From positions 212,609 through 276,608 of the forward strand of contig JANQSD010000001.1 of the NCBI GenBank assembly GCA_028284225.1: DNA of 64,000 nucleotides. Direction: 5' to 3'. Positions 1 to 64,000 of the stretch are shown piece by piece. Source of the stretch: Arenicellales bacterium. Lineage in GTDB: Bacteria; Pseudomonadota; Gammaproteobacteria; Arenicellales; JAHEKD01. The notes under the pieces were generated by a model. The model was given only the letters and a program-made list of their open reading frames with translations, searched no databases and had not been told where the DNA came from. The position numbers and the translations under genes are program-made. The stretch's first letter is position 1, and each line of letters opens with the position of its first letter.

Positions 1-6
1 CTTACT

Positions 7-34
7 CGTCATTCCCGCGAAGGCGGGAATCCAG
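7..34. repeat. REP-like palindromic element, subfamily 1 (cgtcattcc...stem-loop...ggaatccag)
   Basis: The sequence cgtcattcccgcgaaggcgggaatccag contains the hairpin attcccgc-gaag-gcgggaat. Related copies lie at 5891-5930, 7327-7364 and, inverted, at 39329-39347. Confidence 0.6.
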
Positions 35-60
35 AGGTACCATTCAAGTTACTATACTAA

Positions 61-480
61 TTGGCTTCTAGATATAAAATGCCTGAAATCCCAGATTGTC
101 ACTATAGAGTCAGTGTTAAAGCCTTAATATTAGATGACCAAAGACGATTTCTATTGGTCAAGGACATTACCGGTAAATGGGAACTCCCTGGCGGAGGGCT
201 TGAACAAGGTGAATCTGTACAACAAGGTTTACGACGCGAAATCAAAGAGGAAATGGGACTTGAGTTGAATTATATTGCCGATGCTCCAGAGTATTTTTTC
301 ACGGTATTCGATAGTGATACAAATGAATGGATTTGTAATGCAGTCTACAAAACTCAGGTTAAAGATTTTAATGTCACACTAACGGATGAATGCCAGGAAT
401 ATAGGTTCTTTGATAAATTTATTGCTGCGAAAGAACCGTTATTTGATAATGTGACCAAGTTTCTAGCCTTATATTCATAG
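61..480 (+). CDS. NUDIX hydrolase
   Basis: The 139-aa ORF carries the Nudix box GGGLEQGESVQQGLRREIKEEMG (GX5EX7REUXEEXGU). The start is uncertain (TTG 61 or ATG 79), and no clear SD precedes either. Confidence 0.85.
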   Translation: MASRYKMPEIPDCHYRVSVKALILDDQRRFLLVKDITGKWELPGGGLEQGESVQQGLRREIKEEMGLELNYIADAPEYFFTVFDSDTNEWICNAVYKTQVKDFNVTLTDECQEYRFFDKFIAAKEPLFDNVTKFLALYS

Positions 481-505
481 AATTTTTATATTGGTTGAAA
501 GAAAC

Positions 506-540
506 GTACCTCTTGACGAACGTACGTAAAAGCGTACAAT
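506..540 (+). promoter_or_regulatory. Putative yefM-yoeB promoter with GTAC-core operator repeats
   Basis: TTGACG (513-518), a 16-nt spacer and TACAAT (535-540) form a promoter-like pair. Three GTAC cores (cgtacc, acgtacgt, gcgtaca) overlap it. The E. coli yefM-yoeB operator palindromes have TGTACA cores. Confidence 0.45.
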
Positions 541-566
541 ATAAATATACCAAGTTTATTTGATTA

Positions 567-809
567 ATGACTTCAATTACAGCTACAGAAGCACGAGCGA
601 ATTTATATCGTTTGATTGATGAGGTGAGTGAATCTCATCAACCACTTATGATCTCCGGTAAACGGAATAAAGCCGTACTTATTTCTGATGAAGATTGGTC
701 AGCGATACAGGAAACCTTATTTTTATTGTCTATTCCGGGCATGCGCGAATCTTTACGCGAGGGTATGGAAACCCCGGTTGATGAATGCAGTCGGGAAGTA
801 GAGTGGTGA
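567..809 (+). CDS. yefM: Type II antitoxin, Phd/YefM family
   Basis: The 80-aa product has TATEARANLYRLIDEV at the N-terminus and DEDWSAIQETLFLLSIPG, both typical of YefM. Its stop overlaps the start of the downstream toxin. Confidence 0.85.
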   Translation: MTSITATEARANLYRLIDEVSESHQPLMISGKRNKAVLISDEDWSAIQETLFLLSIPGMRESLREGMETPVDECSREVEW

Positions 810-1069
810 CCTGGAAAATCGTTTTCACAAAACACGCACAAAAAGACGCAAGAAAGTTAGCAACTAGTGGGTTAAAAGCTAAAACCCAAGTCTTGTTGGA
901 ATTATTACAAGATGATCCTTTTATAAAGCCACCTCCTTTTGAGAAGCTGGTTGGTGATCTTAAAGGAGCCTATTCACGTCGAATTAATATCCAACATCGA
1001 TTGGTTTATCAAGTTTTAATTGACCAAAGGACTGTAAAAATATTAAGAATGTGGACGCACTATGAGTGA
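803..1069 (+). CDS. yoeB: Type II toxin, YoeB/Txe (RelE-fold mRNA interferase) family
   Basis: The ORF opens at 785, but GTG 803/806 overlapping the antitoxin stop is the likelier start. GAYSRRINIQHRLVYQV...ILRMWTHYE parallels E. coli YoeB FWSRRITEEHRLVY...RYHY. Confidence 0.8.
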   Translation: MVTWKIVFTKHAQKDARKLATSGLKAKTQVLLELLQDDPFIKPPPFEKLVGDLKGAYSRRINIQHRLVYQVLIDQRTVKILRMWTHYE

Positions 1070-1464
1070 CTCCGTTGCTTGTTGTTCAACGTTTCTAGCC
1101 TTTTAATTATCTTTTGTTCAACTTTTTTCATGTCGGCCAGTGTTCGTTTAATGTCTTTTTGCTTTTCCAGCAATTCTTTACGGTGAGTGTTAATAACGTT
1201 TAGGACGTATTCAAGCTGGATTTTTTTATCAGGTGTGGAGTCGTAGAGTTTAAGGGTTTCCTTGATTTCTGCCAGGGAAAAGCCCAATCGCTTGCCGCGT
1301 AATATTAGTTGTAATCTAACCCGGTCACGGTCGTTGTAAATTCTGACGGTGTTTTTACGTTCAGGAGAGAGTAGCCCCTGATCCTCGTAGAATCGAATAG
1401 TTCGTGTAGTTACATCAAAATGCTTGGCAAGATCGGATATGGAATAGGTCACGTTTTTTTTCAT
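1060..1464 (-). CDS. liuR: MerR-family transcriptional regulator, LiuR-like (leucine/isovalerate catabolism)
   Basis: The N-terminal HTH YSISDLAKHFDVTTRTIRFYEDQGLL is the MerR signature, followed by a C-terminal coiled coil. The gene is divergently placed next to the liu operon. Confidence 0.75.
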   Translation of the reverse strand: MKKNVTYSISDLAKHFDVTTRTIRFYEDQGLLSPERKNTVRIYNDRDRVRLQLILRGKRLGFSLAEIKETLKLYDSTPDKKIQLEYVLNVINTHRKELLEKQKDIKRTLADMKKVEQKIIKRLETLNNKQRSHS

Positions 1465-1558
1465 TAAAAGATTCCACTCAGCGTCATTGTGGAAAATACG
1501 AAGTGTTTATCCGCAATCTCCACGGCAGTTTCATGTATTTTTACTCGTTGGCTAGACA

Positions 1559-1587
1559 TTGACGTTAACGTTAAGGGTAGTTAAAAT
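1559..1587 (+). promoter_or_regulatory. Putative liu operon promoter with MerR-type palindromic operator
   Basis: The imperfect palindrome TTGACGTTAACGTTAA (1559-1574) overlaps a -35-like TTGACG. A TAAAAT -10-like hexamer sits at 1582-1587, giving a 17-nt spacer. The site lies between liuR and icmF. Confidence 0.45.
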
Positions 1588-1637
1588 CAAAGCATAAACC
1601 ACACAGCTTAATTTGTCGAGTATTACACTAGATTGAT

Positions 1638-4600
1638 ATGGACATGCCCGCTCAAGCATCTCAGGATGTTAGTTCAAAAATTCGTTTTGTTACGGCTGCC
1701 AGTTTGTTTGACGGACATGACGCAGCGATCAATATTATGCGTCGAATTTTACAGTCTCTTGGTGTTGAGGTCATTCACCTGGGTCATAACCGCTCGGTAG
1801 CAGAAATCGTCGATGCTGCGTTGCAGGAAGATGTAAATGGTATCGCTATCAGTTCATATCAGGGTGGTCATGTTGAATATTTAAAATACATGGTTGATAT
1901 GCTCAAGCAAAATGATGGCGAGCAGATTAAAATTTTTGCTGGTGGTGGCGGCGTCATTATCCCTGAGGAAATTAAACTATTACAAGACTATGGTGTGACC
2001 CGTATTTATTCCCCTGAAGATGGTCTGGAAATGGGGCTTAAAGGTATGATTCAGAATACCATCAAACTAAGCCAATTTGATCGTGGATGTGATGGCCAAC
2101 AGATTATTGATCAGGTCAAAGCCGGAAGCTGGCGGGCATTGGCGAAGTTGATCACTGCGATTGAGAATTACAAAGCATCCAGTCATCAACTCTTAAGCGT
2201 TAACGATCAGGTGGCTGATTTAGGCAAACCAATCCCCGTGCTCGGTATTACCGGAACGGGTGGTGCCGGTAAGTCTTCGTTGACAGATGAAGTTATTTTA
2301 CGCTTCCGCATGGACTCGGGTGATAGTCTGAAAATAGCGATCATTGCGGTTGATCCCACGCGCCGCAAAACCGGTGGTGCGTTGTTAGGGGATCGAATCC
2401 GCATGAATGCTATTAATCATCCTAATATTTTTATGCGTTCAGTAGCAACTCGTGATTCGGTTAGCGAAGTCCCCGCTAATGTTCCGGATATGATTAATGC
2501 TTGCAAGCTGGCTGGAGCGGATCTGGTCATTCTTGAAACACCCGGCATCGGTCAGGGGGATACGGCTATTTCGTCTATGGTTGATTGCTCCCTGTATGTC
2601 ATGACACCTGAGTTTGGTGCGCAGACACAGCTGGAGAAAATCGATATGCTTGATTTTGCCGATGTGGTGGCCATCAACAAATTCGACCGCAACGGCGCAG
2701 AAGATGCCTATCGTGATGTATGTAAACAGGTACAGCGTAATCGCGAAGCGTTTGCACAAGCAGCAGAGCAAATGCCTGTATTTGGCACTATCGCTTCACG
2801 CTTTAATGATGATGGTATTACCGCCTTGTATCAGGAACTAAAGGCTCAATTGAAAACACATGGTCTTATCCTTGATAAGGGTGCTTTAGTACAGGCAGAT
2901 ACTCGATTTTCTACTGAGCAAAATCAAATAATCCCGACCAAGCGCCGCCGTTATTTGGCCGAAATTGCAGAAACTGTAAGATCTTATAAATCCAGAGCTA
3001 TACACCAGGCAGATATAGCCAGAGAGTGTCAACAGCTTTCCCAGACCAAGCGTATGTTAGCTGAATCGGCGGGTAAACATGTTGCTGAAATCGATGATCT
3101 GCTCAAGCTTAAGACCGACGGTTTGGATGACGCTGCTCAAACGTTACTTTCAGATTGGGATGATTTAAAACAACGTTATAGCGGTGAAGAGCAGGTTATA
3201 AAAATCCGTGATAAAGAAATCGTTAACAAATTAAAGCGCGAAACCTTGTCAGGTAATTCAATTCCAAGAGTGGCTTTGCCTGATTACAAAGATCATGGTG
3301 AGCGGCTTAAGTGGCTAATGTTGGAAAATGTGCCAGGAGAATTTCCCTATACGGCAGGTGTGTTTCCATTTAAGCGAGCCGGTGAAGATCCGACTCGAAT
3401 GTTTGCCGGAGAAGGCGATGCATTTAGAACAAATAAACGTTTTAAGGCTTTATCTGAACATTCCCAGGCTAAACGTTTATCCACGGCCTTTGATTCGGTC
3501 ACATTGTACGGCTGCGATCCGGATGAACGACCCGATATATATGGCAAAGTGGGCAATTCAGGCGTATCTATTGCGACCCTGGATGATATGAAAGTGCTCT
3601 ATGATGGGTTTGATCTATGTGATCCGGCTACCTCTGTGTCAATGACTATAAATGGACCGGCACCGATTATTCTGGCCATGTTTTTGAACACAGCAATTGC
3701 TCAGCGTGTCGATAAAGCTAATGCTGACAAGCATGCATCGTTGAGTGCAACCGAACTTGCACAGGTTCAAGCACAGGCGCTGATCGACGTGCGTGGCACC
3801 GTGCAGGCGGATATTCTCAAAGAAGATCAGGGACAGAATACCTGTATATTCTCCACCGAGTTTTCATTGAAATTAATGGGTGATATTCAGGAATATTTTG
3901 TCGCCAATCAAGTACGGAATTTTTATTCTGTTTCAATATCCGGTTACCACATTGCCGAAGCCGGTGCGAATCCAATCAGTCAGCTTGCTTTCACTTTAGC
4001 GAATGGTTTTACTTATGTGGAAGCTTATCTGGCCAGGGGTATGGATATTAATGACTTTGCACCTAATTTATCGTTTTTCTTTAGCAATGGGATGTGTCCT
4101 GAATACTCGGTTATTGGTCGGGTAGCTCGTCGAATCTGGGCAGTTACAATGCGAGATAAATACGGTGCTAATTCGCGTTCCCAAAAACTCAAATATCATA
4201 TCCAGACATCAGGCCGCTCCTTACATGCACAGGAAATGAGTTTTAATGATATTCGCACGACGTTGCAGGCGCTCATAGCAGTTTATGATCACTGCAATAG
4301 TCTACACACCAATGCTTATGATGAGGCGATTACAACACCAACCGGAGAGTCTGTTCGCCGGGCGCTTGCCATTCAGCTCATCATCAATAACGAATGGGGA
4401 TTAGCAATGAACGAGAACCCTAACCAGGGTAGTTTCATTATTGACGAACTTACAGAGCTGGTTGAAGAAGCGGTGTTGTCAGAGTTTGAACGATTGTCAG
4501 AGCGTGGTGGTGTTCTGGGTGCAATGGAAACAGGCTACCAGCGTGGCAAGATTCAGGACGAATCCATGCATTATGAACATCGCAAACATGATGGCAGCTT

Positions 4601-4892
4601 GCCGATTATAGGTGTGAATACATTTTTGAACCCTGAGAGTGATGATGAGCGTATAGAGCTGGAGTTAGCTCGCTCTACCGAACAAGAAAAACAAAATCAG
4701 ATCAAACGGTTACGCGATTTTCATGACCGTTATCAAGCTGAATCAGCACAAGCCCTTGATAAAGTTAAGCAAGCCGCACTTAACGGTGAAAATATTTTTG
4801 CCGAGTTGATGCAAGCAGTAAAAACCTGTTCACTGGGGCAGATCTCTGAAGTGTTGTATCAAGTTGGTGGGCAATACAGACGCAACACATGA
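1638..4892 (+). CDS. icmF: Fused isobutyryl-CoA mutase IcmF (B12-binding domain + MeaB-type GTPase + mutase barrel)
   Basis: The 1084-aa product has an N-terminal cobalamin-binding domain ([16 protein letters not shown]) and a central G domain with P-loop [12 protein letters not shown]. The C-terminal acyl-CoA mutase substrate domain contains [14 protein letters not shown]. This tripartite fusion defines IcmF. Confidence 0.9.
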
Positions 4893-4982
4893 GAATAATG
4901 TTATGTGTTACTTTGCGTTGTTCAGATTCCGGATCAAATCCGGTGAGCAGATAGAGGAATTTTTGTATTGAAATTAAAATGT

Positions 4983-5009
4983 GAGATCCTTCGGCTGGCT
5001 CAGGATGAC
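4983..5009. repeat. REP-like element, subfamily 2, inverted orientation (gagatccttcg...ctcaggatgac)
   Basis: This is the reverse complement of the cgtcatcctgag...gaaggatctcc elements at 9082-9116 and 9147-9175. The hbd ATG (5005) lies inside it. Confidence 0.55.
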
Positions 5010-5880
5010 AGCTAATATTAAAAAAATTGCTGTAATTGGCGCCGGCACCATGGGCAACGGCATTGCTCAGGTGTTTGCCGCGTCTGGCTTTGATGTGGCG
5101 ATGCAGGATATATCTGATAATCGTCTTAAATCAGGTGTTGCAGCAATTGAAAGTAGTCTTAATCGGCTTATAAAAAAGGATTTAATCGGGGAGGACGATA
5201 AGTCTGCGATTTTGAAAAGAATCAGGACAACAACGCAGATTAAGGATTTAAGCCAGGTTGATCTGGTAGTCGAGGCAGCTACTGAAAACCTGGATATAAA
5301 ACTTAACATTTTTCAAAGCCTTGATGAGGTTTGTCAGCCTGCTACTGTGCTTGCCTCCAATACTTCCTCGATTTCATTAACAAAAATTGCTGCAGCAACC
5401 AATCGCCCTGAAAAGGTGATCGGTATGCATTTCATGAATCCAGTACCTGTGATGCAACTTATAGAAATAATTCGTGCATTGCAAACCAGTGACGAAACCT
5501 ATGAGGTGATTCACCAAGTGTCACTTGGGCTCGGTAAAACACCCGTTGAAGTGAACGACAGCCCCGGGTTTGTTTCAAATCGAATTTTAGTGCCGATGAT
5601 TAATGAAGCCATATTTGCATTGTATGAGGGAATAGCCACACCCGAGGCAATCGACGAAGTCATGAAATTGGGTATGAATCATCCTATGGGTCCTCTGACA
5701 TTAGCTGACCTGATAGGGCTTGATGTATGTTTATCGGTTATGAAAGTCTTGCATGAAGAATTTAGAGATTCCAAATTCAGACCTTGTCCATTACTCGTCA
5801 AAATGGTGAATGCAGGTTATTTGGGTCGTAAGACCGGCAAAGGATTTTATGACTATTCTGCAAGTAAAGATGTTGCTTAA
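5005..5880 (+). CDS. hbd: 3-hydroxybutyryl-CoA / 3-hydroxyacyl-CoA dehydrogenase
   Basis: The Rossmann motif [15 protein letters not shown] is present, with later [10 protein letters not shown] and NHPMGPL motifs. The ORF opens at GTG 4981, but ATG 5005 ([14 protein letters not shown]) fits the family N-terminus. Confidence 0.85.
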
Positions 5881-5890
5881 GTCTTTAATT

Positions 5891-5930
5891 CGTCATTCCG
5901 GAAATTTCGAAGAAATTATCCGGAATCCAG
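5891..5930. repeat. REP-like palindromic element, subfamily 1
   Basis: The sequence is cgtcattccggaaatttcgaagaaattatccggaatccag. It has the same termini as 7-34 with a different internal stem-loop. Confidence 0.55.
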
Positions 5931-6021
5931 ATTCATTTAGTGTTTTCTGGAAGCTGTATAGTATTTTGGATTTTCGGCATGGCGATATCAGAGTTTTTAA
6001 TGGATTACAAAGGGACTATTT

Positions 6022-7185
6022 ATGTTTAACGCCGGAATGAATTTTGCTTTGGGCCAAGAGATAGAGGCCTTGCGAGATATGGTGCACCGTTTTTCGCAAG
6101 AAAAGATTGCACCGCGCGCTGAGGAGATTGATTCAACCAACACATTTGCTGGTGATCTATGGCCTGAGCTGGGTGCGCTTGGTTTGCTCGGCGTGACGGC
6201 CAATCCTGACTATGGTGGTTCCGGAATGGGCTATTTGGCTCATGTGGTTGCCATGGAGGAAATAAGCCGGGCATCGGCGTCCATAGGCTTGTCATATGGT
6301 GCGCATTCAAATTTATGTGTGAATCAGTTAAACAGAAATGGGAGTGAGGAACAAAAACAGAAGTATTTGCCTAAGTTATGTTCAGGAGAGCATGTTGGCG
6401 CTTTGGCGATGTCAGAGCCAGGTTCCGGCTCAGATGTGGTGTCAATGAAGTTAACTGCAATCAAGACTAACGAAGGTTATGTGTTAAACGGCAATAAAAT
6501 GTGGATCACTAATGGTCCCGATGCCAATGTTCTAATCGTTTATGCCAAGACCGATCCCGATGCCGGCTCCAAGGGCATTACTGCATTTCTAATCGAAAAA
6601 GAATTCGCCGGATTCTCAACCGCACAAAAGCTGGACAAGCTGGGCATGCGCGGCTCAAATACTTGTGAACTGGTTTTTGAAGATTGTCTGGTACCGCAAG
6701 AGAATGTACTCGGCTCTGTAGGAAAAGGTGTTAATGTTTTAATGTCGGGGCTTGATTATGAGCGGGTAACGCTTGCAGGCGGGCCATTAGGTATTATGCG
6801 GGCATGCATGGATGTGGTGGTGCCATACGTGCATGAGCGCAAGCAGTTTGATAAACCTATAGGTACTTTTCAACTTATGCAAGGTAAGTTAGCGGATATG
6901 TACACGACCATGAATGCCTGCCGAGCGTATGTTTATGCTGTAGCTGCAGCGTGTGATCGTGGTGAAACCACTCGTAAAGATGCAGCAGGTTGTATTCTCT
7001 ATGCCGCTGAAAAAGCGACCCAACTTGCTCTTGAATCGATTCAAGCATTGGGAGGCAGTGGTTATATTAACGAATATCCGACCGGTCGCTTGTTGCGAGA
7101 TGCCAAGCTTTATGAAATCGGTGCGGGTACAAGCGAGATCAGGCGCATGTTGATTGGCAGGGAATTGTTTGAGGAAACGAAGTGA
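6022..7185 (+). CDS. liuA: Isovaleryl-CoA dehydrogenase
   Basis: The 387-aa acyl-CoA dehydrogenase has [36 protein letters not shown] and a C-terminal [19 protein letters not shown]. It sits immediately upstream of the methylcrotonyl-CoA carboxylase genes. Confidence 0.9.
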
Positions 7186-7267
7186 TTTCGTATTTCAATT
7201 TTCCATATTTACTTGCCCCGTGCTTGTCACGGGCTCTCCTTAAATTCGCTCATATCCATGTCATTGA

Positions 7268-7290
7268 GATCCCGGCACAAGGCCGGGACA
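7268..7290. repeat. REP-like GC hairpin (gatcccggc-acaa-gccgggaca)
   Basis: The hairpin resembles gatcccgcg-acgggg-cgcgggaca at 35568-35591. It lies in the 256-bp liuA-liuB gap. Confidence 0.5.
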
Positions 7291-7326
7291 AAACAGGCCA
7301 TCAAGCTAGTGACTTAGTAATAGACT

Positions 7327-7364
7327 CGTCATGCCGGAAGCCTGAAAGGCTGTCCGGTATCCAG
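7327..7364. repeat. REP-like palindromic element, subfamily 1
   Basis: The sequence is cgtcatgccggaagcctgaaaggctgtccggtatccag. Confidence 0.55.
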
Positions 7365-7441
7365 GCAGCCTTAAAGGGAACTGGATTGCGGACATCGCTA
7401 CGCGATTCCAGAATAACGGTGATTACGAGGATAAAAACAAA

Positions 7442-9049
7442 ATGCCAATAATTTCCTCATCTATTTCACCAAACTCAGATGAATTCAAAGCGAATAAAAA
7501 AGCACTGCAGGATTCACTGGATCAGATTAAGACTGCAGCAGAGCAGGCTATGGCAGGCGGTGGCGAAAAGGCGATTGAGCGTCATAAGTCTAAAGGCAAA
7601 ATTTTGCCGCGTGAACGGGTATCCCGATTACTGGACCCGGGCTCACCCTTTTTGGAGGTCGGTCTATTCGCAGCACATGATATGTATGACAATGCCTCAC
7701 CCGCGGCAGGTATGATTTGCGGAATCGGTCGGGTTAGCGGACAGGAATGTATGATTGTTTGTAATGATGCAACAGTCAAAGGCGGTACCTATTACCCAAT
7801 GACGGTGAAAAAGCATTTGCGAGCCCAGGAAATAGCGAATGCAAATCGTTTGCCTTGTGTTTATTTAGTCGACTCCGGCGGAGCTAATTTGCCTAACCAG
7901 GACGAAGTCTTTCCAGACAGAGATCACTTTGGTCGGATATTTTTTAATCAAGCCAATATGTCAGCCAAGGGTATTCCGCAGATTTCCGTGGTCATGGGTT
8001 CGTGTACAGCAGGTGGTGCTTATGTACCGGCAATGTCTGATGAGAGCATAATAGTTAAAGAGCAGGGTACAATTTTTTTAGGCGGTCCACCGCTAGTCAA
8101 AGCAGCAACAGGCGAAGTAGTTTCGGCTGAAGATCTTGGTGGAGCTGATGTGCATACACGATTATCGGGTGTTGCAGATCAGATGGCTAACGATGACAGT
8201 CATGCGTTAGCTCTGGCCAGGCAAATCGTTGCTAATTTAAATCGACGTAAGCCTGAGGTTGTAACGTTACAAGCTGGCGAGTCACCTGACTATGACCCGG
8301 AAGAAATTTTAGGAATTGTTCCGGCTGATCAGCGTATCCCCTATGATGTGCGTGAAATCATAGCCCGGATTGTAGATGGCTCACGCCTGGACGAGTTTAA
8401 AAACCGCTACGGTAATACTCTGGTATGTGGTTTTGCCCATGTACATGGCATCCCCATCGGTATCATAGCCAATAATGGTGTGTTGTTTTCAGAATCGGCA
8501 CTTAAAGGCGCGCACTTTGTTCAGCTTTGTTGTCAACGCAAAATACCACTGGTTTTTTTGCAGAATATCACCGGCTTTATGGTCGGGCAGAAGTATGAGT
8601 CCAGCGGTATTGCCAAGGATGGTGCAAAACTGGTTACAGCAGTGGCAACTGCCCAGGTGCCTAAAATAACCCTGTTAATCGGCAACAGTTTTGGCGCGGG
8701 TAACTACGGCATGTGTGGTCGTGCTTATGCGCCAAGATTCTTGTGGACCTGGCCGAACAGTCTTATTGCAGTGATGGGGGGTGAACAAGCGGCAGGCGTG
8801 TTGGCAACCGTTAAGAAGGATGCAATCGAACGTAAAGGAGGGCAATGGAGCGATCAAGAAGAAAAAGACTTTAAACAGCCAATCATCGATCAATTCGAAT
8901 TTCAAAGTCATCCACTTTTTGCTTCAGCACGGTTGTGGGATGATGGTGTCATCGATCCACGAAAATCGAGGCAAGTACTAGCACTGTCGCTATCAGCCAC
9001 ACTCAATACACCAATTCCAGACACCCACTTCGGTGTCTTTAGAATGTGA
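7442..9049 (+). CDS. liuB: Methylcrotonyl-CoA carboxylase, carboxyltransferase (beta) subunit
   Basis: The 535-aa product belongs to the acyl-CoA carboxylase beta family ([59 protein letters not shown]). Its position in the liu operon agrees. Confidence 0.9.
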
Positions 9050-9081
9050 CCATGCAATGAATAGGAACTATTCAGAGCATG

Positions 9082-9116
9082 GTCATCCTAAGTCGCGCAG
9101 CGACGCAAGGATCTCC
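9082..9116. repeat. REP-like element, subfamily 2 (gtcatcct...aaggatctcc)
   Basis: The sequence gtcatcctaagtcgcgcagcgacgcaaggatctcc contains the internal hairpin gtcgcg-cag-cgacgc. Confidence 0.55.
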
Positions 9117-9146
9117 TTAAAGCCCCACCGATCTCAAACATGGCCA

Positions 9147-9175
9147 CGTCATCCTGAGCAAAGCGAAGGATCTCC
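9147..9175. repeat. REP-like element, subfamily 2
   Basis: The sequence is cgtcatcctgagcaaagcgaaggatctcc. It is the second copy in the 227-bp liuB-liuD gap. Confidence 0.55.
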
Positions 9176-9276
9176 AAAAACTGACTCCGCTGTTTACCAT
9201 AAAAGCAATATAAAAGAGTTTCCTCGACAAGCTTATCCTCGAATAGGGACTCGGAATGACTCCGGAGTTGCGAACC

Positions 9277-11268
9277 ATGTTTAACAAAATCCTAATCGCT
9301 AATCGTGGAGAAATTGCCTGCCGGGTTATTACAACGGCGAAACGCATGGGAATTAAATGTGTGGCCGTCTATTCTGAAGCAGACAAATCGGCTCTGCATG
9401 TAGAGCTGGCGGATGAGGCCTATTGTTTAGGTCCAGCGCCGGTTTCCAAAAGTTATTTACGCATTGACAAAATTATTGAAGCTGTCGGTAAAAGCGGCGC
9501 TGAAGCGGTTCATCCAGGATATGGGTTTTTATCGGAAAACCCTGAATTCGTCCAGGTCTGTGAGAATGTAGGACGTGTATTTATCGGGCCACCCGTTGAT
9601 GCAATCGAGGCTATGGGATTAAAAGATGCCGCCAAAGTTTTAATGGAACAATCGGGGGTGCCGGTTGTGCCTGGCTATCACGGTGATAATCAGGCAGCAG
9701 AATTTTTGCAGGATCAGGCTGATATTATTGGTTACCCGGTATTGATTAAAGCCCGCGCAGGTGGTGGCGGCAAAGGTATGCGTTTAGTTCAAACAGCTGC
9801 AGAATTTAATCATGCCCTGGAAAGTGCTCAGCGTGAAGCTCAATCCAGTTTTGGTGATGCTCATGTGATTATTGAAAAGTTTGTATCCAGTCCTCGCCAC
9901 ATAGAGGTGCAGGTTTTTGCTGACAAGCAGGGTAATACAGTGCATCTTTTCGAACGTGATTGTTCCATGCAGCGACGTCATCAAAAAGTCATTGAAGAAG
10001 CACCAGCTCCTGGAATGAGTGAGGCATTACGCAATACAATGGGAGAGGCCGCTGTGCGGGCGGCAAAGGCTGTGGGTTACGTCGGTGCGGGAACAGTTGA
10101 GTTCATTGTTGATTCTTCAGCAGGGTTAAAGCCTGACGGATTTTATTTTATGGAAATGAATACCCGGCTTCAGGTTGAGCATCCGGTCACTGAAGCAATA
10201 ACCGGATTAGATTTAGTTGAATGGCAACTGCGAGTTGCTGCAGATGAGCCTCTGCCCCGGTCGCAGGCTGAGCTGGTGATTAATGGCCATTCATTTGAAG
10301 CACGCATTTATGCTGAAGATGCGCAAAATAATTTTATGCCGTCTATTGGTCGTCTTGATTATTTATCATTGCCGTTTGACCAGGCCAGAGTTGATTCGGG
10401 CATACGACAGGGTGATGAAATCACCCCATTTTATGATCCTATGATCAGCAAGATAATAGTTCATGGCGATTCGCGTAAGGCAGCATTGGCTCGATTACAA
10501 AATGCCTTAGCAAATGCCCACATAGTCGGTTGCAAAACTAATATTAATTTTTTGGATCGGTTATCAAAACAGTCTGATTTTGTCTCAGGACAGGTAAATA
10601 CAGGTTTAATTGATCAACATTTCAATATGCTGACGGAACCGTTGTCGCCAGATGAGCAGACTATTGCATTAGCTGCTTTGTCAGCTTTGGGTTATTTTAA
10701 CGAACCTATAAGTAATGATCCGTGGCAGACACTAATAGGTTGGCGACATTTTAGCGCAGCCAGGCAGTATACCCGGTTGCAGTGGGGAGTAGAGCACCGT
10801 GATATTACCTTGATGTCACATGCCGACGGTTGTTTGGAAATAATATTCGATGATGCTGTGGTATTGGCGAAATTATTAAGAAGCGATGACAACAGGGTAA
10901 CCGTTGATTTTGACGGCCAAATAGTGAAATCCACAATTGTTAAATGTGAATCATCTGTTACTGTGTTTAAAGGTCTTGTTCACTATCAGTTTGAATTGCC
11001 TGATTATGCAACCAATTCTGATGCAGTTCAGAGCACGGATAAAAACCTCTTGGCACCTATGCCTGGATTAGTGACATCGGTCAATGTTACTCAAGGACAG
11101 CACGTAGAGCAGGGTGAATTGCTGATTGTTATGGAAGCCATGAAAATGGAACATAGTCTGCGTGCATCACTAACGGGTGTTATTGAACAGTTAAGGGTTG
11201 CTAATAACGATCAGGTGCAGGAAGGTGCATTGCTATTGACTATCGGTGAGTCTCAAACAGATGGTTGA
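9277..11268 (+). CDS. liuD: Methylcrotonyl-CoA carboxylase, biotin-containing (alpha) subunit
   Basis: The N-terminus is a biotin carboxylase ATP-grasp (MFNKILIANRGEIACRV, GGGGKGMR). The C-terminal biotinyl domain carries EAMKMEH. ATG 9277 is preferred over the ORF opening at 9256. Confidence 0.9.
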   Translation: MFNKILIANRGEIACRVITTAKRMGIKCVAVYSEADKSALHVELADEAYCLGPAPVSKSYLRIDKIIEAVGKSGAEAVHPGYGFLSENPEFVQVCENVGRVFIGPPVDAIEAMGLKDAAKVLMEQSGVPVVPGYHGDNQAAEFLQDQADIIGYPVLIKARAGGGGKGMRLVQTAAEFNHALESAQREAQSSFGDAHVIIEKFVSSPRHIEVQVFADKQGNTVHLFERDCSMQRRHQKVIEEAPAPGMSEALRNTMGEAAVRAAKAVGYVGAGTVEFIVDSSAGLKPDGFYFMEMNTRLQVEHPVTEAITGLDLVEWQLRVAADEPLPRSQAELVINGHSFEARIYAEDAQNNFMPSIGRLDYLSLPFDQARVDSGIRQGDEITPFYDPMISKIIVHGDSRKAALARLQNALANAHIVGCKTNINFLDRLSKQSDFVSGQVNTGLIDQHFNMLTEPLSPDEQTIALAALSALGYFNEPISNDPWQTLIGWRHFSAARQYTRLQWGVEHRDITLMSHADGCLEIIFDDAVVLAKLLRSDDNRVTVDFDGQIVKSTIVKCESSVTVFKGLVHYQFELPDYATNSDAVQSTDKNLLAPMPGLVTSVNVTQGQHVEQGELLIVMEAMKMEHSLRASLTGVIEQLRVANNDQVQEGALLLTIGESQTDG

Positions 11269-12175
11269 GAGAGTAAGCATTGTTGAAGTTGGCCCCAGGG
11301 ATGGTTTGCAAAATGAAAAGCAGATTATCCCTGCAGCAGATAAGATTAAACTGATTAATTTGTTATCAGAATGTGGATTCAGCACTATCGAAGCAACCAG
11401 CTTTGTTTCACCGCGCTGGGTGCCGCAATTGGCAGATGCTGGTGAGGTAATGAGCGGAATTTCAAGAAAGCAGGGAATTAGCTATGCGGTATTAACGCCT
11501 AACCTCAAAGGTTATAAATTAGCAAAAGCTGCCAAAGCAGATGAAGTAGCGATTTTTGCAGCAGCTTCTGAAACGTTTAGCCAGAAGAATATTAATTGTT
11601 CCATTGAACAAAGCATTGAACGATTTGAAGCAATTATCAGGCAAGCTAAAATAGATCAAATGCCGGTTAGAGGATATATTTCTTGTGTCGTTAATTGCCC
11701 GTATGAAGGTCAGGTAAGTCCTCGAGCTGTTGTTGACGTGGCCGCCAGGCTTTTTCAGTTGGGCTGCTATGAAGTATCGCTGGGTGACACTACCGGCAAG
11801 GGAACACCCGAGTCGATAGCGGCCATGCTTGATGCAGTACTCGATATTGCAGAACCGCCACGTTTTGCTGGTCATTATCACGATACCAATAGCCGTGCGC
11901 TAGAGAATATTGAAACCAGCCTTGAAAAAGGTATTCGTCGGTTTGATTCTGCAATCGGCGGTTTGGGCGGTTGTCCCTATGCACCTGGCGCCAGAGGTAA
12001 TGTGGCAACCACACAGGTTATACAGTTGTTGCACAGGCAGGGTTATAAAACGGGAATAGATGAAGCTAAATTAGACCGAGCTTTGGATTTTGTGAATCTG
12101 GTGATGAGGAGGTTAGGGGGTGCTCTTGGAGATCTCGGCACTAGGCCGGGACAGGCTGGGCCGGGGTATGTGTGA
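11261..12175 (+). CDS. liuE: Hydroxymethylglutaryl-CoA lyase
   Basis: VEVGPRDGLQNE, HYHDTNSRALENI and GGLGGCPYAPGARGN are HMGL-family motifs. ATG 11261 overlaps the liuD stop and is preceded by GGTGAG. Confidence 0.9.
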   Translation: MVERVSIVEVGPRDGLQNEKQIIPAADKIKLINLLSECGFSTIEATSFVSPRWVPQLADAGEVMSGISRKQGISYAVLTPNLKGYKLAKAAKADEVAIFAAASETFSQKNINCSIEQSIERFEAIIRQAKIDQMPVRGYISCVVNCPYEGQVSPRAVVDVAARLFQLGCYEVSLGDTTGKGTPESIAAMLDAVLDIAEPPRFAGHYHDTNSRALENIETSLEKGIRRFDSAIGGLGGCPYAPGARGNVATTQVIQLLHRQGYKTGIDEAKLDRALDFVNLVMRRLGGALGDLGTRPGQAGPGYV

Positions 12176-12960
12176 TGTCTAACTTTGAAACTATCCGATT
12201 AACTGCAAAAGATAGCGTTGCAAAAATAATGTTGAATCGGGCAGATAAGCATAATGCAATTAATGCATTAATGATCAGAGAGTTGAGACAAGCGGCAGAT
12301 CAGGTTGCAAATGATAATAGTGTCAGAGTGGTTGTACTTACGGCTGCGGGTAAAAGTTTTTGTGCAGGTGGTGATCTTAACTGGATGAAGCAACAGGCAA
12401 GTAAAGATCGCGCAGGAAAAATCAGTGAGTCGTCAGAGTTGGCCAGGATGTTACGTGATTTAGACGAGTTACCGAAACCTTTAATCGCCTGTGTACAGGG
12501 TCCGGCTTATGGTGGCGGTATTGGAATGATTTGTGTCTGTGATATTGCTGTTGCCTCTGCGGCAGCAAAATTTGCTTTAACTGAAACCCGTCTGGGTCTT
12601 ATTCCGGCTACCATCGGTCCTTATGTAATTAGGCGTTTAGGTGAAGCCAATGCCAGGCAGGTGTTCATGAATAGTAAAGTCTTTGATGCCGAAGCTGCAC
12701 TAAAACTGGGTTTAGTATCAACTCTGGCCCAACATGACGAACTGGATGAGGTTGTGCAGTCTGAGGTCGATGCATTTTTGAATTGCGCTCCAGGTGCGGT
12801 GGCAGATGCAAAATCACTATGCCTGGAATTATCAAGAAACCAGTCGATCAACCAGCTTGACTATACCGCTAATAAACTGGCTGATCGCTGGGAGACACTA
12901 GAAGCCCGGCAAGGCATTGATGCGTTTTTTAACCGTGAAAAGCCGCCATGGACAAAATAG
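12175..12960 (+). CDS. liuC: Methylglutaconyl-CoA hydratase (enoyl-CoA hydratase/crotonase family)
   Basis: The crotonase fold is indicated by FCAGGDL and GPAYGGGIGM. The TGATG start-stop overlap with liuE indicates co-translation. The specific substrate is inferred from operon context. Confidence 0.8.
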   Translation: MSNFETIRLTAKDSVAKIMLNRADKHNAINALMIRELRQAADQVANDNSVRVVVLTAAGKSFCAGGDLNWMKQQASKDRAGKISESSELARMLRDLDELPKPLIACVQGPAYGGGIGMICVCDIAVASAAAKFALTETRLGLIPATIGPYVIRRLGEANARQVFMNSKVFDAEAALKLGLVSTLAQHDELDEVVQSEVDAFLNCAPGAVADAKSLCLELSRNQSINQLDYTANKLADRWETLEARQGIDAFFNREKPPWTK

Positions 12961-13415
12961 ATTATAAAATCCTTGAGATTTTGCAAACTGACCCAGAGGC
13001 CAATATCACCGAAATTGGCAGGCGGGTAGGATTAAGTCATACACCTTGCTGGCGACGTATTAAGCAAATGCAAGATCAGGGAGTGATTAAACAACGTGCT
13101 GTTATATTAAACCCTGAAGCATTACATTTAGATGTTTGTGTGTTTTGCTTTGTTAAGCTTGAAAATCATCACGAGCAGACATTGCTAGACTTTGAGCAAG
13201 CCGTGTTGAAATTACCGGATGTGCTGCAATGCTACTTGGTCACCGGTGATTATGATTATTGCCTGCGTGTGGTGACATCAGGAATACGCGATTATGAAAA
13301 AGTGCTTAAAAGGGAGCTAACCAATTTACCTCATGTCGCGTTTATTAATACAAGTTTTACCTTGCGAGAAGTTAAAAACACAACCCGATTGCCTTTAACT
13401 AAAATTATTTCTTAG
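12948..13415 (+). CDS. Lrp/AsnC-family transcriptional regulator
   Basis: The product has an N-terminal AsnC-type HTH (MDKIDYKILEILQTD...ITEIGRRVGLSHTPCWRRIKQM) and a C-terminal RAM-like domain. The gene overlaps the liuC 3' end by 13 nt. Confidence 0.85.
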   Translation: MDKIDYKILEILQTDPEANITEIGRRVGLSHTPCWRRIKQMQDQGVIKQRAVILNPEALHLDVCVFCFVKLENHHEQTLLDFEQAVLKLPDVLQCYLVTGDYDYCLRVVTSGIRDYEKVLKRELTNLPHVAFINTSFTLREVKNTTRLPLTKIIS

Positions 13416-13490
13416 CACAAAAATAATTTGCAGCTATTAAAGAAATAAGGTACATCTGCATGCAGACATAATAAAGACGTAATCGGTTCA

Positions 13491-13943
13491 ATGAGCGAAA
13501 AACTTCAAATGTTAGGTTGGCGTGAGTGGGTTTCATTGCCAGATTTGGGCATTAGACGAATTAAATGCAAGGTAGACACGGGTGCCAGAACTTCGGCCTT
13601 ACACACGTACTTTATTGAACCTGATTCACAAACAAATATCGTCCGTTTCGGTATCCACCCCATCCAGAATCGTACCGATATTGAAGTCATTTGTGAGGCT
13701 AATATTCTTGATTACAGAGAGGTTAGCGATTCTGGAGGGCATAAGGAGAAGCGCTATGTGATCGAATCGACAATTAAAATCGGAAAATATGAGTGGCCGA
13801 TAGAGATTAATTTGGCTGGCCGGGATACAATGCGGTTTCGAATGTTGCTGGGGCGTACTGCTATCAATCATCGATTCACAGTTGATCCGGCATGTGCGTA
13901 TTTAGTGGGCAAGCCAAGACGCAAGAAGACATTAGTGAGATAG
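13491..13943 (+). CDS. RimK-associated retropepsin-like protease (so-called ATP-dependent zinc protease family)
   Basis: The 150-aa product has [13 protein letters not shown]...[15 protein letters not shown], typical of the small protein encoded upstream of rimK. Confidence 0.7.
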
Positions 13944-13952
13944 GAGACAGAC

Positions 13953-14861
13953 TTGAGAATAGCATTACTGAGTAGAGCTAAAAATCGCCTTTATTCAAAT
14001 CGGCGCCTGGTTGAAGCTGCCGAACAGCGAGGGCACGAAATTGACTATGTCCATACGCTGAATTGTTATATGGATATTGCCTCACATGAGCCTAGTGTGC
14101 ATTTGGCGGGTGAGGAGCTGCCTTTTTACGATGCAATTATTCCAAGGATTGGTGCTTCGGTGACATTTTATGGCTGTGCAGTGCTCAGGCAGTTTGAAAT
14201 GATGGGTAGTTATCCATTAAATGAATCGGTAGCGATTACCCGGTCACGGGATAAATTGCGTTCATTACAGATTTTATCTCGTGCCGGAATCGGCTTGCCG
14301 CTGACTGGTTTTGCGCATTCAACCAAGAACACTAAAGATTTGATTGAGCTCGTTGGCAGTACGCCGTTAGTTGTTAAACTACTTGAGGGCACCCATGGCA
14401 AGGGTATTGTGCTGGCTGAAACCCGCAAGGCGGCGGAAACGATTATTGAAGCATTTCGTCAGATTAAAGCCAACTTTTTGGTACAGGAATTTATAAAAGA
14501 GGCGGGTGGTTCAGATATTAGGGCATTCGTTATCGGCGGCAAAGTTGTTGCAGCGATGATGCGTACCGCAGCTGAAGGTGAGTTTCGTTCTAATCTGCAT
14601 CGTGGTGGTAGTTCCTCGTTAGTAAAGCTCACCCCCGAAGAGCGTTCTACTGCAATCAGATCTGCACGCAAAATGGGATTAAATGTTGCCGGCGTGGATA
14701 TTTTACGATCCAACCATGGTCCTGTGGTGATGGAAGTTAATTCTTCGCCAGGGTTGGAAGGTATCGAGGGCGCAACCGGTAAAGATGTGGCCGGAATGAT
14801 CATCGAGTTTATGGAAAAAAATGCCAAGCACAAAAAAACCAGAACCCGTGGAAAGGGTTAG
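13953..14861 (+). CDS. rimK: Ribosomal protein S6 L-glutamate ligase RimK (ATP-grasp)
   Basis: The 302-aa ATP-grasp protein has RIALLS..., [31 protein letters not shown] and [14 protein letters not shown]. The TTG start is preceded by AGGAG. Confidence 0.9.
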
Positions 14862-15916
14862 TGGTAAAAACTAATCAAGCCAAGGCATTTAATTTCGCGG
14901 GTAAACAAGTTAAACCGGGAACATCTGTCACGCTGGATCTACCGATCCCTGAGTTATATACACATACCCCCATGGAAATGCCGGTGCATATTTTCCATGG
15001 TAAAAAACCGGGTCCATGCTTATTTGTTTGCGCGGCATTGCATGGTGATGAAATCTTGGGGGTTGAAATTATTCGGCGACTCGTTAATCAAAAGAATTTA
15101 AACAGAATTCGCGGTACATTGATTGCCATCCCGGTCATTAATGTTTATGGCATGATTCACTTATCCAGGTATTTACCTGACCGACGAGATTTAAACCGCT
15201 CTTTCCCGGGTTCAGAGCGCGGATCATTAGCCGGTCGTCTTGCAAATTTATTAATGACAGAAGTGATTTCTAAATCCACTCACGTTATAGACTTGCATAC
15301 CGGGGCCGTACATCGCTCTAACTTGCCGCAAATACGTGCCAATCTTGAGGACGAGCAGACACTTGAGTTAGCACATGCCTTTTCCGTTCCGGTCATGATT
15401 AATTCTAAACTGCGTGAAGGCACTATCCGCGAGTCGGTGGTCAATCAAGGTATTCCAATATTAGTCTATGAAGCAGGTGAAGCCTTGCGTCTGGATGAGT
15501 TTGGCGTACGTGTGGGGGTACGTGGTGTTAACAACGTGATGTCTGCCATTGGAATGTTGCCCAAAAAAGGGCAGCGTAAAAAACAACTTAAATCACACAT
15601 TGCCAAGTCTAGCTCCTGGGTCCGTGCGACCGGCAGTGGTATTTTTTTGAACAATACCAAACTCGGGGTTTCAGTTAAAAAAGGCGATGTTTTGGGTACG
15701 ATTGCCGATCCATTCGGGCAAAAGCAATCGAAGGTTGAAGCAACTTATTCAGGTGTGGTCGTCGGGCGTACGCATCTGCCTCTTGTAAATGAAGGCGATG
15801 CACTAATTCATATCGCTAAAATTGAAGAAGAAATTCCACTGGAAGAATATGTCGATCAAGTCGATAGTGAAGCGAACCAGACTCGCAATAAAGAAAATTC
15901 TCCGGAAATAGTTTAA
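14861..15916 (+). CDS. Succinylglutamate desuccinylase/aspartoacylase-family zinc deacylase
   Basis: ALHGDEILG (zinc-ligand HxxE motif), RDLNRSFPG and DLHTG are AstE/AspA (M14-like) motifs. The GTG start overlaps the rimK stop (TAGTG). Confidence 0.8.
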   Translation: MVKTNQAKAFNFAGKQVKPGTSVTLDLPIPELYTHTPMEMPVHIFHGKKPGPCLFVCAALHGDEILGVEIIRRLVNQKNLNRIRGTLIAIPVINVYGMIHLSRYLPDRRDLNRSFPGSERGSLAGRLANLLMTEVISKSTHVIDLHTGAVHRSNLPQIRANLEDEQTLELAHAFSVPVMINSKLREGTIRESVVNQGIPILVYEAGEALRLDEFGVRVGVRGVNNVMSAIGMLPKKGQRKKQLKSHIAKSSSWVRATGSGIFLNNTKLGVSVKKGDVLGTIADPFGQKQSKVEATYSGVVVGRTHLPLVNEGDALIHIAKIEEEIPLEEYVDQVDSEANQTRNKENSPEIV

Positions 15917-16160
15917 ATTTAAGCTGGCTTTTGTATCTTCTAGGTTAGATAGAGCTGGTGTGTCCATTTTTCATAAAAAGCTCCTAAGGGGAGTATTTTT
16001 TAAAAGGCTCGATGACCTTTCCCCTTTGTTATTACCACTAACTGGATGAGATAAATGTAAGCGGTGCATTACCACCAGCCTTAGTCACATACAATTATTA
16101 ATCTTTCCAGATTCAAGAATACAACATCAAATCTCATGAATTTTTATTGTAATACTACCT

Positions 16161-17309
16161 TTAATATCTGTTTGGGGTACATGCCGCGGTTAGACTGGGA
16201 TTGTTAAAACTAACAGAATCTAATACATCATGACATATTAATCTAAATGTTGTATTGCCTTGATCGACAGCAAATCCTCTAGTTTGTGAGAATGTTCTAC
16301 TTTCAGTGTCTTGAAAAAAAACATATCCCAATTTTAAAAGATCATTTGAGAACTCATTATCCAATATTCCACATCTAATTCTATTCGGTCCAGTATCAAA
16401 AGGTGGTTGAACGAATCCTGAGGCATTCACAACACAATGTCCTGCAGAAGGCATTGCTACCGAAATACTATCTACAGTGGTTCGACCCAAGCCACCCACT
16501 AGGGTGACATCTGAGACTCCATTTGTGTATTCAACCCCGACAGGAACAGTCAATTCGGGTTTTCTAAGATAACCAATGATATCAATGATTACATGTGTTC
16601 GAGAACTAGCAAAAATTTGAATCTCATCAGTTTGGCCTAGCCCTGTTGGAACAATTGAACTATTTGCGATGTCACTTGATTGAAAATTTAAAATACTGGC
16701 TAAAGGTCTTGATTCTCCAACTTCCCATGCAGTTAGATATCCATTGGATTCACCACCTGTAGAGGTGACATTTAAGATTACGGCCGGTGGTTCGCTTAAT
16801 CCAACAGGCACACCGCAACTCAAAGCGCCTCCTTGACTGCTGGTATCACCATTAACAGAGTAACTTCTTGTTTGCATTGCGTTGAATTTACCGCCTTGAA
16901 CCCTTGTATCCACTATTCTGCATGGTGTGAGAGGCGTAAAAACTAAGTCTTCGAATGTATCTCCTAAAAGTTTATTAGAATTGTTTACACTATCTTCAAT
17001 GTTGTAGGCTTGAGTAAGATAGTTTCTTTCGCCCTGTATTGCATTGACGACTTCCTTGAAATTTCTCGCTTGATAGGCATTGAATAACTTATCAGAGGAA
17101 GCATCATTAAGAAATAAGCTCAATTCTTCAACCCAGCCTCTATATTCTTTTGCTTCTGCTTCTGCTTGAATACGACCCAAGATAGTCTGAATAATTGAGT
17201 GACGATTATGCTCTACCCAGGTTTCATCAAAATTTGAATCTTGTGAATGCAGCATTGGCGATAGTGCTAATGCAAGAAGAGTAAGTACGTAGAATTTTAA
17301 TTTGATCAT
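16161..17309 (-). CDS. Hypothetical secreted protein (orphan, AT-rich)
   Basis: The 382-aa ORF has an N-terminal signal-like MIKLKFYVLTLLALALSPMLHS. I did not recognise a catalytic motif. The internal TPCRIVDTR segment resembles an uncharacterised beta-rich domain. Confidence 0.6.
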   Translation of the reverse strand: MIKLKFYVLTLLALALSPMLHSQDSNFDETWVEHNRHSIIQTILGRIQAEAEAKEYRGWVEELSLFLNDASSDKLFNAYQARNFKEVVNAIQGERNYLTQAYNIEDSVNNSNKLLGDTFEDLVFTPLTPCRIVDTRVQGGKFNAMQTRSYSVNGDTSSQGGALSCGVPVGLSEPPAVILNVTSTGGESNGYLTAWEVGESRPLASILNFQSSDIANSSIVPTGLGQTDEIQIFASSRTHVIIDIIGYLRKPELTVPVGVEYTNGVSDVTLVGGLGRTTVDSISVAMPSAGHCVVNASGFVQPPFDTGPNRIRCGILDNEFSNDLLKLGYVFFQDTESRTFSQTRGFAVDQGNTTFRLICHDVLDSVSFNNPSLTAACTPNRY

Positions 17310-17361
17310 TTTAAAACCATTATAAATATTGAATTTATATTAAGCACTCAGTTTAGTATTT

Positions 17362-17670
17362 TTACGCCGCCTCGTCCAATTCGATTTGTGGCTTAAACCG
17401 CAACAGCGCTTCAATGTCCTCAACGGATTTGGCTTTAGGTAATTCAGTAAAGACATGGGTTAAATAGGCAAAAGGCTCTATTCAATTGGCCTTGGCTGTC
17501 TCAACCAGTGTATATATATTCGCACTGGCTTTAGCCCCGGATATCGTGTCTGAGAATAAACTGTTCTTACGACCAATCACAAACGGTCGAATCGCGTTGT
17601 TGTCAATAGGCAACCGACCATCGTTGAGATAGGCCTGTAACGTGTCCCATTCATCGTTTAAGTAATGCAT
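17362..17670 (-). pseudogene. IS66-family transposase C-terminal relic (N-terminally truncated, in-frame TGA)
   Basis: The translation [75 protein letters not shown] matches the conserved IS66 TnpC C-terminus. Only about 100 of an expected roughly 500 aa remain. One TGA interrupts the frame at 17479-17481. Confidence 0.75.
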
Positions 17671-17857
17671 GGCTTACGGCTGTTTCGAGAGTGTCCTTAT
17701 GATTCCCATCGCCTAGTGTCTACCTAGCAAATTAAATAATGCCATGACAGGTTTCCGGCATTCCTGATAATGGTGTTTTTGATGTCATTTTAACCTTCTA
17801 TTGCTGTTGTGTATTAGAGAAACATATGCTACATATTGCGTAGCAGATTTAGGATGA

Positions 17858-18754
17858 TTGATAATGATTTTATCAGCCATAGCGGCAGTTGGTGCGTCGT
17901 TAAGTTGGGCGACAGGAATTGTAATCGCCCAATCACCGGCAACCAAAATTGGAGCATTTGAATTTACCAGGATACAGCTTATTAGTTGTGGTGCATTACT
18001 GGGGCTAATTTGTAGTGTTATGCGGTTGTGGTCAGACATTGTCTGGGATTATTGGTTGCTTTTTTTTATAAGCAGTGTAATTGGCATTATCATTGGTAAT
18101 CTTGCAATGATTGAATGTTTAAGGCAAGGCGGGCCAAGGCAAACGGAATTGCTGCTTTGTCTTAAAGCTCCTGCTATTGCTGTTTTAGCATTCTTCTGGT
18201 TGGGAGAAAAGCTCACGATTCTTGATGTTTGTGGCATCACCGTTACCCTAATAGGTGTGGTTATTGCAATTTTATATAATGAGAAAGAAACTGAAGTAGT
18301 TAATTCAACAGCAAAAGATAATATCAGTCTTGTCTTATTACTTGGCTTGATTGCAGCTATCTGCCATGGACTAGGTTTTCTGGTGATGAAGCCTGTTCTG
18401 CAGGCAGGAATTGATCCTCTTTCGGTTTCTGCAATTCGTTTACTAGGTGCGTCATTTTTAATATCCCTGTTAGCTCTGTGGCCAGCTCAGGGTTTTAGAC
18501 CTAAAACTAATATGACACCTTGGTTACTATTACGTATAGTATTTCCTGGGGTGATTGGATATGGTATTGCCTCAACATTATTGTTATACGCCATAGCGAA
18601 TTTAAATGTAGCAATAGCCAGTGTTCTGGGTTCACTTTCACCGGTACTTGTGTTGCCAATACTATGGTTTAGAGATAAGAAAAGACCTCCCGTAATGGCA
18701 TGGTTAGGTGCGATAATTGCTTTACTAGGTGTATCTATATTAATAGTTTGGTGA
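17858..18754 (+). CDS. DMT-superfamily (EamA-like) transporter
   Basis: The 298-aa product has about 10 hydrophobic segments in two halves, typical of EamA. The start is TTG 17858 or ATG 17864. Confidence 0.8.
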   Translation: MIMILSAIAAVGASLSWATGIVIAQSPATKIGAFEFTRIQLISCGALLGLICSVMRLWSDIVWDYWLLFFISSVIGIIIGNLAMIECLRQGGPRQTELLLCLKAPAIAVLAFFWLGEKLTILDVCGITVTLIGVVIAILYNEKETEVVNSTAKDNISLVLLLGLIAAICHGLGFLVMKPVLQAGIDPLSVSAIRLLGASFLISLLALWPAQGFRPKTNMTPWLLLRIVFPGVIGYGIASTLLLYAIANLNVAIASVLGSLSPVLVLPILWFRDKKRPPVMAWLGAIIALLGVSILIVW

Positions 18755-18775
18755 GTTGAAGACTACATCGGAAAC

Positions 18776-19750
18776 TTACTTTAGTTTTTCTCGTTCCAAG
18801 ATACCGGTCAAGCAACCGACATTTCCAGCTGCTTTTGAGAGTTCTTCAGTGGGTGTGGTGATGCACTCAATACCTTGGCTTTCGAAAAAACGTTGTGCTG
18901 TCGGTAAGTTTTCTACCATTAATATTTTTCTTGGCCCTAGTGTGACGAAGTTCATGCCGCGATAGCTGTCTTGGTCGTCTGTAAATGGCGGAAACACAAC
19001 TTGGTAGCTTCGTTCCCGTAATACTTGTACTGTATGGTGAGGTGTTCGACGGGGCCAGCCTATGGCTAGATTGGAATCGACTATTCGTAGCATACCCATA
19101 AAGTGCATGGTGCCGAAAGGCATATCGACTGCAATTAAATTTTTGCCGAGTTCATTTAACAGTGATTGAATTTGATCGATGGCTTGTTGGTTGGTTCGGT
19201 GCCCACGGCCGATCATTGCAGTTGTTTCATCAATCCACATTAAATCAGCACCTTCGAAAATACCGTTACCGATTAAGGTTTTTAATATTGGAATCCCCAA
19301 GTTGACGAGCTTCCTAGCAACCCAACGTTCTTCCCCGGCACGAACGGTAGAAGCGGGCCTGGCCAGGATCGCCCCCTGATCGGTCATCACGAATAGATCG
19401 GCGCAAAACATCTGATTCGGTTGGCAGGGTAGTTCCGGCTCTACAAGATGCACATCTATACCAAGGCCGGTATAGGATTCAACCATTCTAGTGTGCTCTT
19501 CAGCGGCCTTGGCAATATCTACAGGCGCCAGCATTTGTACTTTATCAGGTTGTTCGTTGGCTAACTCTAATTCTTCGCCAGGGCGATGTACTAACACGGA
19601 TTTAAGCTCACGCCATTCTGAATCGATGCCACAGGATTGCCAAACTGTGCCAAGTTCTTGTGTATGGTCCTGATCCCTTGGTGACCAACCTTGTCCACCA
19701 TATGCAGATGAGCTGAAAGTAGTATATTGATTCGGGTTTTGGGGATTCAT
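18776..19750 (-). CDS. Guanidino-group modifying enzyme (amidinotransferase / dimethylarginine dimethylaminohydrolase / arginine deiminase-like fold)
   Basis: The 324-aa product has MFCADLFVMT, FEGADLMW and a C-terminal GNVGCLTG with the expected catalytic Cys position. The exact substrate cannot be determined by eye. Confidence 0.6.
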   Translation of the reverse strand: MNPQNPNQYTTFSSSAYGGQGWSPRDQDHTQELGTVWQSCGIDSEWRELKSVLVHRPGEELELANEQPDKVQMLAPVDIAKAAEEHTRMVESYTGLGIDVHLVEPELPCQPNQMFCADLFVMTDQGAILARPASTVRAGEERWVARKLVNLGIPILKTLIGNGIFEGADLMWIDETTAMIGRGHRTNQQAIDQIQSLLNELGKNLIAVDMPFGTMHFMGMLRIVDSNLAIGWPRRTPHHTVQVLRERSYQVVFPPFTDDQDSYRGMNFVTLGPRKILMVENLPTAQRFFESQGIECITTPTEELSKAAGNVGCLTGILEREKLK

Positions 19751-19779
19751 ATGGGCGATTTATCTGATTTAGAGTTAAA

Positions 19780-20856
19780 TTAAAACGTAGTATTAATGAT
19801 CCCACCGCCCAGGCAAATTTCATTGCTATAAAATACCATCGATTGCCCGGGTGTTACGGCACGTTGAGGTTGGTCAAATAATACTTCTCCAGCATTGCCG
19901 TTTTGGAATGTAACTCGACAAGGTTGATCGATTTGACGATAACGGGTTTTAGCCGTGCAATTGATTTCGTTTGCCGTAAGCGAGTTAATGAGATGAATAT
20001 CTGTAACAGCTACTCGTTGACTGAATAATGCAGGGTGCTCATGTCCCTGAGCAGCATAAAGAATATTATTTTCTATATCTTTCGACGCCACATACCAGGC
20101 ATCGCCTTCGCCGCCAAGACCCATGCCTTGACGTTGACCGAGGGTGTAATACATCAAGCCATCGTGTTGACCGATTTTCTTTCCTTCAACCGATAGAATG
20201 TCCCCGGGGTTGGGTTTCAAATAGTTGCTCAGAAATTCTTTAAACTTACGTTCACCGATAAAGCAGATTCCGGTACTGTCTTTTTTATCATGATTCTCAA
20301 GGCCAAGTTTTGAAGCCATATTTCTGACTTGAGTTTTCTCTAACTCACCGATGGGAAACAATGATTGAGCCAGGGCTTGAGGTTCGATGGCATATAAAAA
20401 ATAAGACTGGTCTTTATTTTTATCCAGTCCGCGCAGAAGTTGATGATGGTCATCAACAATTTGCTGACGTGCATAATGGCCTGTTGCGATGTGATCCGCC
20501 CCAAGTTTTCGTGCATACTTTAAAAATTCTTTGAATTTTATTTCCCGGTTGCAAAGAATATCCGGGTTAGGCGTGCGCCCGGCTTTATATTCATCTAAAA
20601 ATTCTGCAAAGACTCTCTCCCAATATTCATAGGAGAAATTGACTGTATGCAACTCGATGCCGAGTTTTTCACATACTTTTTCAGCGTCTTGTCGATCTTG
20701 TTCGGCAGCACAGTAGGAGTCAGTATCATCTTCCTCCCAATTCTTCATGAACAAGCCAACGACATGGTAATCTTGCTCTAGTAGTAAATGGGCAGCTACC
20801 GATGAGTCAACACCTCCCGAGAGACCGACGACGACTGTTTTCGCCGCAGAATTCAT
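19780..20856 (-). CDS. mnmA: tRNA 2-thiouridine(34) synthase MnmA
   Basis: The PP-loop [15 protein letters not shown] is present, with [10 protein letters not shown] and full-length similarity to MnmA. Confidence 0.92.
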
Positions 20857-20865
20857 GATTCCTAG

Positions 20866-21609
20866 TTAGTTAAACAAGCCCTTGAATGTGTTGCTGACTT
20901 TTTGGGTCAAGCTTCTTTCATCACCGCTTGCTTGTTCAGGTTTATTAGCGTTGTTGGTATAGGACGTAAAGATCGATATGTCCAACCATTCTTCAGTGGG
21001 CTGAATGACGGGCATTTGACCATTGTCATAAAACCATGTGTCGACTACATAGCGATCCCCGGTTTCATGTTCTTCCAATTGCCCGGTCCAGTGCTGGTCA
21101 AAAGCGGCACGACGATAGGCGCGCTTAATGACTTTATGGTGCTTGATTAATTCATAGCGTTCCAGAACATGTAAGAATGTGGTTGTGTTAATAGATTCAT
21201 CGACACAATCAAGCTGTCCGGGGAAGGTCGCACCTTTACCGAGGTTATAACCGATATCTTTATGAATGGGCGTATAGTTACCGGCAAGTTGCTCCATTCG
21301 CGCGATCGCTTTGCCTATGCGAATTCGCTCAACATGGGGAGAGTTGGTTTGCGGCTCAAATAAAATTTCCACGGTCGACCACTCGTCCGGGGTCAACGAA
21401 ATATATTCCTTAACTCGACAGCCGAAGTTATAGCAAACGGGAATCATTTGTGGGCTGATTTTGACCGGAGCTTGATTCTCTGAGGCTTTACTGGGACTTT
21501 CGGAAACAAATAATTTGGGTGCCAGATTTCGGGTTTCTGAGGCGATTGCCTGCGACAGCATCAGTCCGGTTGCCAGAGCCAGTGAAAAAGTTGTTACAGT
21601 TTTGATCAT
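20866..21609 (-). CDS. Hypothetical exported protein
   Basis: The 247-aa product has the signal peptide MIKTVTTFSLALATGLMLSQAIA. No family was recognised. The gene is tightly packed between the nudix gene and mnmA on the same strand. Confidence 0.6.
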   Translation of the reverse strand: MIKTVTTFSLALATGLMLSQAIASETRNLAPKLFVSESPSKASENQAPVKISPQMIPVCYNFGCRVKEYISLTPDEWSTVEILFEPQTNSPHVERIRIGKAIARMEQLAGNYTPIHKDIGYNLGKGATFPGQLDCVDESINTTTFLHVLERYELIKHHKVIKRAYRRAAFDQHWTGQLEEHETGDRYVVDTWFYDNGQMPVIQPTEEWLDISIFTSYTNNANKPEQASGDERSLTQKVSNTFKGLFN

Positions 21610-21613
21610 GGAT

Positions 21614-22063
21614 TCAGCCTTTTATGTTCCCCAATATGCCTAAATTATACCGTATTCCTTTGCAATAATCGTTAATTCCACGCAAAACCTGTGGGCTGCG
21701 CAGTTGATCTTGTAAGGATTCAATCTGTGACCTGGAAAGCCATAATGCCTCAATTATATCGTCATCTTGAGGCTTGAATTTTTGTGTTGAAATCTCGCCG
21801 GTAAACAGAAAGCGTAAATAAGTACGATCTTTGTCTGCTTGCCGCCATCGATAGATACCCACTAGTGCTGTTGGCGTGAATTCTGTACCTGTTTCTTCCA
21901 ACATTTCACGTTTAATGGCGTCTAATAGTGTTTCGTTATCTTCAAGATGGCCGGCCGGCTGGTTGTAAACGATCCGTCCGGAAGACTTTTCCTTGACCAA
22001 CAGAAATTGGTCACCATTATTTACAATTGCAGCCACGGTTACCCGCGGTGTCCAAACTGACAT
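21614..22063 (-). CDS. NUDIX hydrolase (NudJ-like by position upstream of mnmA)
   Basis: The Nudix box is GHLEDNETLLDAIKREMLEETG. Confidence 0.85.
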   Translation of the reverse strand: MSVWTPRVTVAAIVNNGDQFLLVKEKSSGRIVYNQPAGHLEDNETLLDAIKREMLEETGTEFTPTALVGIYRWRQADKDRTYLRFLFTGEISTQKFKPQDDDIIEALWLSRSQIESLQDQLRSPQVLRGINDYCKGIRYNLGILGNIKG

Positions 22064-22259
22064 GTAGTTGCTCGATTTTTTTGCACGATTCTAGCATATC
22101 CTGTTGAATTTCAAGGCAGATTAGGAACCTGAATCAATCTGTATTGTCAAAACAGTTAGTTTGCTGTTTCGAGTCAGGCTAAATAGTTGAATTTCAAGGC
22201 ATTGACCGCACATTAGAAACAGAGAATAATTGTAGATCAAGACCGACGATCAAGTAAAA

Positions 22260-22580
22260 ATGAGCGACGAACAGGAAAATAACCATCAGGACGGGCTTTT
22301 GGTTGCACCGGCCAAGCCTAAGCTAGAAAAGCCGCGTCAATATCGAGTGATATTGATTAATGATGATTACACCACCATGGAGTTTGTCGTTATGATATTG
22401 GAAAGTATTTTTTACAAAACTCGCGAAGAAGCGGTGCAAATCATGTTGCATGTTCACCAGAAGGGCAAAGGTTTGTGCGGTATCTTCCCTCGAGAAGTTG
22501 CTGAATCTAAAGTTCAGCAGGTTTTGGATGTGGCCAAAGATCACGAGCATCCACTTCAATGTACGTTGGAACCTGAATAA
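22260..22580 (+). CDS. clpS: ATP-dependent Clp protease adaptor ClpS
   Basis: The 106-aa product has YRVILINDDYTTMEFVVMILESIF...A..IMLHVHQKG. Confidence 0.92.
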   Translation: MSDEQENNHQDGLLVAPAKPKLEKPRQYRVILINDDYTTMEFVVMILESIFYKTREEAVQIMLHVHQKGKGLCGIFPREVAESKVQQVLDVAKDHEHPLQCTLEPE

Positions 22581-24868
22581 TGTTATCTAAAGAGTTAGAA
22601 AACACTCTCAATCGAGCAATTCAGTTAGCTCATCAGTCCCGGCATGAGTTTGTGACGGTTGAGCATTTGTTAGTCGCCATGATTGACGATGAGCTGGCGC
22701 TTGAGATTTTTTCTGCCTGTGATGTCGATTTGGTCTTATTAAAAGAAGATCTGGACGAGTTTTTGTCCGATCAAGTTCCATTGTTGCCGGATGATGATAA
22801 TCTGGCCACTCAACCCGGAGTAGGTTTTCAGCGAGTATTACAACGTGCTATTTTGCATGTGCAATCGAGTGGCAAAAAAGAAGTTAACAGCGGTAACGTA
22901 TTAGTCGCTATTTTCGCTGAGCAGGAATCACATGCCGTTTATTTTTTGAATAAACAGAATGTTCAGCGTCTGGATGTGGTGAATTTTATTTCCCATGGCA
23001 TCAGTAAACAGATGGATGGCGGTTCGGCTGAGCCATTAGTTGAAGGGGACCAGGTTGAGGGCGATGAAAAAAATAAAAATCCGCTGGAGCAATTTGCCCG
23101 CAACCTGAACGAAATGGCTGGCGAAGGTAAAATCGACCCGTTGATTGGCCGTGAACTTGAGGTAGAGCGGACTATACAGATTCTATGTCGCAGGCGTAAA
23201 AACAATCCACTTTATGTCGGTGAGGCCGGTGTAGGTAAAACCGCCATTGCTGAAGGGCTGGCGAAAAAGATTCATGAGCAACAAGTGCCGGAAATTCTAG
23301 CTGCAAGTACTATTTGGGCATTGGACCTGGGTGCTTTGTTAGCAGGTACAAAATACCGGGGTGATTTTGAACAGCGTTTAAAAGGTGTATTAAAAGAGCT
23401 TACCAAAGATCCTGAGGCGATTTTATTCATAGATGAAATTCACACTCTGATTGGAGCAGGCGCTGCGTCCGGCGGCGCAATGGATGCTTCAAATATTCTC
23501 AAGCCATTATTATCTTCCGGTGAAATAAAATGCATTGGTTCTACAACTTTTCAGGAATATCGTAATATTTTTGAAAAAGATAGAGCTTTGTCGCGCCGTT
23601 TTCAAAAAATTGACGTGACTGAACCGAGTATTGCTGAAACTATCGACATTTTGAAAGGGCTAAAATCACGTTTCGAAGCCCATCACAAAGTGACTTACAC
23701 TAATGATGCGATTCAAACTGCTGCAGAATTAGCCTCACGTTATATTAATGATCGATTTCTACCTGATAAAGCCATTGATGTAATCGATGAAGCCGGCGCG
23801 CGTACGCACCTGGCTCCGGAAGGTAATCGTAAAAATGTAGTTGAGGTCGAAGATATAGAAATTGTGGTTGCCAAAATGGCCAGAATTCCGCCCAAGCAAG
23901 TTTCTTCATCCGACAAGGATTCTCTGAAAACGCTAGAGCGTGATTTGAAAATGGTTGTGTTTGGTCAGGACAAAGCCATAGAGACATTAGCTTCAGCAGT
24001 CAAACTGTCACGTTCGGGTTTGGGTAATCCGGATAAGCCGACGGGTGCTTTTCTGTTTTCCGGGCCAACCGGGGTAGGTAAAACTGAAGTCACCAAACAG
24101 CTAGCGCATGTTATGGGTATAGAATTGATTCGCTTTGATATGTCAGAGTATATGGAACGTCATTCTGTCGCCAGGCTGATTGGCGCACCACCAGGCTATG
24201 TAGGCTTTGATCAGGGCGGGTTATTAACTGATGCAGTCACTAAAAATCCCCATGCCGTACTTCTGTTAGACGAAATTGAAAAAGCGCATCCTGATGTGTT
24301 CAATCTGCTCTTGCAAGTCATGGATCATGGAACATTAACAGACAATAACGGCCGTAAAGCCGATTTTCGCAATGTGATTATTGTGATGACCACTAACGCA
24401 GGCGCTGAGGTGGCTGCACGTGCTTCAATTGGTTTCGCCCAGCAGGATCACTCCAGTGATGATATGGAAGTCATCAAAAAAACCTTCAGTCCGGAATTTC
24501 GTAACCGCCTGGATGGCATTATCGGTTTTAACGCGCTGGATGAACAAACAATTATGCATATTGTTAACAAGTTTATTATTCAACTGGAAGAGCAGCTGGC
24601 CGACAAAAATGTCAGTATTCAGGTTGATAACAAGGCACGGCAATGGCTGGCGACTAATGGTTATGATAAGGCTATGGGGGCAAGACCCATGGAACGACTA
24701 ATACAGGACAAAGTCAAACGTGCTTTAGCCGACGAATTATTATTCGGCAAGCTAAGTAATGGTGGAGAAGTCAGTGTCAGTGTTAACGATGACGATGATG
24801 ATTTGAGTTTTCATATTGGCATCGACTTACTGGAACATAACCCTGATCGCCCAGAAACTGTTCATTAA
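22580..24868 (+). CDS. clpA: ATP-dependent Clp protease ATP-binding subunit ClpA
   Basis: The 762-aa product has two AAA+ modules (GEAGVGKTAI and GPTGVGKTEV Walker A motifs). It lies immediately after clpS. Confidence 0.95.
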   Translation: MLSKELENTLNRAIQLAHQSRHEFVTVEHLLVAMIDDELALEIFSACDVDLVLLKEDLDEFLSDQVPLLPDDDNLATQPGVGFQRVLQRAILHVQSSGKKEVNSGNVLVAIFAEQESHAVYFLNKQNVQRLDVVNFISHGISKQMDGGSAEPLVEGDQVEGDEKNKNPLEQFARNLNEMAGEGKIDPLIGRELEVERTIQILCRRRKNNPLYVGEAGVGKTAIAEGLAKKIHEQQVPEILAASTIWALDLGALLAGTKYRGDFEQRLKGVLKELTKDPEAILFIDEIHTLIGAGAASGGAMDASNILKPLLSSGEIKCIGSTTFQEYRNIFEKDRALSRRFQKIDVTEPSIAETIDILKGLKSRFEAHHKVTYTNDAIQTAAELASRYINDRFLPDKAIDVIDEAGARTHLAPEGNRKNVVEVEDIEIVVAKMARIPPKQVSSSDKDSLKTLERDLKMVVFGQDKAIETLASAVKLSRSGLGNPDKPTGAFLFSGPTGVGKTEVTKQLAHVMGIELIRFDMSEYMERHSVARLIGAPPGYVGFDQGGLLTDAVTKNPHAVLLLDEIEKAHPDVFNLLLQVMDHGTLTDNNGRKADFRNVIIVMTTNAGAEVAARASIGFAQQDHSSDDMEVIKKTFSPEFRNRLDGIIGFNALDEQTIMHIVNKFIIQLEEQLADKNVSIQVDNKARQWLATNGYDKAMGARPMERLIQDKVKRALADELLFGKLSNGGEVSVSVNDDDDDLSFHIGIDLLEHNPDRPETVH

Positions 24869-25127
24869 CACATTCCTTTTCAATCAGACTGAGAAGATGA
24901 GTGCAGGTGCGGGGATGAAAATCAAATTGTTACAGTAAACTGTGATAGCACTCCCGAAAGAATTGCGAGTGCTTAGTGGCAATCTTCAGTTAGATTTTCA
25001 TAAAATCTACGATATGTTTCGTAATTCTCTCCAAGTCTTAAATTCGAAATTTTTACTAATATGGACTGTAGTCTTGGCAGTATTAGCTAAGAGAAATCGA
25101 AATCACTAAGATTATGGGAGTCCTAAC

Positions 25128-25352
25128 ATGTCAATTATCCAACCGCATCATACATTAGTCATCAACGACGGATCTTCGGAACTTGCTGTCACTAACCGGG
25201 GCTCAGGTGAAGTTAAATACGAAATCGCACAGGGAGATGAACATCCCGCCAGTCAAAAACTTTCTGGGCCAGGTTCAATGCAAGAATATGAAAATGTCGT
25301 GTATCCTGTCAAAATACATAATTTCGGACCTGATAGTATTGAAGTGACTTAA
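25128..25352 (+). CDS. Hypothetical small protein
   Basis: The 74-aa ORF has GGGAG 8 nt upstream of its ATG. No family was recognised. Confidence 0.4.
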   Translation: MSIIQPHHTLVINDGSSELAVTNRGSGEVKYEIAQGDEHPASQKLSGPGSMQEYENVVYPVKIHNFGPDSIEVT

Positions 25353-25397
25353 CTCTAACTTATTTGGAATAGCTAAATCGCCATACTTGGTTTTCGA

Positions 25398-25634
25398 TCA
25401 GATGCGATGATGTTGTTTAAGAAACTCTCTGGTTTCTTGCGCAATTGATTCTTCACCGTGTTCGCTGGCGATAATATAGGCTTGGGTCATAAAAAAACAA
25501 GCTTCATCGATTTCTTCATGTTGAGAAAATAAAATTCCTGCCTGGTGGTAAATTTCCGCCATTTCGAGCGGATCGTCAGTAACGACTAATTTATCGTCCA
25601 ATGCCTGAATCAGGCCGTCCAAATCAGACATCAA
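25398..25634 (-). CDS. Hypothetical small acidic protein (helical, TPR-like impression)
   Basis: The 78-aa ORF begins 12 nt downstream of the Rieske oxygenase gene on the same strand. No family was recognised. Confidence 0.45.
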   Translation of the reverse strand: MMSDLDGLIQALDDKLVVTDDPLEMAEIYHQAGILFSQHEEIDEACFFMTQAYIIASEHGEESIAQETREFLKQHHRI

Positions 25635-25646
25635 GATATATACAGG

Positions 25647-26795
25647 CTAATTTAGCAATTGGCGGGCAACCCATTCATGAAAACAGTGGGTGGCCACGTC
25701 CATGGTCGGAGAGAATTTACCACCGTCAAAATCCGGTGCGTAGCGACCTTTTTGCATACCTTCTACAGCGAATACATCTTCCTGAAATACTTCAGTCCAC
25801 ATGTCCTTTTTGACATTCCTTAAATCGGCCCATTCATCGCTGCACATAGCTGGATCGGCATAATAAATTTCTACTCGCTCTTCAGTTTGATCAACACTGA
25901 GCGGTGTGACATGAATAACAAAAAGGTGATCTTTATGAACCCCGATCTGAATATTCGGGTAAAAGGAAATATATTCAGCAGCCTGGTTCCATTTTTCTGA
26001 AAGGCCCGGAAATGTTGCAAATTTTCGCCCTGATTCATCCAGTTGTGGATTATAGACCATGGTTCCGGTGCCTGAGTATTTGCCTGATTCGACAATATAA
26101 TAATGATCTTGTAAGCGTGAATAGCTGTTCAGACCAGGATGCACCCAGGGCAGATGGTAATACTCACTGGTATTCTCAATGGGTAACTTCCAGTTGCTAT
26201 TGACGGTTAGCCTAATCGTTGAATCATCACCGCCATGATAGAGCTTTTGATCCTTGAACTCATGCCAGCGCTCAAACAGTTTTGCTGCATGTTGTTCGAA
26301 ATCAGGCGCATCACCGGACAGATTGACAAACACCATGTCCAACCATACATGCGAACGCACCTCAAACAGTCCTGTTTTATCGCGCTCAATCGCTGCATGC
26401 TTGTTATGGCCTGCGCCACCAACATGTGGCGTGGCATATAAGTCACCATTCAATTTATAGCACCAGGAATGGTAGGGACAGCGGATTACGCCTACTATAT
26501 TCTGCGGTTCTTCCACCAGTTTCATGCCACGGTGGCGACAAACGTTATTAAACACCCGAATCGTGTTGTCACGATCGCGAGTGATCAAAAGAGGAATGCC
26601 GGCAAAATCAATCGGTGCAACATCACCGGGGTTGGGAACATCCTTGCCAAAGCCAAGGCAAAACCAGTTTGGGTAAAAAACCTTTTTAATTTCTTCCTGA
26701 AATTTGATCGGATCTATATAGTTTTCATTCGGCAGGCCATTAGCCTTGCTGATGGGTTGAATAACACTTTCAAGGGGTTGTACACGTGCTTGCAT
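25647..26795 (-). CDS. Rieske [2Fe-2S] non-heme iron oxygenase, alpha-subunit type (choline/carnitine-monooxygenase-like)
   Basis: The Rieske motif is CRHRGMKLV...CPYHSWCY. The mononuclear-iron motif is NTSEYYHLPWVHPG. The product is 382 aa. Confidence 0.85.
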   Translation of the reverse strand: MQARVQPLESVIQPISKANGLPNENYIDPIKFQEEIKKVFYPNWFCLGFGKDVPNPGDVAPIDFAGIPLLITRDRDNTIRVFNNVCRHRGMKLVEEPQNIVGVIRCPYHSWCYKLNGDLYATPHVGGAGHNKHAAIERDKTGLFEVRSHVWLDMVFVNLSGDAPDFEQHAAKLFERWHEFKDQKLYHGGDDSTIRLTVNSNWKLPIENTSEYYHLPWVHPGLNSYSRLQDHYYIVESGKYSGTGTMVYNPQLDESGRKFATFPGLSEKWNQAAEYISFYPNIQIGVHKDHLFVIHVTPLSVDQTEERVEIYYADPAMCSDEWADLRNVKKDMWTEVFQEDVFAVEGMQKGRYAPDFDGGKFSPTMDVATHCFHEWVARQLLN

Positions 26796-26899
26796 GAGTT
26801 TTCCTCTTAACTGTCAGACTGATCCTGGTAAAGTTTAAAATTACTCTTCCAGTCACTATTTTGCAAGCGTGAAAAATTCAATCTTTGATTGAGAAAAAC

Positions 26900-27817
26900 T
26901 CAATCAAGACTAGGCTGCTCCAATACCCACTCAACAAATAGTTTGGCACCCTTATTCAATTTTTTCTGGTTATGTGAATACAGATAATAAGAACCGGGTG
27001 ATTTGATTGAAACATCAAGCAATCGACAAAGCTTACCTTGTTCAATCAGCGGCTTCACAAGTCTGTTCCAGCCCAGCAATATACCCTGATTATCCTGTGC
27101 AGCCTGTAAGGCAATAATATAATTATTGAATGAGCTGATGTTTTTAAGCGGAACATGAATATTAAAATTTTTAAGCCAGCGTGGCCAGTCGGTCCAGCTT
27201 TTGTCTTCGTGATGTAGTTGTAAAAGCGGTAATTCAACTAGCTGATCCGGTTTGCTCAGGTGTTTAAATTTTTTTGCCAGTTCTGGGCTGCAAACGGGAT
27301 AAATTTCATCAGAAAAAAGAAACTTAGAATCAAGCGTTTTATGCTGGCTCAAGCCGTATCTAATGCTTATATCTATCGCATCATTTAGCGTATCCATGTT
27401 GTTGTCAGAGAGGTTGTGATTAATGTGAACATCTGGATACTTTTTCCAGAACCGGTTAAGACGGGGCATTAACCATAACGACGAAAAAGCAGTGGTTGAA
27501 CCTAGTGTAAAGGTTAATTCGCCCGGCTTATTAGAAAACTCATTAATGGTTTTACTCAAGTTAGAAAAAGATAGTCGAAGTGACTCATATAATGCCTGCC
27601 CGTTTGGATTACAGTGAATTTTTTTATGTTGACGAACTAATAATTCAACGCCAATCTCGTTTTCTAATAACTTGATTTGTCGACTGACGGCACCTGCAGT
27701 AACCCCAAGCTCAGTTGCGGCCAAAGTTATACTTCCATGGCGGGCAACTGCTTCGAAAGTAGCCAGTGCGTTTAAAGAGGGCAAATTATAAAACTGACGC
27801 GACACATTAAAGAACAA
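26900..27817 (-). CDS. LysR-family transcriptional regulator
   Basis: The N-terminal HTH is LNALATFEAVARHGSITLAATELGVTAGAVSRQIKLLE, followed by a C-terminal substrate-binding domain. Confidence 0.9.
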   Translation of the reverse strand: MFFNVSRQFYNLPSLNALATFEAVARHGSITLAATELGVTAGAVSRQIKLLENEIGVELLVRQHKKIHCNPNGQALYESLRLSFSNLSKTINEFSNKPGELTFTLGSTTAFSSLWLMPRLNRFWKKYPDVHINHNLSDNNMDTLNDAIDISIRYGLSQHKTLDSKFLFSDEIYPVCSPELAKKFKHLSKPDQLVELPLLQLHHEDKSWTDWPRWLKNFNIHVPLKNISSFNNYIIALQAAQDNQGILLGWNRLVKPLIEQGKLCRLLDVSIKSPGSYYLYSHNQKKLNKGAKLFVEWVLEQPSLD

Positions 27818-27876
27818 ACAGCCAGGGAATTTGATCTTAGCACGAAGTGTGCATAAACGAGGCTATGATTGAGTTT

Positions 27877-28593
27877 TTAGCTGGTCGCTGACTTTAACAC
27901 CAGGGTTGAAATTTTACCTTTTTTATCCCGTACAATTTTGACCGGATATTGCGATTTATTATCAAGCCAAACGTGGTAAAAGCGATTATTGCGATCTTGA
28001 CGCTTGAGCGTAATTTTAGTCGTGTTAAATTCGCCGGCAGGTGTTTTTATTTTTTCCTGTGTTGGTTTTAAGACCACATATGCACGATATTTGTCACCGG
28101 TATTAATTTGATAAACCTTATTCTCAATGTGCTGCAAGTCCTCCAGCATAAACGCAAACGGAAAGCTGCCCAGATCAAATGTATTATTGCGAAGCTTTTC
28201 TGAGGTGCCAGAATTATAGGTAACAGTATTGGTTTTTCGATCAAAAACTGCTTTTCGGTTATAGGGTTTATTGCTTTTTCTAACAGCATGAAAACTTAAT
28301 GAAATCAACTGGTTACTTTCAATTTTAAAGGTTGATTTCTCATTTATCTCGCCCGGATAAAGCAAAGCAGCAGCAGCATTGGGCTTGATGTTAGAATCTG
28401 CAGTGTAAATGCCGTTGTTATAACTCAAGCGCTTCTCCACTTCGCCTAATGGGATTGAAATCAGTTCAAAATCATACTTCAAGTTTAGCTGCTTTGGGAA
28501 TTGCGATTGTGCCCAGGTTGAGGTGATAAATGCCATACTGGCAATAAATATTCCGAGGATTTTTATGTGTAGGTGATAAGTTAATTTTTTCAT
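27877..28593 (-). CDS. Exported beta-rich protein, probably DUF3108 family
   Basis: The 238-aa product has a signal peptide. In my recollection, a position directly downstream of purN is typical of DUF3108 genes in gammaproteobacteria. The assignment is not motif-proven. Confidence 0.5.
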   Translation of the reverse strand: MKKLTYHLHIKILGIFIASMAFITSTWAQSQFPKQLNLKYDFELISIPLGEVEKRLSYNNGIYTADSNIKPNAAAALLYPGEINEKSTFKIESNQLISLSFHAVRKSNKPYNRKAVFDRKTNTVTYNSGTSEKLRNNTFDLGSFPFAFMLEDLQHIENKVYQINTGDKYRAYVVLKPTQEKIKTPAGEFNTTKITLKRQDRNNRFYHVWLDNKSQYPVKIVRDKKGKISTLVLKSATS

Positions 28594-28631
28594 GTTGCTA
28601 TTGTAGTTTTTGTATTTGAAAAAAAGCTGAA

Positions 28632-29219
28632 CTATCGGGTTAATTGCTGAGTATATTCACGGATTGCTTGCGGATAGATGACGTGTTCGATTCGATGAAC
28701 TTTTTGTTGTAATGATTCAATATCATCATCAGCGTTAACCTTGCAGCGATCCTGAATAATAATCTTGCCACTGTCTAATTCACTGGTGACCACATGAACA
28801 GTTGCACCATGCTCCTGATCACCGGCTTCGAGTACCCGTTGGTGGGTGTTTAGCCCTTTGTATTTAGGCAATAGAGAAGGATGAATATTAAGAATTCGGT
28901 TAGGGAATTCAGCAACAAAATCGGGACTTAAAATTCGCATGAAACCGGCCAGAATAAGCAAGTCAGGTTGATAGTTATTCAATACAGCCAGAATTTCTTT
29001 TTCGAATTCAGCCTTGGATTCAAACTGAGTATGTTCAATGGCATAAGCGGGAATTTTATGTTTGCGGGCGCGCTCTAATCCGTAGGCGTTGGTGTTATTG
29101 CTGATAACGCATGCGATTTGTGCAGCAAGTTGGTCACTGGTAATCTGATCGATGATTGATTGTAAATTACTGCCGTTGCCTGAGATTAATACGGCTAATT
29201 TAGGGAGTGAGTCAGCCAT
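28632..29219 (-). CDS. purN: Phosphoribosylglycinamide formyltransferase PurN
   Basis: [21 protein letters not shown] and [12 protein letters not shown] are PurN motifs. ATG 29219 overlaps the purM stop (AATGGCTGA) and is preferred over the ORF opening at 29246. Confidence 0.92.
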
Positions 29220-30258
29220 TGAGTTCAACCAGCGGTTGGCCGTCACTCAGTGGATTTATGATTCCGGCTATCCAGGCTTGTTCGCCGGCGTTGTTTAAGA
29301 TGTTGACTGCATGTTCAGCGTCATTTGCATTGACGACCAGCATCATACCAATACCGCAGTTAAAGGTTTTGAACATTTCAGTATGATTGATATTGCCGTT
29401 CTGAGCCAGCCACTTGAAAACTTCTGGCAATTCCCAGCTGTCAAGCTCCACACTTGCCTTGGTGTCAGGTGGGAGGATGCGGTTCAGGTTGCCGGTTATA
29501 CCGCCACCAGTGATATGAGCAATGCCTTTTACACCAAGTTGCTGAATCAATTGAAGTACGGGTTTAACATAGATTCTTGTCGGTGCAATCAGTGCTTTAC
29601 TTAAGGTTGTGCCGGCGATGGGCATATCCAGTGGTGCTGAACTGATTTGCAAAATCTTTCGGATTAACGAAAAACCATTTGAATGAGGGCCTGAGGAGGC
29701 TAAAGCAATAATCTTGTCTCCCGGTGCAATAGTATTGCCGCTAATGATCCTGTCTTTTTCAACAATGCCGACGCAAAAGCCGGCCAGATCGTAATCTTCC
29801 TCATCATACATTCCGGGCATTTCAGCAGTTTCACCGCCGATCAGCGCCATGGCAGAGATTTCACAACCTTTGGCGATACCTTTGATAACGGTTGCTGCAA
29901 TATCGGTGTTTAATTTGCCGGTGGCATAATAATCCAGAAAGTATAACGGCTCCGCACCCTGAGCCAATATATCATTCACACACATGGCAACCAGGTCGAT
30001 ACCAATAGTTGAATGATCATCAAGCATTTGTGCTAATTTTAACTTGGTTCCTACACCGTCAGTTCCAGAGACCAGTACCGGTTTTTGATAGCGGTCTAGA
30101 GGTACTTCAAACAGGGCGCCGAAGCCACCGATGTTACCCAAGCACTCAGGTCGATGTGTCCGTTTTACATACGGTTTAATGGTTTCAACAAGCATATCAC
30201 CGGCATCAATATCGACACCAGCATCTTTGTAGCTTAATTCTTGAGTGGGTGACTTCAT
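29212..30258 (-). CDS. purM: Phosphoribosylformylglycinamidine cyclo-ligase PurM
   Basis: The 348-aa product has [21 protein letters not shown] and DYYATGKL. Confidence 0.95.
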
Positions 30259-30356
30259 TAGTAGCTAAAAAAAGTTATCGTTCATGGGTTTGAACTATTT
30301 AAAAATAATGCGCCGTATCGTACCATATTTGGAAAATTTGATAAGCAACAAAAAGA

Positions 30357-30911
30357 TTGATTTATATTCCAAATTTATTGACGCTGCTACGCATCGGTCT
30401 GGTGCCGGTATTGATTTTATTGCTGCAAAATCAAGCATATACAATGGCGCTGTGGGTGTTTTTTGTCGCCGGTGTTACCGATGGCCTGGACGGGTTTATT
30501 GCCAAACGCTTCGGTTATGTGACCCGGCTTGGCTCGGTGCTTGACCCGCTCGCGGATAAGTTGTTAATACTAAGTACGTTTGTAATGTTAACAATTGCCG
30601 GTGATTTTCCTTTTTGGCTATTAATTATTGCCGCATTTAGAGATTTGATTATTATCACAGGTGTGGTGATTCTCACTCTTCTTTACGATCATTTTGAGAT
30701 GAAACCGATTTGGTCGAGTAAAATAAACACCTTTTTACAGATTGTCCTGGTAATTGTGTTACTCATTGAGAAAGCTAACTTGTTTGATTTGCAAATATTG
30801 ACTCAGTTGCTGATATGGTTGGTGACAATAACAATTTTGGTTAGCGGTTTTCAATATGTTTATGAATGGGGGATCCGTCGTGATTATATTGATAAGCCGA
30901 CACTCAAGTGA
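30357..30911 (+). CDS. CDP-alcohol phosphatidyltransferase family protein
   Basis: The motif DGLDGFIAKRFGYVTRLGSVLDPLADK (DG..AR...G...D...D) is present, and the protein is polytopic. The start is TTG. Confidence 0.8.
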   Translation: MIYIPNLLTLLRIGLVPVLILLLQNQAYTMALWVFFVAGVTDGLDGFIAKRFGYVTRLGSVLDPLADKLLILSTFVMLTIAGDFPFWLLIIAAFRDLIIITGVVILTLLYDHFEMKPIWSSKINTFLQIVLVIVLLIEKANLFDLQILTQLLIWLVTITILVSGFQYVYEWGIRRDYIDKPTLK

Positions 30912-31579
30912 ATCAGCAAATCTTATTTAGTTCGGCCGATCAGTCGCAACAGAATTTCGAGAATTTTTACCCGGCTGAAAACCAAAACGTCATTGACGCG
31001 ATTAAGGTGTTTTTAGCGGCTGAAAGTTTTGGTTGTTTTTATCTTTATGGTCAAAGCGGCAGCGGTAAAACCCACTTGCTGAATTCGATTTGTAGTCATG
31101 AGAAGCAGGCCAGTTATTTGGATTTAGCTGATCCGGACCAGGAGCTTGAAGCGCTTAGTTCGGAGCAACAGCTTGATTGTCTGGTGCTTGATAACTTCCA
31201 GATGATCGGTGGCGCTGAATCAACTATGCTGCTGATTTACGAAACACTAAAACAGAATCCAGGTAAACTATTTATTGCCTCGACAATGCCGCCTAAAGCG
31301 TTGAATTTAAAGCTTCGTGATCTAGAGTCACGTTTGCTGGCAGGACAGGTATTCGAGCTTAAATTGTTGAATGATGAAGATAAGGCAGCTGCCTTAAAGC
31401 ATCGGGCAGAATTACGCGGTTTTGAGTTAAGTGATGAAGTGTTGAATTACATCATCAACCGATACCCGAGAGATTTTAAAACTTTGTTTGGTTTGCTGGA
31501 TAAATTTGATGATGCTTCTTTAAGCAGCCAACGAAAGCTGACTGTGCCATTTATTAAACAATTGGAAAGTAAATGCTAA
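30908..31579 (+). CDS. hda: DnaA regulatory inactivator Hda
   Basis: The 223-aa AAA+ protein has YLYGQSGSGKTHLL and FENFYPAENQ near the N-terminus. The neighbourhood near purMN matches enterobacteria. Confidence 0.8.
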   Translation: MNQQILFSSADQSQQNFENFYPAENQNVIDAIKVFLAAESFGCFYLYGQSGSGKTHLLNSICSHEKQASYLDLADPDQELEALSSEQQLDCLVLDNFQMIGGAESTMLLIYETLKQNPGKLFIASTMPPKALNLKLRDLESRLLAGQVFELKLLNDEDKAAALKHRAELRGFELSDEVLNYIINRYPRDFKTLFGLLDKFDDASLSSQRKLTVPFIKQLESKC

Positions 31580-31989
31580 TTCGTCCCTATCAAGAAAATG
31601 ATGAAACTGCGGTAATTGCCTTATGGGAAAAGTCAGGCTTGACCAGACCCTGGAATGATCCACAAAAGGATATAGTTCGTAAACTTAAGGTGCAGGCAGA
31701 TTGGTTTGTAGTTGCAGAGCAGGATCAGCAAATTGTGGCATCGGTAATGGCCGGTTATGACGGTCACCGAGGTTGGATTAATTATCTCGCCGTCGACCCT
31801 TTGCTGCAAGGTCAGGGCGTGGGCCGTAGAATAATGCACTATGTTGAGCAGCAGCTGCTTGAATTTGGTTGCCCAAAAATTAATCTGCAAATTCGTAAAA
31901 GCAACGAAGAAGCTATTTCGTTTTATCGAAAAATAGGTTATAGCGAAGATGAAGTGTTGTCATTCGGTAAGCGGCTTATTCCAGATTAA
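31573..31989 (+). CDS. GNAT-family N-acetyltransferase
   Basis: The acetyl-CoA site is LAVDPLLQGQGVGRRIM. Confidence 0.85.
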   Translation: MLIRPYQENDETAVIALWEKSGLTRPWNDPQKDIVRKLKVQADWFVVAEQDQQIVASVMAGYDGHRGWINYLAVDPLLQGQGVGRRIMHYVEQQLLEFGCPKINLQIRKSNEEAISFYRKIGYSEDEVLSFGKRLIPD

Positions 31990-32000
31990 TCTTGATTACC

Positions 32001-32262
32001 CCCTCTAACTCCCCCTGAAAGGGGGAGAATGGATAATTCCTGGGTTTGGTTGAAGTTTACCAAAGACTGCCAGGTCCAGATTCCAACTAATATCGTTCCC
32101 TCTAACTCCCCCTGAAAGGGGGGGAATGGATAATTCCTGAGTTTGGTTGAAGTTTACCAAAGACTGCCAGGTCCAGATTCTAACTAATGCCGTTCCCTCT
32201 AACTCCCCCTGAAAGGGGGAGAACTTGTTCCTCCCCTGTCAGGGGAGGCTAGGAGGGGTTCT
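32001..32262. repeat. 97-bp tandem repeat, about 2.3 copies plus a terminal extra hairpin
   Basis: Units start at 32001, 32098 and 32195 and are nearly identical. Each begins with the hairpin ctccccc-tgaaa-gggggag. Each also holds a second bipartite stem, cctgg.tttggt...accaaa.....ccagg. The array ends with cctcccc-tgtc-aggggagg. Confidence 0.85.
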
Positions 32263-32330
32263 TTGTTTTAATGCCCGTTTCATTTCCCGGTGAATTGGAT
32301 CAGGGCTTGTTGGAATTGCTGAACTCCGAA

Positions 32331-32921
32331 TCATTGCCGATGGGATCGAAGTTGTTTAGCCGCGAAGGCCAGGCGTTTACCCATCGCCAGGCAAAGTTGT
32401 TTTTCATCTTTATCGATATCGCGGCTATTTGTACCATCGACGTGGCTGGGGCCGTAGGGAGTGCCACCGGTTTGGGTGTTATTCAAAGTGGCTTCAGTAT
32501 AGGGCAGTCCCATCACCAGCATACCATGATGCAACAGCGGAACTAGCATACTCATCAGGGCCATCTCCTGACCACCATGCATACTGCCGGAACTGGTAAA
32601 CGCACACGCCGGTTTGCCTGAAAGTGTGCCGTTCATCCATAAAGGTGTAGAGTCGTCAATGAAGGCTTTTAACGGTGCCGCCAAGCCTCCATAATAACTG
32701 GGACTGCCGATAGCCAGGCCGGCACAATGCTTTAAATCCGCCTGGCTAACGATTGGATGTTCACAGTCTTTATCCGCCTGGCGCTGGTCATCAAGCTCTG
32801 CAACACAACGTATAACAGCTTCACAATCCTGGGCCATGTTAATGCCACGCGCCACAAGCTTAGCTATTTTGGCCGTTGCGCCGTGCCGACTATAGTAAAT
32901 AACCAGTATCGGAGTGCTCAC
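32331..32921 (-). CDS. wrbA: NAD(P)H:quinone oxidoreductase, WrbA/flavodoxin-like
   Basis: ILVIYYSRHGATAKIA is a flavodoxin-like FMN site. The product is 196 aa. Confidence 0.8.
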   Translation of the reverse strand: MSTPILVIYYSRHGATAKIAKLVARGINMAQDCEAVIRCVAELDDQRQADKDCEHPIVSQADLKHCAGLAIGSPSYYGGLAAPLKAFIDDSTPLWMNGTLSGKPACAFTSSGSMHGGQEMALMSMLVPLLHHGMLVMGLPYTEATLNNTQTGGTPYGPSHVDGTNSRDIDKDEKQLCLAMGKRLAFAAKQLRSHRQ

Positions 32922-33265
32922 AAGATATCCAATACATTTTCTGGCGGACGGCCGATCACAGCTCTGTTATTGGCGATAACGATGGGTCTTTGTAATAATG
33001 CAGGATGAGCAATAATGGCCTCAAGTAATTGATCCTGACTCAAATTCGGCTTATCTAAACCGAGCTCAAGGTAAATGGCATCGCCGGTTCGCATAATTTC
33101 CCGCGTATCAACGTTTAACAATCCAAGAATTTTTTGCAGTTCTTTTAGGGTCAACTTAACGTGCAAATATTCAATAATCTGCGGGGATACGCCGGTTTCT
33201 TCAATTAAGCCCAAGGTTTGTCTGGACTTCGAACAACGTGGATTATGATAAATAGTAACGGTCAT
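32918..33265 (-). CDS. arsC: Arsenate reductase, glutaredoxin-coupled ArsC family
   Basis: IYHNPRCSKSRQTL parallels E. coli ArsC IYHNPACGTSRNTL, and the C-terminus ends LLQRPIV...RPPENVLDIL. Confidence 0.8.
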   Translation of the reverse strand: MTVTIYHNPRCSKSRQTLGLIEETGVSPQIIEYLHVKLTLKELQKILGLLNVDTREIMRTGDAIYLELGLDKPNLSQDQLLEAIIAHPALLQRPIVIANNRAVIGRPPENVLDIL

Positions 33266-33306
33266 CGTGATATTCTATAACACATGTAAAATCCTTGAAG
33301 TAAAAA

Positions 33307-34149
33307 ATGGACAAACCTGTTGAGATTTGGAATTCGTTTCGAGACGGCCTTAAGCAAATATTTACCGAAAACACGATGAACATGGCGGCTTCGCTTTCTT
33401 ATACATCGTTACTGGCGTTAGTGCCGCTGGCCACGGTGGTACTGTCTATGTTTTCTCTATTTCCAGTATTTTCAAACTGGTCTGAACAATTACAGGAATT
33501 TATTTATAACAATCTGGTTCCAGCAGCTGGTGATGTAATTAAGGACAATATTGACAGTTTTGTAGGCAAGGCAGGACGCTTAACCACTTTCGGCCTGGTA
33601 TTCTTGATGGTGACGGCATTGATGATGTTATCGACCATAGAAAACAGCCTGAATAAAATCTGGCGTGTACATCGTGGGCGTTCTGTCAGTCAACGGATTT
33701 TGGTGTATTGGGCAATGATTTCACTGGGACCACTATTGATTGGCTCGGGTTTGTCCATAACCTCCTATTTTGCGGCTTCCAGTGCGTTTAAGGCGATTGA
33801 TGGAGGTGTTAGCAGTGCTTTTGGCATACAAATGTTGCCTTTTTTATTTGAGTCAGCGGCTTTTGTATTAGCCTATATGTTGGTACCGAACTGCAGAGTT
33901 CGGTTTTCCCATGCCGTGATTGGCGGTGTAATTGCATCATTAATATTTCAATTGGCCAAAAAGGGTTTCGCATTTTATGTGACCAAATTTAATACTTACG
34001 AAGTGATTTACGGTGCACTTGCAACCTTACCGATTTTTCTAATCTGGATATTTGTCTCCTGGTGTGTGTTTTTACTTGGTGCTCAGGTTGCAGCTGCGAT
34101 GGGGCGTTTAAGAAAAGATAACACAGCAGAGGATCTGGTTGAGAGTTGA
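33307..34149 (+). CDS. YihY/BrkB-family inner membrane protein
   Basis: The 280-aa polytopic protein has AASLSYTSLLALVPL and N..W, typical of YihY. Confidence 0.8.
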   Translation: MDKPVEIWNSFRDGLKQIFTENTMNMAASLSYTSLLALVPLATVVLSMFSLFPVFSNWSEQLQEFIYNNLVPAAGDVIKDNIDSFVGKAGRLTTFGLVFLMVTALMMLSTIENSLNKIWRVHRGRSVSQRILVYWAMISLGPLLIGSGLSITSYFAASSAFKAIDGGVSSAFGIQMLPFLFESAAFVLAYMLVPNCRVRFSHAVIGGVIASLIFQLAKKGFAFYVTKFNTYEVIYGALATLPIFLIWIFVSWCVFLLGAQVAAAMGRLRKDNTAEDLVES

Positions 34150-34418
34150 AATCGGTTCGTTACCTGATATTTGGTCGCGTACAGGGTGTAGCTTATCGGG
34201 CGTTTGCCAGGGATTTAGCGCAGCAGCTCGGTGTTGCAGGGTGGGTTAGAAATAGGCCAGACGGTTCAGTTGAGTGTGTGGCCGCAGCTGACGGGGAAGT
34301 TCTCAGGTTTTTTGAAATTGAATTGAAAAAGGGACCACGTTGGGGCCGAGTGGATAAAATCGAAATTTATGAATGCCGACAAGCCTTTGACTCATCCATA
34401 TTTAAGATCAGGTATTAA
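34146..34418 (+). CDS. Acylphosphatase
   Basis: The signature is FGRVQGVAYRAF...GWVRNRPDGSVE. The product is 90 aa. Confidence 0.85.
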   Translation: MKSVRYLIFGRVQGVAYRAFARDLAQQLGVAGWVRNRPDGSVECVAAADGEVLRFFEIELKKGPRWGRVDKIEIYECRQAFDSSIFKIRY

Positions 34419-34494
34419 TCCTGGATTAGGATGAAGGCTGGACCCAGACCGGCCAGACACGATAGCCGACCCGGGTCCAAACTACACAGGGGGG

Positions 34495-34707
34495 TTAGCT
34501 TCCCAACAGCGCCGCATATTCCTCTAAAGAAATTGCGCCGTCGCTGTCTGTATCTGCAGTTGCGAAATCCAGGCCTTCAATCACAGAAGCTTCATCAACG
34601 CTTAACACTCCATCAGCGTTAACATCTACCTCACTGAATTCAGGCATATCACCTGCATAAGCAGCAGTGGTTAATAAAAAAGCGGCTGGAAATAAAATAT
34701 TTTTCAT
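34495..34707 (-). CDS. Small exported EF-hand calcium-binding protein
   Basis: A signal peptide is followed by two canonical EF loops, DVNADGVLSVDE and DTDSDGAISLEE. Confidence 0.75.
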   Translation of the reverse strand: MKNILFPAAFLLTTAAYAGDMPEFSEVDVNADGVLSVDEASVIEGLDFATADTDSDGAISLEEYAALLGS

Positions 34708-34961
34708 GGTTTACTCCTTATAAACAAAAAACTTTTAACCCAGAAAATGTAATAAGCTTCTTACATATTTCGGATTTAACACCGCTTGTTTAACAAACCT
34801 TAGCAGGATTTTGATATGCCTGGATTTGTTAAAGCCTCCTTTGACATCAAGCTTTTATAAGCGGCAAGAACACTTTAATCTGAGTCAGTGAACAAAAACT
34901 TAAGGTTGTGAATACTTAGGAAGTTAAGCTAAAAAATGCCCTCTAACCCGATGAAATTAAA

Positions 34962-35522
34962 GTGAAAAATAAATATTACCGACGGTCAAGACTCGACACT
35001 AAGGTGTTCCAAAAAGTGTTGTTAAATTTTGCTAAGGACAACACTGCAACACAGACAGCACAATTAACCAAAGTGAGTATTCGATCTGTTAACAGCATCT
35101 ATTTAAAGTTGCGCCAGAGTATGGCTTTAGAACTGGACAAGCAATGGGAACAATTAAAGATTAACCATGGTGAAGAAGTCAAAATGAGTCGACGGCCGAT
35201 AGTGCGGCCTTGCCAGCAAAATGGCCGAAAGATTTTAGTGCTGGTGCTGAGTCGACATCATGAGCGCGTGCATTTAGAAGTGGTTCCTGATGCCAGGAAA
35301 GACGATTCCAGAGTATTGAATGATAAAACCCCGATAGCCATAAATGCGCAAGATAAACTCTCCGAGCAGTTATGGCTTTTTCTCGATGAGCGGCTTTCTA
35401 CATTTAGAGGAATATCGAGCAACACATTTGCTATGCATGTTAAAGAAACCGCATTTCGATTTAACCATCAAGATGATTTGTATCAGCAATTGATTGCGAT
35501 GTTGGAGCAGGAGCCGTTGTAA
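34962..35522 (+). CDS. IS1595-family (IS1016-group-like) transposase homologue, shortened
   Basis: The N-terminal HTH-like LLNFAKDNTATQTAQLTKVSIRSVNSIYLKLR and the C-terminal FAMHVKETAFRFNH resemble the IS1016-type ends (..YLKECEWRFNN). The central catalytic region looks collapsed. Confidence 0.5.
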   Translation: MKNKYYRRSRLDTKVFQKVLLNFAKDNTATQTAQLTKVSIRSVNSIYLKLRQSMALELDKQWEQLKINHGEEVKMSRRPIVRPCQQNGRKILVLVLSRHHERVHLEVVPDARKDDSRVLNDKTPIAINAQDKLSEQLWLFLDERLSTFRGISSNTFAMHVKETAFRFNHQDDLYQQLIAMLEQEPL

Positions 35523-35567
35523 ACGGCACCTGATTAAGTTCTTTAATGAGGAACAAATGTATATAGA

Positions 35568-35591
35568 GATCCCGCGACGGGGCGCGGGACA
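35568..35591. repeat. REP-like GC hairpin (gatcccgcg-acgggg-cgcgggaca)
   Basis: The hairpin lies between the convergent 3' ends of the IS1016-like gene and proS. It has no U-tract. It belongs to the same family as 7268-7290. Confidence 0.5.
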
Positions 35592-35605
35592 AGCTTGCTA
35601 TAAAT

Positions 35606-37321
35606 TTATTGAGTGCTTGTTTTTGATTTAATAAAATTTAGAACTTGATCAGCCTGAACAGCTTCGCCATCCTCAGCGCTGCGATATTTATATTCCATTT
35701 GATTCTTTTCCAGGCTTTTTTCGCCAATAGTAATTCGATGTGGAATACCGATTAGCTCCATATCCGAGAATAAAACGCCGGGTCGTTCATTACGATCATC
35801 AAGCAGCACTTCAACACCGGTATCGACTAATTGTTGGTAGAGCTGATCGGCGGCTTGCCGCACTTTTTCTGAGCGCTTATAACCAATAGCGACAATGCAA
35901 ACACTAAATGGCGTAATTGACTCAGGCCAGATGATGCCGGCTTCATCATGATTTTGTTCGATCGCCGCTGCAACGATTCTGGAAACACCGATGCCATAGC
36001 AACCCATGTATAAAAGCGTTTTTTCACCATGCTCATTCAAGCAATAGGCATTCATGGAACGGCTATATTTGCGACCGAGTTGGAATACATGACCAACCTC
36101 TATGCCTCGACGTATTGATATGGTCTCGCCATTCTGAGCCCCGGGGCAGGGGTCGCCCTGTAGTGCTTGTCGCAAATCGGCGATTTCGGCAAGTGGCAAA
36201 TCTCGTTCCCAATTAACACCGACCAGATGCTTTTCAGGTTTATTTGCACCGCAGATGAAGTCAGCCATTACGGCGACGCTCTGGTCAATAACTATAGGTA
36301 AATTTAAACCTACCGGACCAATTGATCCTGGCTCTGCACCAATTTCCCGGCTAATTTCATCCTGGCTGGCAAATGCAATAGGGCTGATTACATTCTCCAG
36401 CGCTTCAGCTTTGACGGCATTTAATTCATGATCACCCCGGATAACTAGAGCGACTAATCCATCCTCACCTTTCACAATTAGTGTTTTAACTGTCTGTGAG
36501 GCTGAAACATTAAGCGAAGTTGCAAGTTGCTCAATAGTTTTAACATCCGGAGTATTGACTTCACGCATTGGCTCACTAGCCTCAGGCCGGGAATCAGCTG
36601 GAGGCGGTAGTGCAACCGTTTCAACATTGGCTGCAAATTCCAGGGCTTTACAAAATGCTATGTCGTCCTCTCCAGAGTCTGCCAAGACATGAAACTCATG
36701 TGATGAACTGCCGCCGATTGCACCGTTATCGGCTTCGACAGCCGAGAATTCTAGCCCTAAGCGGGTAAAAATCTTTTGATAAGCCGCATACATGATGTCA
36801 TAAGCTTTTTGCAGGCCTTCTTTATCGACATCAAATGAATAAGCATCCTTCATGATGAATTCGCGTCCACGCATAATACCGAACCTAGGCCTGACCTCAT
36901 CACGGAATTTAGTCTGTATCTGGTATAGATTTAGAGGGAGTTGCCTATAGCTGCGAATTTCATTTTTAACCAATGTAGTGATTACTTCCTCATGGGTAGG
37001 GCCCAGGCAAAAATCGCGGTTATGACGATCATTCAGACGCAGTAATTCAGGCCCATAATCCTCCCAACGACCGGATTCACGCCATAATTCGGCAGGCTGT
37101 ACCCCCGGCATGAGAACTTCCAGCGCACCGGAATTGTTCATTTCCTCACGGACTATTGCCTCGACTTTTTGCAATACTCTCAGACCCAGAGGCAGCCAGT
37201 TATAAATGCCTGCCGCGACCTGCCTAACCATGCCTGCTCTGAGCATTAGCTGATGACTGACAACTTCCGCATCTGAAGGTGTTTCTTTTAATGTGGCTAA
37301 TAAGTAATCCGATGTCCGCAT
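35606..37321 (-). CDS. proS: Proline-tRNA ligase
   Basis: The 571-aa product begins [30 protein letters not shown] and has class II motifs and an insertion (editing) domain. Confidence 0.95.
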
Positions 37322-37404
37322 TGTCTATACGCGTTAAATTTAAACCGGCTAAGTATACCTTGATTCTGTAAAATGTAATGGCTAGAAATATCGAGATTTA
37401 AACG

Positions 37405-38034
37405 ATGATATACACGCGCAGAAAAATCTTAACATCTACTGCTCTGATGGCGATCTCCCCGGCGCTTTTTGCAGAAGAATTATTTAAAACACCACGAATG
37501 ACGGCCGGTCCGTTTTATCCGGATAAGTTACCATTGGACAAGGACAATGACTTAATCATCGTTAATGACTCAATTACACCGGCAGTTGGACAGGTTCTAC
37601 ATCTTTCAGGTCAGGTGATGGATACTAAAGGCCGTAAAATTAAAGATGCTCTGGTGGAAATTTGGCAAGTCGATGCAAACGGCCGTTATTTACATAGCCG
37701 TGATTACAGAGAAACTGAAAATGATAAGCATTTTCAGGGCTATGGCCTGTTTCAGACCGATGCCAACGGCGCCTATAAATTTCGAACAATACGACCTGTC
37801 GAGTACGGTAGTGGATTTGCACGGCGTACGCCTCACATTCATATTGCGATTACGTCCCGGCAGCATAAACCCCTGGTATCACAAATTTTTTTCGCAGATG
37901 AAGATAATAGTGATGACGGCTTATGGTCACGATTATCTGAAGCCCAGCGACGAGCATTAAGTGTTCTTCCCCAGGCCGTAGAAGGCTCGCAGATTAATGA
38001 ACAAACTGCAGTATTTAATATAATCCTGGGTTAA
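37405..38034 (+). CDS. Intradiol ring-cleavage dioxygenase-family protein with Tat-type signal
   Basis: The Tat-type signal is TRRKILTSTALMAISPALFA. The intradiol dioxygenase core is ANGRYLHS...RTPHIHIAI. Confidence 0.7.
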   Translation: MIYTRRKILTSTALMAISPALFAEELFKTPRMTAGPFYPDKLPLDKDNDLIIVNDSITPAVGQVLHLSGQVMDTKGRKIKDALVEIWQVDANGRYLHSRDYRETENDKHFQGYGLFQTDANGAYKFRTIRPVEYGSGFARRTPHIHIAITSRQHKPLVSQIFFADEDNSDDGLWSRLSEAQRRALSVLPQAVEGSQINEQTAVFNIILG

Positions 38035-38053
38035 ATAGAAAGTACTGCTAGAC

Positions 38054-38584
38054 ATGACAACTCGCATACGTACTGCTGACCCTCAAGATGCAGATGAAAT
38101 TCTGAGTATCTATAGGCCTTATGTTGAGCATACAGCGATCAGTTTTGAGCAAGTGGTGCCAAGCAGTGTTGAAATAGCCGAACGGATCCGGTCCATAACG
38201 CAAAATTACGCTTGGTTGCTATACGAATCTGAGGAACAACTGCTTGGTTACGCTTATGCGACGGGTTTTCGGGCACGACCGGCTTATCGCTGGACTGTTG
38301 AGACGACAATTTATCTTGCCAAGCAGGCCAGGGGCTCCGCTATCGCTACCCAACTTTATCAAGCTTTGTTTGATAATTTAGCGCATCGCGGATTTTATAC
38401 GGCAGTTGCTGTGGTGACCGAGCCCAATCCGGCTAGTGAAAAATTTCACCGGAAAATGGGGTTCGAAAAAATCGGTATATTTAGAGCTGTCGGCTATAAG
38501 CTAAACCAGTGGCATGATGTTGGCTGGTGGCAAAAACAGTTGCAGGATTATTCAATAGCACCCACTCAGGGGAGAAAATCTTGA
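38054..38584 (+). CDS. GNAT acetyltransferase, phosphinothricin/methionine-sulfoximine acetyltransferase-like
   Basis: IRTADPQDADEILSIYRPYVEHTAISFE and KFHRKMGFEKIG are typical of the PAT/YwnH group. Confidence 0.8.
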   Translation: MTTRIRTADPQDADEILSIYRPYVEHTAISFEQVVPSSVEIAERIRSITQNYAWLLYESEEQLLGYAYATGFRARPAYRWTVETTIYLAKQARGSAIATQLYQALFDNLAHRGFYTAVAVVTEPNPASEKFHRKMGFEKIGIFRAVGYKLNQWHDVGWWQKQLQDYSIAPTQGRKS

Positions 38585-39291
38585 AGCTTGCATTCGTGAC
38601 CGGGGGATCAAAGGGCCTGGGCAGAGAACTTGTTGAACAACTGGCTGAAAATGATTGGCAAGTGGTTGAATTCTCACGTTCAGGGTCGAGTGAGCATAAT
38701 ATCCGTTGTGATCTTGGTGATTCAGAATCGATTGTTGAAATTAGCCAGTCAGTATTTGGTAAGTTTGCCTCGAAACCGTGGAAACGAATTGTCTTTATCA
38801 ATAATGCGGCAATTTTGCTGCCTATTAAATTCGTTGCTAATCTTAAAGATGAAGAAATTGCTCAAAATATAGCTATAAATCAAGTATCGGCATTTATCTT
38901 TATGTCTGAATTTATCAAGGTCTTTACCAGTCATGATGCTAAAAAATTACTGGTCAATGTTTCCTCAGGTGCTGCACGCAAGGGCTATCCCGGCTGGTCG
39001 TTGTATTGCGCCTCAAAAGCAGCACTGGAAATGTTTATTCAGACACTGGTTCAAGAACAGCAGAATGAAGAATTTCCAATTACGGCAATTAATTATAATC
39101 CGGGAGTTATTGATACTGACATGCAGGGCTCTATCCGAAATACAAATATAAAGGATTTTCCGCTTAAGCAACGATTTATTGACTTTAAAGACAATGGCGA
39201 TTTAAGTACGCCACAAGTTGTCGCGGCTCATTTGCTAACCGTATTTGACAGGGACCTCATTTCAGGTGAAAGTTATTCGATATTTGAATGA
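38581..39291 (+). CDS. Short-chain dehydrogenase/reductase (SDR)
   Basis: The NAD(P) motif is VTGGSKGLG and the catalytic motif is YCASKAAL. TTG 38581 overlaps the upstream stop (TTGA) and is preferred over ATG 38527, which lies inside the GNAT gene. Confidence 0.85.
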   Translation: MKLAFVTGGSKGLGRELVEQLAENDWQVVEFSRSGSSEHNIRCDLGDSESIVEISQSVFGKFASKPWKRIVFINNAAILLPIKFVANLKDEEIAQNIAINQVSAFIFMSEFIKVFTSHDAKKLLVNVSSGAARKGYPGWSLYCASKAALEMFIQTLVQEQQNEEFPITAINYNPGVIDTDMQGSIRNTNIKDFPLKQRFIDFKDNGDLSTPQVVAAHLLTVFDRDLISGESYSIFE

Positions 39292-39328
39292 GGCGGCTGG
39301 ACAACTTAAACAATTACCGGGTATTGAT

Positions 39329-39347
39329 GTCCCGCCTGCGCGGGAAT
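39329..39347. repeat. REP-like hairpin (gtcccgc-ctgc-gcgggaat), inverted relative of the subfamily 1 core
   Basis: The reverse complement attcccgcgcaggcgggac matches the attcccgcgaaggcgggaat core at 11-30. Confidence 0.5.
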
Positions 39348-39351
39348 AAGC

Positions 39352-40110
39352 TTATTTATGCTTGCTTTTTTCTTTTTCTAGTAATTCGTCAATCAATTCA
39401 TGTAAATACTCAAACTCAAGACGGGTGATATTGTAATCAGATAAATGTATGGCTAATAAATCTATAATCTTGTCAGCGGTGCTTTTCGGGCTGAATTTTT
39501 CGGAAATGACTCGTTTAGGCAGAGTTTTACCCGCTGCGATTAATGCCATTTCTTCTTCACTTATAATTTCGTCCAGTACCGGTAAATCACGTTTGGCCAA
39601 TGAGAAATCAGTCTCAATGGTGGAGAAAGCGAGCTTGCTTTCACTTTCACTTGGCTTAACATTTTCAGCTGCTTTTATTTCATCCTCTTTAGATTGTGTT
39701 GCTGCAATCTTGGTTGGCGCTGCAGGACCGATATTTTTTTCGCTGTCAGGTTCTTTTGGGGGTTTTTCTTGCTTCGCTACTGATGAGCGTCTGGTCTTTG
39801 GTGCCGGCTCTTGTGGTTGAACAGTTGTGGTAGGTTTGCTTGAGGTGGCAGGTGCTTTGGTGGCTATGCTTGAACTGTTTGCTGAGTGCATGCGTTCGGC
39901 TGCTTTTTTTCTAGCGGTTTTTTTTGTTGTTTTCGGCGTTGTCTGTTTATTTTCTACATCGGCGGGGCGCTCGGATTCTGAGTCCGAGTCAATATCAAGC
40001 ACCGGCAAATCATCTGCTTCAACTTCTGTTGCTGTGTCGAGTAAAGAGTCAATCGACGATAACACATCGTCGATATCTTTTTGTGTGGTGGGCTTACTCT
40101 TGTCTGCCAT
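39352..40110 (-). CDS. Hypothetical low-complexity protein translationally coupled to holC
   Basis: The 252-aa ORF starts 2 nt after the holC stop. It has a long Lys/Pro/Thr/Ser/Glu-rich centre and a duplicated DLPVLD motif. The structured-looking C-terminus reads DYNITRLEFEYLHELIDELL. Confidence 0.6.
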   Translation of the reverse strand: MADKSKPTTQKDIDDVLSSIDSLLDTATEVEADDLPVLDIDSDSESERPADVENKQTTPKTTKKTARKKAAERMHSANSSSIATKAPATSSKPTTTVQPQEPAPKTRRSSVAKQEKPPKEPDSEKNIGPAAPTKIAATQSKEDEIKAAENVKPSESESKLAFSTIETDFSLAKRDLPVLDEIISEEEMALIAAGKTLPKRVISEKFSPKSTADKIIDLLAIHLSDYNITRLEFEYLHELIDELLEKEKSKHK

Positions 40111-40112
40111 GA

Positions 40113-40547
40113 TTACGCCTGCAGTTTATGCGTTTTAATAGGGTAGTTCTTATCCACATAACTGCGATATTTGTTACGTCCTGCCGTTCGAACAGCGGTA
40201 TCCTGATTAACGATTTCTACCAGGCGTTGATAATTATCAGTATTTGCCGGATCGGGCTGCAGATTAATCAATACTTCTGCTGTTGAATCCAAAGGCTGGT
40301 GATGGATTAATACCGGCTGTTGTGCCTGGTAAGGGTCTGATTCATCAGCCATTGAGTGCGGCAGAAAACTTGATTGTGAAAACGTCCACATAAAATCATC
40401 CAGTTTTTTTGACTGAGCAGAATCAGTAGTCAGTATATGAATATTATGTCCCATTCGATGTACTTTATCGGCCAATCGACAAACTGTTCTTAATCTGGAT
40501 TGCTCATCACTGGATTGAAGCACATAAAAGTCGACTTGCGATGTCAT
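40113..40547 (-). CDS. holC: DNA polymerase III chi subunit
   Basis: The 144-aa product begins VDFYVLQS.... The position directly downstream of pepA is the classical synteny. Confidence 0.85.
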   Translation of the reverse strand: MTSQVDFYVLQSSDEQSRLRTVCRLADKVHRMGHNIHILTTDSAQSKKLDDFMWTFSQSSFLPHSMADESDPYQAQQPVLIHHQPLDSTAEVLINLQPDPANTDNYQRLVEIVNQDTAVRTAGRNKYRSYVDKNYPIKTHKLQA

Positions 40548-42040
40548 TACAATGGTTTCTGGTTGTGATTAATTAACAATTGGCATAAAAGGGGCACGGG
40601 CCGCCCGCTAGCGCCTTTTTTGGCGCCACCGACCCAGGCGGTGCCGGCGATATCGAGGTGTGCCCAGCGATAATCACTGGTAAAACGTGATAAAAAGCAT
40701 GCTGCTGTAATGGTTCCTGCGGCGCGTCCTCCCACATTAGCTATATCGGCAAAATTGCTATTCAACTGTGATTGATAATCGTCCCAGATTGGTAGCTGCC
40801 AGACACGGTCATCACATTGATTGCCGGCTTTACTAATGTTGTTGGCAAGTTTTTGGTCATTGCTCATTAAACCCGTGGCTTTATCACCTAAAGCAATAAT
40901 CACCGCCCCGGTCAGTGTTGCAATATCGATAACGATTGCCGGGTTATAGCGTTCTATATACGTCAGCGCGTCGCATAGAATCAGTCGGCCTTCGGCGTCG
41001 GTATTGAGTACTTCGATGGTTTGCTTGGACATACTGGTGACGACATCGCCAGGCTTATTGGCTTTACCGTTGATCAAGTTTTCGCTGCTGGGTACAACAC
41101 CCACTACATTAATGGGCAGCTCCATTTCTGCGACCGCCCGCATGGCGCCGAATACACTGGCACCACCACACATGTCATACTTCATTTCATCCATTTTGGC
41201 AGCCGGTTTAATTGATATACCACCGGAATCGAAAGTCAGGCCTTTGCCGACCAATACAACCGGCTGGGCATTTTTATTTTTGCTGCCGTTGTATTCCATG
41301 ATGATCAATTTAGCCGGTTCATCACTGCCTTTGGAAACAGACAATAATGATCCCATACCCAACTCGGCCATTTGTTCTTCGTCAAGTATATTAACGTTGA
41401 GGTTCTGTTCCCGGCCCAACTTTTCGGCCTGTTCAGCCAAATAACTTGGTGTGCAAATATTAGCCGGTAAATTGCCCAGTTCTTTGCAAAGGCTTTCACC
41501 ATGACTGATAGCCAGACCCAGCTTAACAGCGCGTCTGGCCGGCATTAAAAACTTGCTTTGACCCGTATGCAGAATAATTTCTTCGAGTGCGGATTTTTCC
41601 TTTTTCGACTTTTTGGTCGTATCGTAATGGTACTGTGTATTTTCACAAACCCGGGTGGCGGCTTGAAAAAAGCCCATTAAATCAATACCCTTGGGTTTGA
41701 CGCCGGCAAGGCAAACAAGAGCTGACTTAATTGGTTTATCCTTGAGTTGATTGATTAATCCGGTTAATTTGCTGTTGAATTTTGCTGCAGTCAGCTCTGC
41801 TTTTTCGCCCAGTTGCACCAGCATGACTTGTTTTGCACAGATTTGATCAGTGTTGTACAGCATGGCCATGCCAGCGGATTTGCTGCTTAAACCTGAATTC
41901 GTCAATAAGTCAGAAAGTAAGCCCGATAGTTGTTTATCTAGTTTTTTAGCATCATTGCTAAGTTCATTTTTGTAGGCGAAAGTGACAATACAATCACATT
42001 CGATTTTGGCAGGGTCGGCAGATTTTAACGAATAGTCCAT
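40547..42040 (-). CDS. pepA: Leucyl aminopeptidase PepA (M17)
   Basis: VGKGLTFDSGGISIKP and NTDAEGRLILCDAL are M17 signatures. Confidence 0.95.
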   Translation of the reverse strand: MDYSLKSADPAKIECDCIVTFAYKNELSNDAKKLDKQLSGLLSDLLTNSGLSSKSAGMAMLYNTDQICAKQVMLVQLGEKAELTAAKFNSKLTGLINQLKDKPIKSALVCLAGVKPKGIDLMGFFQAATRVCENTQYHYDTTKKSKKEKSALEEIILHTGQSKFLMPARRAVKLGLAISHGESLCKELGNLPANICTPSYLAEQAEKLGREQNLNVNILDEEQMAELGMGSLLSVSKGSDEPAKLIIMEYNGSKNKNAQPVVLVGKGLTFDSGGISIKPAAKMDEMKYDMCGGASVFGAMRAVAEMELPINVVGVVPSSENLINGKANKPGDVVTSMSKQTIEVLNTDAEGRLILCDALTYIERYNPAIVIDIATLTGAVIIALGDKATGLMSNDQKLANNISKAGNQCDDRVWQLPIWDDYQSQLNSNFADIANVGGRAAGTITAACFLSRFTSDYRWAHLDIAGTAWVGGAKKGASGRPVPLLCQLLINHNQKPL

Positions 42041-42156
42041 TAATAAGTCCTAAATATTTTCTAATGTGTAATAACATTCATTTTTACTAAACGGTCAAAG
42101 TATAATATATCGTTGGATAAATTAATAAATAAACCAAAGTGGAATTCTGATCGTTC

Positions 42157-43281
42157 ATGATCATTAACAGACAATTTATCAAAGAGACATTATGGTCAAG
42201 TTTGGCGGTGACCTTAGTCATGTTGAGTATTTTCCTGGTGGTGCGACTGGTAGGGTTTCTGCGTGATGCCGCCGACGGTGATGTGCCGGTTGAGAGTATT
42301 CTGATTTTGTTACTGCTAAAGCTGGTCACGTACATTGATGTAATCTTGCCACTGATGATGTTCGTGGCGGTGTTAATGGTCCTCAATCGCTGGAGCCGGG
42401 ATAATGAAATGGCGGTTATTTCGGCTTCGGGAATAGGGCTGACTAATTTTCTTAAGCCGATAGTGATATTAGTCCTGATTATTGGCGGCCTGGCTGCTGC
42501 ATTTTCCTTTTATATTTCACCTCTATCGGTACGTTACGCTGAAGAAATTGAAGAAGAGTTTAAAACCCGTAGCGATATTACCGGTATCGTGCCGGGTGTT
42601 TTTATGGAGACCCGTAGCGGTAATGGTGTTTATTTTGTTGAAGAGCTGAACCAAAAAACGGAAATTTACGATAATGTCTTTGCTTACAGTACAACTGGGC
42701 AAGGAGCCGATGGTGTAGTGGTCGCCCAGGAGGCATTCCAACGCACTGATGCACGTACGCATGACCAATTTCTAGTGCTAAAAAACGGCACTCGATATGA
42801 AGGTGTGCCGGGTGAGAAGGAATACAAGATTGTCGAGTTCGAAACTTATGCGATCCGAATTGAATTAGGTATTCCGCCTGCGCCCAGCATTCCGGTAAAA
42901 GGTTATAAAACCAAGAATTTGATCAAATCCGATGATCCCAGGTTGAAAACTGAGCTGGTTTGGCGGGTATCAAAGCCATTGGTAGTGCCGGTGCTGATGT
43001 TATTTGCGGTGGCGCTAAGTAAAGTTGATGTCAGGCGTAATCGCCTGCCGAATATGTTGACTGCCTTTTTTATTTACTTCTCCTATACCAATCTTGCGAG
43101 TTTCGCAGTAGCCTTGATGAAAAAAGGTACGGTGCAAACCAGCTGGTTATTATGGATGATTCACGGTTTATTTTTTCTCGCAGCTGTGTATATGTTTTAT
43201 CGTAGTTCGCGTAATAAACCGTTTTTTCCGCGATTGTTCCAGCCTAAACCCAAAACTGATTTGTCCTTGCAGCCATCATGA
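42157..43281 (+). CDS. lptF: LPS export ABC transporter permease LptF
   Basis: The 374-aa product is divergent from pepA and belongs to the YjgP/YjgQ family (MIINRQFIKETL...). Confidence 0.9.
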   Translation: MIINRQFIKETLWSSLAVTLVMLSIFLVVRLVGFLRDAADGDVPVESILILLLLKLVTYIDVILPLMMFVAVLMVLNRWSRDNEMAVISASGIGLTNFLKPIVILVLIIGGLAAAFSFYISPLSVRYAEEIEEEFKTRSDITGIVPGVFMETRSGNGVYFVEELNQKTEIYDNVFAYSTTGQGADGVVVAQEAFQRTDARTHDQFLVLKNGTRYEGVPGEKEYKIVEFETYAIRIELGIPPAPSIPVKGYKTKNLIKSDDPRLKTELVWRVSKPLVVPVLMLFAVALSKVDVRRNRLPNMLTAFFIYFSYTNLASFAVALMKKGTVQTSWLLWMIHGLFFLAAVYMFYRSSRNKPFFPRLFQPKPKTDLSLQPS

Positions 43282-44348
43282 GAACCCTGGATATTTACAT
43301 CGCGAAAACCATATTGGTCTATACATTAATCGCGTTTGGAGTCTTATTAGGGCTGTTTACGTTTGTTAATTTTATTGATCAATTAGCTGATCTTGGTGTA
43401 GGAAGCTATGGCATAACCGATGTGATTCGCTATGTTATTTTGACGATTCCCCGCTCGATTTATGAGCTGTTTCCCATGATGGCGCTACTTGGCGCGATTT
43501 TAGGCCTGTCGGTGCTGCAGCAAGACTCAGAATTAATTGTTATGCGGGCTAGTGGAATTTCGGTCTACCAGATTGCTTTTTCTGTGCTGAAGATTGGTTT
43601 TGCGCTGGCGCTGGTCGCTTTATTAATTGGGGAGTTTGTTGTTCCCAGAACTGAAACCATGGCCCAGCGTACCCGAACGGATGCCATGCAGAAACAAATC
43701 AAACAGCAAACCGCAACGGGTTTATGGGTCAGGGATAGCCGGGCTTTTGTCAATATCGCTGAAGTGTTACCGGATTTAAGTCTGCTTAAAATTAAAGTAT
43801 TTGAGTTTGACAGTGAAAACCGGCTTCGCTCGCTGGTTTATTCAGATGCCGCCAAATACAGTTCCGGCAATACCTGGAATCTTGAAGGCGTCAAGCAAAC
43901 ATTATTCGATACCAAGCAAATTGCTGAATCCGTCGAATCTAACCTGGCCCAGTGGACCAGTTTATTGACGCCGGAAATTCTATCCGTTTATTTAATTAAA
44001 CCGGATCAACTCTCAGCCCGGCATTTGCAACAATATATTTCACATCTTGCTTTTAACAGCCAGGACACGCGCAAGTATGAATTGGCATTCTGGAATAAAA
44101 TATTATTACCCATAACGACCGCGTTAATGATGTTTATTGCTATTCCGTTTGTCTTTCATGGTGTGCGCTCAGCCGGGATTGGACGTAGCTTGTTTATCGG
44201 AATTATGCTGGGGCTAGTCTTTTTTGTGGTTGATAAAGGTTTTGGGTCATACGCAATTGTTAAAGATATTCCACCGTTTCTGGGGGCGTCTATTCCGGTT
44301 TTTATTTTTCTGATTATCGGGGTTATCCTGTTGCGCCGGGTTTCATGA
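43278..44348 (+). CDS. lptG: LPS export ABC transporter permease LptG
   Basis: The 356-aa product begins LDIYIAKTIL.... The gene overlaps lptF by 4 nt. Confidence 0.9.
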   Translation: MRTLDIYIAKTILVYTLIAFGVLLGLFTFVNFIDQLADLGVGSYGITDVIRYVILTIPRSIYELFPMMALLGAILGLSVLQQDSELIVMRASGISVYQIAFSVLKIGFALALVALLIGEFVVPRTETMAQRTRTDAMQKQIKQQTATGLWVRDSRAFVNIAEVLPDLSLLKIKVFEFDSENRLRSLVYSDAAKYSSGNTWNLEGVKQTLFDTKQIAESVESNLAQWTSLLTPEILSVYLIKPDQLSARHLQQYISHLAFNSQDTRKYELAFWNKILLPITTALMMFIAIPFVFHGVRSAGIGRSLFIGIMLGLVFFVVDKGFGSYAIVKDIPPFLGASIPVFIFLIIGVILLRRVS

Positions 44349-44802
44349 CGGTCTTTTTGCGTTTTTCCAACATAATCATTTTGCTGCCGCAATACAGATC
44401 ATGCAGGGTCATATTTTGAGGGTGAAATAACGACCAGATCAGCCCAATACCGCATAGGGTCAAACTTGCAATTGCAAAGAAATATCTTTTTAACGCTAAT
44501 TTCCAAGTCAAATCGGCTCCATGGTCACTGACAACCTTGATACGCCAAGCCCGCATTCCTAATGTTTGACCACCATGCGTCCAAAACCAGCCGAAGAATG
44601 CAAACAATATAATCAATATATAAGCTTGCAAGCTTAGTTTGCCAATTGATGATTCTCTGAAAGCCTCAGGTAAGATGGGCACCGGTAAAAAGCAGATAAA
44701 TATAACTGCAACTAACAAAAAAGAGTCGTAAATCATGGCTGCACAACGCCGGAAAAAGCCCGGATGTACATACTCGACAGGATTTGATTTATTAAGAGTC
44801 AA
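44323..44802 (-). CDS. RDD-family membrane protein
   Basis: FFRRCAAMIYDSFLL opens the protein and later MRAWRIKVV is present, with three TM segments. The 3' end overlaps lptG convergently by 26 nt. Confidence 0.8.
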   Translation of the reverse strand: MTLNKSNPVEYVHPGFFRRCAAMIYDSFLLVAVIFICFLPVPILPEAFRESSIGKLSLQAYILIILFAFFGWFWTHGGQTLGMRAWRIKVVSDHGADLTWKLALKRYFFAIASLTLCGIGLIWSLFHPQNMTLHDLYCGSKMIMLEKRKKTVMKPGATG

Positions 44803-45059
44803 TGACTTAGGTGTGTTTGGTTAATAAACTTGGCAGGATTTTACGTCAAATATTGTTTCACAAGAAAGAGTTTTACACAGGCGACATGATTGTAGAATTT
44901 TATCGTAAGTTACAGAAATTATTTCAACTTTGTTACAAAAAAGGTTTCGTAACTAATTGTAATTTAAGGAGAAATAGGATTTTGCCTAAAAAATAGGCAA
45001 TTTCAGAAAGTGTTACACTGTATAGCACCAGGGATCAAGGCCGGGAAGTTATTAACAGA

Positions 45060-45084
45060 GTTATCCACAGATTTTGTGGATAAC
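45060..45084. promoter_or_regulatory. Perfect inverted pair of consensus DnaA boxes
   Basis: The sequence is GTTATCCACA-gattt-TGTGGATAAC. Both 9-mers equal the TTATCCACA consensus. The arms are 10 bp with a 5-nt spacer. Confidence 0.55.
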
Positions 45085-45372
45085 AATCATCTAATGTTTT
45101 GCAATTGTTAACTTAAACCCGGAATATGCAATAACAATCTGTTGCGATAAAAAACTGCTTCAATCTCAAGCACGTCCTCATGAATTTGATCTCACCATAG
45201 GGTGGCTATGGCATCGTCCAAATTCCCTGCGGGAGCGCTTGATCTTATTGCATTTTTTCATCTCACGACAATTCCCATTGCATATTCCGGGTTAAATATC
45301 ATTGAGATTACGCAAAAATTTAAATCGCAGGTTACAATATGATCCAAGATAAATATATAGAGATTTAAGATT

Positions 45373-46227
45373 ATGCGTTGGCGACAAGGTAGACGTAGTT
45401 CTAACATTGAAGACAGACGTGGACGACGGATGTCGCGCGGTGTTAAAACCGGGGGTGGCATTGCAATCGCAGCTGCTCTGGCGGCATTGCTGCTGGGTAA
45501 TGACATGGGACCACTGATTAATTTAATCGGTGGTAAGTTTTTGGGTGGCGATTCTCAATCGCAACAGCAAACTATTCCTAAATCCCCGGAAGACGATACA
45601 GCGGCTGATTTCGTATCAGTGATTCTGGCAGATACGGAAGACGTTTGGGGTCCAATTTTCAAACAAAATGGTGGTCAATATCAGCCACCTAAATTGGTGT
45701 TGTTTAATGATATGGTTCAATCTGCCTGCGGTGTAAACTCGGCGCAGGCCGGGCCATTTTACTGCCCTGGAGATCATCAGGCTTATTTGGACCTCAGCTT
45801 TCTCAATGAGTTACAGCGCCTTGGTGCCAAAGGTGATTTTGCGGTGGCCTATGTAATTGCCCATGAAATAGGGCATCATGTACAAAACCTTACCGGTACT
45901 GCGGCAAAAGTTCGTCAGGTACAGATGCAATCCAGTAAAACCCAGGGTAATCGTTTGCAGGTTATGGCGGAATTACAGGCGGATTGTTATGCAGGTGTCT
46001 GGGCTCATCATGCTCATAAGAAGCGCAAGATACTGGAACAGGGTGATATTGAAGAAGGCATTAATGCTGCCGCTGCAATTGGTGATGATGCATTAACTAA
46101 GGGGCGCGTGCACCCCGATTCATTTACCCACGGCACGTCGCAGCAGCGCATGGAATGGCTACAACGCGGGTTAAAAACCGGTGATATCAACGCTTGTGAT
46201 ACCTTTACTGCATTAGGCGCCGGTTAG
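45373..46227 (+). CDS. ypfJ: Neutral zinc metallopeptidase, YpfJ family
   Basis: The N-terminus MRWRQGRRSSNIEDRRG is followed by one TM segment and the zinc site HEIGHHVQ. Confidence 0.85.
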   Translation: MRWRQGRRSSNIEDRRGRRMSRGVKTGGGIAIAAALAALLLGNDMGPLINLIGGKFLGGDSQSQQQTIPKSPEDDTAADFVSVILADTEDVWGPIFKQNGGQYQPPKLVLFNDMVQSACGVNSAQAGPFYCPGDHQAYLDLSFLNELQRLGAKGDFAVAYVIAHEIGHHVQNLTGTAAKVRQVQMQSSKTQGNRLQVMAELQADCYAGVWAHHAHKKRKILEQGDIEEGINAAAAIGDDALTKGRVHPDSFTHGTSQQRMEWLQRGLKTGDINACDTFTALGAG

Positions 46228-46384
46228 CCCGGTTTCCCGCCATATAGTTTTTAAGACTTCTTTGGGTTCCGCCACAAAGAGGTTTTTTATTCAGCTAACA
46301 GCAGGTTTCACTTAATCTTTTATTCATCGCTTGCGTGATTAAATAAACCTGCATTTACTTTGGACTATATAAAGGAGTCTAGTC

Positions 46385-46837
46385 ATGAAAAAATTAGCTG
46401 TAATCGCTTTGACATTTATGTTAACAGCTTGTGCCGTCAATGAGCGTGGACAACTTGTACCCGATACCAGAGCATTTAATAAAGGAACGTTTATTCCTCT
46501 GGCCAGTGGTTTGCTAGGCTCATTAGCCTGTTATGAATTATTTAAGGATCATGGCAGCAAAGAAGGTTGGACGGCAGCTTGCGGGGTGGGTGGATATTTA
46601 TTAGCAAGAACCTATACTCATGAATCAAGCCGCGTATTGGAAAATAATCGTGTTGGACAAAGCGGCAGCTGGTCAGATCCTGATGGGCGTCACTACACCA
46701 TGACACCTACTGATACTTACTATAATGGATCCACACCTTGTCGCACATATCGAAGCACAGTTGAAATCAACGGCCAGACAGAAATTCTGACCGGTCAGGC
46801 TTGTCGACAGAACGACGGTACCTGGCGCGCTATTTAA
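46385..46837 (+). CDS. Lipoprotein, 17-kDa surface-antigen-like
   Basis: The lipobox is FMLTAC. The C-terminal PCRTYRSTVEINGQTEILTGQACRQNDGTWRA resembles the conserved surface-antigen domain. Confidence 0.7.
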   Translation: MKKLAVIALTFMLTACAVNERGQLVPDTRAFNKGTFIPLASGLLGSLACYELFKDHGSKEGWTAACGVGGYLLARTYTHESSRVLENNRVGQSGSWSDPDGRHYTMTPTDTYYNGSTPCRTYRSTVEINGQTEILTGQACRQNDGTWRAI

Positions 46838-46856
46838 TAGTGATAGTTGTATCAAA

Positions 46857-46890
46857 GCCGGGCTTGAAGTTACTCAAGCCCGGCTTTTTT
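46857..46890 (+). terminator. Rho-independent terminator
   Basis: An 11-bp stem gccgggcttga / tcaagcccggc with a 6-nt loop is followed by TTTTTT. It lies between convergent genes. Confidence 0.85.
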
Positions 46891-46973
46891 AATGCCTGGA
46901 TAATCCTGCGTTGCGTTAATACTTCTATTAAAAGCTCTTGCCCGACTATTTTGAGATGGGTTCTGGGTAAATT

Positions 46974-47357
46974 CTAGTTATATGTAGCCACTTCTATTAA
47001 ATTTTCGTCGGGGTCGCGAATATAAAAGGAGGTAATTGGGCCGTTAGCACCGGTCCGTGCTACAGGTCCTAGTTCAATTTCGACATTTTCTGCTTTTAAG
47101 TGCCGGGCAATTTCATCAACGCCTGATTCTGTAATCAGGCATAAATCTGCCGAACCAGTCATGGGCTTTGCTGCCTTGGGTTCAAACTCATTACCACGCT
47201 GATGTAAGTTGAACTTATATTGACCAAATTGCAGTGCTGTACGATTATCGCCAAATATAATCACTTGTGTACCTAATACACGGCGATAAAACTCACAAGT
47301 TTCATCAATCGAGGCTACGGTTAAAACCAGGTGATCAATCTTGGATATGAATATCAT
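46974..47357 (-). CDS. VOC (glyoxalase/bleomycin-resistance/dioxygenase) family protein
   Basis: The 127-aa product has IDHLVLTV and YIRDPDENLIE. Confidence 0.8.
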   Translation of the reverse strand: MIFISKIDHLVLTVASIDETCEFYRRVLGTQVIIFGDNRTALQFGQYKFNLHQRGNEFEPKAAKPMTGSADLCLITESGVDEIARHLKAENVEIELGPVARTGANGPITSFYIRDPDENLIEVATYN

Positions 47358-47437
47358 TTTTAATTAAGTTTGATGTTTTGACTTTTGATTGTAATATGAA
47401 TGTGGACACATTATTTTGCTAATTGTAGACATAACAG

Positions 47438-49291
47438 TTGTTGAGCTTCATTAATTCGAAATCAAACCTCAAGCGACTATCAATACTTGTATTGGTTTTC
47501 GCTTTACCCCTGGTTTACGGGCTGGCTTATTTATTCAACAAAAAACAGCTATATGCACAGTCTGCTTATGCGTTGAATAATCTGGTTGATGTTTTTATAA
47601 GTAATCTTGTCGGGGAAATCGAAAAATATTCTTTTTTACCAGATGTATTATCTGCCGACCCGAATATCAGCAATTTGCTGGTTGATCAGAACAATCAGAA
47701 CTTGATTAGGCAAGCTAATCACAAACTCGAACAAATAAACAATGTATCAAAAGCATCCGATATTTATTTAATGAACAAAGACGGCACTACCATAGCGTCG
47801 AGTAATTGGCAATTACCGCGTTCATTTGTAGGAAAGAATTTTTCATTCCGCCCCTATTTCAAGCAGGCGATCAGTGGCGATCAGGCACGTTATTTTGCCT
47901 ATGGAACAACTTCAAAACAAAGAGGATATTATTTTTCATCACCAATATATAAAAATGACTCTGTGATAGAAGGGGTAATGGTTGTTAAAGTCAGTATGAG
48001 CAGACTGGAGCAAGCCTGGAAGGATTATGGCAATGATTTATTGATCGCTGATGAGAATGGAGTGGTTTTTTCAACCAATAAAACAGCCTGGCAATTTGTT
48101 CAGCTCAACCCATTGTCTGAACAATCCAGAAATAAAATCATTGCAGATAAGCAATATCCTCTGGATTTGCTTGAACCCATAGACATCGATGTAGCTGAAA
48201 CATTGGCAGCCGGTGAGATTCTCTCAATCAAGGGCAGCAACCTCGATGGTAACTATTTGCGTATTAGTCGTGATGTCAGTGTATTAAACTGGCAAGTGCA
48301 TGCACTTGAGGAATCAAGCGAGTTGCGAGCAGCTATATTTTATCGTGCTATTGCAGTTGTATTAATCGCACTGATGCTATTAGCCTTATTATATGCTGCA
48401 GCATTAAGGCGAATTAATCTTACCGAGCAATTTGAGTTTCGTCAGAAAACTGAAAAAGAACTTATCGAGGCCAGAGATAAATTAGAAATAAGGGTAAAAA
48501 AGCGAACTGAGGCACTTACAATCGCTAACCAGGAATTAAAACTGGAAATTGATGAAAGGCAAAAGGCTGAGCAGGAATTAAGATTAGCCCAGGATGGGCT
48601 GATTCATGCTGCCCGGTTGGCAGCACTTGGCCGACTTTCAGCTGAATTAACACACGAGTTAACTCAACCACTTTCGGCTATAAATTCATATGCTGAAAAC
48701 GCGATATCTTTTTTGCAAAATGACAAACCTGAAGCAACCAGTAACAATCTTACTGAAATTTTGCAAGTATGTGAGCGTATGACACAAATCACAACGCAGT
48801 TAAAAAGTTATGCAAGGAAGTCTACTGAGCAAATCGAGGTTGTTGATTTGTCCGATTCTATTAATAATGCTCTTGTATTACTACATTCAAGAATCAGAGA
48901 CAGGCAAGTCAACATTTCCTTAAAGTTGCTGGATGATATTCTGGTTCAGGCGAATAAAGTCAGGCTTGAGCAGGTGTTTGTGAATTTAATTAGTAATGCA
49001 TTGGATGCAATGCAGGCACAGACTCAGCCTGAATTAGTCATCAATCAAAGGTTGGTTGATGATTTCGTTATAACCACTTTAGTAGATAATGGAACTGGAA
49101 TTGAACCTGAACATCTGGACCATATTTTTGATCCTTTTTTTACAACCAAGGACACCGGAGTAGGGTTGGGATTAGGGCTTTCCATATCACATGGAATTAT
49201 TAAGAATTTTGGGGGTGAGTTAACCGCTCAAAATAATTCCCAAGTCGGGGCAAGTTTTTCAGTGTGCTTAACTAAAGCAGAGATGACATGA
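47438..49291 (+). CDS. dctB: C4-dicarboxylate sensor histidine kinase DctB-like
   Basis: Two TM segments flank a large periplasmic domain. The H-box is ELTHELTQPLSAINSY and the ATPase motifs are DNGTGI and GVGLGLGLSISHGI. It is followed by dctD and dctPQM. Confidence 0.8.
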   Translation: MLSFINSKSNLKRLSILVLVFALPLVYGLAYLFNKKQLYAQSAYALNNLVDVFISNLVGEIEKYSFLPDVLSADPNISNLLVDQNNQNLIRQANHKLEQINNVSKASDIYLMNKDGTTIASSNWQLPRSFVGKNFSFRPYFKQAISGDQARYFAYGTTSKQRGYYFSSPIYKNDSVIEGVMVVKVSMSRLEQAWKDYGNDLLIADENGVVFSTNKTAWQFVQLNPLSEQSRNKIIADKQYPLDLLEPIDIDVAETLAAGEILSIKGSNLDGNYLRISRDVSVLNWQVHALEESSELRAAIFYRAIAVVLIALMLLALLYAAALRRINLTEQFEFRQKTEKELIEARDKLEIRVKKRTEALTIANQELKLEIDERQKAEQELRLAQDGLIHAARLAALGRLSAELTHELTQPLSAINSYAENAISFLQNDKPEATSNNLTEILQVCERMTQITTQLKSYARKSTEQIEVVDLSDSINNALVLLHSRIRDRQVNISLKLLDDILVQANKVRLEQVFVNLISNALDAMQAQTQPELVINQRLVDDFVITTLVDNGTGIEPEHLDHIFDPFFTTKDTGVGLGLGLSISHGIIKNFGGELTAQNNSQVGASFSVCLTKAEMT

Positions 49292-50631
49292 GCCATATTA
49301 AGCTAGTTGACGACGATAATGATTTGCGCAAGGCACTGACTCAGACATTGGAGTTGGCCGGCTTTTCTGTGCAAAGTTTTGCCGATGCTGAAATACTGCT
49401 GCAACAGTTGCAACCGGATTACAACGGAATCATTGTTAGTGATTTAAGAATGCCCGGTTTGGATGGGTTGTCATTGCTGGAAAAAGTCACACAGATCGAC
49501 AAAGACATTCCAGTGGTACTAATCACTGGACATGGCGATGTTTCAGTGGCGGTAAAAGCTATTCAAAAAGGCGCTTATGACTTTATCGAAAAACCATTTC
49601 GCAAAGAAACAATCATTGATGTATTGAACAGGGCAGGCGAGAAAAGAAATCTGATTATGGAAAACCGTAATCTGCGCAGCAAGCTGGCCAATCAGACTGA
49701 TCAGGTCTTGATCGGTGAATCCAATGTGATGATGAATTTAAAAAAACAAATCGCCTCATTAGCACAAGCAGATGTTGATGTATTGATTAATGGCGAAACC
49801 GGTACCGGGAAAGAACTTGTGGCCAGAGAGTTACACCGCATGAGCCCGCGCTCAGATGGACCATTCGTTGCTGTGAATTGCGCTGCTATTGCAGACTCGT
49901 TGGTTGAATCGGAGTTATTTGGTCATGAGGCGGGCAGTTTTACCGGTGCATTACAAAAACGTATCGGTAAGTTCGAGCATGCCAATAAAGGTACTATCTT
50001 TTTGGACGAGATTGAGAGTATCCCCCAATCTCTGGCGGCGAAAATATTACGAGTATTACAGGAAAGAAAACTAGAAAGAGTCGGTTCAAATAAGGAAATT
50101 GAACTTGACCTAAGGGTGTTAGCTGCGACTAAGCTTGATTTAAAAACACTTAGTGAACAAGGCAAATTCAGGCAGGATTTGTATTATCGCTTAAATGTTA
50201 TCGAAGTATTTATTCCTGCCTTAAGAGAAAGACTTGAAGATATTCCGTTATTGTTTGAATATTTTAGTCGGCAGGCAGCAGATAAGTATAAGTGTAGCGC
50301 CGTAGTTTTAAATCCCAGATTGACCGAACAGCTATTGAATAGGCAGTGGCCGGGTAATGTTAGGGAATTAAAAAATATCGCCGAGAGATATGTACTGACT
50401 AATCAATTTCCACGGCTTGAATTTAATGATCAACATAACTGTGAACAAGAACTAGATGCCACTAGCAGCCTTCAGGATCAGGTCAGGACCTATGAAAAAA
50501 TGTTAATGGTTGAAGCACTAAGGCAACATAACGGTGACGTTAAACAGGCGTCTAAAGTATTGAAAGTACCTCGCAAAACGTTTTACGACAAGATGAAAAA
50601 ATACTCAATTAGTCGTACTGACTGTAACTGA
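49288..50631 (+). CDS. dctD: Sigma-54-dependent response regulator DctD-like
   Basis: The receiver domain has SDLRMPGLDG. The AAA+ sigma-54 activator core has GETGTGKE and ESELFGHEAGSFTGA. A C-terminal Fis-type HTH follows. Confidence 0.88.
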   Translation: MSHIKLVDDDNDLRKALTQTLELAGFSVQSFADAEILLQQLQPDYNGIIVSDLRMPGLDGLSLLEKVTQIDKDIPVVLITGHGDVSVAVKAIQKGAYDFIEKPFRKETIIDVLNRAGEKRNLIMENRNLRSKLANQTDQVLIGESNVMMNLKKQIASLAQADVDVLINGETGTGKELVARELHRMSPRSDGPFVAVNCAAIADSLVESELFGHEAGSFTGALQKRIGKFEHANKGTIFLDEIESIPQSLAAKILRVLQERKLERVGSNKEIELDLRVLAATKLDLKTLSEQGKFRQDLYYRLNVIEVFIPALRERLEDIPLLFEYFSRQAADKYKCSAVVLNPRLTEQLLNRQWPGNVRELKNIAERYVLTNQFPRLEFNDQHNCEQELDATSSLQDQVRTYEKMLMVEALRQHNGDVKQASKVLKVPRKTFYDKMKKYSISRTDCN

Positions 50632-50884
50632 TCGTTTATAACCTATCTCAAAATGCTCATTTATACTAAGTAAACTGCGCTTTTTCGTCCACTTTTGCTC
50701 CGTCTGAACGTCGCTCGACTAGTTTGAGATAGGTCCTAGTTATTAACACATTCACATTTTTCGCAAACAGCGATCAAAATGATTCTGGAATTTCGCACAA
50801 AATCTCTATCAATTTAATGACTATATTTAGTTTCGTAAGCTTAAGTCATTGAATAATATAAAAATCATATCAAGAGGCAATAAT

Positions 50885-50900
50885 TGGCATGATTATTGCA
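50885..50900 (+). promoter_or_regulatory. Sigma-54 (-24/-12) promoter for dctPQM
   Basis: TGGCAT-gatta-TTGCA matches TGGCAC-N5-TTGCW. It lies about 120 nt upstream of dctP and downstream of the sigma-54 activator gene. Confidence 0.7.
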
Positions 50901-51021
50901 TTAATAAAATAACTCATGAATTTACTATCTGGTAGTAAAATGTTCGCACAATTTGTTGATAGGCTGTTTTTAACAGACGTTTAACAGAGTTATTTAACAT
51001 AAATATTTAAGGAGATTTAAA

Positions 51022-52023
51022 TTGATGAAAAAAGCATTACTTGTGATGACTTGTGCAACACTGTTGGTAAATGCAAATTTTGTACAAGCAAATTGCGATG
51101 ACGGTGAAACGGTCATTAAATTCAGCCATGTCACCAATACGGATAAACACCCAAAAGGCATTGCTGCGTCTTTATTGGAGCAACGGGTTAATGATGAGAT
51201 GAATGGAACTGCCTGTATGCAGGTATTTCCCAATTCAACGCTCTATGATGATAACAAGGTACTAGAAGCATTGTTAAATAATGACGTCCAGCTTGCAGCG
51301 CCGTCTTTGTCGAAATTTGAGGAATACACCAAGAAATATCGTGTATTCGATTTGCCATTCTTATTTAAAGATATAGACGCTGTTGATCGTTTCCAAAATT
51401 CCGAAACCGGACAGGCCTTAAAAGATTCAATGGCTCGTCGTGGATTACAGGGCCTTGAGTTCTGGCACAATGGTATGAAGCAGTTATCAGCTAATAAACC
51501 ACTGATTACGCCTGAAGATGCCAACGGTCTTAAATTTAGAGTTCAGGCCTCAGATGTGTTGGTGGCCCAGTTTGAACAGCTCGGTGCTAATCCCCAGAAA
51601 ATGTCTTTTAAAGAAGTATACGGGGGTCTGCAGACCAAGGTTATTGATGGTCAGGAAAACACTTGGTCAAATATCTACGGTAAAAAATTCTACGAAGTAC
51701 AGGACGGCATAACAGAAAGTAACCACGGCATTATTGATTATCTAGTAGTGACATCGACTGAATGGTGGGAAGGGCTAGATGCTGGTGTTAAAGATCAATT
51801 CTCAAAAATTCTCAAGGAAGTGACAGCTGAGCGTAATGCTGCATCAACAGCCGTAAACGAAGAGAACAAGCAAAATGTTATTGCTGCCGGATCTGAAGTC
51901 AGAACCTTGACTGATGAGCAGCGTGCAGCCTGGGTGGAAGCGTTGAAGCCGGTCTGGGAACAGTTTCAAGATGATATTGGCGCAGATATCATTGAAGCGG
52001 CTGTTGCTTCTAATGATGGCTAA
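51022..52023 (+). CDS. dctP: TRAP transporter substrate-binding protein DctP
   Basis: The 333-aa product has a signal peptide and IKFSHV...HPKG..A typical of DctP. The start is TTG 51022 or ATG 51025. Confidence 0.9.
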   Translation: MMKKALLVMTCATLLVNANFVQANCDDGETVIKFSHVTNTDKHPKGIAASLLEQRVNDEMNGTACMQVFPNSTLYDDNKVLEALLNNDVQLAAPSLSKFEEYTKKYRVFDLPFLFKDIDAVDRFQNSETGQALKDSMARRGLQGLEFWHNGMKQLSANKPLITPEDANGLKFRVQASDVLVAQFEQLGANPQKMSFKEVYGGLQTKVIDGQENTWSNIYGKKFYEVQDGITESNHGIIDYLVVTSTEWWEGLDAGVKDQFSKILKEVTAERNAASTAVNEENKQNVIAAGSEVRTLTDEQRAAWVEALKPVWEQFQDDIGADIIEAAVASNDG

Positions 52024-52035
52024 TTGATTGTTTTG

Positions 52036-52069
52036 GCCGGTCTGGTGTTTGAAACACCGGCCGGCTTTT
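52036..52069 (+). terminator. GC-rich hairpin plus short U-tract between dctP and dctQ (attenuator or partial terminator)
   Basis: The sequence gccggtctggtgtt-tga-aacaccggccggc forms a roughly 13-bp stem with one bulge, followed by TTTT. Confidence 0.5.
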
Positions 52070-52092
52070 CAACTAATACACTGGAGTGAGGA

Positions 52093-52728
52093 ATGTCAGC
52101 TAAAAATTCATGGTCTTCTGCCAGCGATAAACTGGAAGAAAATCTCATCGCTTTGTTTATGGGATTAATGACGGTTATTACCTTTGCCAACGTGATAGCG
52201 CGATATGTTTTTAATAGCAATATCCTTTGGGCACTTGAGGTGACGGTATTTTTGTTTGCCTGGTTGGTGCTGTTGGGCATATCTTATGGCGTTAAAAAAT
52301 CGTTGCACTTGGGTGTGGATGTGGTTTTAAACGCTGTTTCCCCAGGATTGCGGCGGCTATTGACCATCATAGCAGTGTTGTGTTGTCTGTTATTCAGTGT
52401 TCTTTTGTTGAAAGGCTGTTGGGATTACTGGTCGCCGTTTATCGGTAAACGTGCTTTTCTGGAAACTGAAGATGTACCTATGCCGGGCTTTTTGCAATTT
52501 TTAGCTGATTGGCTTAACGAGGGCGAACGTTATGAGAAAATGCCACGATTCATTCCTTACTTTGCCCTGCCTTTGGGTATCGCTCTACTTACTCTACGAT
52601 ATATTCAGCTCACTTGGCGGGTGTTCAAGGGTGAGGTCAACATGTTGATTGCCAGTCATGAAGCCGAGGAAGAGGCGGAAGAGGCGGAAAAGTTGGTGGC
52701 TGTGAACAAAAACGGACAGGAGGGTTAG
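52093..52728 (+). CDS. dctQ: TRAP transporter small permease DctQ
   Basis: The 211-aa product has four TM segments and lies between dctP and dctM. Confidence 0.85.
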   Translation: MSAKNSWSSASDKLEENLIALFMGLMTVITFANVIARYVFNSNILWALEVTVFLFAWLVLLGISYGVKKSLHLGVDVVLNAVSPGLRRLLTIIAVLCCLLFSVLLLKGCWDYWSPFIGKRAFLETEDVPMPGFLQFLADWLNEGERYEKMPRFIPYFALPLGIALLTLRYIQLTWRVFKGEVNMLIASHEAEEEAEEAEKLVAVNKNGQEG

Positions 52729-52731
52729 CAG

Positions 52732-54096
52732 ATGGTTGTCTTGGTATTATTCCTGCTTGTTATCGGTTTACTACTGATCGGTGTGCCGATTGCTGTAGCA
52801 TTAGGATTGTCGAGTATTTTATTTTTGACTGTTCATTCGGATGGTTCGCTGAGTTCGATTGCCCAGACTTTGTTTTCAGCGTTTCATGGCCATTATACGC
52901 TTTTAGCTATTCCGTTTTTTATATTGGCCTCTGTGTTTATGTCCACCGGAGGTGTGGCGAACAGGATTATTCGTTTTGCTATTGCTGTGGTTGGGCACCT
53001 GAAAGGTGGTCTGGCTATTGCCTCGGTATTCGCCTGCATGATGTTTGCCGCTTTATCCGGCTCGTCACCGGCAACGGTGGTCGCTATTGGTACGATTGTT
53101 ATTGCCGGAATGAAACAGGTTGGCTATACCAAGGATTTTGCAGCCGGGGTGATTTGTAATGCGGGAACCTTGGGAATTTTAATTCCGCCTTCCATTGTCA
53201 TGGTGGTCTACGCTGCAGCTGTAGAAGTCTCTGTAGGGCGAATGTTTCTGGCCGGCGTATTACCTGGGCTGATTGCCGGTCTTATGCTGATGATTGGTAT
53301 TTATATAGCAGCAAGAATTAAGGATTTGCCTGCCCAACCCTGGGCGGGTTGGCGAGAAATATTTGAATCAGGCAGGGATGCTTTTTGGGGATTATTACTA
53401 ATAGTGATCATTCTGGGCGGGATTTATGGTGGTGTTTTTACGCCGACCGAGGCGGCGGCAGTGGCTTCGGTATACGCTTTTCTGGTGGCCAATTTCATTT
53501 ATCGTGATATGGGGCCATTCGCTAAACACAACGATAATAGTGGACTGTTGCCTATAAGAATTCTGGCCGTGTTCTGGCACAAAGATACCAGAGAGGCATT
53601 ATTTCAGGCCGGTAAACTAACTATTATGTTAATGTTTATCATTGCTAATGCGTTAATCTTAAAACATGTTTTAACAGAAGAACGAATCCCCCAGGCTATT
53701 ACCGAGGCGATGTTATCAGCAGGATTCGGACCGATAATGTTCCTGATAGTTGTCAATGTGATTCTGTTGATCGGAGGACAGTTTATGGAGCCGTCCGGTT
53801 TACTGGTGATTGTGGCCCCATTGGTATTTCCGATTGCTATTGCTTTAGGTATTGATCCAATTCACTTAGGCATAATCATGGTGGTAAATATGGAAATCGG
53901 CATGATCACACCTCCTGTAGGTTTGAATCTGTTTGTTACTGCCGGGGTAGCGGGGATGTCAGTGCTGAATGTCGTTAAAGCTGCATTACCGTGGTTGGGA
54001 ATTATGTTTATTTTCCTGATTTTAGTCACATATGTGCCCTGGATTTCGACCTGGTTGCCGACTTTGATGATGGGACCGGAAATTATTAATAATTAA
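52732..54096 (+). CDS. dctM: TRAP transporter large permease DctM
   Basis: The 454-aa polytopic protein has ..LLAIPFFILA.. and SGSSPATV, which are DctM motifs. Confidence 0.92.
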   Translation: MVVLVLFLLVIGLLLIGVPIAVALGLSSILFLTVHSDGSLSSIAQTLFSAFHGHYTLLAIPFFILASVFMSTGGVANRIIRFAIAVVGHLKGGLAIASVFACMMFAALSGSSPATVVAIGTIVIAGMKQVGYTKDFAAGVICNAGTLGILIPPSIVMVVYAAAVEVSVGRMFLAGVLPGLIAGLMLMIGIYIAARIKDLPAQPWAGWREIFESGRDAFWGLLLIVIILGGIYGGVFTPTEAAAVASVYAFLVANFIYRDMGPFAKHNDNSGLLPIRILAVFWHKDTREALFQAGKLTIMLMFIIANALILKHVLTEERIPQAITEAMLSAGFGPIMFLIVVNVILLIGGQFMEPSGLLVIVAPLVFPIAIALGIDPIHLGIIMVVNMEIGMITPPVGLNLFVTAGVAGMSVLNVVKAALPWLGIMFIFLILVTYVPWISTWLPTLMMGPEIINN

Positions 54097-54319
54097 GAAC
54101 GTCCCCTAGTTAGTATTCGATTATTTAATGAATGGAGAGGTCGAATTGTTATATACTAGATGGGCTTGAGAGAGAGGTGTGTGGTAGTCTAAGTGTTTAA
54201 TGTTTATAGTTACTTAAAAATAATAACTGCTTAAACATATTATTCATTTGATTCGATCTGGGTAATTCGAATCGAGCTGCCGATTTGATTAAAATTTTAA
54301 CGGGGGTAGTCGTTAAATT

Positions 54320-55222
54320 ATGAATAGAGCTGATCGGTCTAAAGCCTGTGATCTGCTGCCAAAGGGTGTTTTGTCGGCAAAAATTCTTTCGATCTTTTTA
54401 GTCGGTCTGTTAGTAGTTGGAACAGTACCTACAACCCACTCATATCCTAGCGCCAAAGCTGATTTTAATAATATATGGTTAGCGGCAAAAGAATTTTGGG
54501 ATTCATTACATTTTTTTCGATCTCGACCAGTTGAGCAGGAAACCCAATCAAACACCGAAGACAGTTTAGTTGTTCAGTCAAAGCCGGAAATGGCTGTTGA
54601 AAATACTGACTTGGAAAAATTAAAAACACATCCGCAATGCCGGTCGGTGTATGTATCGGAATATCTGCCCACTTTTAATACATCTGCCATAGAGAAGTGT
54701 GAACGAATTATCCAGCAACATGAACAACATCAGTTATTCAATGCTTATGTACAGCAACTTTGCCAGAATCCAGGCTCGACGATGCTTAATCGTAAGCAGA
54801 TCGGTGAAGTACAGCTGCGTTTAAGAAAATATGCCTTGATGTTTCCTCAGTCTGAAATTGTCGTGACGCCATCTGATATCGACGGTATATATGGCAGTAG
54901 AACCTGTCAGATGGTCGCTAATTATCAGATTAAATCCAAATCCGATATCATTAACGGTATAGCCGATACAACGGTTTATAGTGATTTAGCGGCGGCTATT
55001 CCCTTGACTGATACAGAACTTGCAGGGCTGTATTGGCAGCCTTCGACACAATCTGTTGTAGATACTGGCAACGAAGCCGAGTCCAGTGATGATATTCAAG
55101 CTATCGTTTTACCTTCCAATCCGTTTAAACGAATCGTTTTTTGTTTAAAGAATTCTCATTTGGAGCAGTGTCGTTCAGGTCAACAGACCGACTTGGCTAG
55201 AGCAGTAACTGATAGTCGTTAA
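54320..55222 (+). CDS. Hypothetical membrane-anchored protein with a peptidoglycan-binding-like segment
   Basis: The 300-aa product has one N-terminal TM segment (ILSIFLVGLLVVGTV). IDGIYGSRTCQMVANYQ resembles the DGxxGxxTxxAvxxFQ core of PG_binding_1 domains. Confidence 0.5.
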   Translation: MNRADRSKACDLLPKGVLSAKILSIFLVGLLVVGTVPTTHSYPSAKADFNNIWLAAKEFWDSLHFFRSRPVEQETQSNTEDSLVVQSKPEMAVENTDLEKLKTHPQCRSVYVSEYLPTFNTSAIEKCERIIQQHEQHQLFNAYVQQLCQNPGSTMLNRKQIGEVQLRLRKYALMFPQSEIVVTPSDIDGIYGSRTCQMVANYQIKSKSDIINGIADTTVYSDLAAAIPLTDTELAGLYWQPSTQSVVDTGNEAESSDDIQAIVLPSNPFKRIVFCLKNSHLEQCRSGQQTDLARAVTDSR

Positions 55223-55269
55223 AATCTAGATTTATTTGAGAACGCCGCCTAGGTTAAATCGAAATGGTA

Positions 55270-56493
55270 TCAAGCTAACACTTTTTCCTCTCTAAGCGCG
55301 TCTATTTGGTCGTCATTGAGACCAAGCAGTTGTTTAAATATTTCGTTATTGTGACTGCCTATGTCTGGCCCGGGCCAATCAGTTCTACCGGGTGTTCGAT
55401 CCAGCTTCGGAATAATTGCCGGAATATGCAGGCATTTGCCGTCGATCTGTACCTGCTCAAACATTCCACGCGCTTGGTAGTGTTCATCTGACATCATGTC
55501 CTCGACATTATAGATAGGACCGCCAGGTACCCGATTTTCTTCCAGTATAGCGATAATTTCTCTGGATGGTTTCGATAAGCACCAGTCACTTAATGCTTTA
55601 TCAATAATGGCTTCGTTCTTGACTCGGCCTTCGTTATCAGCCATATCCGGATTAGTTGCCATATCCGGATAGCCTGCTGCATTCATGAGACGCTGAAAAA
55701 TTGAATCTCCATTACCGCCTATAACAACGAATTTTCCATCCTGACAACGATATGTATTAGTTGGTACTATTCCGGTTAAGGTGGTACCAGAAGGTTCTCG
55801 TACCACCCCGGCACCGTCGTATTCCGGAATCACAGCCTCCATCAGGTTATACATGGCTTCATAGATAGCGACATCGACAACTTGCCCTTGCTGGTTTTTA
55901 TTTCGTTCCAGCAAGGCCAGTGTAATTCCCAAAGCCGCGTGAATCCCGGCCAATGTATCACCAATGCTTAAATTCGGCCTGACAGGCGCTTGATCGGGAA
56001 AGCCATTAATTGCTCTGAAACCGCTAAACCCTTCACAAACCGAGGCAAAACCGGGTTTCTGGGCTAGCGGACCGTTTTGGCCGTAACCTGAAATTCGTGC
56101 ATAAATGAGCTTAGGGTTAAGTTGCTTGATTTCATCCGGCCCCAAACCCCAATTTTCCATCACACCCGGCCGGAAATTCTCAATTAGAACATCTGCATCA
56201 GTCAGCAGTTGTTTGACCAAATCACGGGCTTTATCTTTCTTAAGATCTAAAGTGATTGACTTTTTATTACGTCCAATACTTCGCCACCAAAGTGAAGTGC
56301 CATTCTCGACTACTCGCCAGTTACGGATCGGATCACCTGATTGCGGTGGCTCAACTTTAATCACTTCGGCTCCAAAATACGCCAGGATAGAACCGGCGAA
56401 GGGTCCGGCAATAAGTTGACCTAATTCAATTACTCTAATACCGTCTAGGGGTCTTGCCTTACTGTGATTATCAGGGATGGTTCGGTTGTTCAT
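55270..56493 (-). CDS. CoA-transferase family III (CaiB/BaiF) protein
   Basis: PLDGIRVIELGQLIAGPFAGSILAYFGAEVIKVEPP is the family N-terminus. ATG 56493 is preferred over the ORF opening at 56577, whose extra 28 aa are hydrophobic and atypical. Confidence 0.85.
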   Translation of the reverse strand: MNNRTIPDNHSKARPLDGIRVIELGQLIAGPFAGSILAYFGAEVIKVEPPQSGDPIRNWRVVENGTSLWWRSIGRNKKSITLDLKKDKARDLVKQLLTDADVLIENFRPGVMENWGLGPDEIKQLNPKLIYARISGYGQNGPLAQKPGFASVCEGFSGFRAINGFPDQAPVRPNLSIGDTLAGIHAALGITLALLERNKNQQGQVVDVAIYEAMYNLMEAVIPEYDGAGVVREPSGTTLTGIVPTNTYRCQDGKFVVIGGNGDSIFQRLMNAAGYPDMATNPDMADNEGRVKNEAIIDKALSDWCLSKPSREIIAILEENRVPGGPIYNVEDMMSDEHYQARGMFEQVQIDGKCLHIPAIIPKLDRTPGRTDWPGPDIGSHNNEIFKQLLGLNDDQIDALREEKVLA

Positions 56494-56551
56494 GTTGGCG
56501 ACCAGCTTCTCGAATATACTTGAGTGTAATTTATTCAGAATTACTAATACT

Positions 56552-57040
56552 ATGCAAGTCGCAATTATTTCAGACATTCATGATCATATTTCAAATCTGC
56601 ACAAAGCATTGGAATCGGCCCGACACTGCGATGTTATGCTTTGTTGTGGTGACTTGTGCTCACCTTTTATTATTCGTCAACTTGGACAGGGCTTTAGTAA
56701 CGATATTCATATCGTATTTGGTAATAACGATGCCGATTTATTCAGAATAACGAATGTAGCTGCTAAATATTCCAACATTTATTTGCACGGTGAACTTGGT
56801 GAAATTGAACTCGACAGTCAATTATTTGCGATAAATCACTTTGATAATATTAGTCGTGTGCTGGCTATGAGTGATAAGTATGATGTGGTCTGTTTTGGCC
56901 ATAATCATCAGTTCGAAATTTCCACAGTGAATAAAACAATTCTCATTAATCCTGGTGAAATCATGGGTGAATTGACAGGTCAGGCCGGCTTTGTGATTTA
57001 CCATACTGACACTAAACAGCCGACCAGAATTGCGTTATAA
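56552..57040 (+). CDS. Metallophosphoesterase, YfcE/MJ0936-like
   Basis: MQVAIISDIHDH, CCGDL, GNNDAD and FGHNH are the calcineurin-like phosphoesterase motifs. ATG 56552 is preferred over the ORF opening at 56477. Confidence 0.85.
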   Translation: MQVAIISDIHDHISNLHKALESARHCDVMLCCGDLCSPFIIRQLGQGFSNDIHIVFGNNDADLFRITNVAAKYSNIYLHGELGEIELDSQLFAINHFDNISRVLAMSDKYDVVCFGHNHQFEISTVNKTILINPGEIMGELTGQAGFVIYHTDTKQPTRIAL

Positions 57041-57067
57041 ACTGATTGCAGGGGTTTAGATTCGATC

Positions 57068-58546
57068 GTGGTGAGCTTTGTTGGTCATGCATTAGTCGCT
57101 GTAGTACTTTATTTGGCAACTTGTTTGAATTTATTTGCAGATGTTAAAAGCTCACCAAATTTGCATTGTCTGGCAGATAAATTTCATGGTCAATCAGGCC
57201 AAGTAAGACGGCACGATATTCCGCTTAAATTTACCGGGAGGATTAGTTTTGGCGATTTAAATGCTGATGGGCAGGTTGAATTCGTGGTGGCCGGGCCAGG
57301 TCGATTGGTTGCATATGATTTGTGTGGTGGGGTTCTATGGGATCAGCAAGCGAGTACAAACTGGAAGTATAGTAAGCATAAATATTGGTACCTGACTAGC
57401 TATGGTTATGTCGGTGACCTGGATTTGGATGGTATCGGGGAGTTTGTTCACATTGGTGAGGATTGGAAAACGCTATATGTCAGGAATGGCCGCACTGGTG
57501 AAATAAAACATGAGCTGAAATTGCCGAATCAAAAGTGGATGTATGTATTGTTAGGGAGACGTGATGGAGAAACTGGTGGACAAGCTTCAAGGCTTTTTGT
57601 GGTCACACCAGCGTTTAACCAAGATATTCATATCAGCGCCTATGATTTTCGAAGTGGTCAGCCAGAACGAGAATGGACATTTCATGTGCCTCATAGTATG
57701 GCCGGCAATTATGCTTATGTGACACCGCAAGCAGCAGACATTGATGATCAAGGTGGTGATGAGTTGCTATTCGCTGGTTTAGCATTGGATCAATCGGGGC
57801 AGCCGTTATGGCTTTACAACACATCAGCATTATCAGCAGGCGGTATGCACATGTTATCCGTCAGGGATATAAATCCAGAATTAACGGGGCTGGAAACAGT
57901 CATCAGTATTTATGGACCACACAGAGGTAAGCCGTCATTAGTTAGCTTTGCCTATGAAAATCGCGACCAGGAAAACTGGCGAAGCTACTCGCCGCATAAA
58001 GAACGCCACCCTCATCAACATACAATAGGTGATTTTGACCCCGATATTCCCGGGCTGGAAACTTTGGCTAGAAACAACAATGGTTTTAATCATTGGATGG
58101 TGGATCGGCGTGGTAATCTTATCCGCAAAAACTGGCGCGTAAACCCGGGCTGGAATTGGCGTGGAGAGTATGTTCAGGCAATCGACTGGGATGCTGAACC
58201 GGGGTCTGAAGTGCTTTATGTAGAACGTCATGTTGGCGGTTATTCACAACCGAGATTACGCATCATATCGCCTATTACTGATTCGGCGGTCACGCCGATT
58301 TTTACCGCCAGGTCTAATGAAAAATCAACCTTTCTGGGTAAGCAATGGCTTGGATTTAACCCCTTTGAAGCGGCTGTTCATGTAGTGGACTTAATTGGCG
58401 ATGGCAGAGAGGAAGTGCTGGCCTGGGGTAATAATAAAATCACCTTGTTTTTTAACTCCGGTGACACAGGAATCGGTAAAAAATGGGGCGCGGCTGATTA
58501 TATGCAAACCAAAAAACTGTTTTGTCCTCTTTATAACCCACGTTAA
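57068..58546 (+). CDS. Exported FG-GAP/VCBS-like beta-propeller repeat protein
   Basis: The N-terminus is hydrophobic (ALVAVVLYLATC). At least five calcium-loop-like repeats are present: GDLNADGQVEFVVAG, GDLDLDGIGEFVHIG, ADIDDQGGDELLFAG, GDFDPDIPGLETLA and VDLIGDGREEVLAWG. Confidence 0.6.
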   Translation: MVSFVGHALVAVVLYLATCLNLFADVKSSPNLHCLADKFHGQSGQVRRHDIPLKFTGRISFGDLNADGQVEFVVAGPGRLVAYDLCGGVLWDQQASTNWKYSKHKYWYLTSYGYVGDLDLDGIGEFVHIGEDWKTLYVRNGRTGEIKHELKLPNQKWMYVLLGRRDGETGGQASRLFVVTPAFNQDIHISAYDFRSGQPEREWTFHVPHSMAGNYAYVTPQAADIDDQGGDELLFAGLALDQSGQPLWLYNTSALSAGGMHMLSVRDINPELTGLETVISIYGPHRGKPSLVSFAYENRDQENWRSYSPHKERHPHQHTIGDFDPDIPGLETLARNNNGFNHWMVDRRGNLIRKNWRVNPGWNWRGEYVQAIDWDAEPGSEVLYVERHVGGYSQPRLRIISPITDSAVTPIFTARSNEKSTFLGKQWLGFNPFEAAVHVVDLIGDGREEVLAWGNNKITLFFNSGDTGIGKKWGAADYMQTKKLFCPLYNPR

Positions 58547-58669
58547 GTCAGTTAACTTCTGGATCATTGCTATTGTGAATTAGTTAATAGTATTTACCCT
58601 GTTTTTTCTACATAATTAACTAATAACCACAGGAGCAACAGCATAAGTAAGACTGTTGCCGGTTAAGAT

Positions 58670-61129
58670 TTGGAGGAAATGTTGGAAAAAACCGGCCATA
58701 AAGTTGCCGTAATCGCCGTCCACGGGGTGGCTGACCAAGCGGCTGACAAAACAGCGCGTCAAACTACTGCATTATTATTAGGGCAGCATCTTGACGTCGA
58801 TTATGAATTCTTTGACGAACAAAAAGTTCATATTAGCTTAGATTCAATTGAGCTGGATAAACAACTGCTGGTTAAACCCGACAGTTTATGGCAGTTTCCA
58901 CCGATACAATCCAGCCAGGTCAGCGATGACATTTATCGGCATCAACAAATAAATTATTCGAATGCAGACAGTATTCATGCAAATGAATTAGATTGTGAAC
59001 GCTATGAACATGAATCCATGCGTGAACAACTTCAGACTTATGTGCCGGAAGCTGAAGATTCAGTTCACGAAACTATCGTTCTAAAGGGTGCGCGGACCGG
59101 AGGAAAAGCAGCATCAGAACCCGTCGAAGTGGATGTTTACGAGGCTTATTGGGCGGATTTATCGCGCTTGAAGTCAGGTTATTTCACGGTCTTTTTTGAG
59201 TTTTATTTGTTCTTATTTTTCTTCTCACGCATTGGCGGTATTGCCGTTGAACGGGCAACTGCCTATTTTCGCGACTCTAAATCCTGGAGGCTTTTGCTGC
59301 AGTTACATTGGCTTAGCGAAATAGCGCTAGTGATAGCTATACCATTGACTTACCTATGCCTGTTAAGTCTTGCAGTCAGCGGCGCACCTTATCTGCTTCA
59401 ATCAATGCTGCCGAATATAGCCTTATCAACCATACTGTTGTGGTTGGCTGCAGGTTCAATCATCATCCTGGGAATACTAATAGCCTGCAAAATCGCTCAT
59501 CACAAAAGTTATTATTGCTGGCCGTTATTATTTTTGTTAATAGGTCTTATTACAGTAGTTGGTATATGGGTCTTAAAACCTTTTGCAGAAGATGTGCGAC
59601 TGCTTGTCTTCTTATTATGGTGCTATATTGCCGCCGGTTTTCTAGCACTATGTTATATCTATAATAAGCGGCGTCCAGGTGCGTTTTTATTAGGGGTTGT
59701 TTTTTTCGCAATTACCGGAGTGGTTTTTTCCGGCTTTTTACTTTCAGGTAGTGACCATTCCTTAAGTGCTGTTTTTAGTCGTGGGGTTGATGCAACACGT
59801 TGGGTTATTAATCTTAATACTTTCAGTTGGGTGGTTTTTGTGTTTTCGACCTTGTTCTCCACGCTATTGGGATTTTTTATAATCCATAGAACCCAGGGAA
59901 AGAATCGACAGATTGCCCAAAAAACCGTATGGACACAGGCGTTGAGCTTGATTCTTCCCGGTACACTTATTATGTTGATCTCTTTCAGCTTGTTACAAGC
60001 CATTTATCACCTTTCGACAAAATTGATACCTGGGAAAGAGATTGAACCATTACAGTTATTAATTGATGAGTTCATTTTTCCTCACCTTTCTCACGGTCTG
60101 ATCATCCTTTGTGTGGGAGTATTTTTTGCATTTTGGATGGTTAGTCCGGCATTATTTTTTGATGGTTTAAAACCAGACAAGAAAAAACGCAAAGTGGCCA
60201 GCAGCTGGATAGGCGAAAACCTTTCTAATGCTTACAAGAAAATGCGCTGGGTGGGGGAGTTATTTCGTTTTATGTTGTTAGTAGCCTTGCCTGTCGAGTG
60301 GTTCATACACATGGTTCCCAGTGGTGTTGAGCATCACAATATAGAATTGCATCGGCAAATTATTCTTTATGGTGGTTTGTTAATCGTCTTTATCATGTTT
60401 GGTTCCAAGGGGCCACTGTCGTTTTTGGGTTTTGGTTTTCGTGCGGGTTTGGATGTGGGTTTGGATGTGGCCAACTGGCTCAGATACCGGCCACGGGAAA
60501 CCAATACCAGAGCTGCTATATTTCGCCGCTATATTTCGATTCTTAGCCATATTGCCCAGTGGCGTGATCCGCTTACCAACAAGGGTTATGATCAACTGGT
60601 TATCATCGCCCATAGTCAGGGAACCGTCATTACTGCAGATATTCTCAGATTCTTAACCATCGAGTTTAAAAACTCGAACATGAGCAAATGTTCGTCACAG
60701 TTATCACGGTTTTTTAATTCTGGAGAAGATCATATTCCGATAAAACTGCTTACTATCGGTAGCCCTTTACGTCAGCTTTATAGTCAGCGTTTTCCTTTGC
60801 AATACCATTGGGCCGGCTGTAATACAGGTGAATCCGAAACTGCCAGGCACGGACCTGATCCTGATTCATTATCACTCACTAACTGGACAAACTTATACTG
60901 TAGTGGTGATTATGTCGGCCGGCATTTATGGTATGAAGATAACGATGAAAATATCTGGGCACAGAATTGGGGCAATCACAACAGCACAGGATTTTATCTT
61001 AATGCCAAGGAAAAATGCCTGGGAGCGGGCGGGCATACGAATTATTGGTCGGGAGAATTACCAGAAGTTGCCATTGAGCTGGACAGGCTCATCTATAGTC
61101 AATCAGGATTAAATCAAGAAATAGTCTGA
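58670..61129 (+). CDS. Large polytopic membrane protein with split alpha/beta-hydrolase (serine esterase/lipase-like) motifs
   Basis: The 819-aa product has KVAVIAVHGVADQ at residues 11-23 and EAYWADLSR near residue 160. About 10-11 hydrophobic segments follow. After them come VIIAHSQGTV (Ser649), CSGDYVG (Asp747) and GAGGHTNYW (His789). The start is ambiguous (TTG 58670, ATG 58679 or TTG 58682, near GGAGG 58672-58676). Confidence 0.6.
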   Translation: MEEMLEKTGHKVAVIAVHGVADQAADKTARQTTALLLGQHLDVDYEFFDEQKVHISLDSIELDKQLLVKPDSLWQFPPIQSSQVSDDIYRHQQINYSNADSIHANELDCERYEHESMREQLQTYVPEAEDSVHETIVLKGARTGGKAASEPVEVDVYEAYWADLSRLKSGYFTVFFEFYLFLFFFSRIGGIAVERATAYFRDSKSWRLLLQLHWLSEIALVIAIPLTYLCLLSLAVSGAPYLLQSMLPNIALSTILLWLAAGSIIILGILIACKIAHHKSYYCWPLLFLLIGLITVVGIWVLKPFAEDVRLLVFLLWCYIAAGFLALCYIYNKRRPGAFLLGVVFFAITGVVFSGFLLSGSDHSLSAVFSRGVDATRWVINLNTFSWVVFVFSTLFSTLLGFFIIHRTQGKNRQIAQKTVWTQALSLILPGTLIMLISFSLLQAIYHLSTKLIPGKEIEPLQLLIDEFIFPHLSHGLIILCVGVFFAFWMVSPALFFDGLKPDKKKRKVASSWIGENLSNAYKKMRWVGELFRFMLLVALPVEWFIHMVPSGVEHHNIELHRQIILYGGLLIVFIMFGSKGPLSFLGFGFRAGLDVGLDVANWLRYRPRETNTRAAIFRRYISILSHIAQWRDPLTNKGYDQLVIIAHSQGTVITADILRFLTIEFKNSNMSKCSSQLSRFFNSGEDHIPIKLLTIGSPLRQLYSQRFPLQYHWAGCNTGESETARHGPDPDSLSLTNWTNLYCSGDYVGRHLWYEDNDENIWAQNWGNHNSTGFYLNAKEKCLGAGGHTNYWSGELPEVAIELDRLIYSQSGLNQEIV

Positions 61130-61185
61130 CTGGTTCAAATCAATTAGTGATAAAGTCTCGCGCTGAGACTTAGCATGATCACGTA

Positions 61186-61878
61186 ATGACGATATTTCAA
61201 AGCCTGCAACATGGGTTCAAATCTTCTACCGGGTATTTTATTTCAACATTCTTGTTCGGAGTGATGTTTGGTATTACAGCAGGGGCAATCGATCTGGATG
61301 CTCTGCAGGCACTATTAATGAGCGCATCGGTGTTTAGTGCTTCAGCACAATTTGCATCATTGGAATATTGGTCGCAGCCATTGCCGTTTGGGACAATCGC
61401 AATTTCTGTGGCTTTGGTCAGTACTAGAAATGTCCTGCTCGGTATGTCAATGGCGCATTATTTTGATGGTCACAGTATGATCAGGCGAATCACATGGTTA
61501 TTTTTGTTAAATGATCCGGGGGTAGTGACTTCGTTTCGTCAGGATCAACAAGTTGACCGATTAGGTTATGTGTTTGGTTATGGCATAGCGCTAATGCTTA
61601 GCTGGTTAATCTCAACCGCACTTGGCTTGGCAATTTCCGACTTGTTTGCCAAAACAGATTTGGGATCGTTAGATTTCGCCGGTCCGTTAGTGATAGCGAC
61701 CATGATGATTTTATTTGCTAAAGGCTCAAATGCCAGACCGCTGCCCTGGCTGGCTTCTGGTTTAGCCGCATTAATTCTGTTTGAATTAGATCAGCCTGAT
61801 TATTTGATTCTTACAGGTAGTGTTTTAATTGGAATCATCGTCGCTACCTTCATGCAGAGAGGGGCAGTTGATGCCTGA
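61186..61878 (+). CDS. azlC: AzlC-family branched-chain amino acid permease component
   Basis: The 230-aa polytopic product is followed by an overlapping small AzlD-like gene. Confidence 0.8.
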   Translation: MTIFQSLQHGFKSSTGYFISTFLFGVMFGITAGAIDLDALQALLMSASVFSASAQFASLEYWSQPLPFGTIAISVALVSTRNVLLGMSMAHYFDGHSMIRRITWLFLLNDPGVVTSFRQDQQVDRLGYVFGYGIALMLSWLISTALGLAISDLFAKTDLGSLDFAGPLVIATMMILFAKGSNARPLPWLASGLAALILFELDQPDYLILTGSVLIGIIVATFMQRGAVDA

Positions 61879-62188
61879 ATTGAACCCGGTACTGATGGTT
61901 ATCGCCTTAATGGCGTTTATTGTTTACTTGACCAGGGTAGGGGGTTATTTGATCGGTCTGCAAATCAGAAATATACCCGGTATAAAACCTGTTCTGCAAA
62001 CTTTGCCGGGTTGTGCGTTTATGGCCATTTTAGTACCGGCAGTACGCCAAGGCAGTCTGACAGAAATACTGGCTATGGCCTGTGTGGTAGTGGTGATGTG
62101 GAAGACCGATAACGTGGTGATAGCAACTGTCCTGGGAATTTGCATTTTGCTTTTCCTGGAACCTTATTTGCCGACCTTAAATAATTAG
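61871..62188 (+). CDS. azlD: AzlD-family small membrane protein
   Basis: The product of about 105 aa begins MPELNPVLMVIALMAFIVYLTRVGGY. ATG 61871 overlaps the azlC stop (ATGCCTGA). Confidence 0.8.
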   Translation: MPELNPVLMVIALMAFIVYLTRVGGYLIGLQIRNIPGIKPVLQTLPGCAFMAILVPAVRQGSLTEILAMACVVVVMWKTDNVVIATVLGICILLFLEPYLPTLNN

Positions 62189-62270
62189 GGTCTTGCATAT
62201 AGGCGCCTTAGGTTTTGAATTTGCTCAAAACCGATTTCAGCGAGATGGTTCTTGTAATTAGCAACAAACT

Positions 62271-63920
62271 CTAATGTGCTTTGCTCGATCTCACGTATTC
62301 CAGTTGTCCCAGATTCTGGTTAAATTTTAATTCGTGAATATCCCACTTCTGACTCAGTTTTGTTGGCGCTTCTATTTTTTGTGCCAGGATAACTTTTTCG
62401 CCGTCAGTTCGTAGTGTAATCATGCCGTAGACGACAACATTACGATCTTTGGCTTGTTCCATTTGTTTTTTAATCTTGTTTTTCGCTGTTGTTGAGGTAG
62501 CATCTTCTATTTGCTGTTCAAAGTCTTTAAGGCGTTCAAAGTAGGCAAACACATCAGTGAATTCTTTAGTGCTGCGCGCAAGTTCAGTGCTGAAGATCAA
62601 TGGTCTGATTCCACGACCGAATTTCCCAAAAGCACCTAATGCATCCGGTCTTGGATGAGAATATGCTTCACCATCACCACTGGATATGATGGTCGCGATT
62701 GGATTCAGGGTTTGAAGAAACGTTTCAGAGAAATGATGACTGCCATGATGGCAGGCCTTAGTTACATCAACTTTAAAAGTGCCACGAGCTTTTGTAATTA
62801 TTGCGTTAATCTGTGCCTCTAGTTCTGCTAACTCTTGATCTTCGTCTGTTGTCAGGTTGCTACCCTTTGCCTTTAACTCAAACATACGTTCTTCTAGTTT
62901 GGAAACGTCATCAGTAGTTTCACCATAATGCTTGAGTAAATAGTCCTCTGACTGTGTATTCAAGTCGCCGCCTAGCATAACTTTAAGCTTGCCGAGCTGC
63001 AGCTGTAACACAACTGAATGACCGTTTTTAGTGACGCCCTCAGCGCCAAGCCGTATTAGTCCACGCCTAGTTTGCCTCTGGAAACTAACATTTTCTGTTA
63101 TTGGGCCTAAGATTTTTAATCGAAGCTCTTTGCTTTCTTCGAAGCCAGGCATATAACCAATATCTTTATGTAGTGAGCTAAATTTGACGTTGCGATTATT
63201 TTTTCGCGCTTCCCTTAGAGTGCTGAGATAACGCTTGGTTGTACGGTCGTGTTTGACAATTAAACTGTGCATTTCTGAACTACTGTGTACTACATCCCAA
63301 ATATGATGTTTACCGTTATGTTTAATATAACCGCCAAGGTCATCCTTGCTGAAATACTTGAGGCTTGGATTTTTGTCTGAAGCCTTTATGGGACGTTCAA
63401 CGATTGCATTATGATAAATCTTCAGTGGCCGCATTTTTCGATCTTCAAATATATTTCTGAAGCCATAGTAGTGATCTTGGTCAGGGTGGGTAATGACTAC
63501 ATGCTCAATATCAACAGGTCCTCTAGCCCCATTATCGGAGGCAGTAATGCCATCAACACCAATTACTTTAAGATTTCTTAAGTTGTATCGCCAGCTTAAA
63601 AACCGATACATGTTGTCGCCTTCACCCGCATCAATAAGCATAATCTCATCATCAGGTGTTACGATGTGACAGCCATCGCCCTGGCCGATATCAACGAAAT
63701 TAATTTCAAGCAAGCGTTTATCACTGAAATGATTTTTCGGTAGCCAGCCGGTAGATCCACGGCAGCGTACTTTAGCCCAGTTTGCAGTATCTTCATCAAG
63801 ATAGCGTAACCAGTCACCCATCAGCAAATGATTTTCAGCAGTGGCTGAGCTTGAGTGAGATTTTCGTAATACAGTATCGGAAACAGATACAAAATAATCA
63901 GTGTTTTTATCAAGAGTCAT
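62271..63920 (-). CDS. SH3-like domain + ComEC-type metallo-beta-lactamase-fold hydrolase (probable nuclease) with coiled-coil insertion
   Basis: INFVDIGQGDGCHIV...MLIDAG, ITHPDQDHYYG (nt 63471-63488) and KACHHGSHH are the MBL motifs as found in the ComEC/Rec2 C-terminal domain. The N-terminal GDWLRYLDEDTANWAKVRCRGSTGWLPKNHF looks like bacterial SH3. There is no signal peptide or TM segment. Confidence 0.75.
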   Translation of the reverse strand: MTLDKNTDYFVSVSDTVLRKSHSSSATAENHLLMGDWLRYLDEDTANWAKVRCRGSTGWLPKNHFSDKRLLEINFVDIGQGDGCHIVTPDDEIMLIDAGEGDNMYRFLSWRYNLRNLKVIGVDGITASDNGARGPVDIEHVVITHPDQDHYYGFRNIFEDRKMRPLKIYHNAIVERPIKASDKNPSLKYFSKDDLGGYIKHNGKHHIWDVVHSSSEMHSLIVKHDRTTKRYLSTLREARKNNRNVKFSSLHKDIGYMPGFEESKELRLKILGPITENVSFQRQTRRGLIRLGAEGVTKNGHSVVLQLQLGKLKVMLGGDLNTQSEDYLLKHYGETTDDVSKLEERMFELKAKGSNLTTDEDQELAELEAQINAIITKARGTFKVDVTKACHHGSHHFSETFLQTLNPIATIISSGDGEAYSHPRPDALGAFGKFGRGIRPLIFSTELARSTKEFTDVFAYFERLKDFEQQIEDATSTTAKNKIKKQMEQAKDRNVVVYGMITLRTDGEKVILAQKIEAPTKLSQKWDIHELKFNQNLGQLEYVRSSKAH

Positions 63921-64000
63921 TAATCTTCTCCTGGCTGTTTTATTTAATTTTGTTCGTAGTTATTAGGAATCTAACCCAAAGGTTATATTTGTAATTATAC

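What the first reader, a model, noticed from the sequence alone, without database searches (positions are those of the whole stretch)
1060..13415. Fused B12-dependent mutase IcmF and hbd embedded at the head of the LiuR-controlled leucine/isovalerate operon
The gene order is liuR (divergent), then icmF, hbd, liuA, liuB, liuD, liuE, liuC. Canonical liu clusters contain only liuA to liuE.

IcmF interconverts isobutyryl-CoA and n-butyryl-CoA. It has also been reported to interconvert pivalyl-CoA and isovaleryl-CoA, and isovaleryl-CoA is the substrate of the next-but-one gene, liuA. Hbd would serve the butyryl-CoA branch.

The arrangement therefore suggests a single regulon that funnels valine-derived or pivalate-type C4/C5 acyl-CoAs together with leucine into acetoacetate and acetyl-CoA.
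Basis: partly seen in the sequence, partly recalled or inferred. Interest (0 to 1): 0.55.

Follow-up and report, generated by a model that had tools for sequence, protein, structure and literature searches.

The report
B12 mutase fused onto leucine-breakdown operon
An uncultured gammaproteobacterium has placed the vitamin-B12-dependent enzyme IcmF and a 3-hydroxybutyryl-CoA dehydrogenase at the front of its leucine-degradation operon, behind one LiuR-type operator; the order is peculiar to this lineage, but LiuR-type control of IcmF is widespread and points to a B12-dependent side route for valine breakdown.

Summary
The genes are real and in the stated order: a divergent MerR/LiuR-like regulator, then icmF, hbd, liuA, liuB, liuD, liuE and liuC.

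A 16-bp palindrome, TTGACGTTAACGTTAA (1559-1574), overlaps the -35 of the icmF promoter. It is the only box of this kind in the 64 kb, so any LiuR control of the leucine genes must pass through the icmF promoter.

Two close relatives keep the same order, one with 7-54 bp gaps downstream of hbd. None of 80 other icmF loci does. The same box sits upstream of icmF in 38 of 66 evaluable non-actinobacterial loci (22/38 beta, 11/18 gamma) and in 0 of 16 actinobacterial loci. It also precedes liuA elsewhere.

A published regulon table already lists "mcm" and 3-hydroxybutyryl-CoA dehydrogenase as LiuR targets. Co-regulation is therefore largely catalogued, probably under a wrong enzyme name.

icmF-hbd adjacency recurs even in actinobacteria, and the enzyme keeps the Phe/Gln isobutyryl-CoA signature. 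This favours a C4 route from valine (isobutyryl-CoA to butyryl-CoA to acetoacetyl-CoA) over the pivalyl/isovaleryl idea.

Verdict: an ordinary pathway in a lineage-specific operon fusion. Interest is moderate to low.

The parts
1060..1464 (-). liuR-like MerR-family transcriptional regulator, divergent from icmF
   Evidence: Pfam MerR_1, MerR-DNA-bind and MerR. Homologues 44-85% identical sit in the same divergent position next to icmF in 11 loci. In L004, L034, L040, L057 and L084 they directly precede liuA.
1559..1574 (.). Candidate LiuR operator, TTGACGTTAACGTTAA, a 16-bp near-palindrome
   Evidence: It is the only good match in 64 kb, and the core ACGTNNACGT occurs once. It is the only conserved block in an alignment of icmF upstream regions from 8 genomes. 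Across the 84 loci there are 39 such sites in 26 kb upstream of icmF against 10 in 1.58 Mb elsewhere.
1559..1587 (+). Sigma-70-like promoter for icmF (TTGACG, 17 bp, TAAAAT) with its -35 and spacer inside the operator
   Evidence: It is the best-scoring promoter-like site in 900-14200, matching 10 of 12 positions. This is a consensus match only and has not been shown to function.
1638..4892 (+). icmF: fused B12-binding domain, MeaB-type GTPase and isobutyryl-CoA mutase
   Evidence: NCBIfam NF045497 scores 1882 bits against a cutoff of 1500. Pfam finds B12-binding, MeaB and MM_CoA_mutase. It scores 1649 bits against 4xc6. Phe589 (TRMFAGEG) and Gln733 (DQGQNTC) correspond to C. metallidurans Phe598 and Gln742 and are invariant in 20 relatives.
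4893..5004 (+). icmF-hbd spacer with stable hairpins (repeat-like palindromes)
   Evidence: RNA fold of -30.4 kcal/mol, z = -2.5, with no T-run.
5005..5880 (+). hbd: NAD-dependent (S)-3-hydroxybutyryl-CoA dehydrogenase (the ORF is open from the GTG at 4981)
   Evidence: PRK05808 scores 474 bits against a cutoff of 408, and the family match begins at ORF residue 12. Pfam finds 3HCDH_N and 3HCDH. PDB hits 6aa8, 4kug and 4pzc score 343-359 bits.
5881..6021 (+). hbd-liuA spacer with a long hairpin
   Evidence: -38.5 kcal/mol, z = -3.5. The same gap is 17 bp in L081 and 53 bp in L082.
6022..7185 (+). liuA: isovaleryl-CoA dehydrogenase
   Evidence: 693 and 679 bits to bacterial IVD structures and 553 bits to human IVD, against 319 bits for the next acyl-CoA dehydrogenase class.
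7186..7441 (+). liuA-liuB spacer with hairpins
   Evidence: z = -3.7 for 7300-7441. The same gap is 42 bp in L082.
7442..9049 (+). liuB: 3-methylcrotonyl-CoA carboxylase beta (carboxyltransferase) subunit
   Evidence: 838 bits to P. aeruginosa MCC beta 3u9r, against 479 bits to geranyl-CoA carboxylase beta 5ikl.
9050..9255 (+). liuB-liuD spacer with two copies of a GTCATCCT...AGGATCTCC palindromic element
   Evidence: Sequence; fold z = -2.8; motif matches at 9081 and 9147, and at 4999 on the minus strand. The same gap is 6 bp in L082.
9256..11268 (+). liuD: 3-methylcrotonyl-CoA carboxylase alpha (biotin carboxylase plus BCCP) subunit
   Evidence: Pfam finds Biotin_carb_N and C, CPSase_L_D2, BT_MCC_alpha and Biotin_lipoyl. 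The best PDB hits are MCC alpha subunits at 608-631 bits.
11246..12175 (+). liuE: HMG-CoA lyase (the true start may lie a few codons downstream)
   Evidence: PRK05692 scores 444 bits against a cutoff of 246. 1ydn scores 387 bits.
12172..12960 (+). liuC: enoyl-CoA hydratase of the methylglutaconyl-/isohexenylglutaconyl-CoA hydratase type
   Evidence: PRK07468 scores 365 bits against a cutoff of 350. The PDB hits include AtuE 4zu2. It is 43% identical to the hydratase inside the Sedimenticola liu operon and 29% identical to the one following icmF-hbd.
12948..13415 (+).
   Evidence: Pfam finds HTH_AsnC-type, HTH_24 and AsnC_trans_reg. Lrp PRK11169 scores 108 bits, below its cutoff. The gene is conserved at the same position in L081 (92% identity) and L082 (77%).

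Best explanation
This is one LiuR-type-controlled catabolic operon, liuR <> icmF-hbd-liuA-liuB-liuD-liuE-liuC-lrp. It arose in one uncultured gammaproteobacterial lineage by joining two modules that are usually separate, and often divergent, members of the same regulon.

Module 1 is the classical leucine pathway: isovaleryl-CoA to 3-methylcrotonyl-CoA to 3-methylglutaconyl-CoA to HMG-CoA, then to acetoacetate plus acetyl-CoA.

Module 2 is icmF-hbd. [quoted passage not shown] The butyryl-CoA is then beta-oxidised, with Hbd making acetoacetyl-CoA, so valine carbon joins leucine carbon at the acetoacetate/acetoacetyl-CoA node. The dehydrogenase, crotonase and thiolase that this route needs are encoded elsewhere in this genome.

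The MerR-family LiuR homologue binds the palindrome that overlaps the -35 and spacer of the icmF promoter. The literature predicts LiuR to be a repressor. It would therefore gate the whole transcript and probably its own divergent gene. Hairpin-forming repeat insertions in the spacers may modulate the relative levels of downstream genes.

Shown here: the gene identities, the single conserved operator, synteny, and the wide distribution of the operator upstream of icmF.

Inferred: co-transcription, repression, the direction of flux, and the C4 substrate.
For: Gene identities.

Operator:
- Single operator and promoter.
- The operator is the only conserved block in aligned icmF upstream regions.
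- There are 39 sites in 26 kb upstream of icmF against 10 in 1.58 Mb elsewhere. It is present in 22 of 38 beta, 11 of 18 gamma and 0 of 16 actinobacterial loci.
- The same box lies upstream of liuA in L084 and L057, and upstream of a branched-chain-type ABC transporter and acyl-CoA synthetase operon in L084.

Synteny:
- The same gene order is found in relatives L081 and L082. In L082 the gaps from hbd to liuC are only 6-53 bp, and lrp overlaps liuC.
- icmF-hbd-ECH sits divergent from liuR-liuA...liuD in Sedimenticola.
- liuR <> icmF-hbd-ECH occurs without liu genes in L083.
- hbd lies directly after icmF in 2 beta and 4 actinobacterial loci.

Enzyme and literature:
- The Phe/Gln ICM signature is invariant.
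- Published LiuR regulon tables list 'mcm' and 3-hydroxybutyryl-CoA dehydrogenases (paaH, hbdA) as targets and describe LiuR as a MerR-family repressor of Ile/Leu/Val utilisation.
Against: - There are no expression data.
- The spacers of 141-256 bp with strong hairpins could hide internal promoters or partial terminators.
- The cluster lacks a butyryl-CoA dehydrogenase, a crotonase and a thiolase, which are present near icmF in Sedimenticola. The C4 route is therefore incomplete within the window.
- No BCKDH, canonical valine-pathway, cobalamin-supply or adenosyltransferase genes were found among the larger ORFs scanned in the 64 kb (about 40), so need and cofactor supply could not be assessed.
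- Orthology of the regulator to the LiuR regulators defined in Shewanella and Pseudomonas rests on synteny and motif, not on a direct comparison.
- 28 of the 66 evaluable non-actinobacterial icmF loci lack the box.
Confidence: 0.6

Rival explanations
1. C5 reading, the first reader's second idea: IcmF sits next to the liu genes because it converts pivalyl-CoA into isovaleryl-CoA, the substrate of LiuA. The operon would then be a pivalate/isovalerate/leucine funnel.
For: IcmF is reported to interconvert isovaleryl-CoA and pivalyl-CoA (stated in PMC10481361, citing Cracan & Banerjee 2012). liuA lies two genes downstream.
Against: - The window enzyme keeps Phe589 and Gln733. As I recall from Kitanishi et al. 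2015 (not held, not re-read), wild-type IcmF has low C5 efficiency and rapid inactivation, the Phe-to-Ala change is what raises it, and dedicated two-subunit PCM enzymes exist.
- The conserved partner of icmF across phyla is hbd or crotonase, which are C4 beta-oxidation enzymes, not liuA.
- In all 6 of the 80 surveyed loci with liuA within 10 kb, liuA is on the other strand.
- LiuR regulons cover Ile, Leu and Val generally.
Confidence: 0.1
2. Reverse-direction reading: IcmF converts n-butyryl-CoA, from butyrate or even-chain fatty acids, into isobutyryl-CoA. That would feed the valine-type pathway, branched-chain fatty-acid primers, or valine-related anaplerosis.
For: The reaction is reversible. 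In R. rubrum, butyrate growth up-regulates the LiuR/ILV regulon (PMC7238569).
Against: R. rubrum itself has no isobutyryl-CoA mutase. Co-location with hbd, and with a crotonase in relatives, means butyryl-CoA is being consumed by beta-oxidation in the same unit, which makes export to isobutyryl-CoA redundant.
Confidence: 0.1
3. Neighbours only: a rearrangement placed icmF-hbd upstream of liuA-C, but they are transcribed separately. liuA-C would use promoters in the long spacers and another regulator, for example the Lrp-family protein.
For: The spacers are long (141, 256 and 206 bp) and hold stable hairpins. An Lrp/AsnC regulator is encoded at the 3' end.
Against: - No second LiuR-type box exists anywhere in the window.
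- No promoter-like site was found on the plus strand in those spacers, and no terminator-like site there.
- In relative L082 the same genes are 6-53 bp apart, so the long spacers are secondary insertions.
- The order has been kept while IcmF diverged to 79% identity.
Confidence: 0.12
4. Hbd is not a partner of IcmF. It would serve another branched-chain step, such as 2-methyl-3-hydroxybutyryl-CoA dehydrogenation in isoleucine breakdown, or acetoacetyl-CoA/PHB metabolism downstream of leucine.
For: LiuR regulon tables list several 3-hydroxyacyl-CoA dehydrogenases under branched-chain amino acid degradation: ivdG in 31 genomes, paaH in 17 and hbdA in 6.
Against: hbd immediately follows icmF in actinobacteria, which lack the LiuR box and any liu linkage. 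It also does so in betaproteobacteria. This argues for a direct functional pairing with IcmF.
Confidence: 0.08

Closest known systems
liuRABCDE leucine/isovalerate utilisation cluster and the LiuR (MerR-family) regulon of Proteobacteria (Pseudomonas and Shewanella types; Kazakov et al. 2009 as cited in PMC3223726 and PMC5343134)
   Same: It has IVD, both MCC subunits, a LiuC-type hydratase, HMG-CoA lyase and an adjacent MerR-family regulator. It has an ACGT-rich palindromic operator in the promoter.
   Different: - The regulator is divergent rather than first in the operon.
- The gene order is A-B-D-E-C.
- icmF and hbd lead the operon and carry the only operator.
- An Lrp/AsnC regulator is fused to the 3' end.
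- There are no liuFG (CoA transferase) genes in the cluster.
IcmF of Cupriavidus metallidurans and Geobacillus kaustophilus (fused isobutyryl-CoA mutase/GTPase; PDB 4xc6)
   Same: It has the same three-domain architecture and aligns over its full length at 1649 bits. It has the same Phe/Gln specificity pair, P-loop and NKxD motifs.
   Different: Only the genomic setting differs. The one Cupriavidus locus sampled (C. gilardii, L019) has hbd about 0.7 kb downstream but no LiuR box and no liu genes within reach.
Sedimenticola thiotaurini locus (CP011412; L084): liuR-liuA-thiolase-ACAD-DSBA-liuB-liuC-liuD divergent from icmF-hbd-ECH
   Same: It has the same gene families, the same boxes in the shared control region, and icmF-hbd as a unit.
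   Different: - It has two divergent operons instead of one.
- It includes a thiolase, a second acyl-CoA dehydrogenase and a crotonase-like hydratase, all of which the window cluster lacks.
- It has separate boxes for liuA and icmF.
Pivalyl-CoA mutase (PCM) of Xanthobacter autotrophicus (Kitanishi et al. 2015; from memory)
   Same: It is an AdoCbl-dependent acyl-CoA mutase that would link directly to isovaleryl-CoA and LiuA.
   Different: PCM is a two-subunit enzyme without isobutyryl-CoA mutase activity. The window protein is a canonical fused IcmF that retains the Phe which limits C5 activity.

Membership tests
IcmF (fused isobutyryl-CoA mutase/GTPase) | One polypeptide with an N-terminal B12-binding domain, a central MeaB-type G domain and a C-terminal acyl-CoA mutase substrate domain | tested here: met
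   Pfam finds PF02310 at 16-111, PF03308 at 168-403 and PF01642 at 560-1077. NCBIfam equivalog NF045497 scores 1882 bits against a cutoff of 1500 over residues 14-1083.
IcmF (fused isobutyryl-CoA mutase/GTPase) | The Phe/Gln specificity pair of isobutyryl-CoA mutases, in place of the Tyr/Arg of methylmalonyl-CoA mutase | tested here: met
   TRMF589AGEG and DQGQ733NTC align with C. metallidurans Phe598 and Gln742 in 4xc6, after allowing for the 20-residue tag offset. Both are invariant in alignment A1. PMC7238569 quotes the Tyr/Arg pair for MCM.
IcmF (fused isobutyryl-CoA mutase/GTPase) | GTPase motifs (P-loop GxxGxGKS and NKxD) | tested here: met
   [12 protein letters not shown] and AINKFD are seen in the alignment with 4xc6.
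IcmF (fused isobutyryl-CoA mutase/GTPase) | AdoCbl-dependent isobutyryl-CoA/n-butyryl-CoA isomerase activity | not testable with these tools
   This needs an enzyme assay.
Pivalyl-CoA mutase (PCM) | Separate large and small subunits, and an active site lacking the bulky Phe | tested here: not met
   The window protein has the fused IcmF architecture and retains the Phe. The PCM features are recalled from Kitanishi et al. 2015 and were not re-read.
LiuR regulon / liu operon | A MerR-family regulator encoded next to liu genes | tested here: met
   Pfam finds MerR domains. Homologues directly precede liuA in L004, L034, L040, L057 and L084.
LiuR regulon / liu operon | A conserved palindromic operator shared by liu genes and other branched-chain catabolic operons | tested here: met
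   The box lies at 1559-1574. The same box is upstream of liuA in L084 and L057 and upstream of icmF in 38 loci. Sites are roughly 200-fold denser upstream of icmF than elsewhere in the loci. The published consensus itself could not be read, because Kazakov et al. 2009 is not held.
LiuR regulon / liu operon | Direct orthology to the LiuR regulators defined in the literature (S. oneidensis SO1898, P. aeruginosa PA2016), and DNA binding | not tested
Binding needs EMSA or ChIP.
Leucine catabolic pathway (LiuA-E) | Isovaleryl-CoA dehydrogenase | tested here: met
   693 bits to IVD 4o5m and 553 bits to human IVD, against 319 bits for the next class.
Leucine catabolic pathway (LiuA-E) | 3-Methylcrotonyl-CoA carboxylase alpha and beta subunits, as distinct from geranyl- or propionyl-CoA carboxylase | tested here: met
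   The beta subunit scores 838 bits to P. aeruginosa MCC, though a PDB chain deposited as propionyl-CoA carboxylase beta (9tps) scores nearly as high at 804 bits; geranyl-CoA carboxylase scores 479 bits. The alpha subunit carries the BT_MCC_alpha domain and hits MCC alpha best at 631 bits, with a chain of the same entry (9tps, deposited only as 'biotin carboxylase') at 609 bits. The separation from propionyl-CoA carboxylase is therefore narrower than from geranyl-CoA carboxylase.
Leucine catabolic pathway (LiuA-E) | 3-Methylglutaconyl-CoA hydratase | tested here: inconclusive
   It is a crotonase-fold protein. It passes PRK07468, a generic family. It resembles AtuE 4zu2 and the hydratase inside the Sedimenticola liu operon (43% identity) more than the icmF-linked hydratase (29%). 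No specific LiuC model was available.
Leucine catabolic pathway (LiuA-E) | HMG-CoA lyase | tested here: met
   PRK05692 scores 444 bits against a cutoff of 246. 1ydn scores 387 bits.
Cobalamin-riboswitch-controlled B12 enzyme genes | A cobalamin riboswitch in the leader | tested here: not met
   No Rfam family reaches its gathering score in 1-14000.

The most novel reading that the evidence does not exclude
IcmF is a core, conserved member of the LiuR branched-chain amino acid catabolic regulon across Beta- and Gammaproteobacteria. Regulon databases appear to hide it under the label 'methylmalonyl-CoA mutase'. [quoted passage not shown] This route yields two acetyl-CoA and avoids methacrylyl-CoA and propionyl-CoA. 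In the window's lineage it has become hard-wired to leucine catabolism in one transcript. That would give the biochemically well-studied IcmF, whose physiological role is, as far as I know, untested, a defined and testable role.
Probability: 0.45. Interest if true: 0.6.

Novelty: new variant of a known kind. Interest (0 to 1): 0.38.

Why it matters
IcmF is one of the best-studied B12 enzymes structurally and mechanistically. As far as I could find in the held literature, no paper ties it to a defined catabolic regulon: no paper combined isobutyryl-CoA mutase with methylcrotonyl-CoA carboxylase, and the only paper naming both LiuR and an acyl-CoA mutase concluded that its organism has no isobutyryl-CoA mutase.

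The window, together with the survey made here, gives a concrete and testable placement. icmF, usually with hbd, would be a LiuR-box target for branched-chain acyl-CoA catabolism, most plausibly a B12-dependent valine shunt.

If this is right, three things follow:
- It would correct a likely mislabel ('mcm') in regulon databases.
- It would add a valine route to pathway-prediction tools.
- It would predict cobalamin-dependent valine or isobutyrate growth phenotypes in many environmental Beta- and Gammaproteobacteria.

The particular fused gene order seen here is a minor, lineage-specific variation.

Tried and rejected
1. Primary papers. Reading the key papers failed because none is held: Kazakov 2009 (PMC2612455), Jost 2015 (PMC4646380), Cracan & Banerjee 2012 (PMC3281689) and Cracan 2010 (PMC2804213). 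What I say about them is from memory or from citing papers.
2. Literature searches. No held paper contains both isobutyryl-CoA mutase and methylcrotonyl-CoA carboxylase. The only held paper with both LiuR and an acyl-CoA mutase (PMC7238569) found none in its organism. A beta-proteobacterial RB-TnSeq preprint has nothing on IcmF or valine.
3. Naming the organism. Cluster look-ups gave no names. ProS homologues place it only as an uncultured gammaproteobacterium, about 64% identical to Arenicellales and unclassified MAGs.
4. A second LiuR box in front of liuA, liuB or liuD. None was found. The weak match at 39179 lacks the ACGT cores and was dismissed as chance.
5. Intrinsic terminators between the genes. 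None lies on the plus strand in the spacers, and the overall count equals the shuffled expectation.
6. A cobalamin riboswitch. None was found.
7. Supporting genes elsewhere in the window. About 30 of the larger ORFs beyond 13.9 kb were scanned for cobalamin supply, BCKDH or canonical valine genes. Only housekeeping and unrelated genes turned up.
8. A de-novo neighbour census of icmF loci by ORF clustering. It was only partly useful, because spurious antisense ORFs displaced real genes in GC-rich loci. I relied on tblastn instead.
9. The REP-like motif CGTCATCCTGAG. It is not significantly over-represented window-wide: 9 matches against 3.25 expected, with 1 of 100 shuffles reaching 9. I describe the spacer elements only as local hairpins.

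Full report
**1. What is in the sequence**

The interval 1060-13415 contains nine ORFs, not eight. Family and structure-sequence searches identify them as follows.

- 1060-1464 (-): a MerR-family regulator.
- 1638-4892 (+): IcmF. The NCBIfam equivalog scores 1882 bits against a cutoff of 1500. It has B12-binding, MeaB and mutase domains and scores 1649 bits against C. metallidurans IcmF 4xc6.
- Hbd. PRK05808 scores 474 bits against a cutoff of 408, and the PDB hits are clostridial and R. eutropha 3-hydroxybutyryl-CoA dehydrogenases. The probable start is the ATG at 5005 rather than the GTG at 4981.
- 6022-7185: isovaleryl-CoA dehydrogenase, 693 bits to 4o5m against 319 bits for the next acyl-CoA dehydrogenase class.
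- 7442-9049: methylcrotonyl-CoA carboxylase beta, 838 bits to 3u9r against 479 bits for geranyl-CoA carboxylase.
- 9256-11268: methylcrotonyl-CoA carboxylase alpha, with the BT_MCC_alpha domain.
- 11246-12175: HMG-CoA lyase.
- 12172-12960: a LiuC/AtuE-like enoyl-CoA hydratase.
- 12948-13415: an Lrp/AsnC-family regulator overlapping the hydratase gene by 13 bp.

Its end coordinate belongs to the unlisted regulator.

**2. Control region**

The 173-bp liuR/icmF intergenic region holds the best promoter-like site of the whole cluster: TTGACG, 17 bp, TAAAAT at 1559-1587.

Overlapping its -35 and spacer is the near-palindrome TTGACGTTAACGTTAA at 1559-1574. This is the only good match in 64 kb; one further 3-mismatch hit at 39179 lacks the ACGT cores. 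None of 100 shuffles gave two matches. The core ACGTNNACGT occurs once in the window.

No such box precedes liuA, liuB or liuD. No cobalamin riboswitch or other Rfam element is present in 1-14000.

If a LiuR-type regulator controls the leucine genes of this organism, it can therefore only do so from the icmF promoter.

**3. The spacers**

The gaps between icmF and hbd, hbd and liuA, liuA and liuB, and liuB and liuD are 112, 141, 256 and 206 bp. They fold into stable hairpins (z between -2.5 and -3.7) without T-runs. The liuB-liuD spacer has two copies of a GTCATCCT...AGGATCTCC palindrome.

The terminator scan finds nothing on the plus strand in these spacers, and its overall count equals the shuffled expectation.

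In relative L082 the same junctions downstream of hbd are 53, 42, 6, 21 and 26 bp, and lrp overlaps liuC. The long spacers are therefore secondary insertions into what was a tight operon.

**4. Close relatives**

The window comes from an uncultured gammaproteobacterium. Its ProS is at most about 64% identical to any named lineage, the nearest being Arenicellales and unclassified MAGs.

| Locus | IcmF identity | Arrangement |
|---|---|---|
| L081 (5.05-Mb contig) | 88% | Identical order, from liuR through lrp |
| L082 (4.03-Mb contig) | 79% | Identical order, from liuR through lrp |
| L083 | 73% | liuR <> icmF-hbd-ECH, with no liu genes |
| L084, Sedimenticola thiotaurini | 73% | liuR-liuA-thiolase-ACAD-DSBA-liuB-liuC-liuD on one strand, icmF-hbd-ECH divergently on the other |

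The window's hydratase is 43% identical to the Sedimenticola liu-operon hydratase and only 29% identical to the icmF-linked one. It is therefore LiuC-like, and the crotonase of the icmF module is missing here.

**5. Wider survey**

A scan of one genome per species with an IcmF alignment returned 80 loci from Gamma-, Beta- and Alphaproteobacteria, Actinobacteria and others.

- tblastn with the window's proteins found a true liuA (68-77% identity) within 10 kb of icmF in only 6 of the 80 loci, always on the opposite strand.
- No locus showed the window's co-directional fusion.
- A divergent LiuR homologue lies directly upstream of icmF in 7 of the 80 loci. An eighth locus, L057, has one about 5.7 kb upstream, next to liuA.
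- hbd lies within 1.5 kb downstream of icmF in two beta and four actinobacterial loci.

The box TTKACGTWWACGTMAA was scored with up to 2 mismatches. It is often extended to a third ACGT half-site 6 bp further on.

| Group | Evaluable loci | Box within 300 bp upstream of icmF |
|---|---|---|
| Betaproteobacteria | 38 | 22 |
| Gammaproteobacteria | 18 | 11 |
| Other or unclassified | 10 | 5 |
| Actinobacteria | 16 | 0 |

In total there are 39 sites in 26 kb upstream of icmF against 10 sites in the remaining 1.58 Mb. Several of those ten lie upstream of liuA (L084, L057) or of a branched-chain-type ABC transporter and acyl-CoA synthetase operon (L084).

In an alignment of eight icmF upstream regions the box is the only conserved block. 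This is a phylogenetic footprint of a regulator shared by liu genes and icmF, which fits LiuR.

**6. What was already known**

LiuR is described as a MerR-family repressor of Ile/Leu/Val utilisation across Proteobacteria (PMC3223726).

The regulon compilation of Leyn et al. 2016 (PMC5343134, Table S3) lists these among LiuR targets:
- 'mcm, methylmalonyl-CoA mutase', in 9 genomes of 2 taxa.
- The 3-hydroxybutyryl-CoA dehydrogenases paaH (17 genomes, 4 taxa) and hbdA (6 genomes).

IcmF has been widely mis-annotated as methylmalonyl-CoA mutase (PMC7764203; several database names). Since about 58% of betaproteobacterial icmF genes carry the box, those 'mcm' entries are probably IcmF. I could not verify this.

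No paper in the held library contains both isobutyryl-CoA mutase and methylcrotonyl-CoA carboxylase. The only one naming both LiuR and an acyl-CoA mutase (PMC7238569) concluded that its organism has no isobutyryl-CoA mutase.

**7. How it most likely works**

The evidence best fits one LiuR-gated transcript that combines two modules of the branched-chain regulon.

The leucine module is standard.

The icmF-hbd module is most simply a C4 shunt. Valine-derived isobutyryl-CoA is isomerised to n-butyryl-CoA and beta-oxidised via 3-hydroxybutyryl-CoA to acetoacetyl-CoA. It thereby converges with the acetoacetate released by HMG-CoA lyase.

Support for the C4 reading:
- icmF-hbd(-crotonase) adjacency is conserved across phyla.
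- Phe589 and Gln733 are invariant. They are equivalent to Phe598 and Gln742 of the crystallised enzyme and form the pair that distinguishes isobutyryl-CoA mutases from Tyr/Arg methylmalonyl-CoA mutases.
- The substrate-domain motifs shown in the alignment match C. metallidurans IcmF except for a few conservative changes.

The promoter has a normal 17-bp spacer and the box covers the -35. This fits repression rather than MerR-style activation, but that is inference.

The co-transcribed Lrp-family regulator may extend the response, for example to keto-acid dehydrogenase genes. This is untested.

**8. The pivalyl/isovaleryl idea**

IcmF does have a reported isovaleryl-/pivalyl-CoA activity. As I recall from Cracan & Banerjee 2012 and Kitanishi et al. 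2015 (not held), that activity is slow and inactivating, is limited by the very Phe that this protein retains, and is carried out efficiently by a distinct two-subunit mutase.

Proximity to liuA is peculiar to this lineage. Elsewhere liuA is in a separate, oppositely oriented operon.

I therefore rate the C5 reading at about 0.1. It cannot be excluded without kinetics.

**9. Weak points**

- There are no expression or binding data.
- The butyryl-CoA dehydrogenase, crotonase and thiolase needed for the C4 route are not in the cluster.
- No cobalamin-supply, BCKDH or canonical valine genes were found among the larger ORFs scanned in the window (about 40). Neither the need for the shunt nor cofactor availability could be judged.
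- Orthology of the regulator to the LiuR regulators defined in the literature rests on synteny and motif.

**10. Verdict**

This is a lineage-specific operon fusion within a known regulon, so it counts as a new variant of a known kind. Its main value is as a pointer to a probable physiological role for IcmF that the literature I could reach has not spelled out.

Noticed in passing
window 12948-13415 (+): An Lrp/AsnC-family regulator gene overlaps the liuC stop codon by 13 bp. It is conserved in the same place in L081 (92% identity) and L082 (77%). It was absent from the other 80 icmF loci at the thresholds used, apart from one weak 26% match in L068. It may form a regulatory cascade from the liu operon, but its target is unknown.
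   Followed up: partly
window 4893-5004, 5881-6021, 7186-7441, 9050-9255: The intergenic spacers of the operon are inflated by hairpin-forming palindromic inserts, for example GTCATCCTaAG...AAGGATCTCC twice at 9081-9176 and in reverse at 4983-5010. Fold z-scores are -2.5 to -3.7 and there are no T-runs. The same junctions downstream of hbd are 6-53 bp in relative L082. The 12-mer is not significantly enriched window-wide.
   Followed up: partly
window 567-809 (+) and 785-1069 (+): A small overlapping gene pair looks like a YefM/Phd antitoxin (80 aa) and a YoeB/ParE-type toxin (94 aa). The toxin gene's 3' end overlaps the 3' end of liuR by 10 bp, convergently. The equivalent pair in L081 carries the Pfam domains PhdYeFM_antitox and ParE_toxin/YoeB_toxin. 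Relative L082 lacks the pair.
   Followed up: partly
L081 1-8202; L082 1-2140: In the two close relatives, the region upstream of the NUDIX gene lies just outside the window's 5' end. In L081 it encodes a branched-chain-type ABC transporter, an acyl-CoA synthetase, a family-III CoA transferase, a 4HBT thioesterase and an iron alcohol dehydrogenase. L082 shows only the last three within the fetched flank. This may be a further acyl-CoA-related cluster next to the operon.
   Followed up: no
L001-L004, L034, L052, L083, L084 (upstream of icmF): In many genomes the operator has three ACGT half-sites spaced 6 bp apart (TTGACGTTTACGTAAACGT), which gives two overlapping 16-bp palindromes. In the window lineage the third half-site has decayed to AAGGGT or AAGGAT.
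   Followed up: partly
L047 and L034: Two loci carry a proteobacterial-type IcmF (67-68% identity) with a LiuR box, and in L034 also liuR and liuA. Their records are titled 'Synechococcus sp. UW140' and 'uncultured Nitrospiraceae'. These contigs are probably mis-binned in the MAGs.
   Followed up: no
window 13491-15916 (+): Directly after lrp, with no terminator-like site in between, come a RimB-like retropepsin peptidase, RimK (ribosomal protein S6 glutamate ligase) and an AstE/AspA-family deacylase. The trio is shared with L081 but not with L082.
   Followed up: no
window 47438-54096 (+) and 55270-56577 (-): A sensor kinase and a sigma-54 (NtrC/AtoC-like) response regulator are followed by a DctP/DctM TRAP transporter. 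A family-III CoA transferase lies nearby on the other strand. This may be an organic-acid uptake and activation unit. No LiuR box is present.
   Followed up: no
window 25647-27817 (-): A Rieske-type oxygenase distantly related to the glycine betaine monooxygenase GbcA (120 bits, far below the cutoff) sits next to a GcvA/choline-sulfate-type LysR regulator.
   Followed up: no
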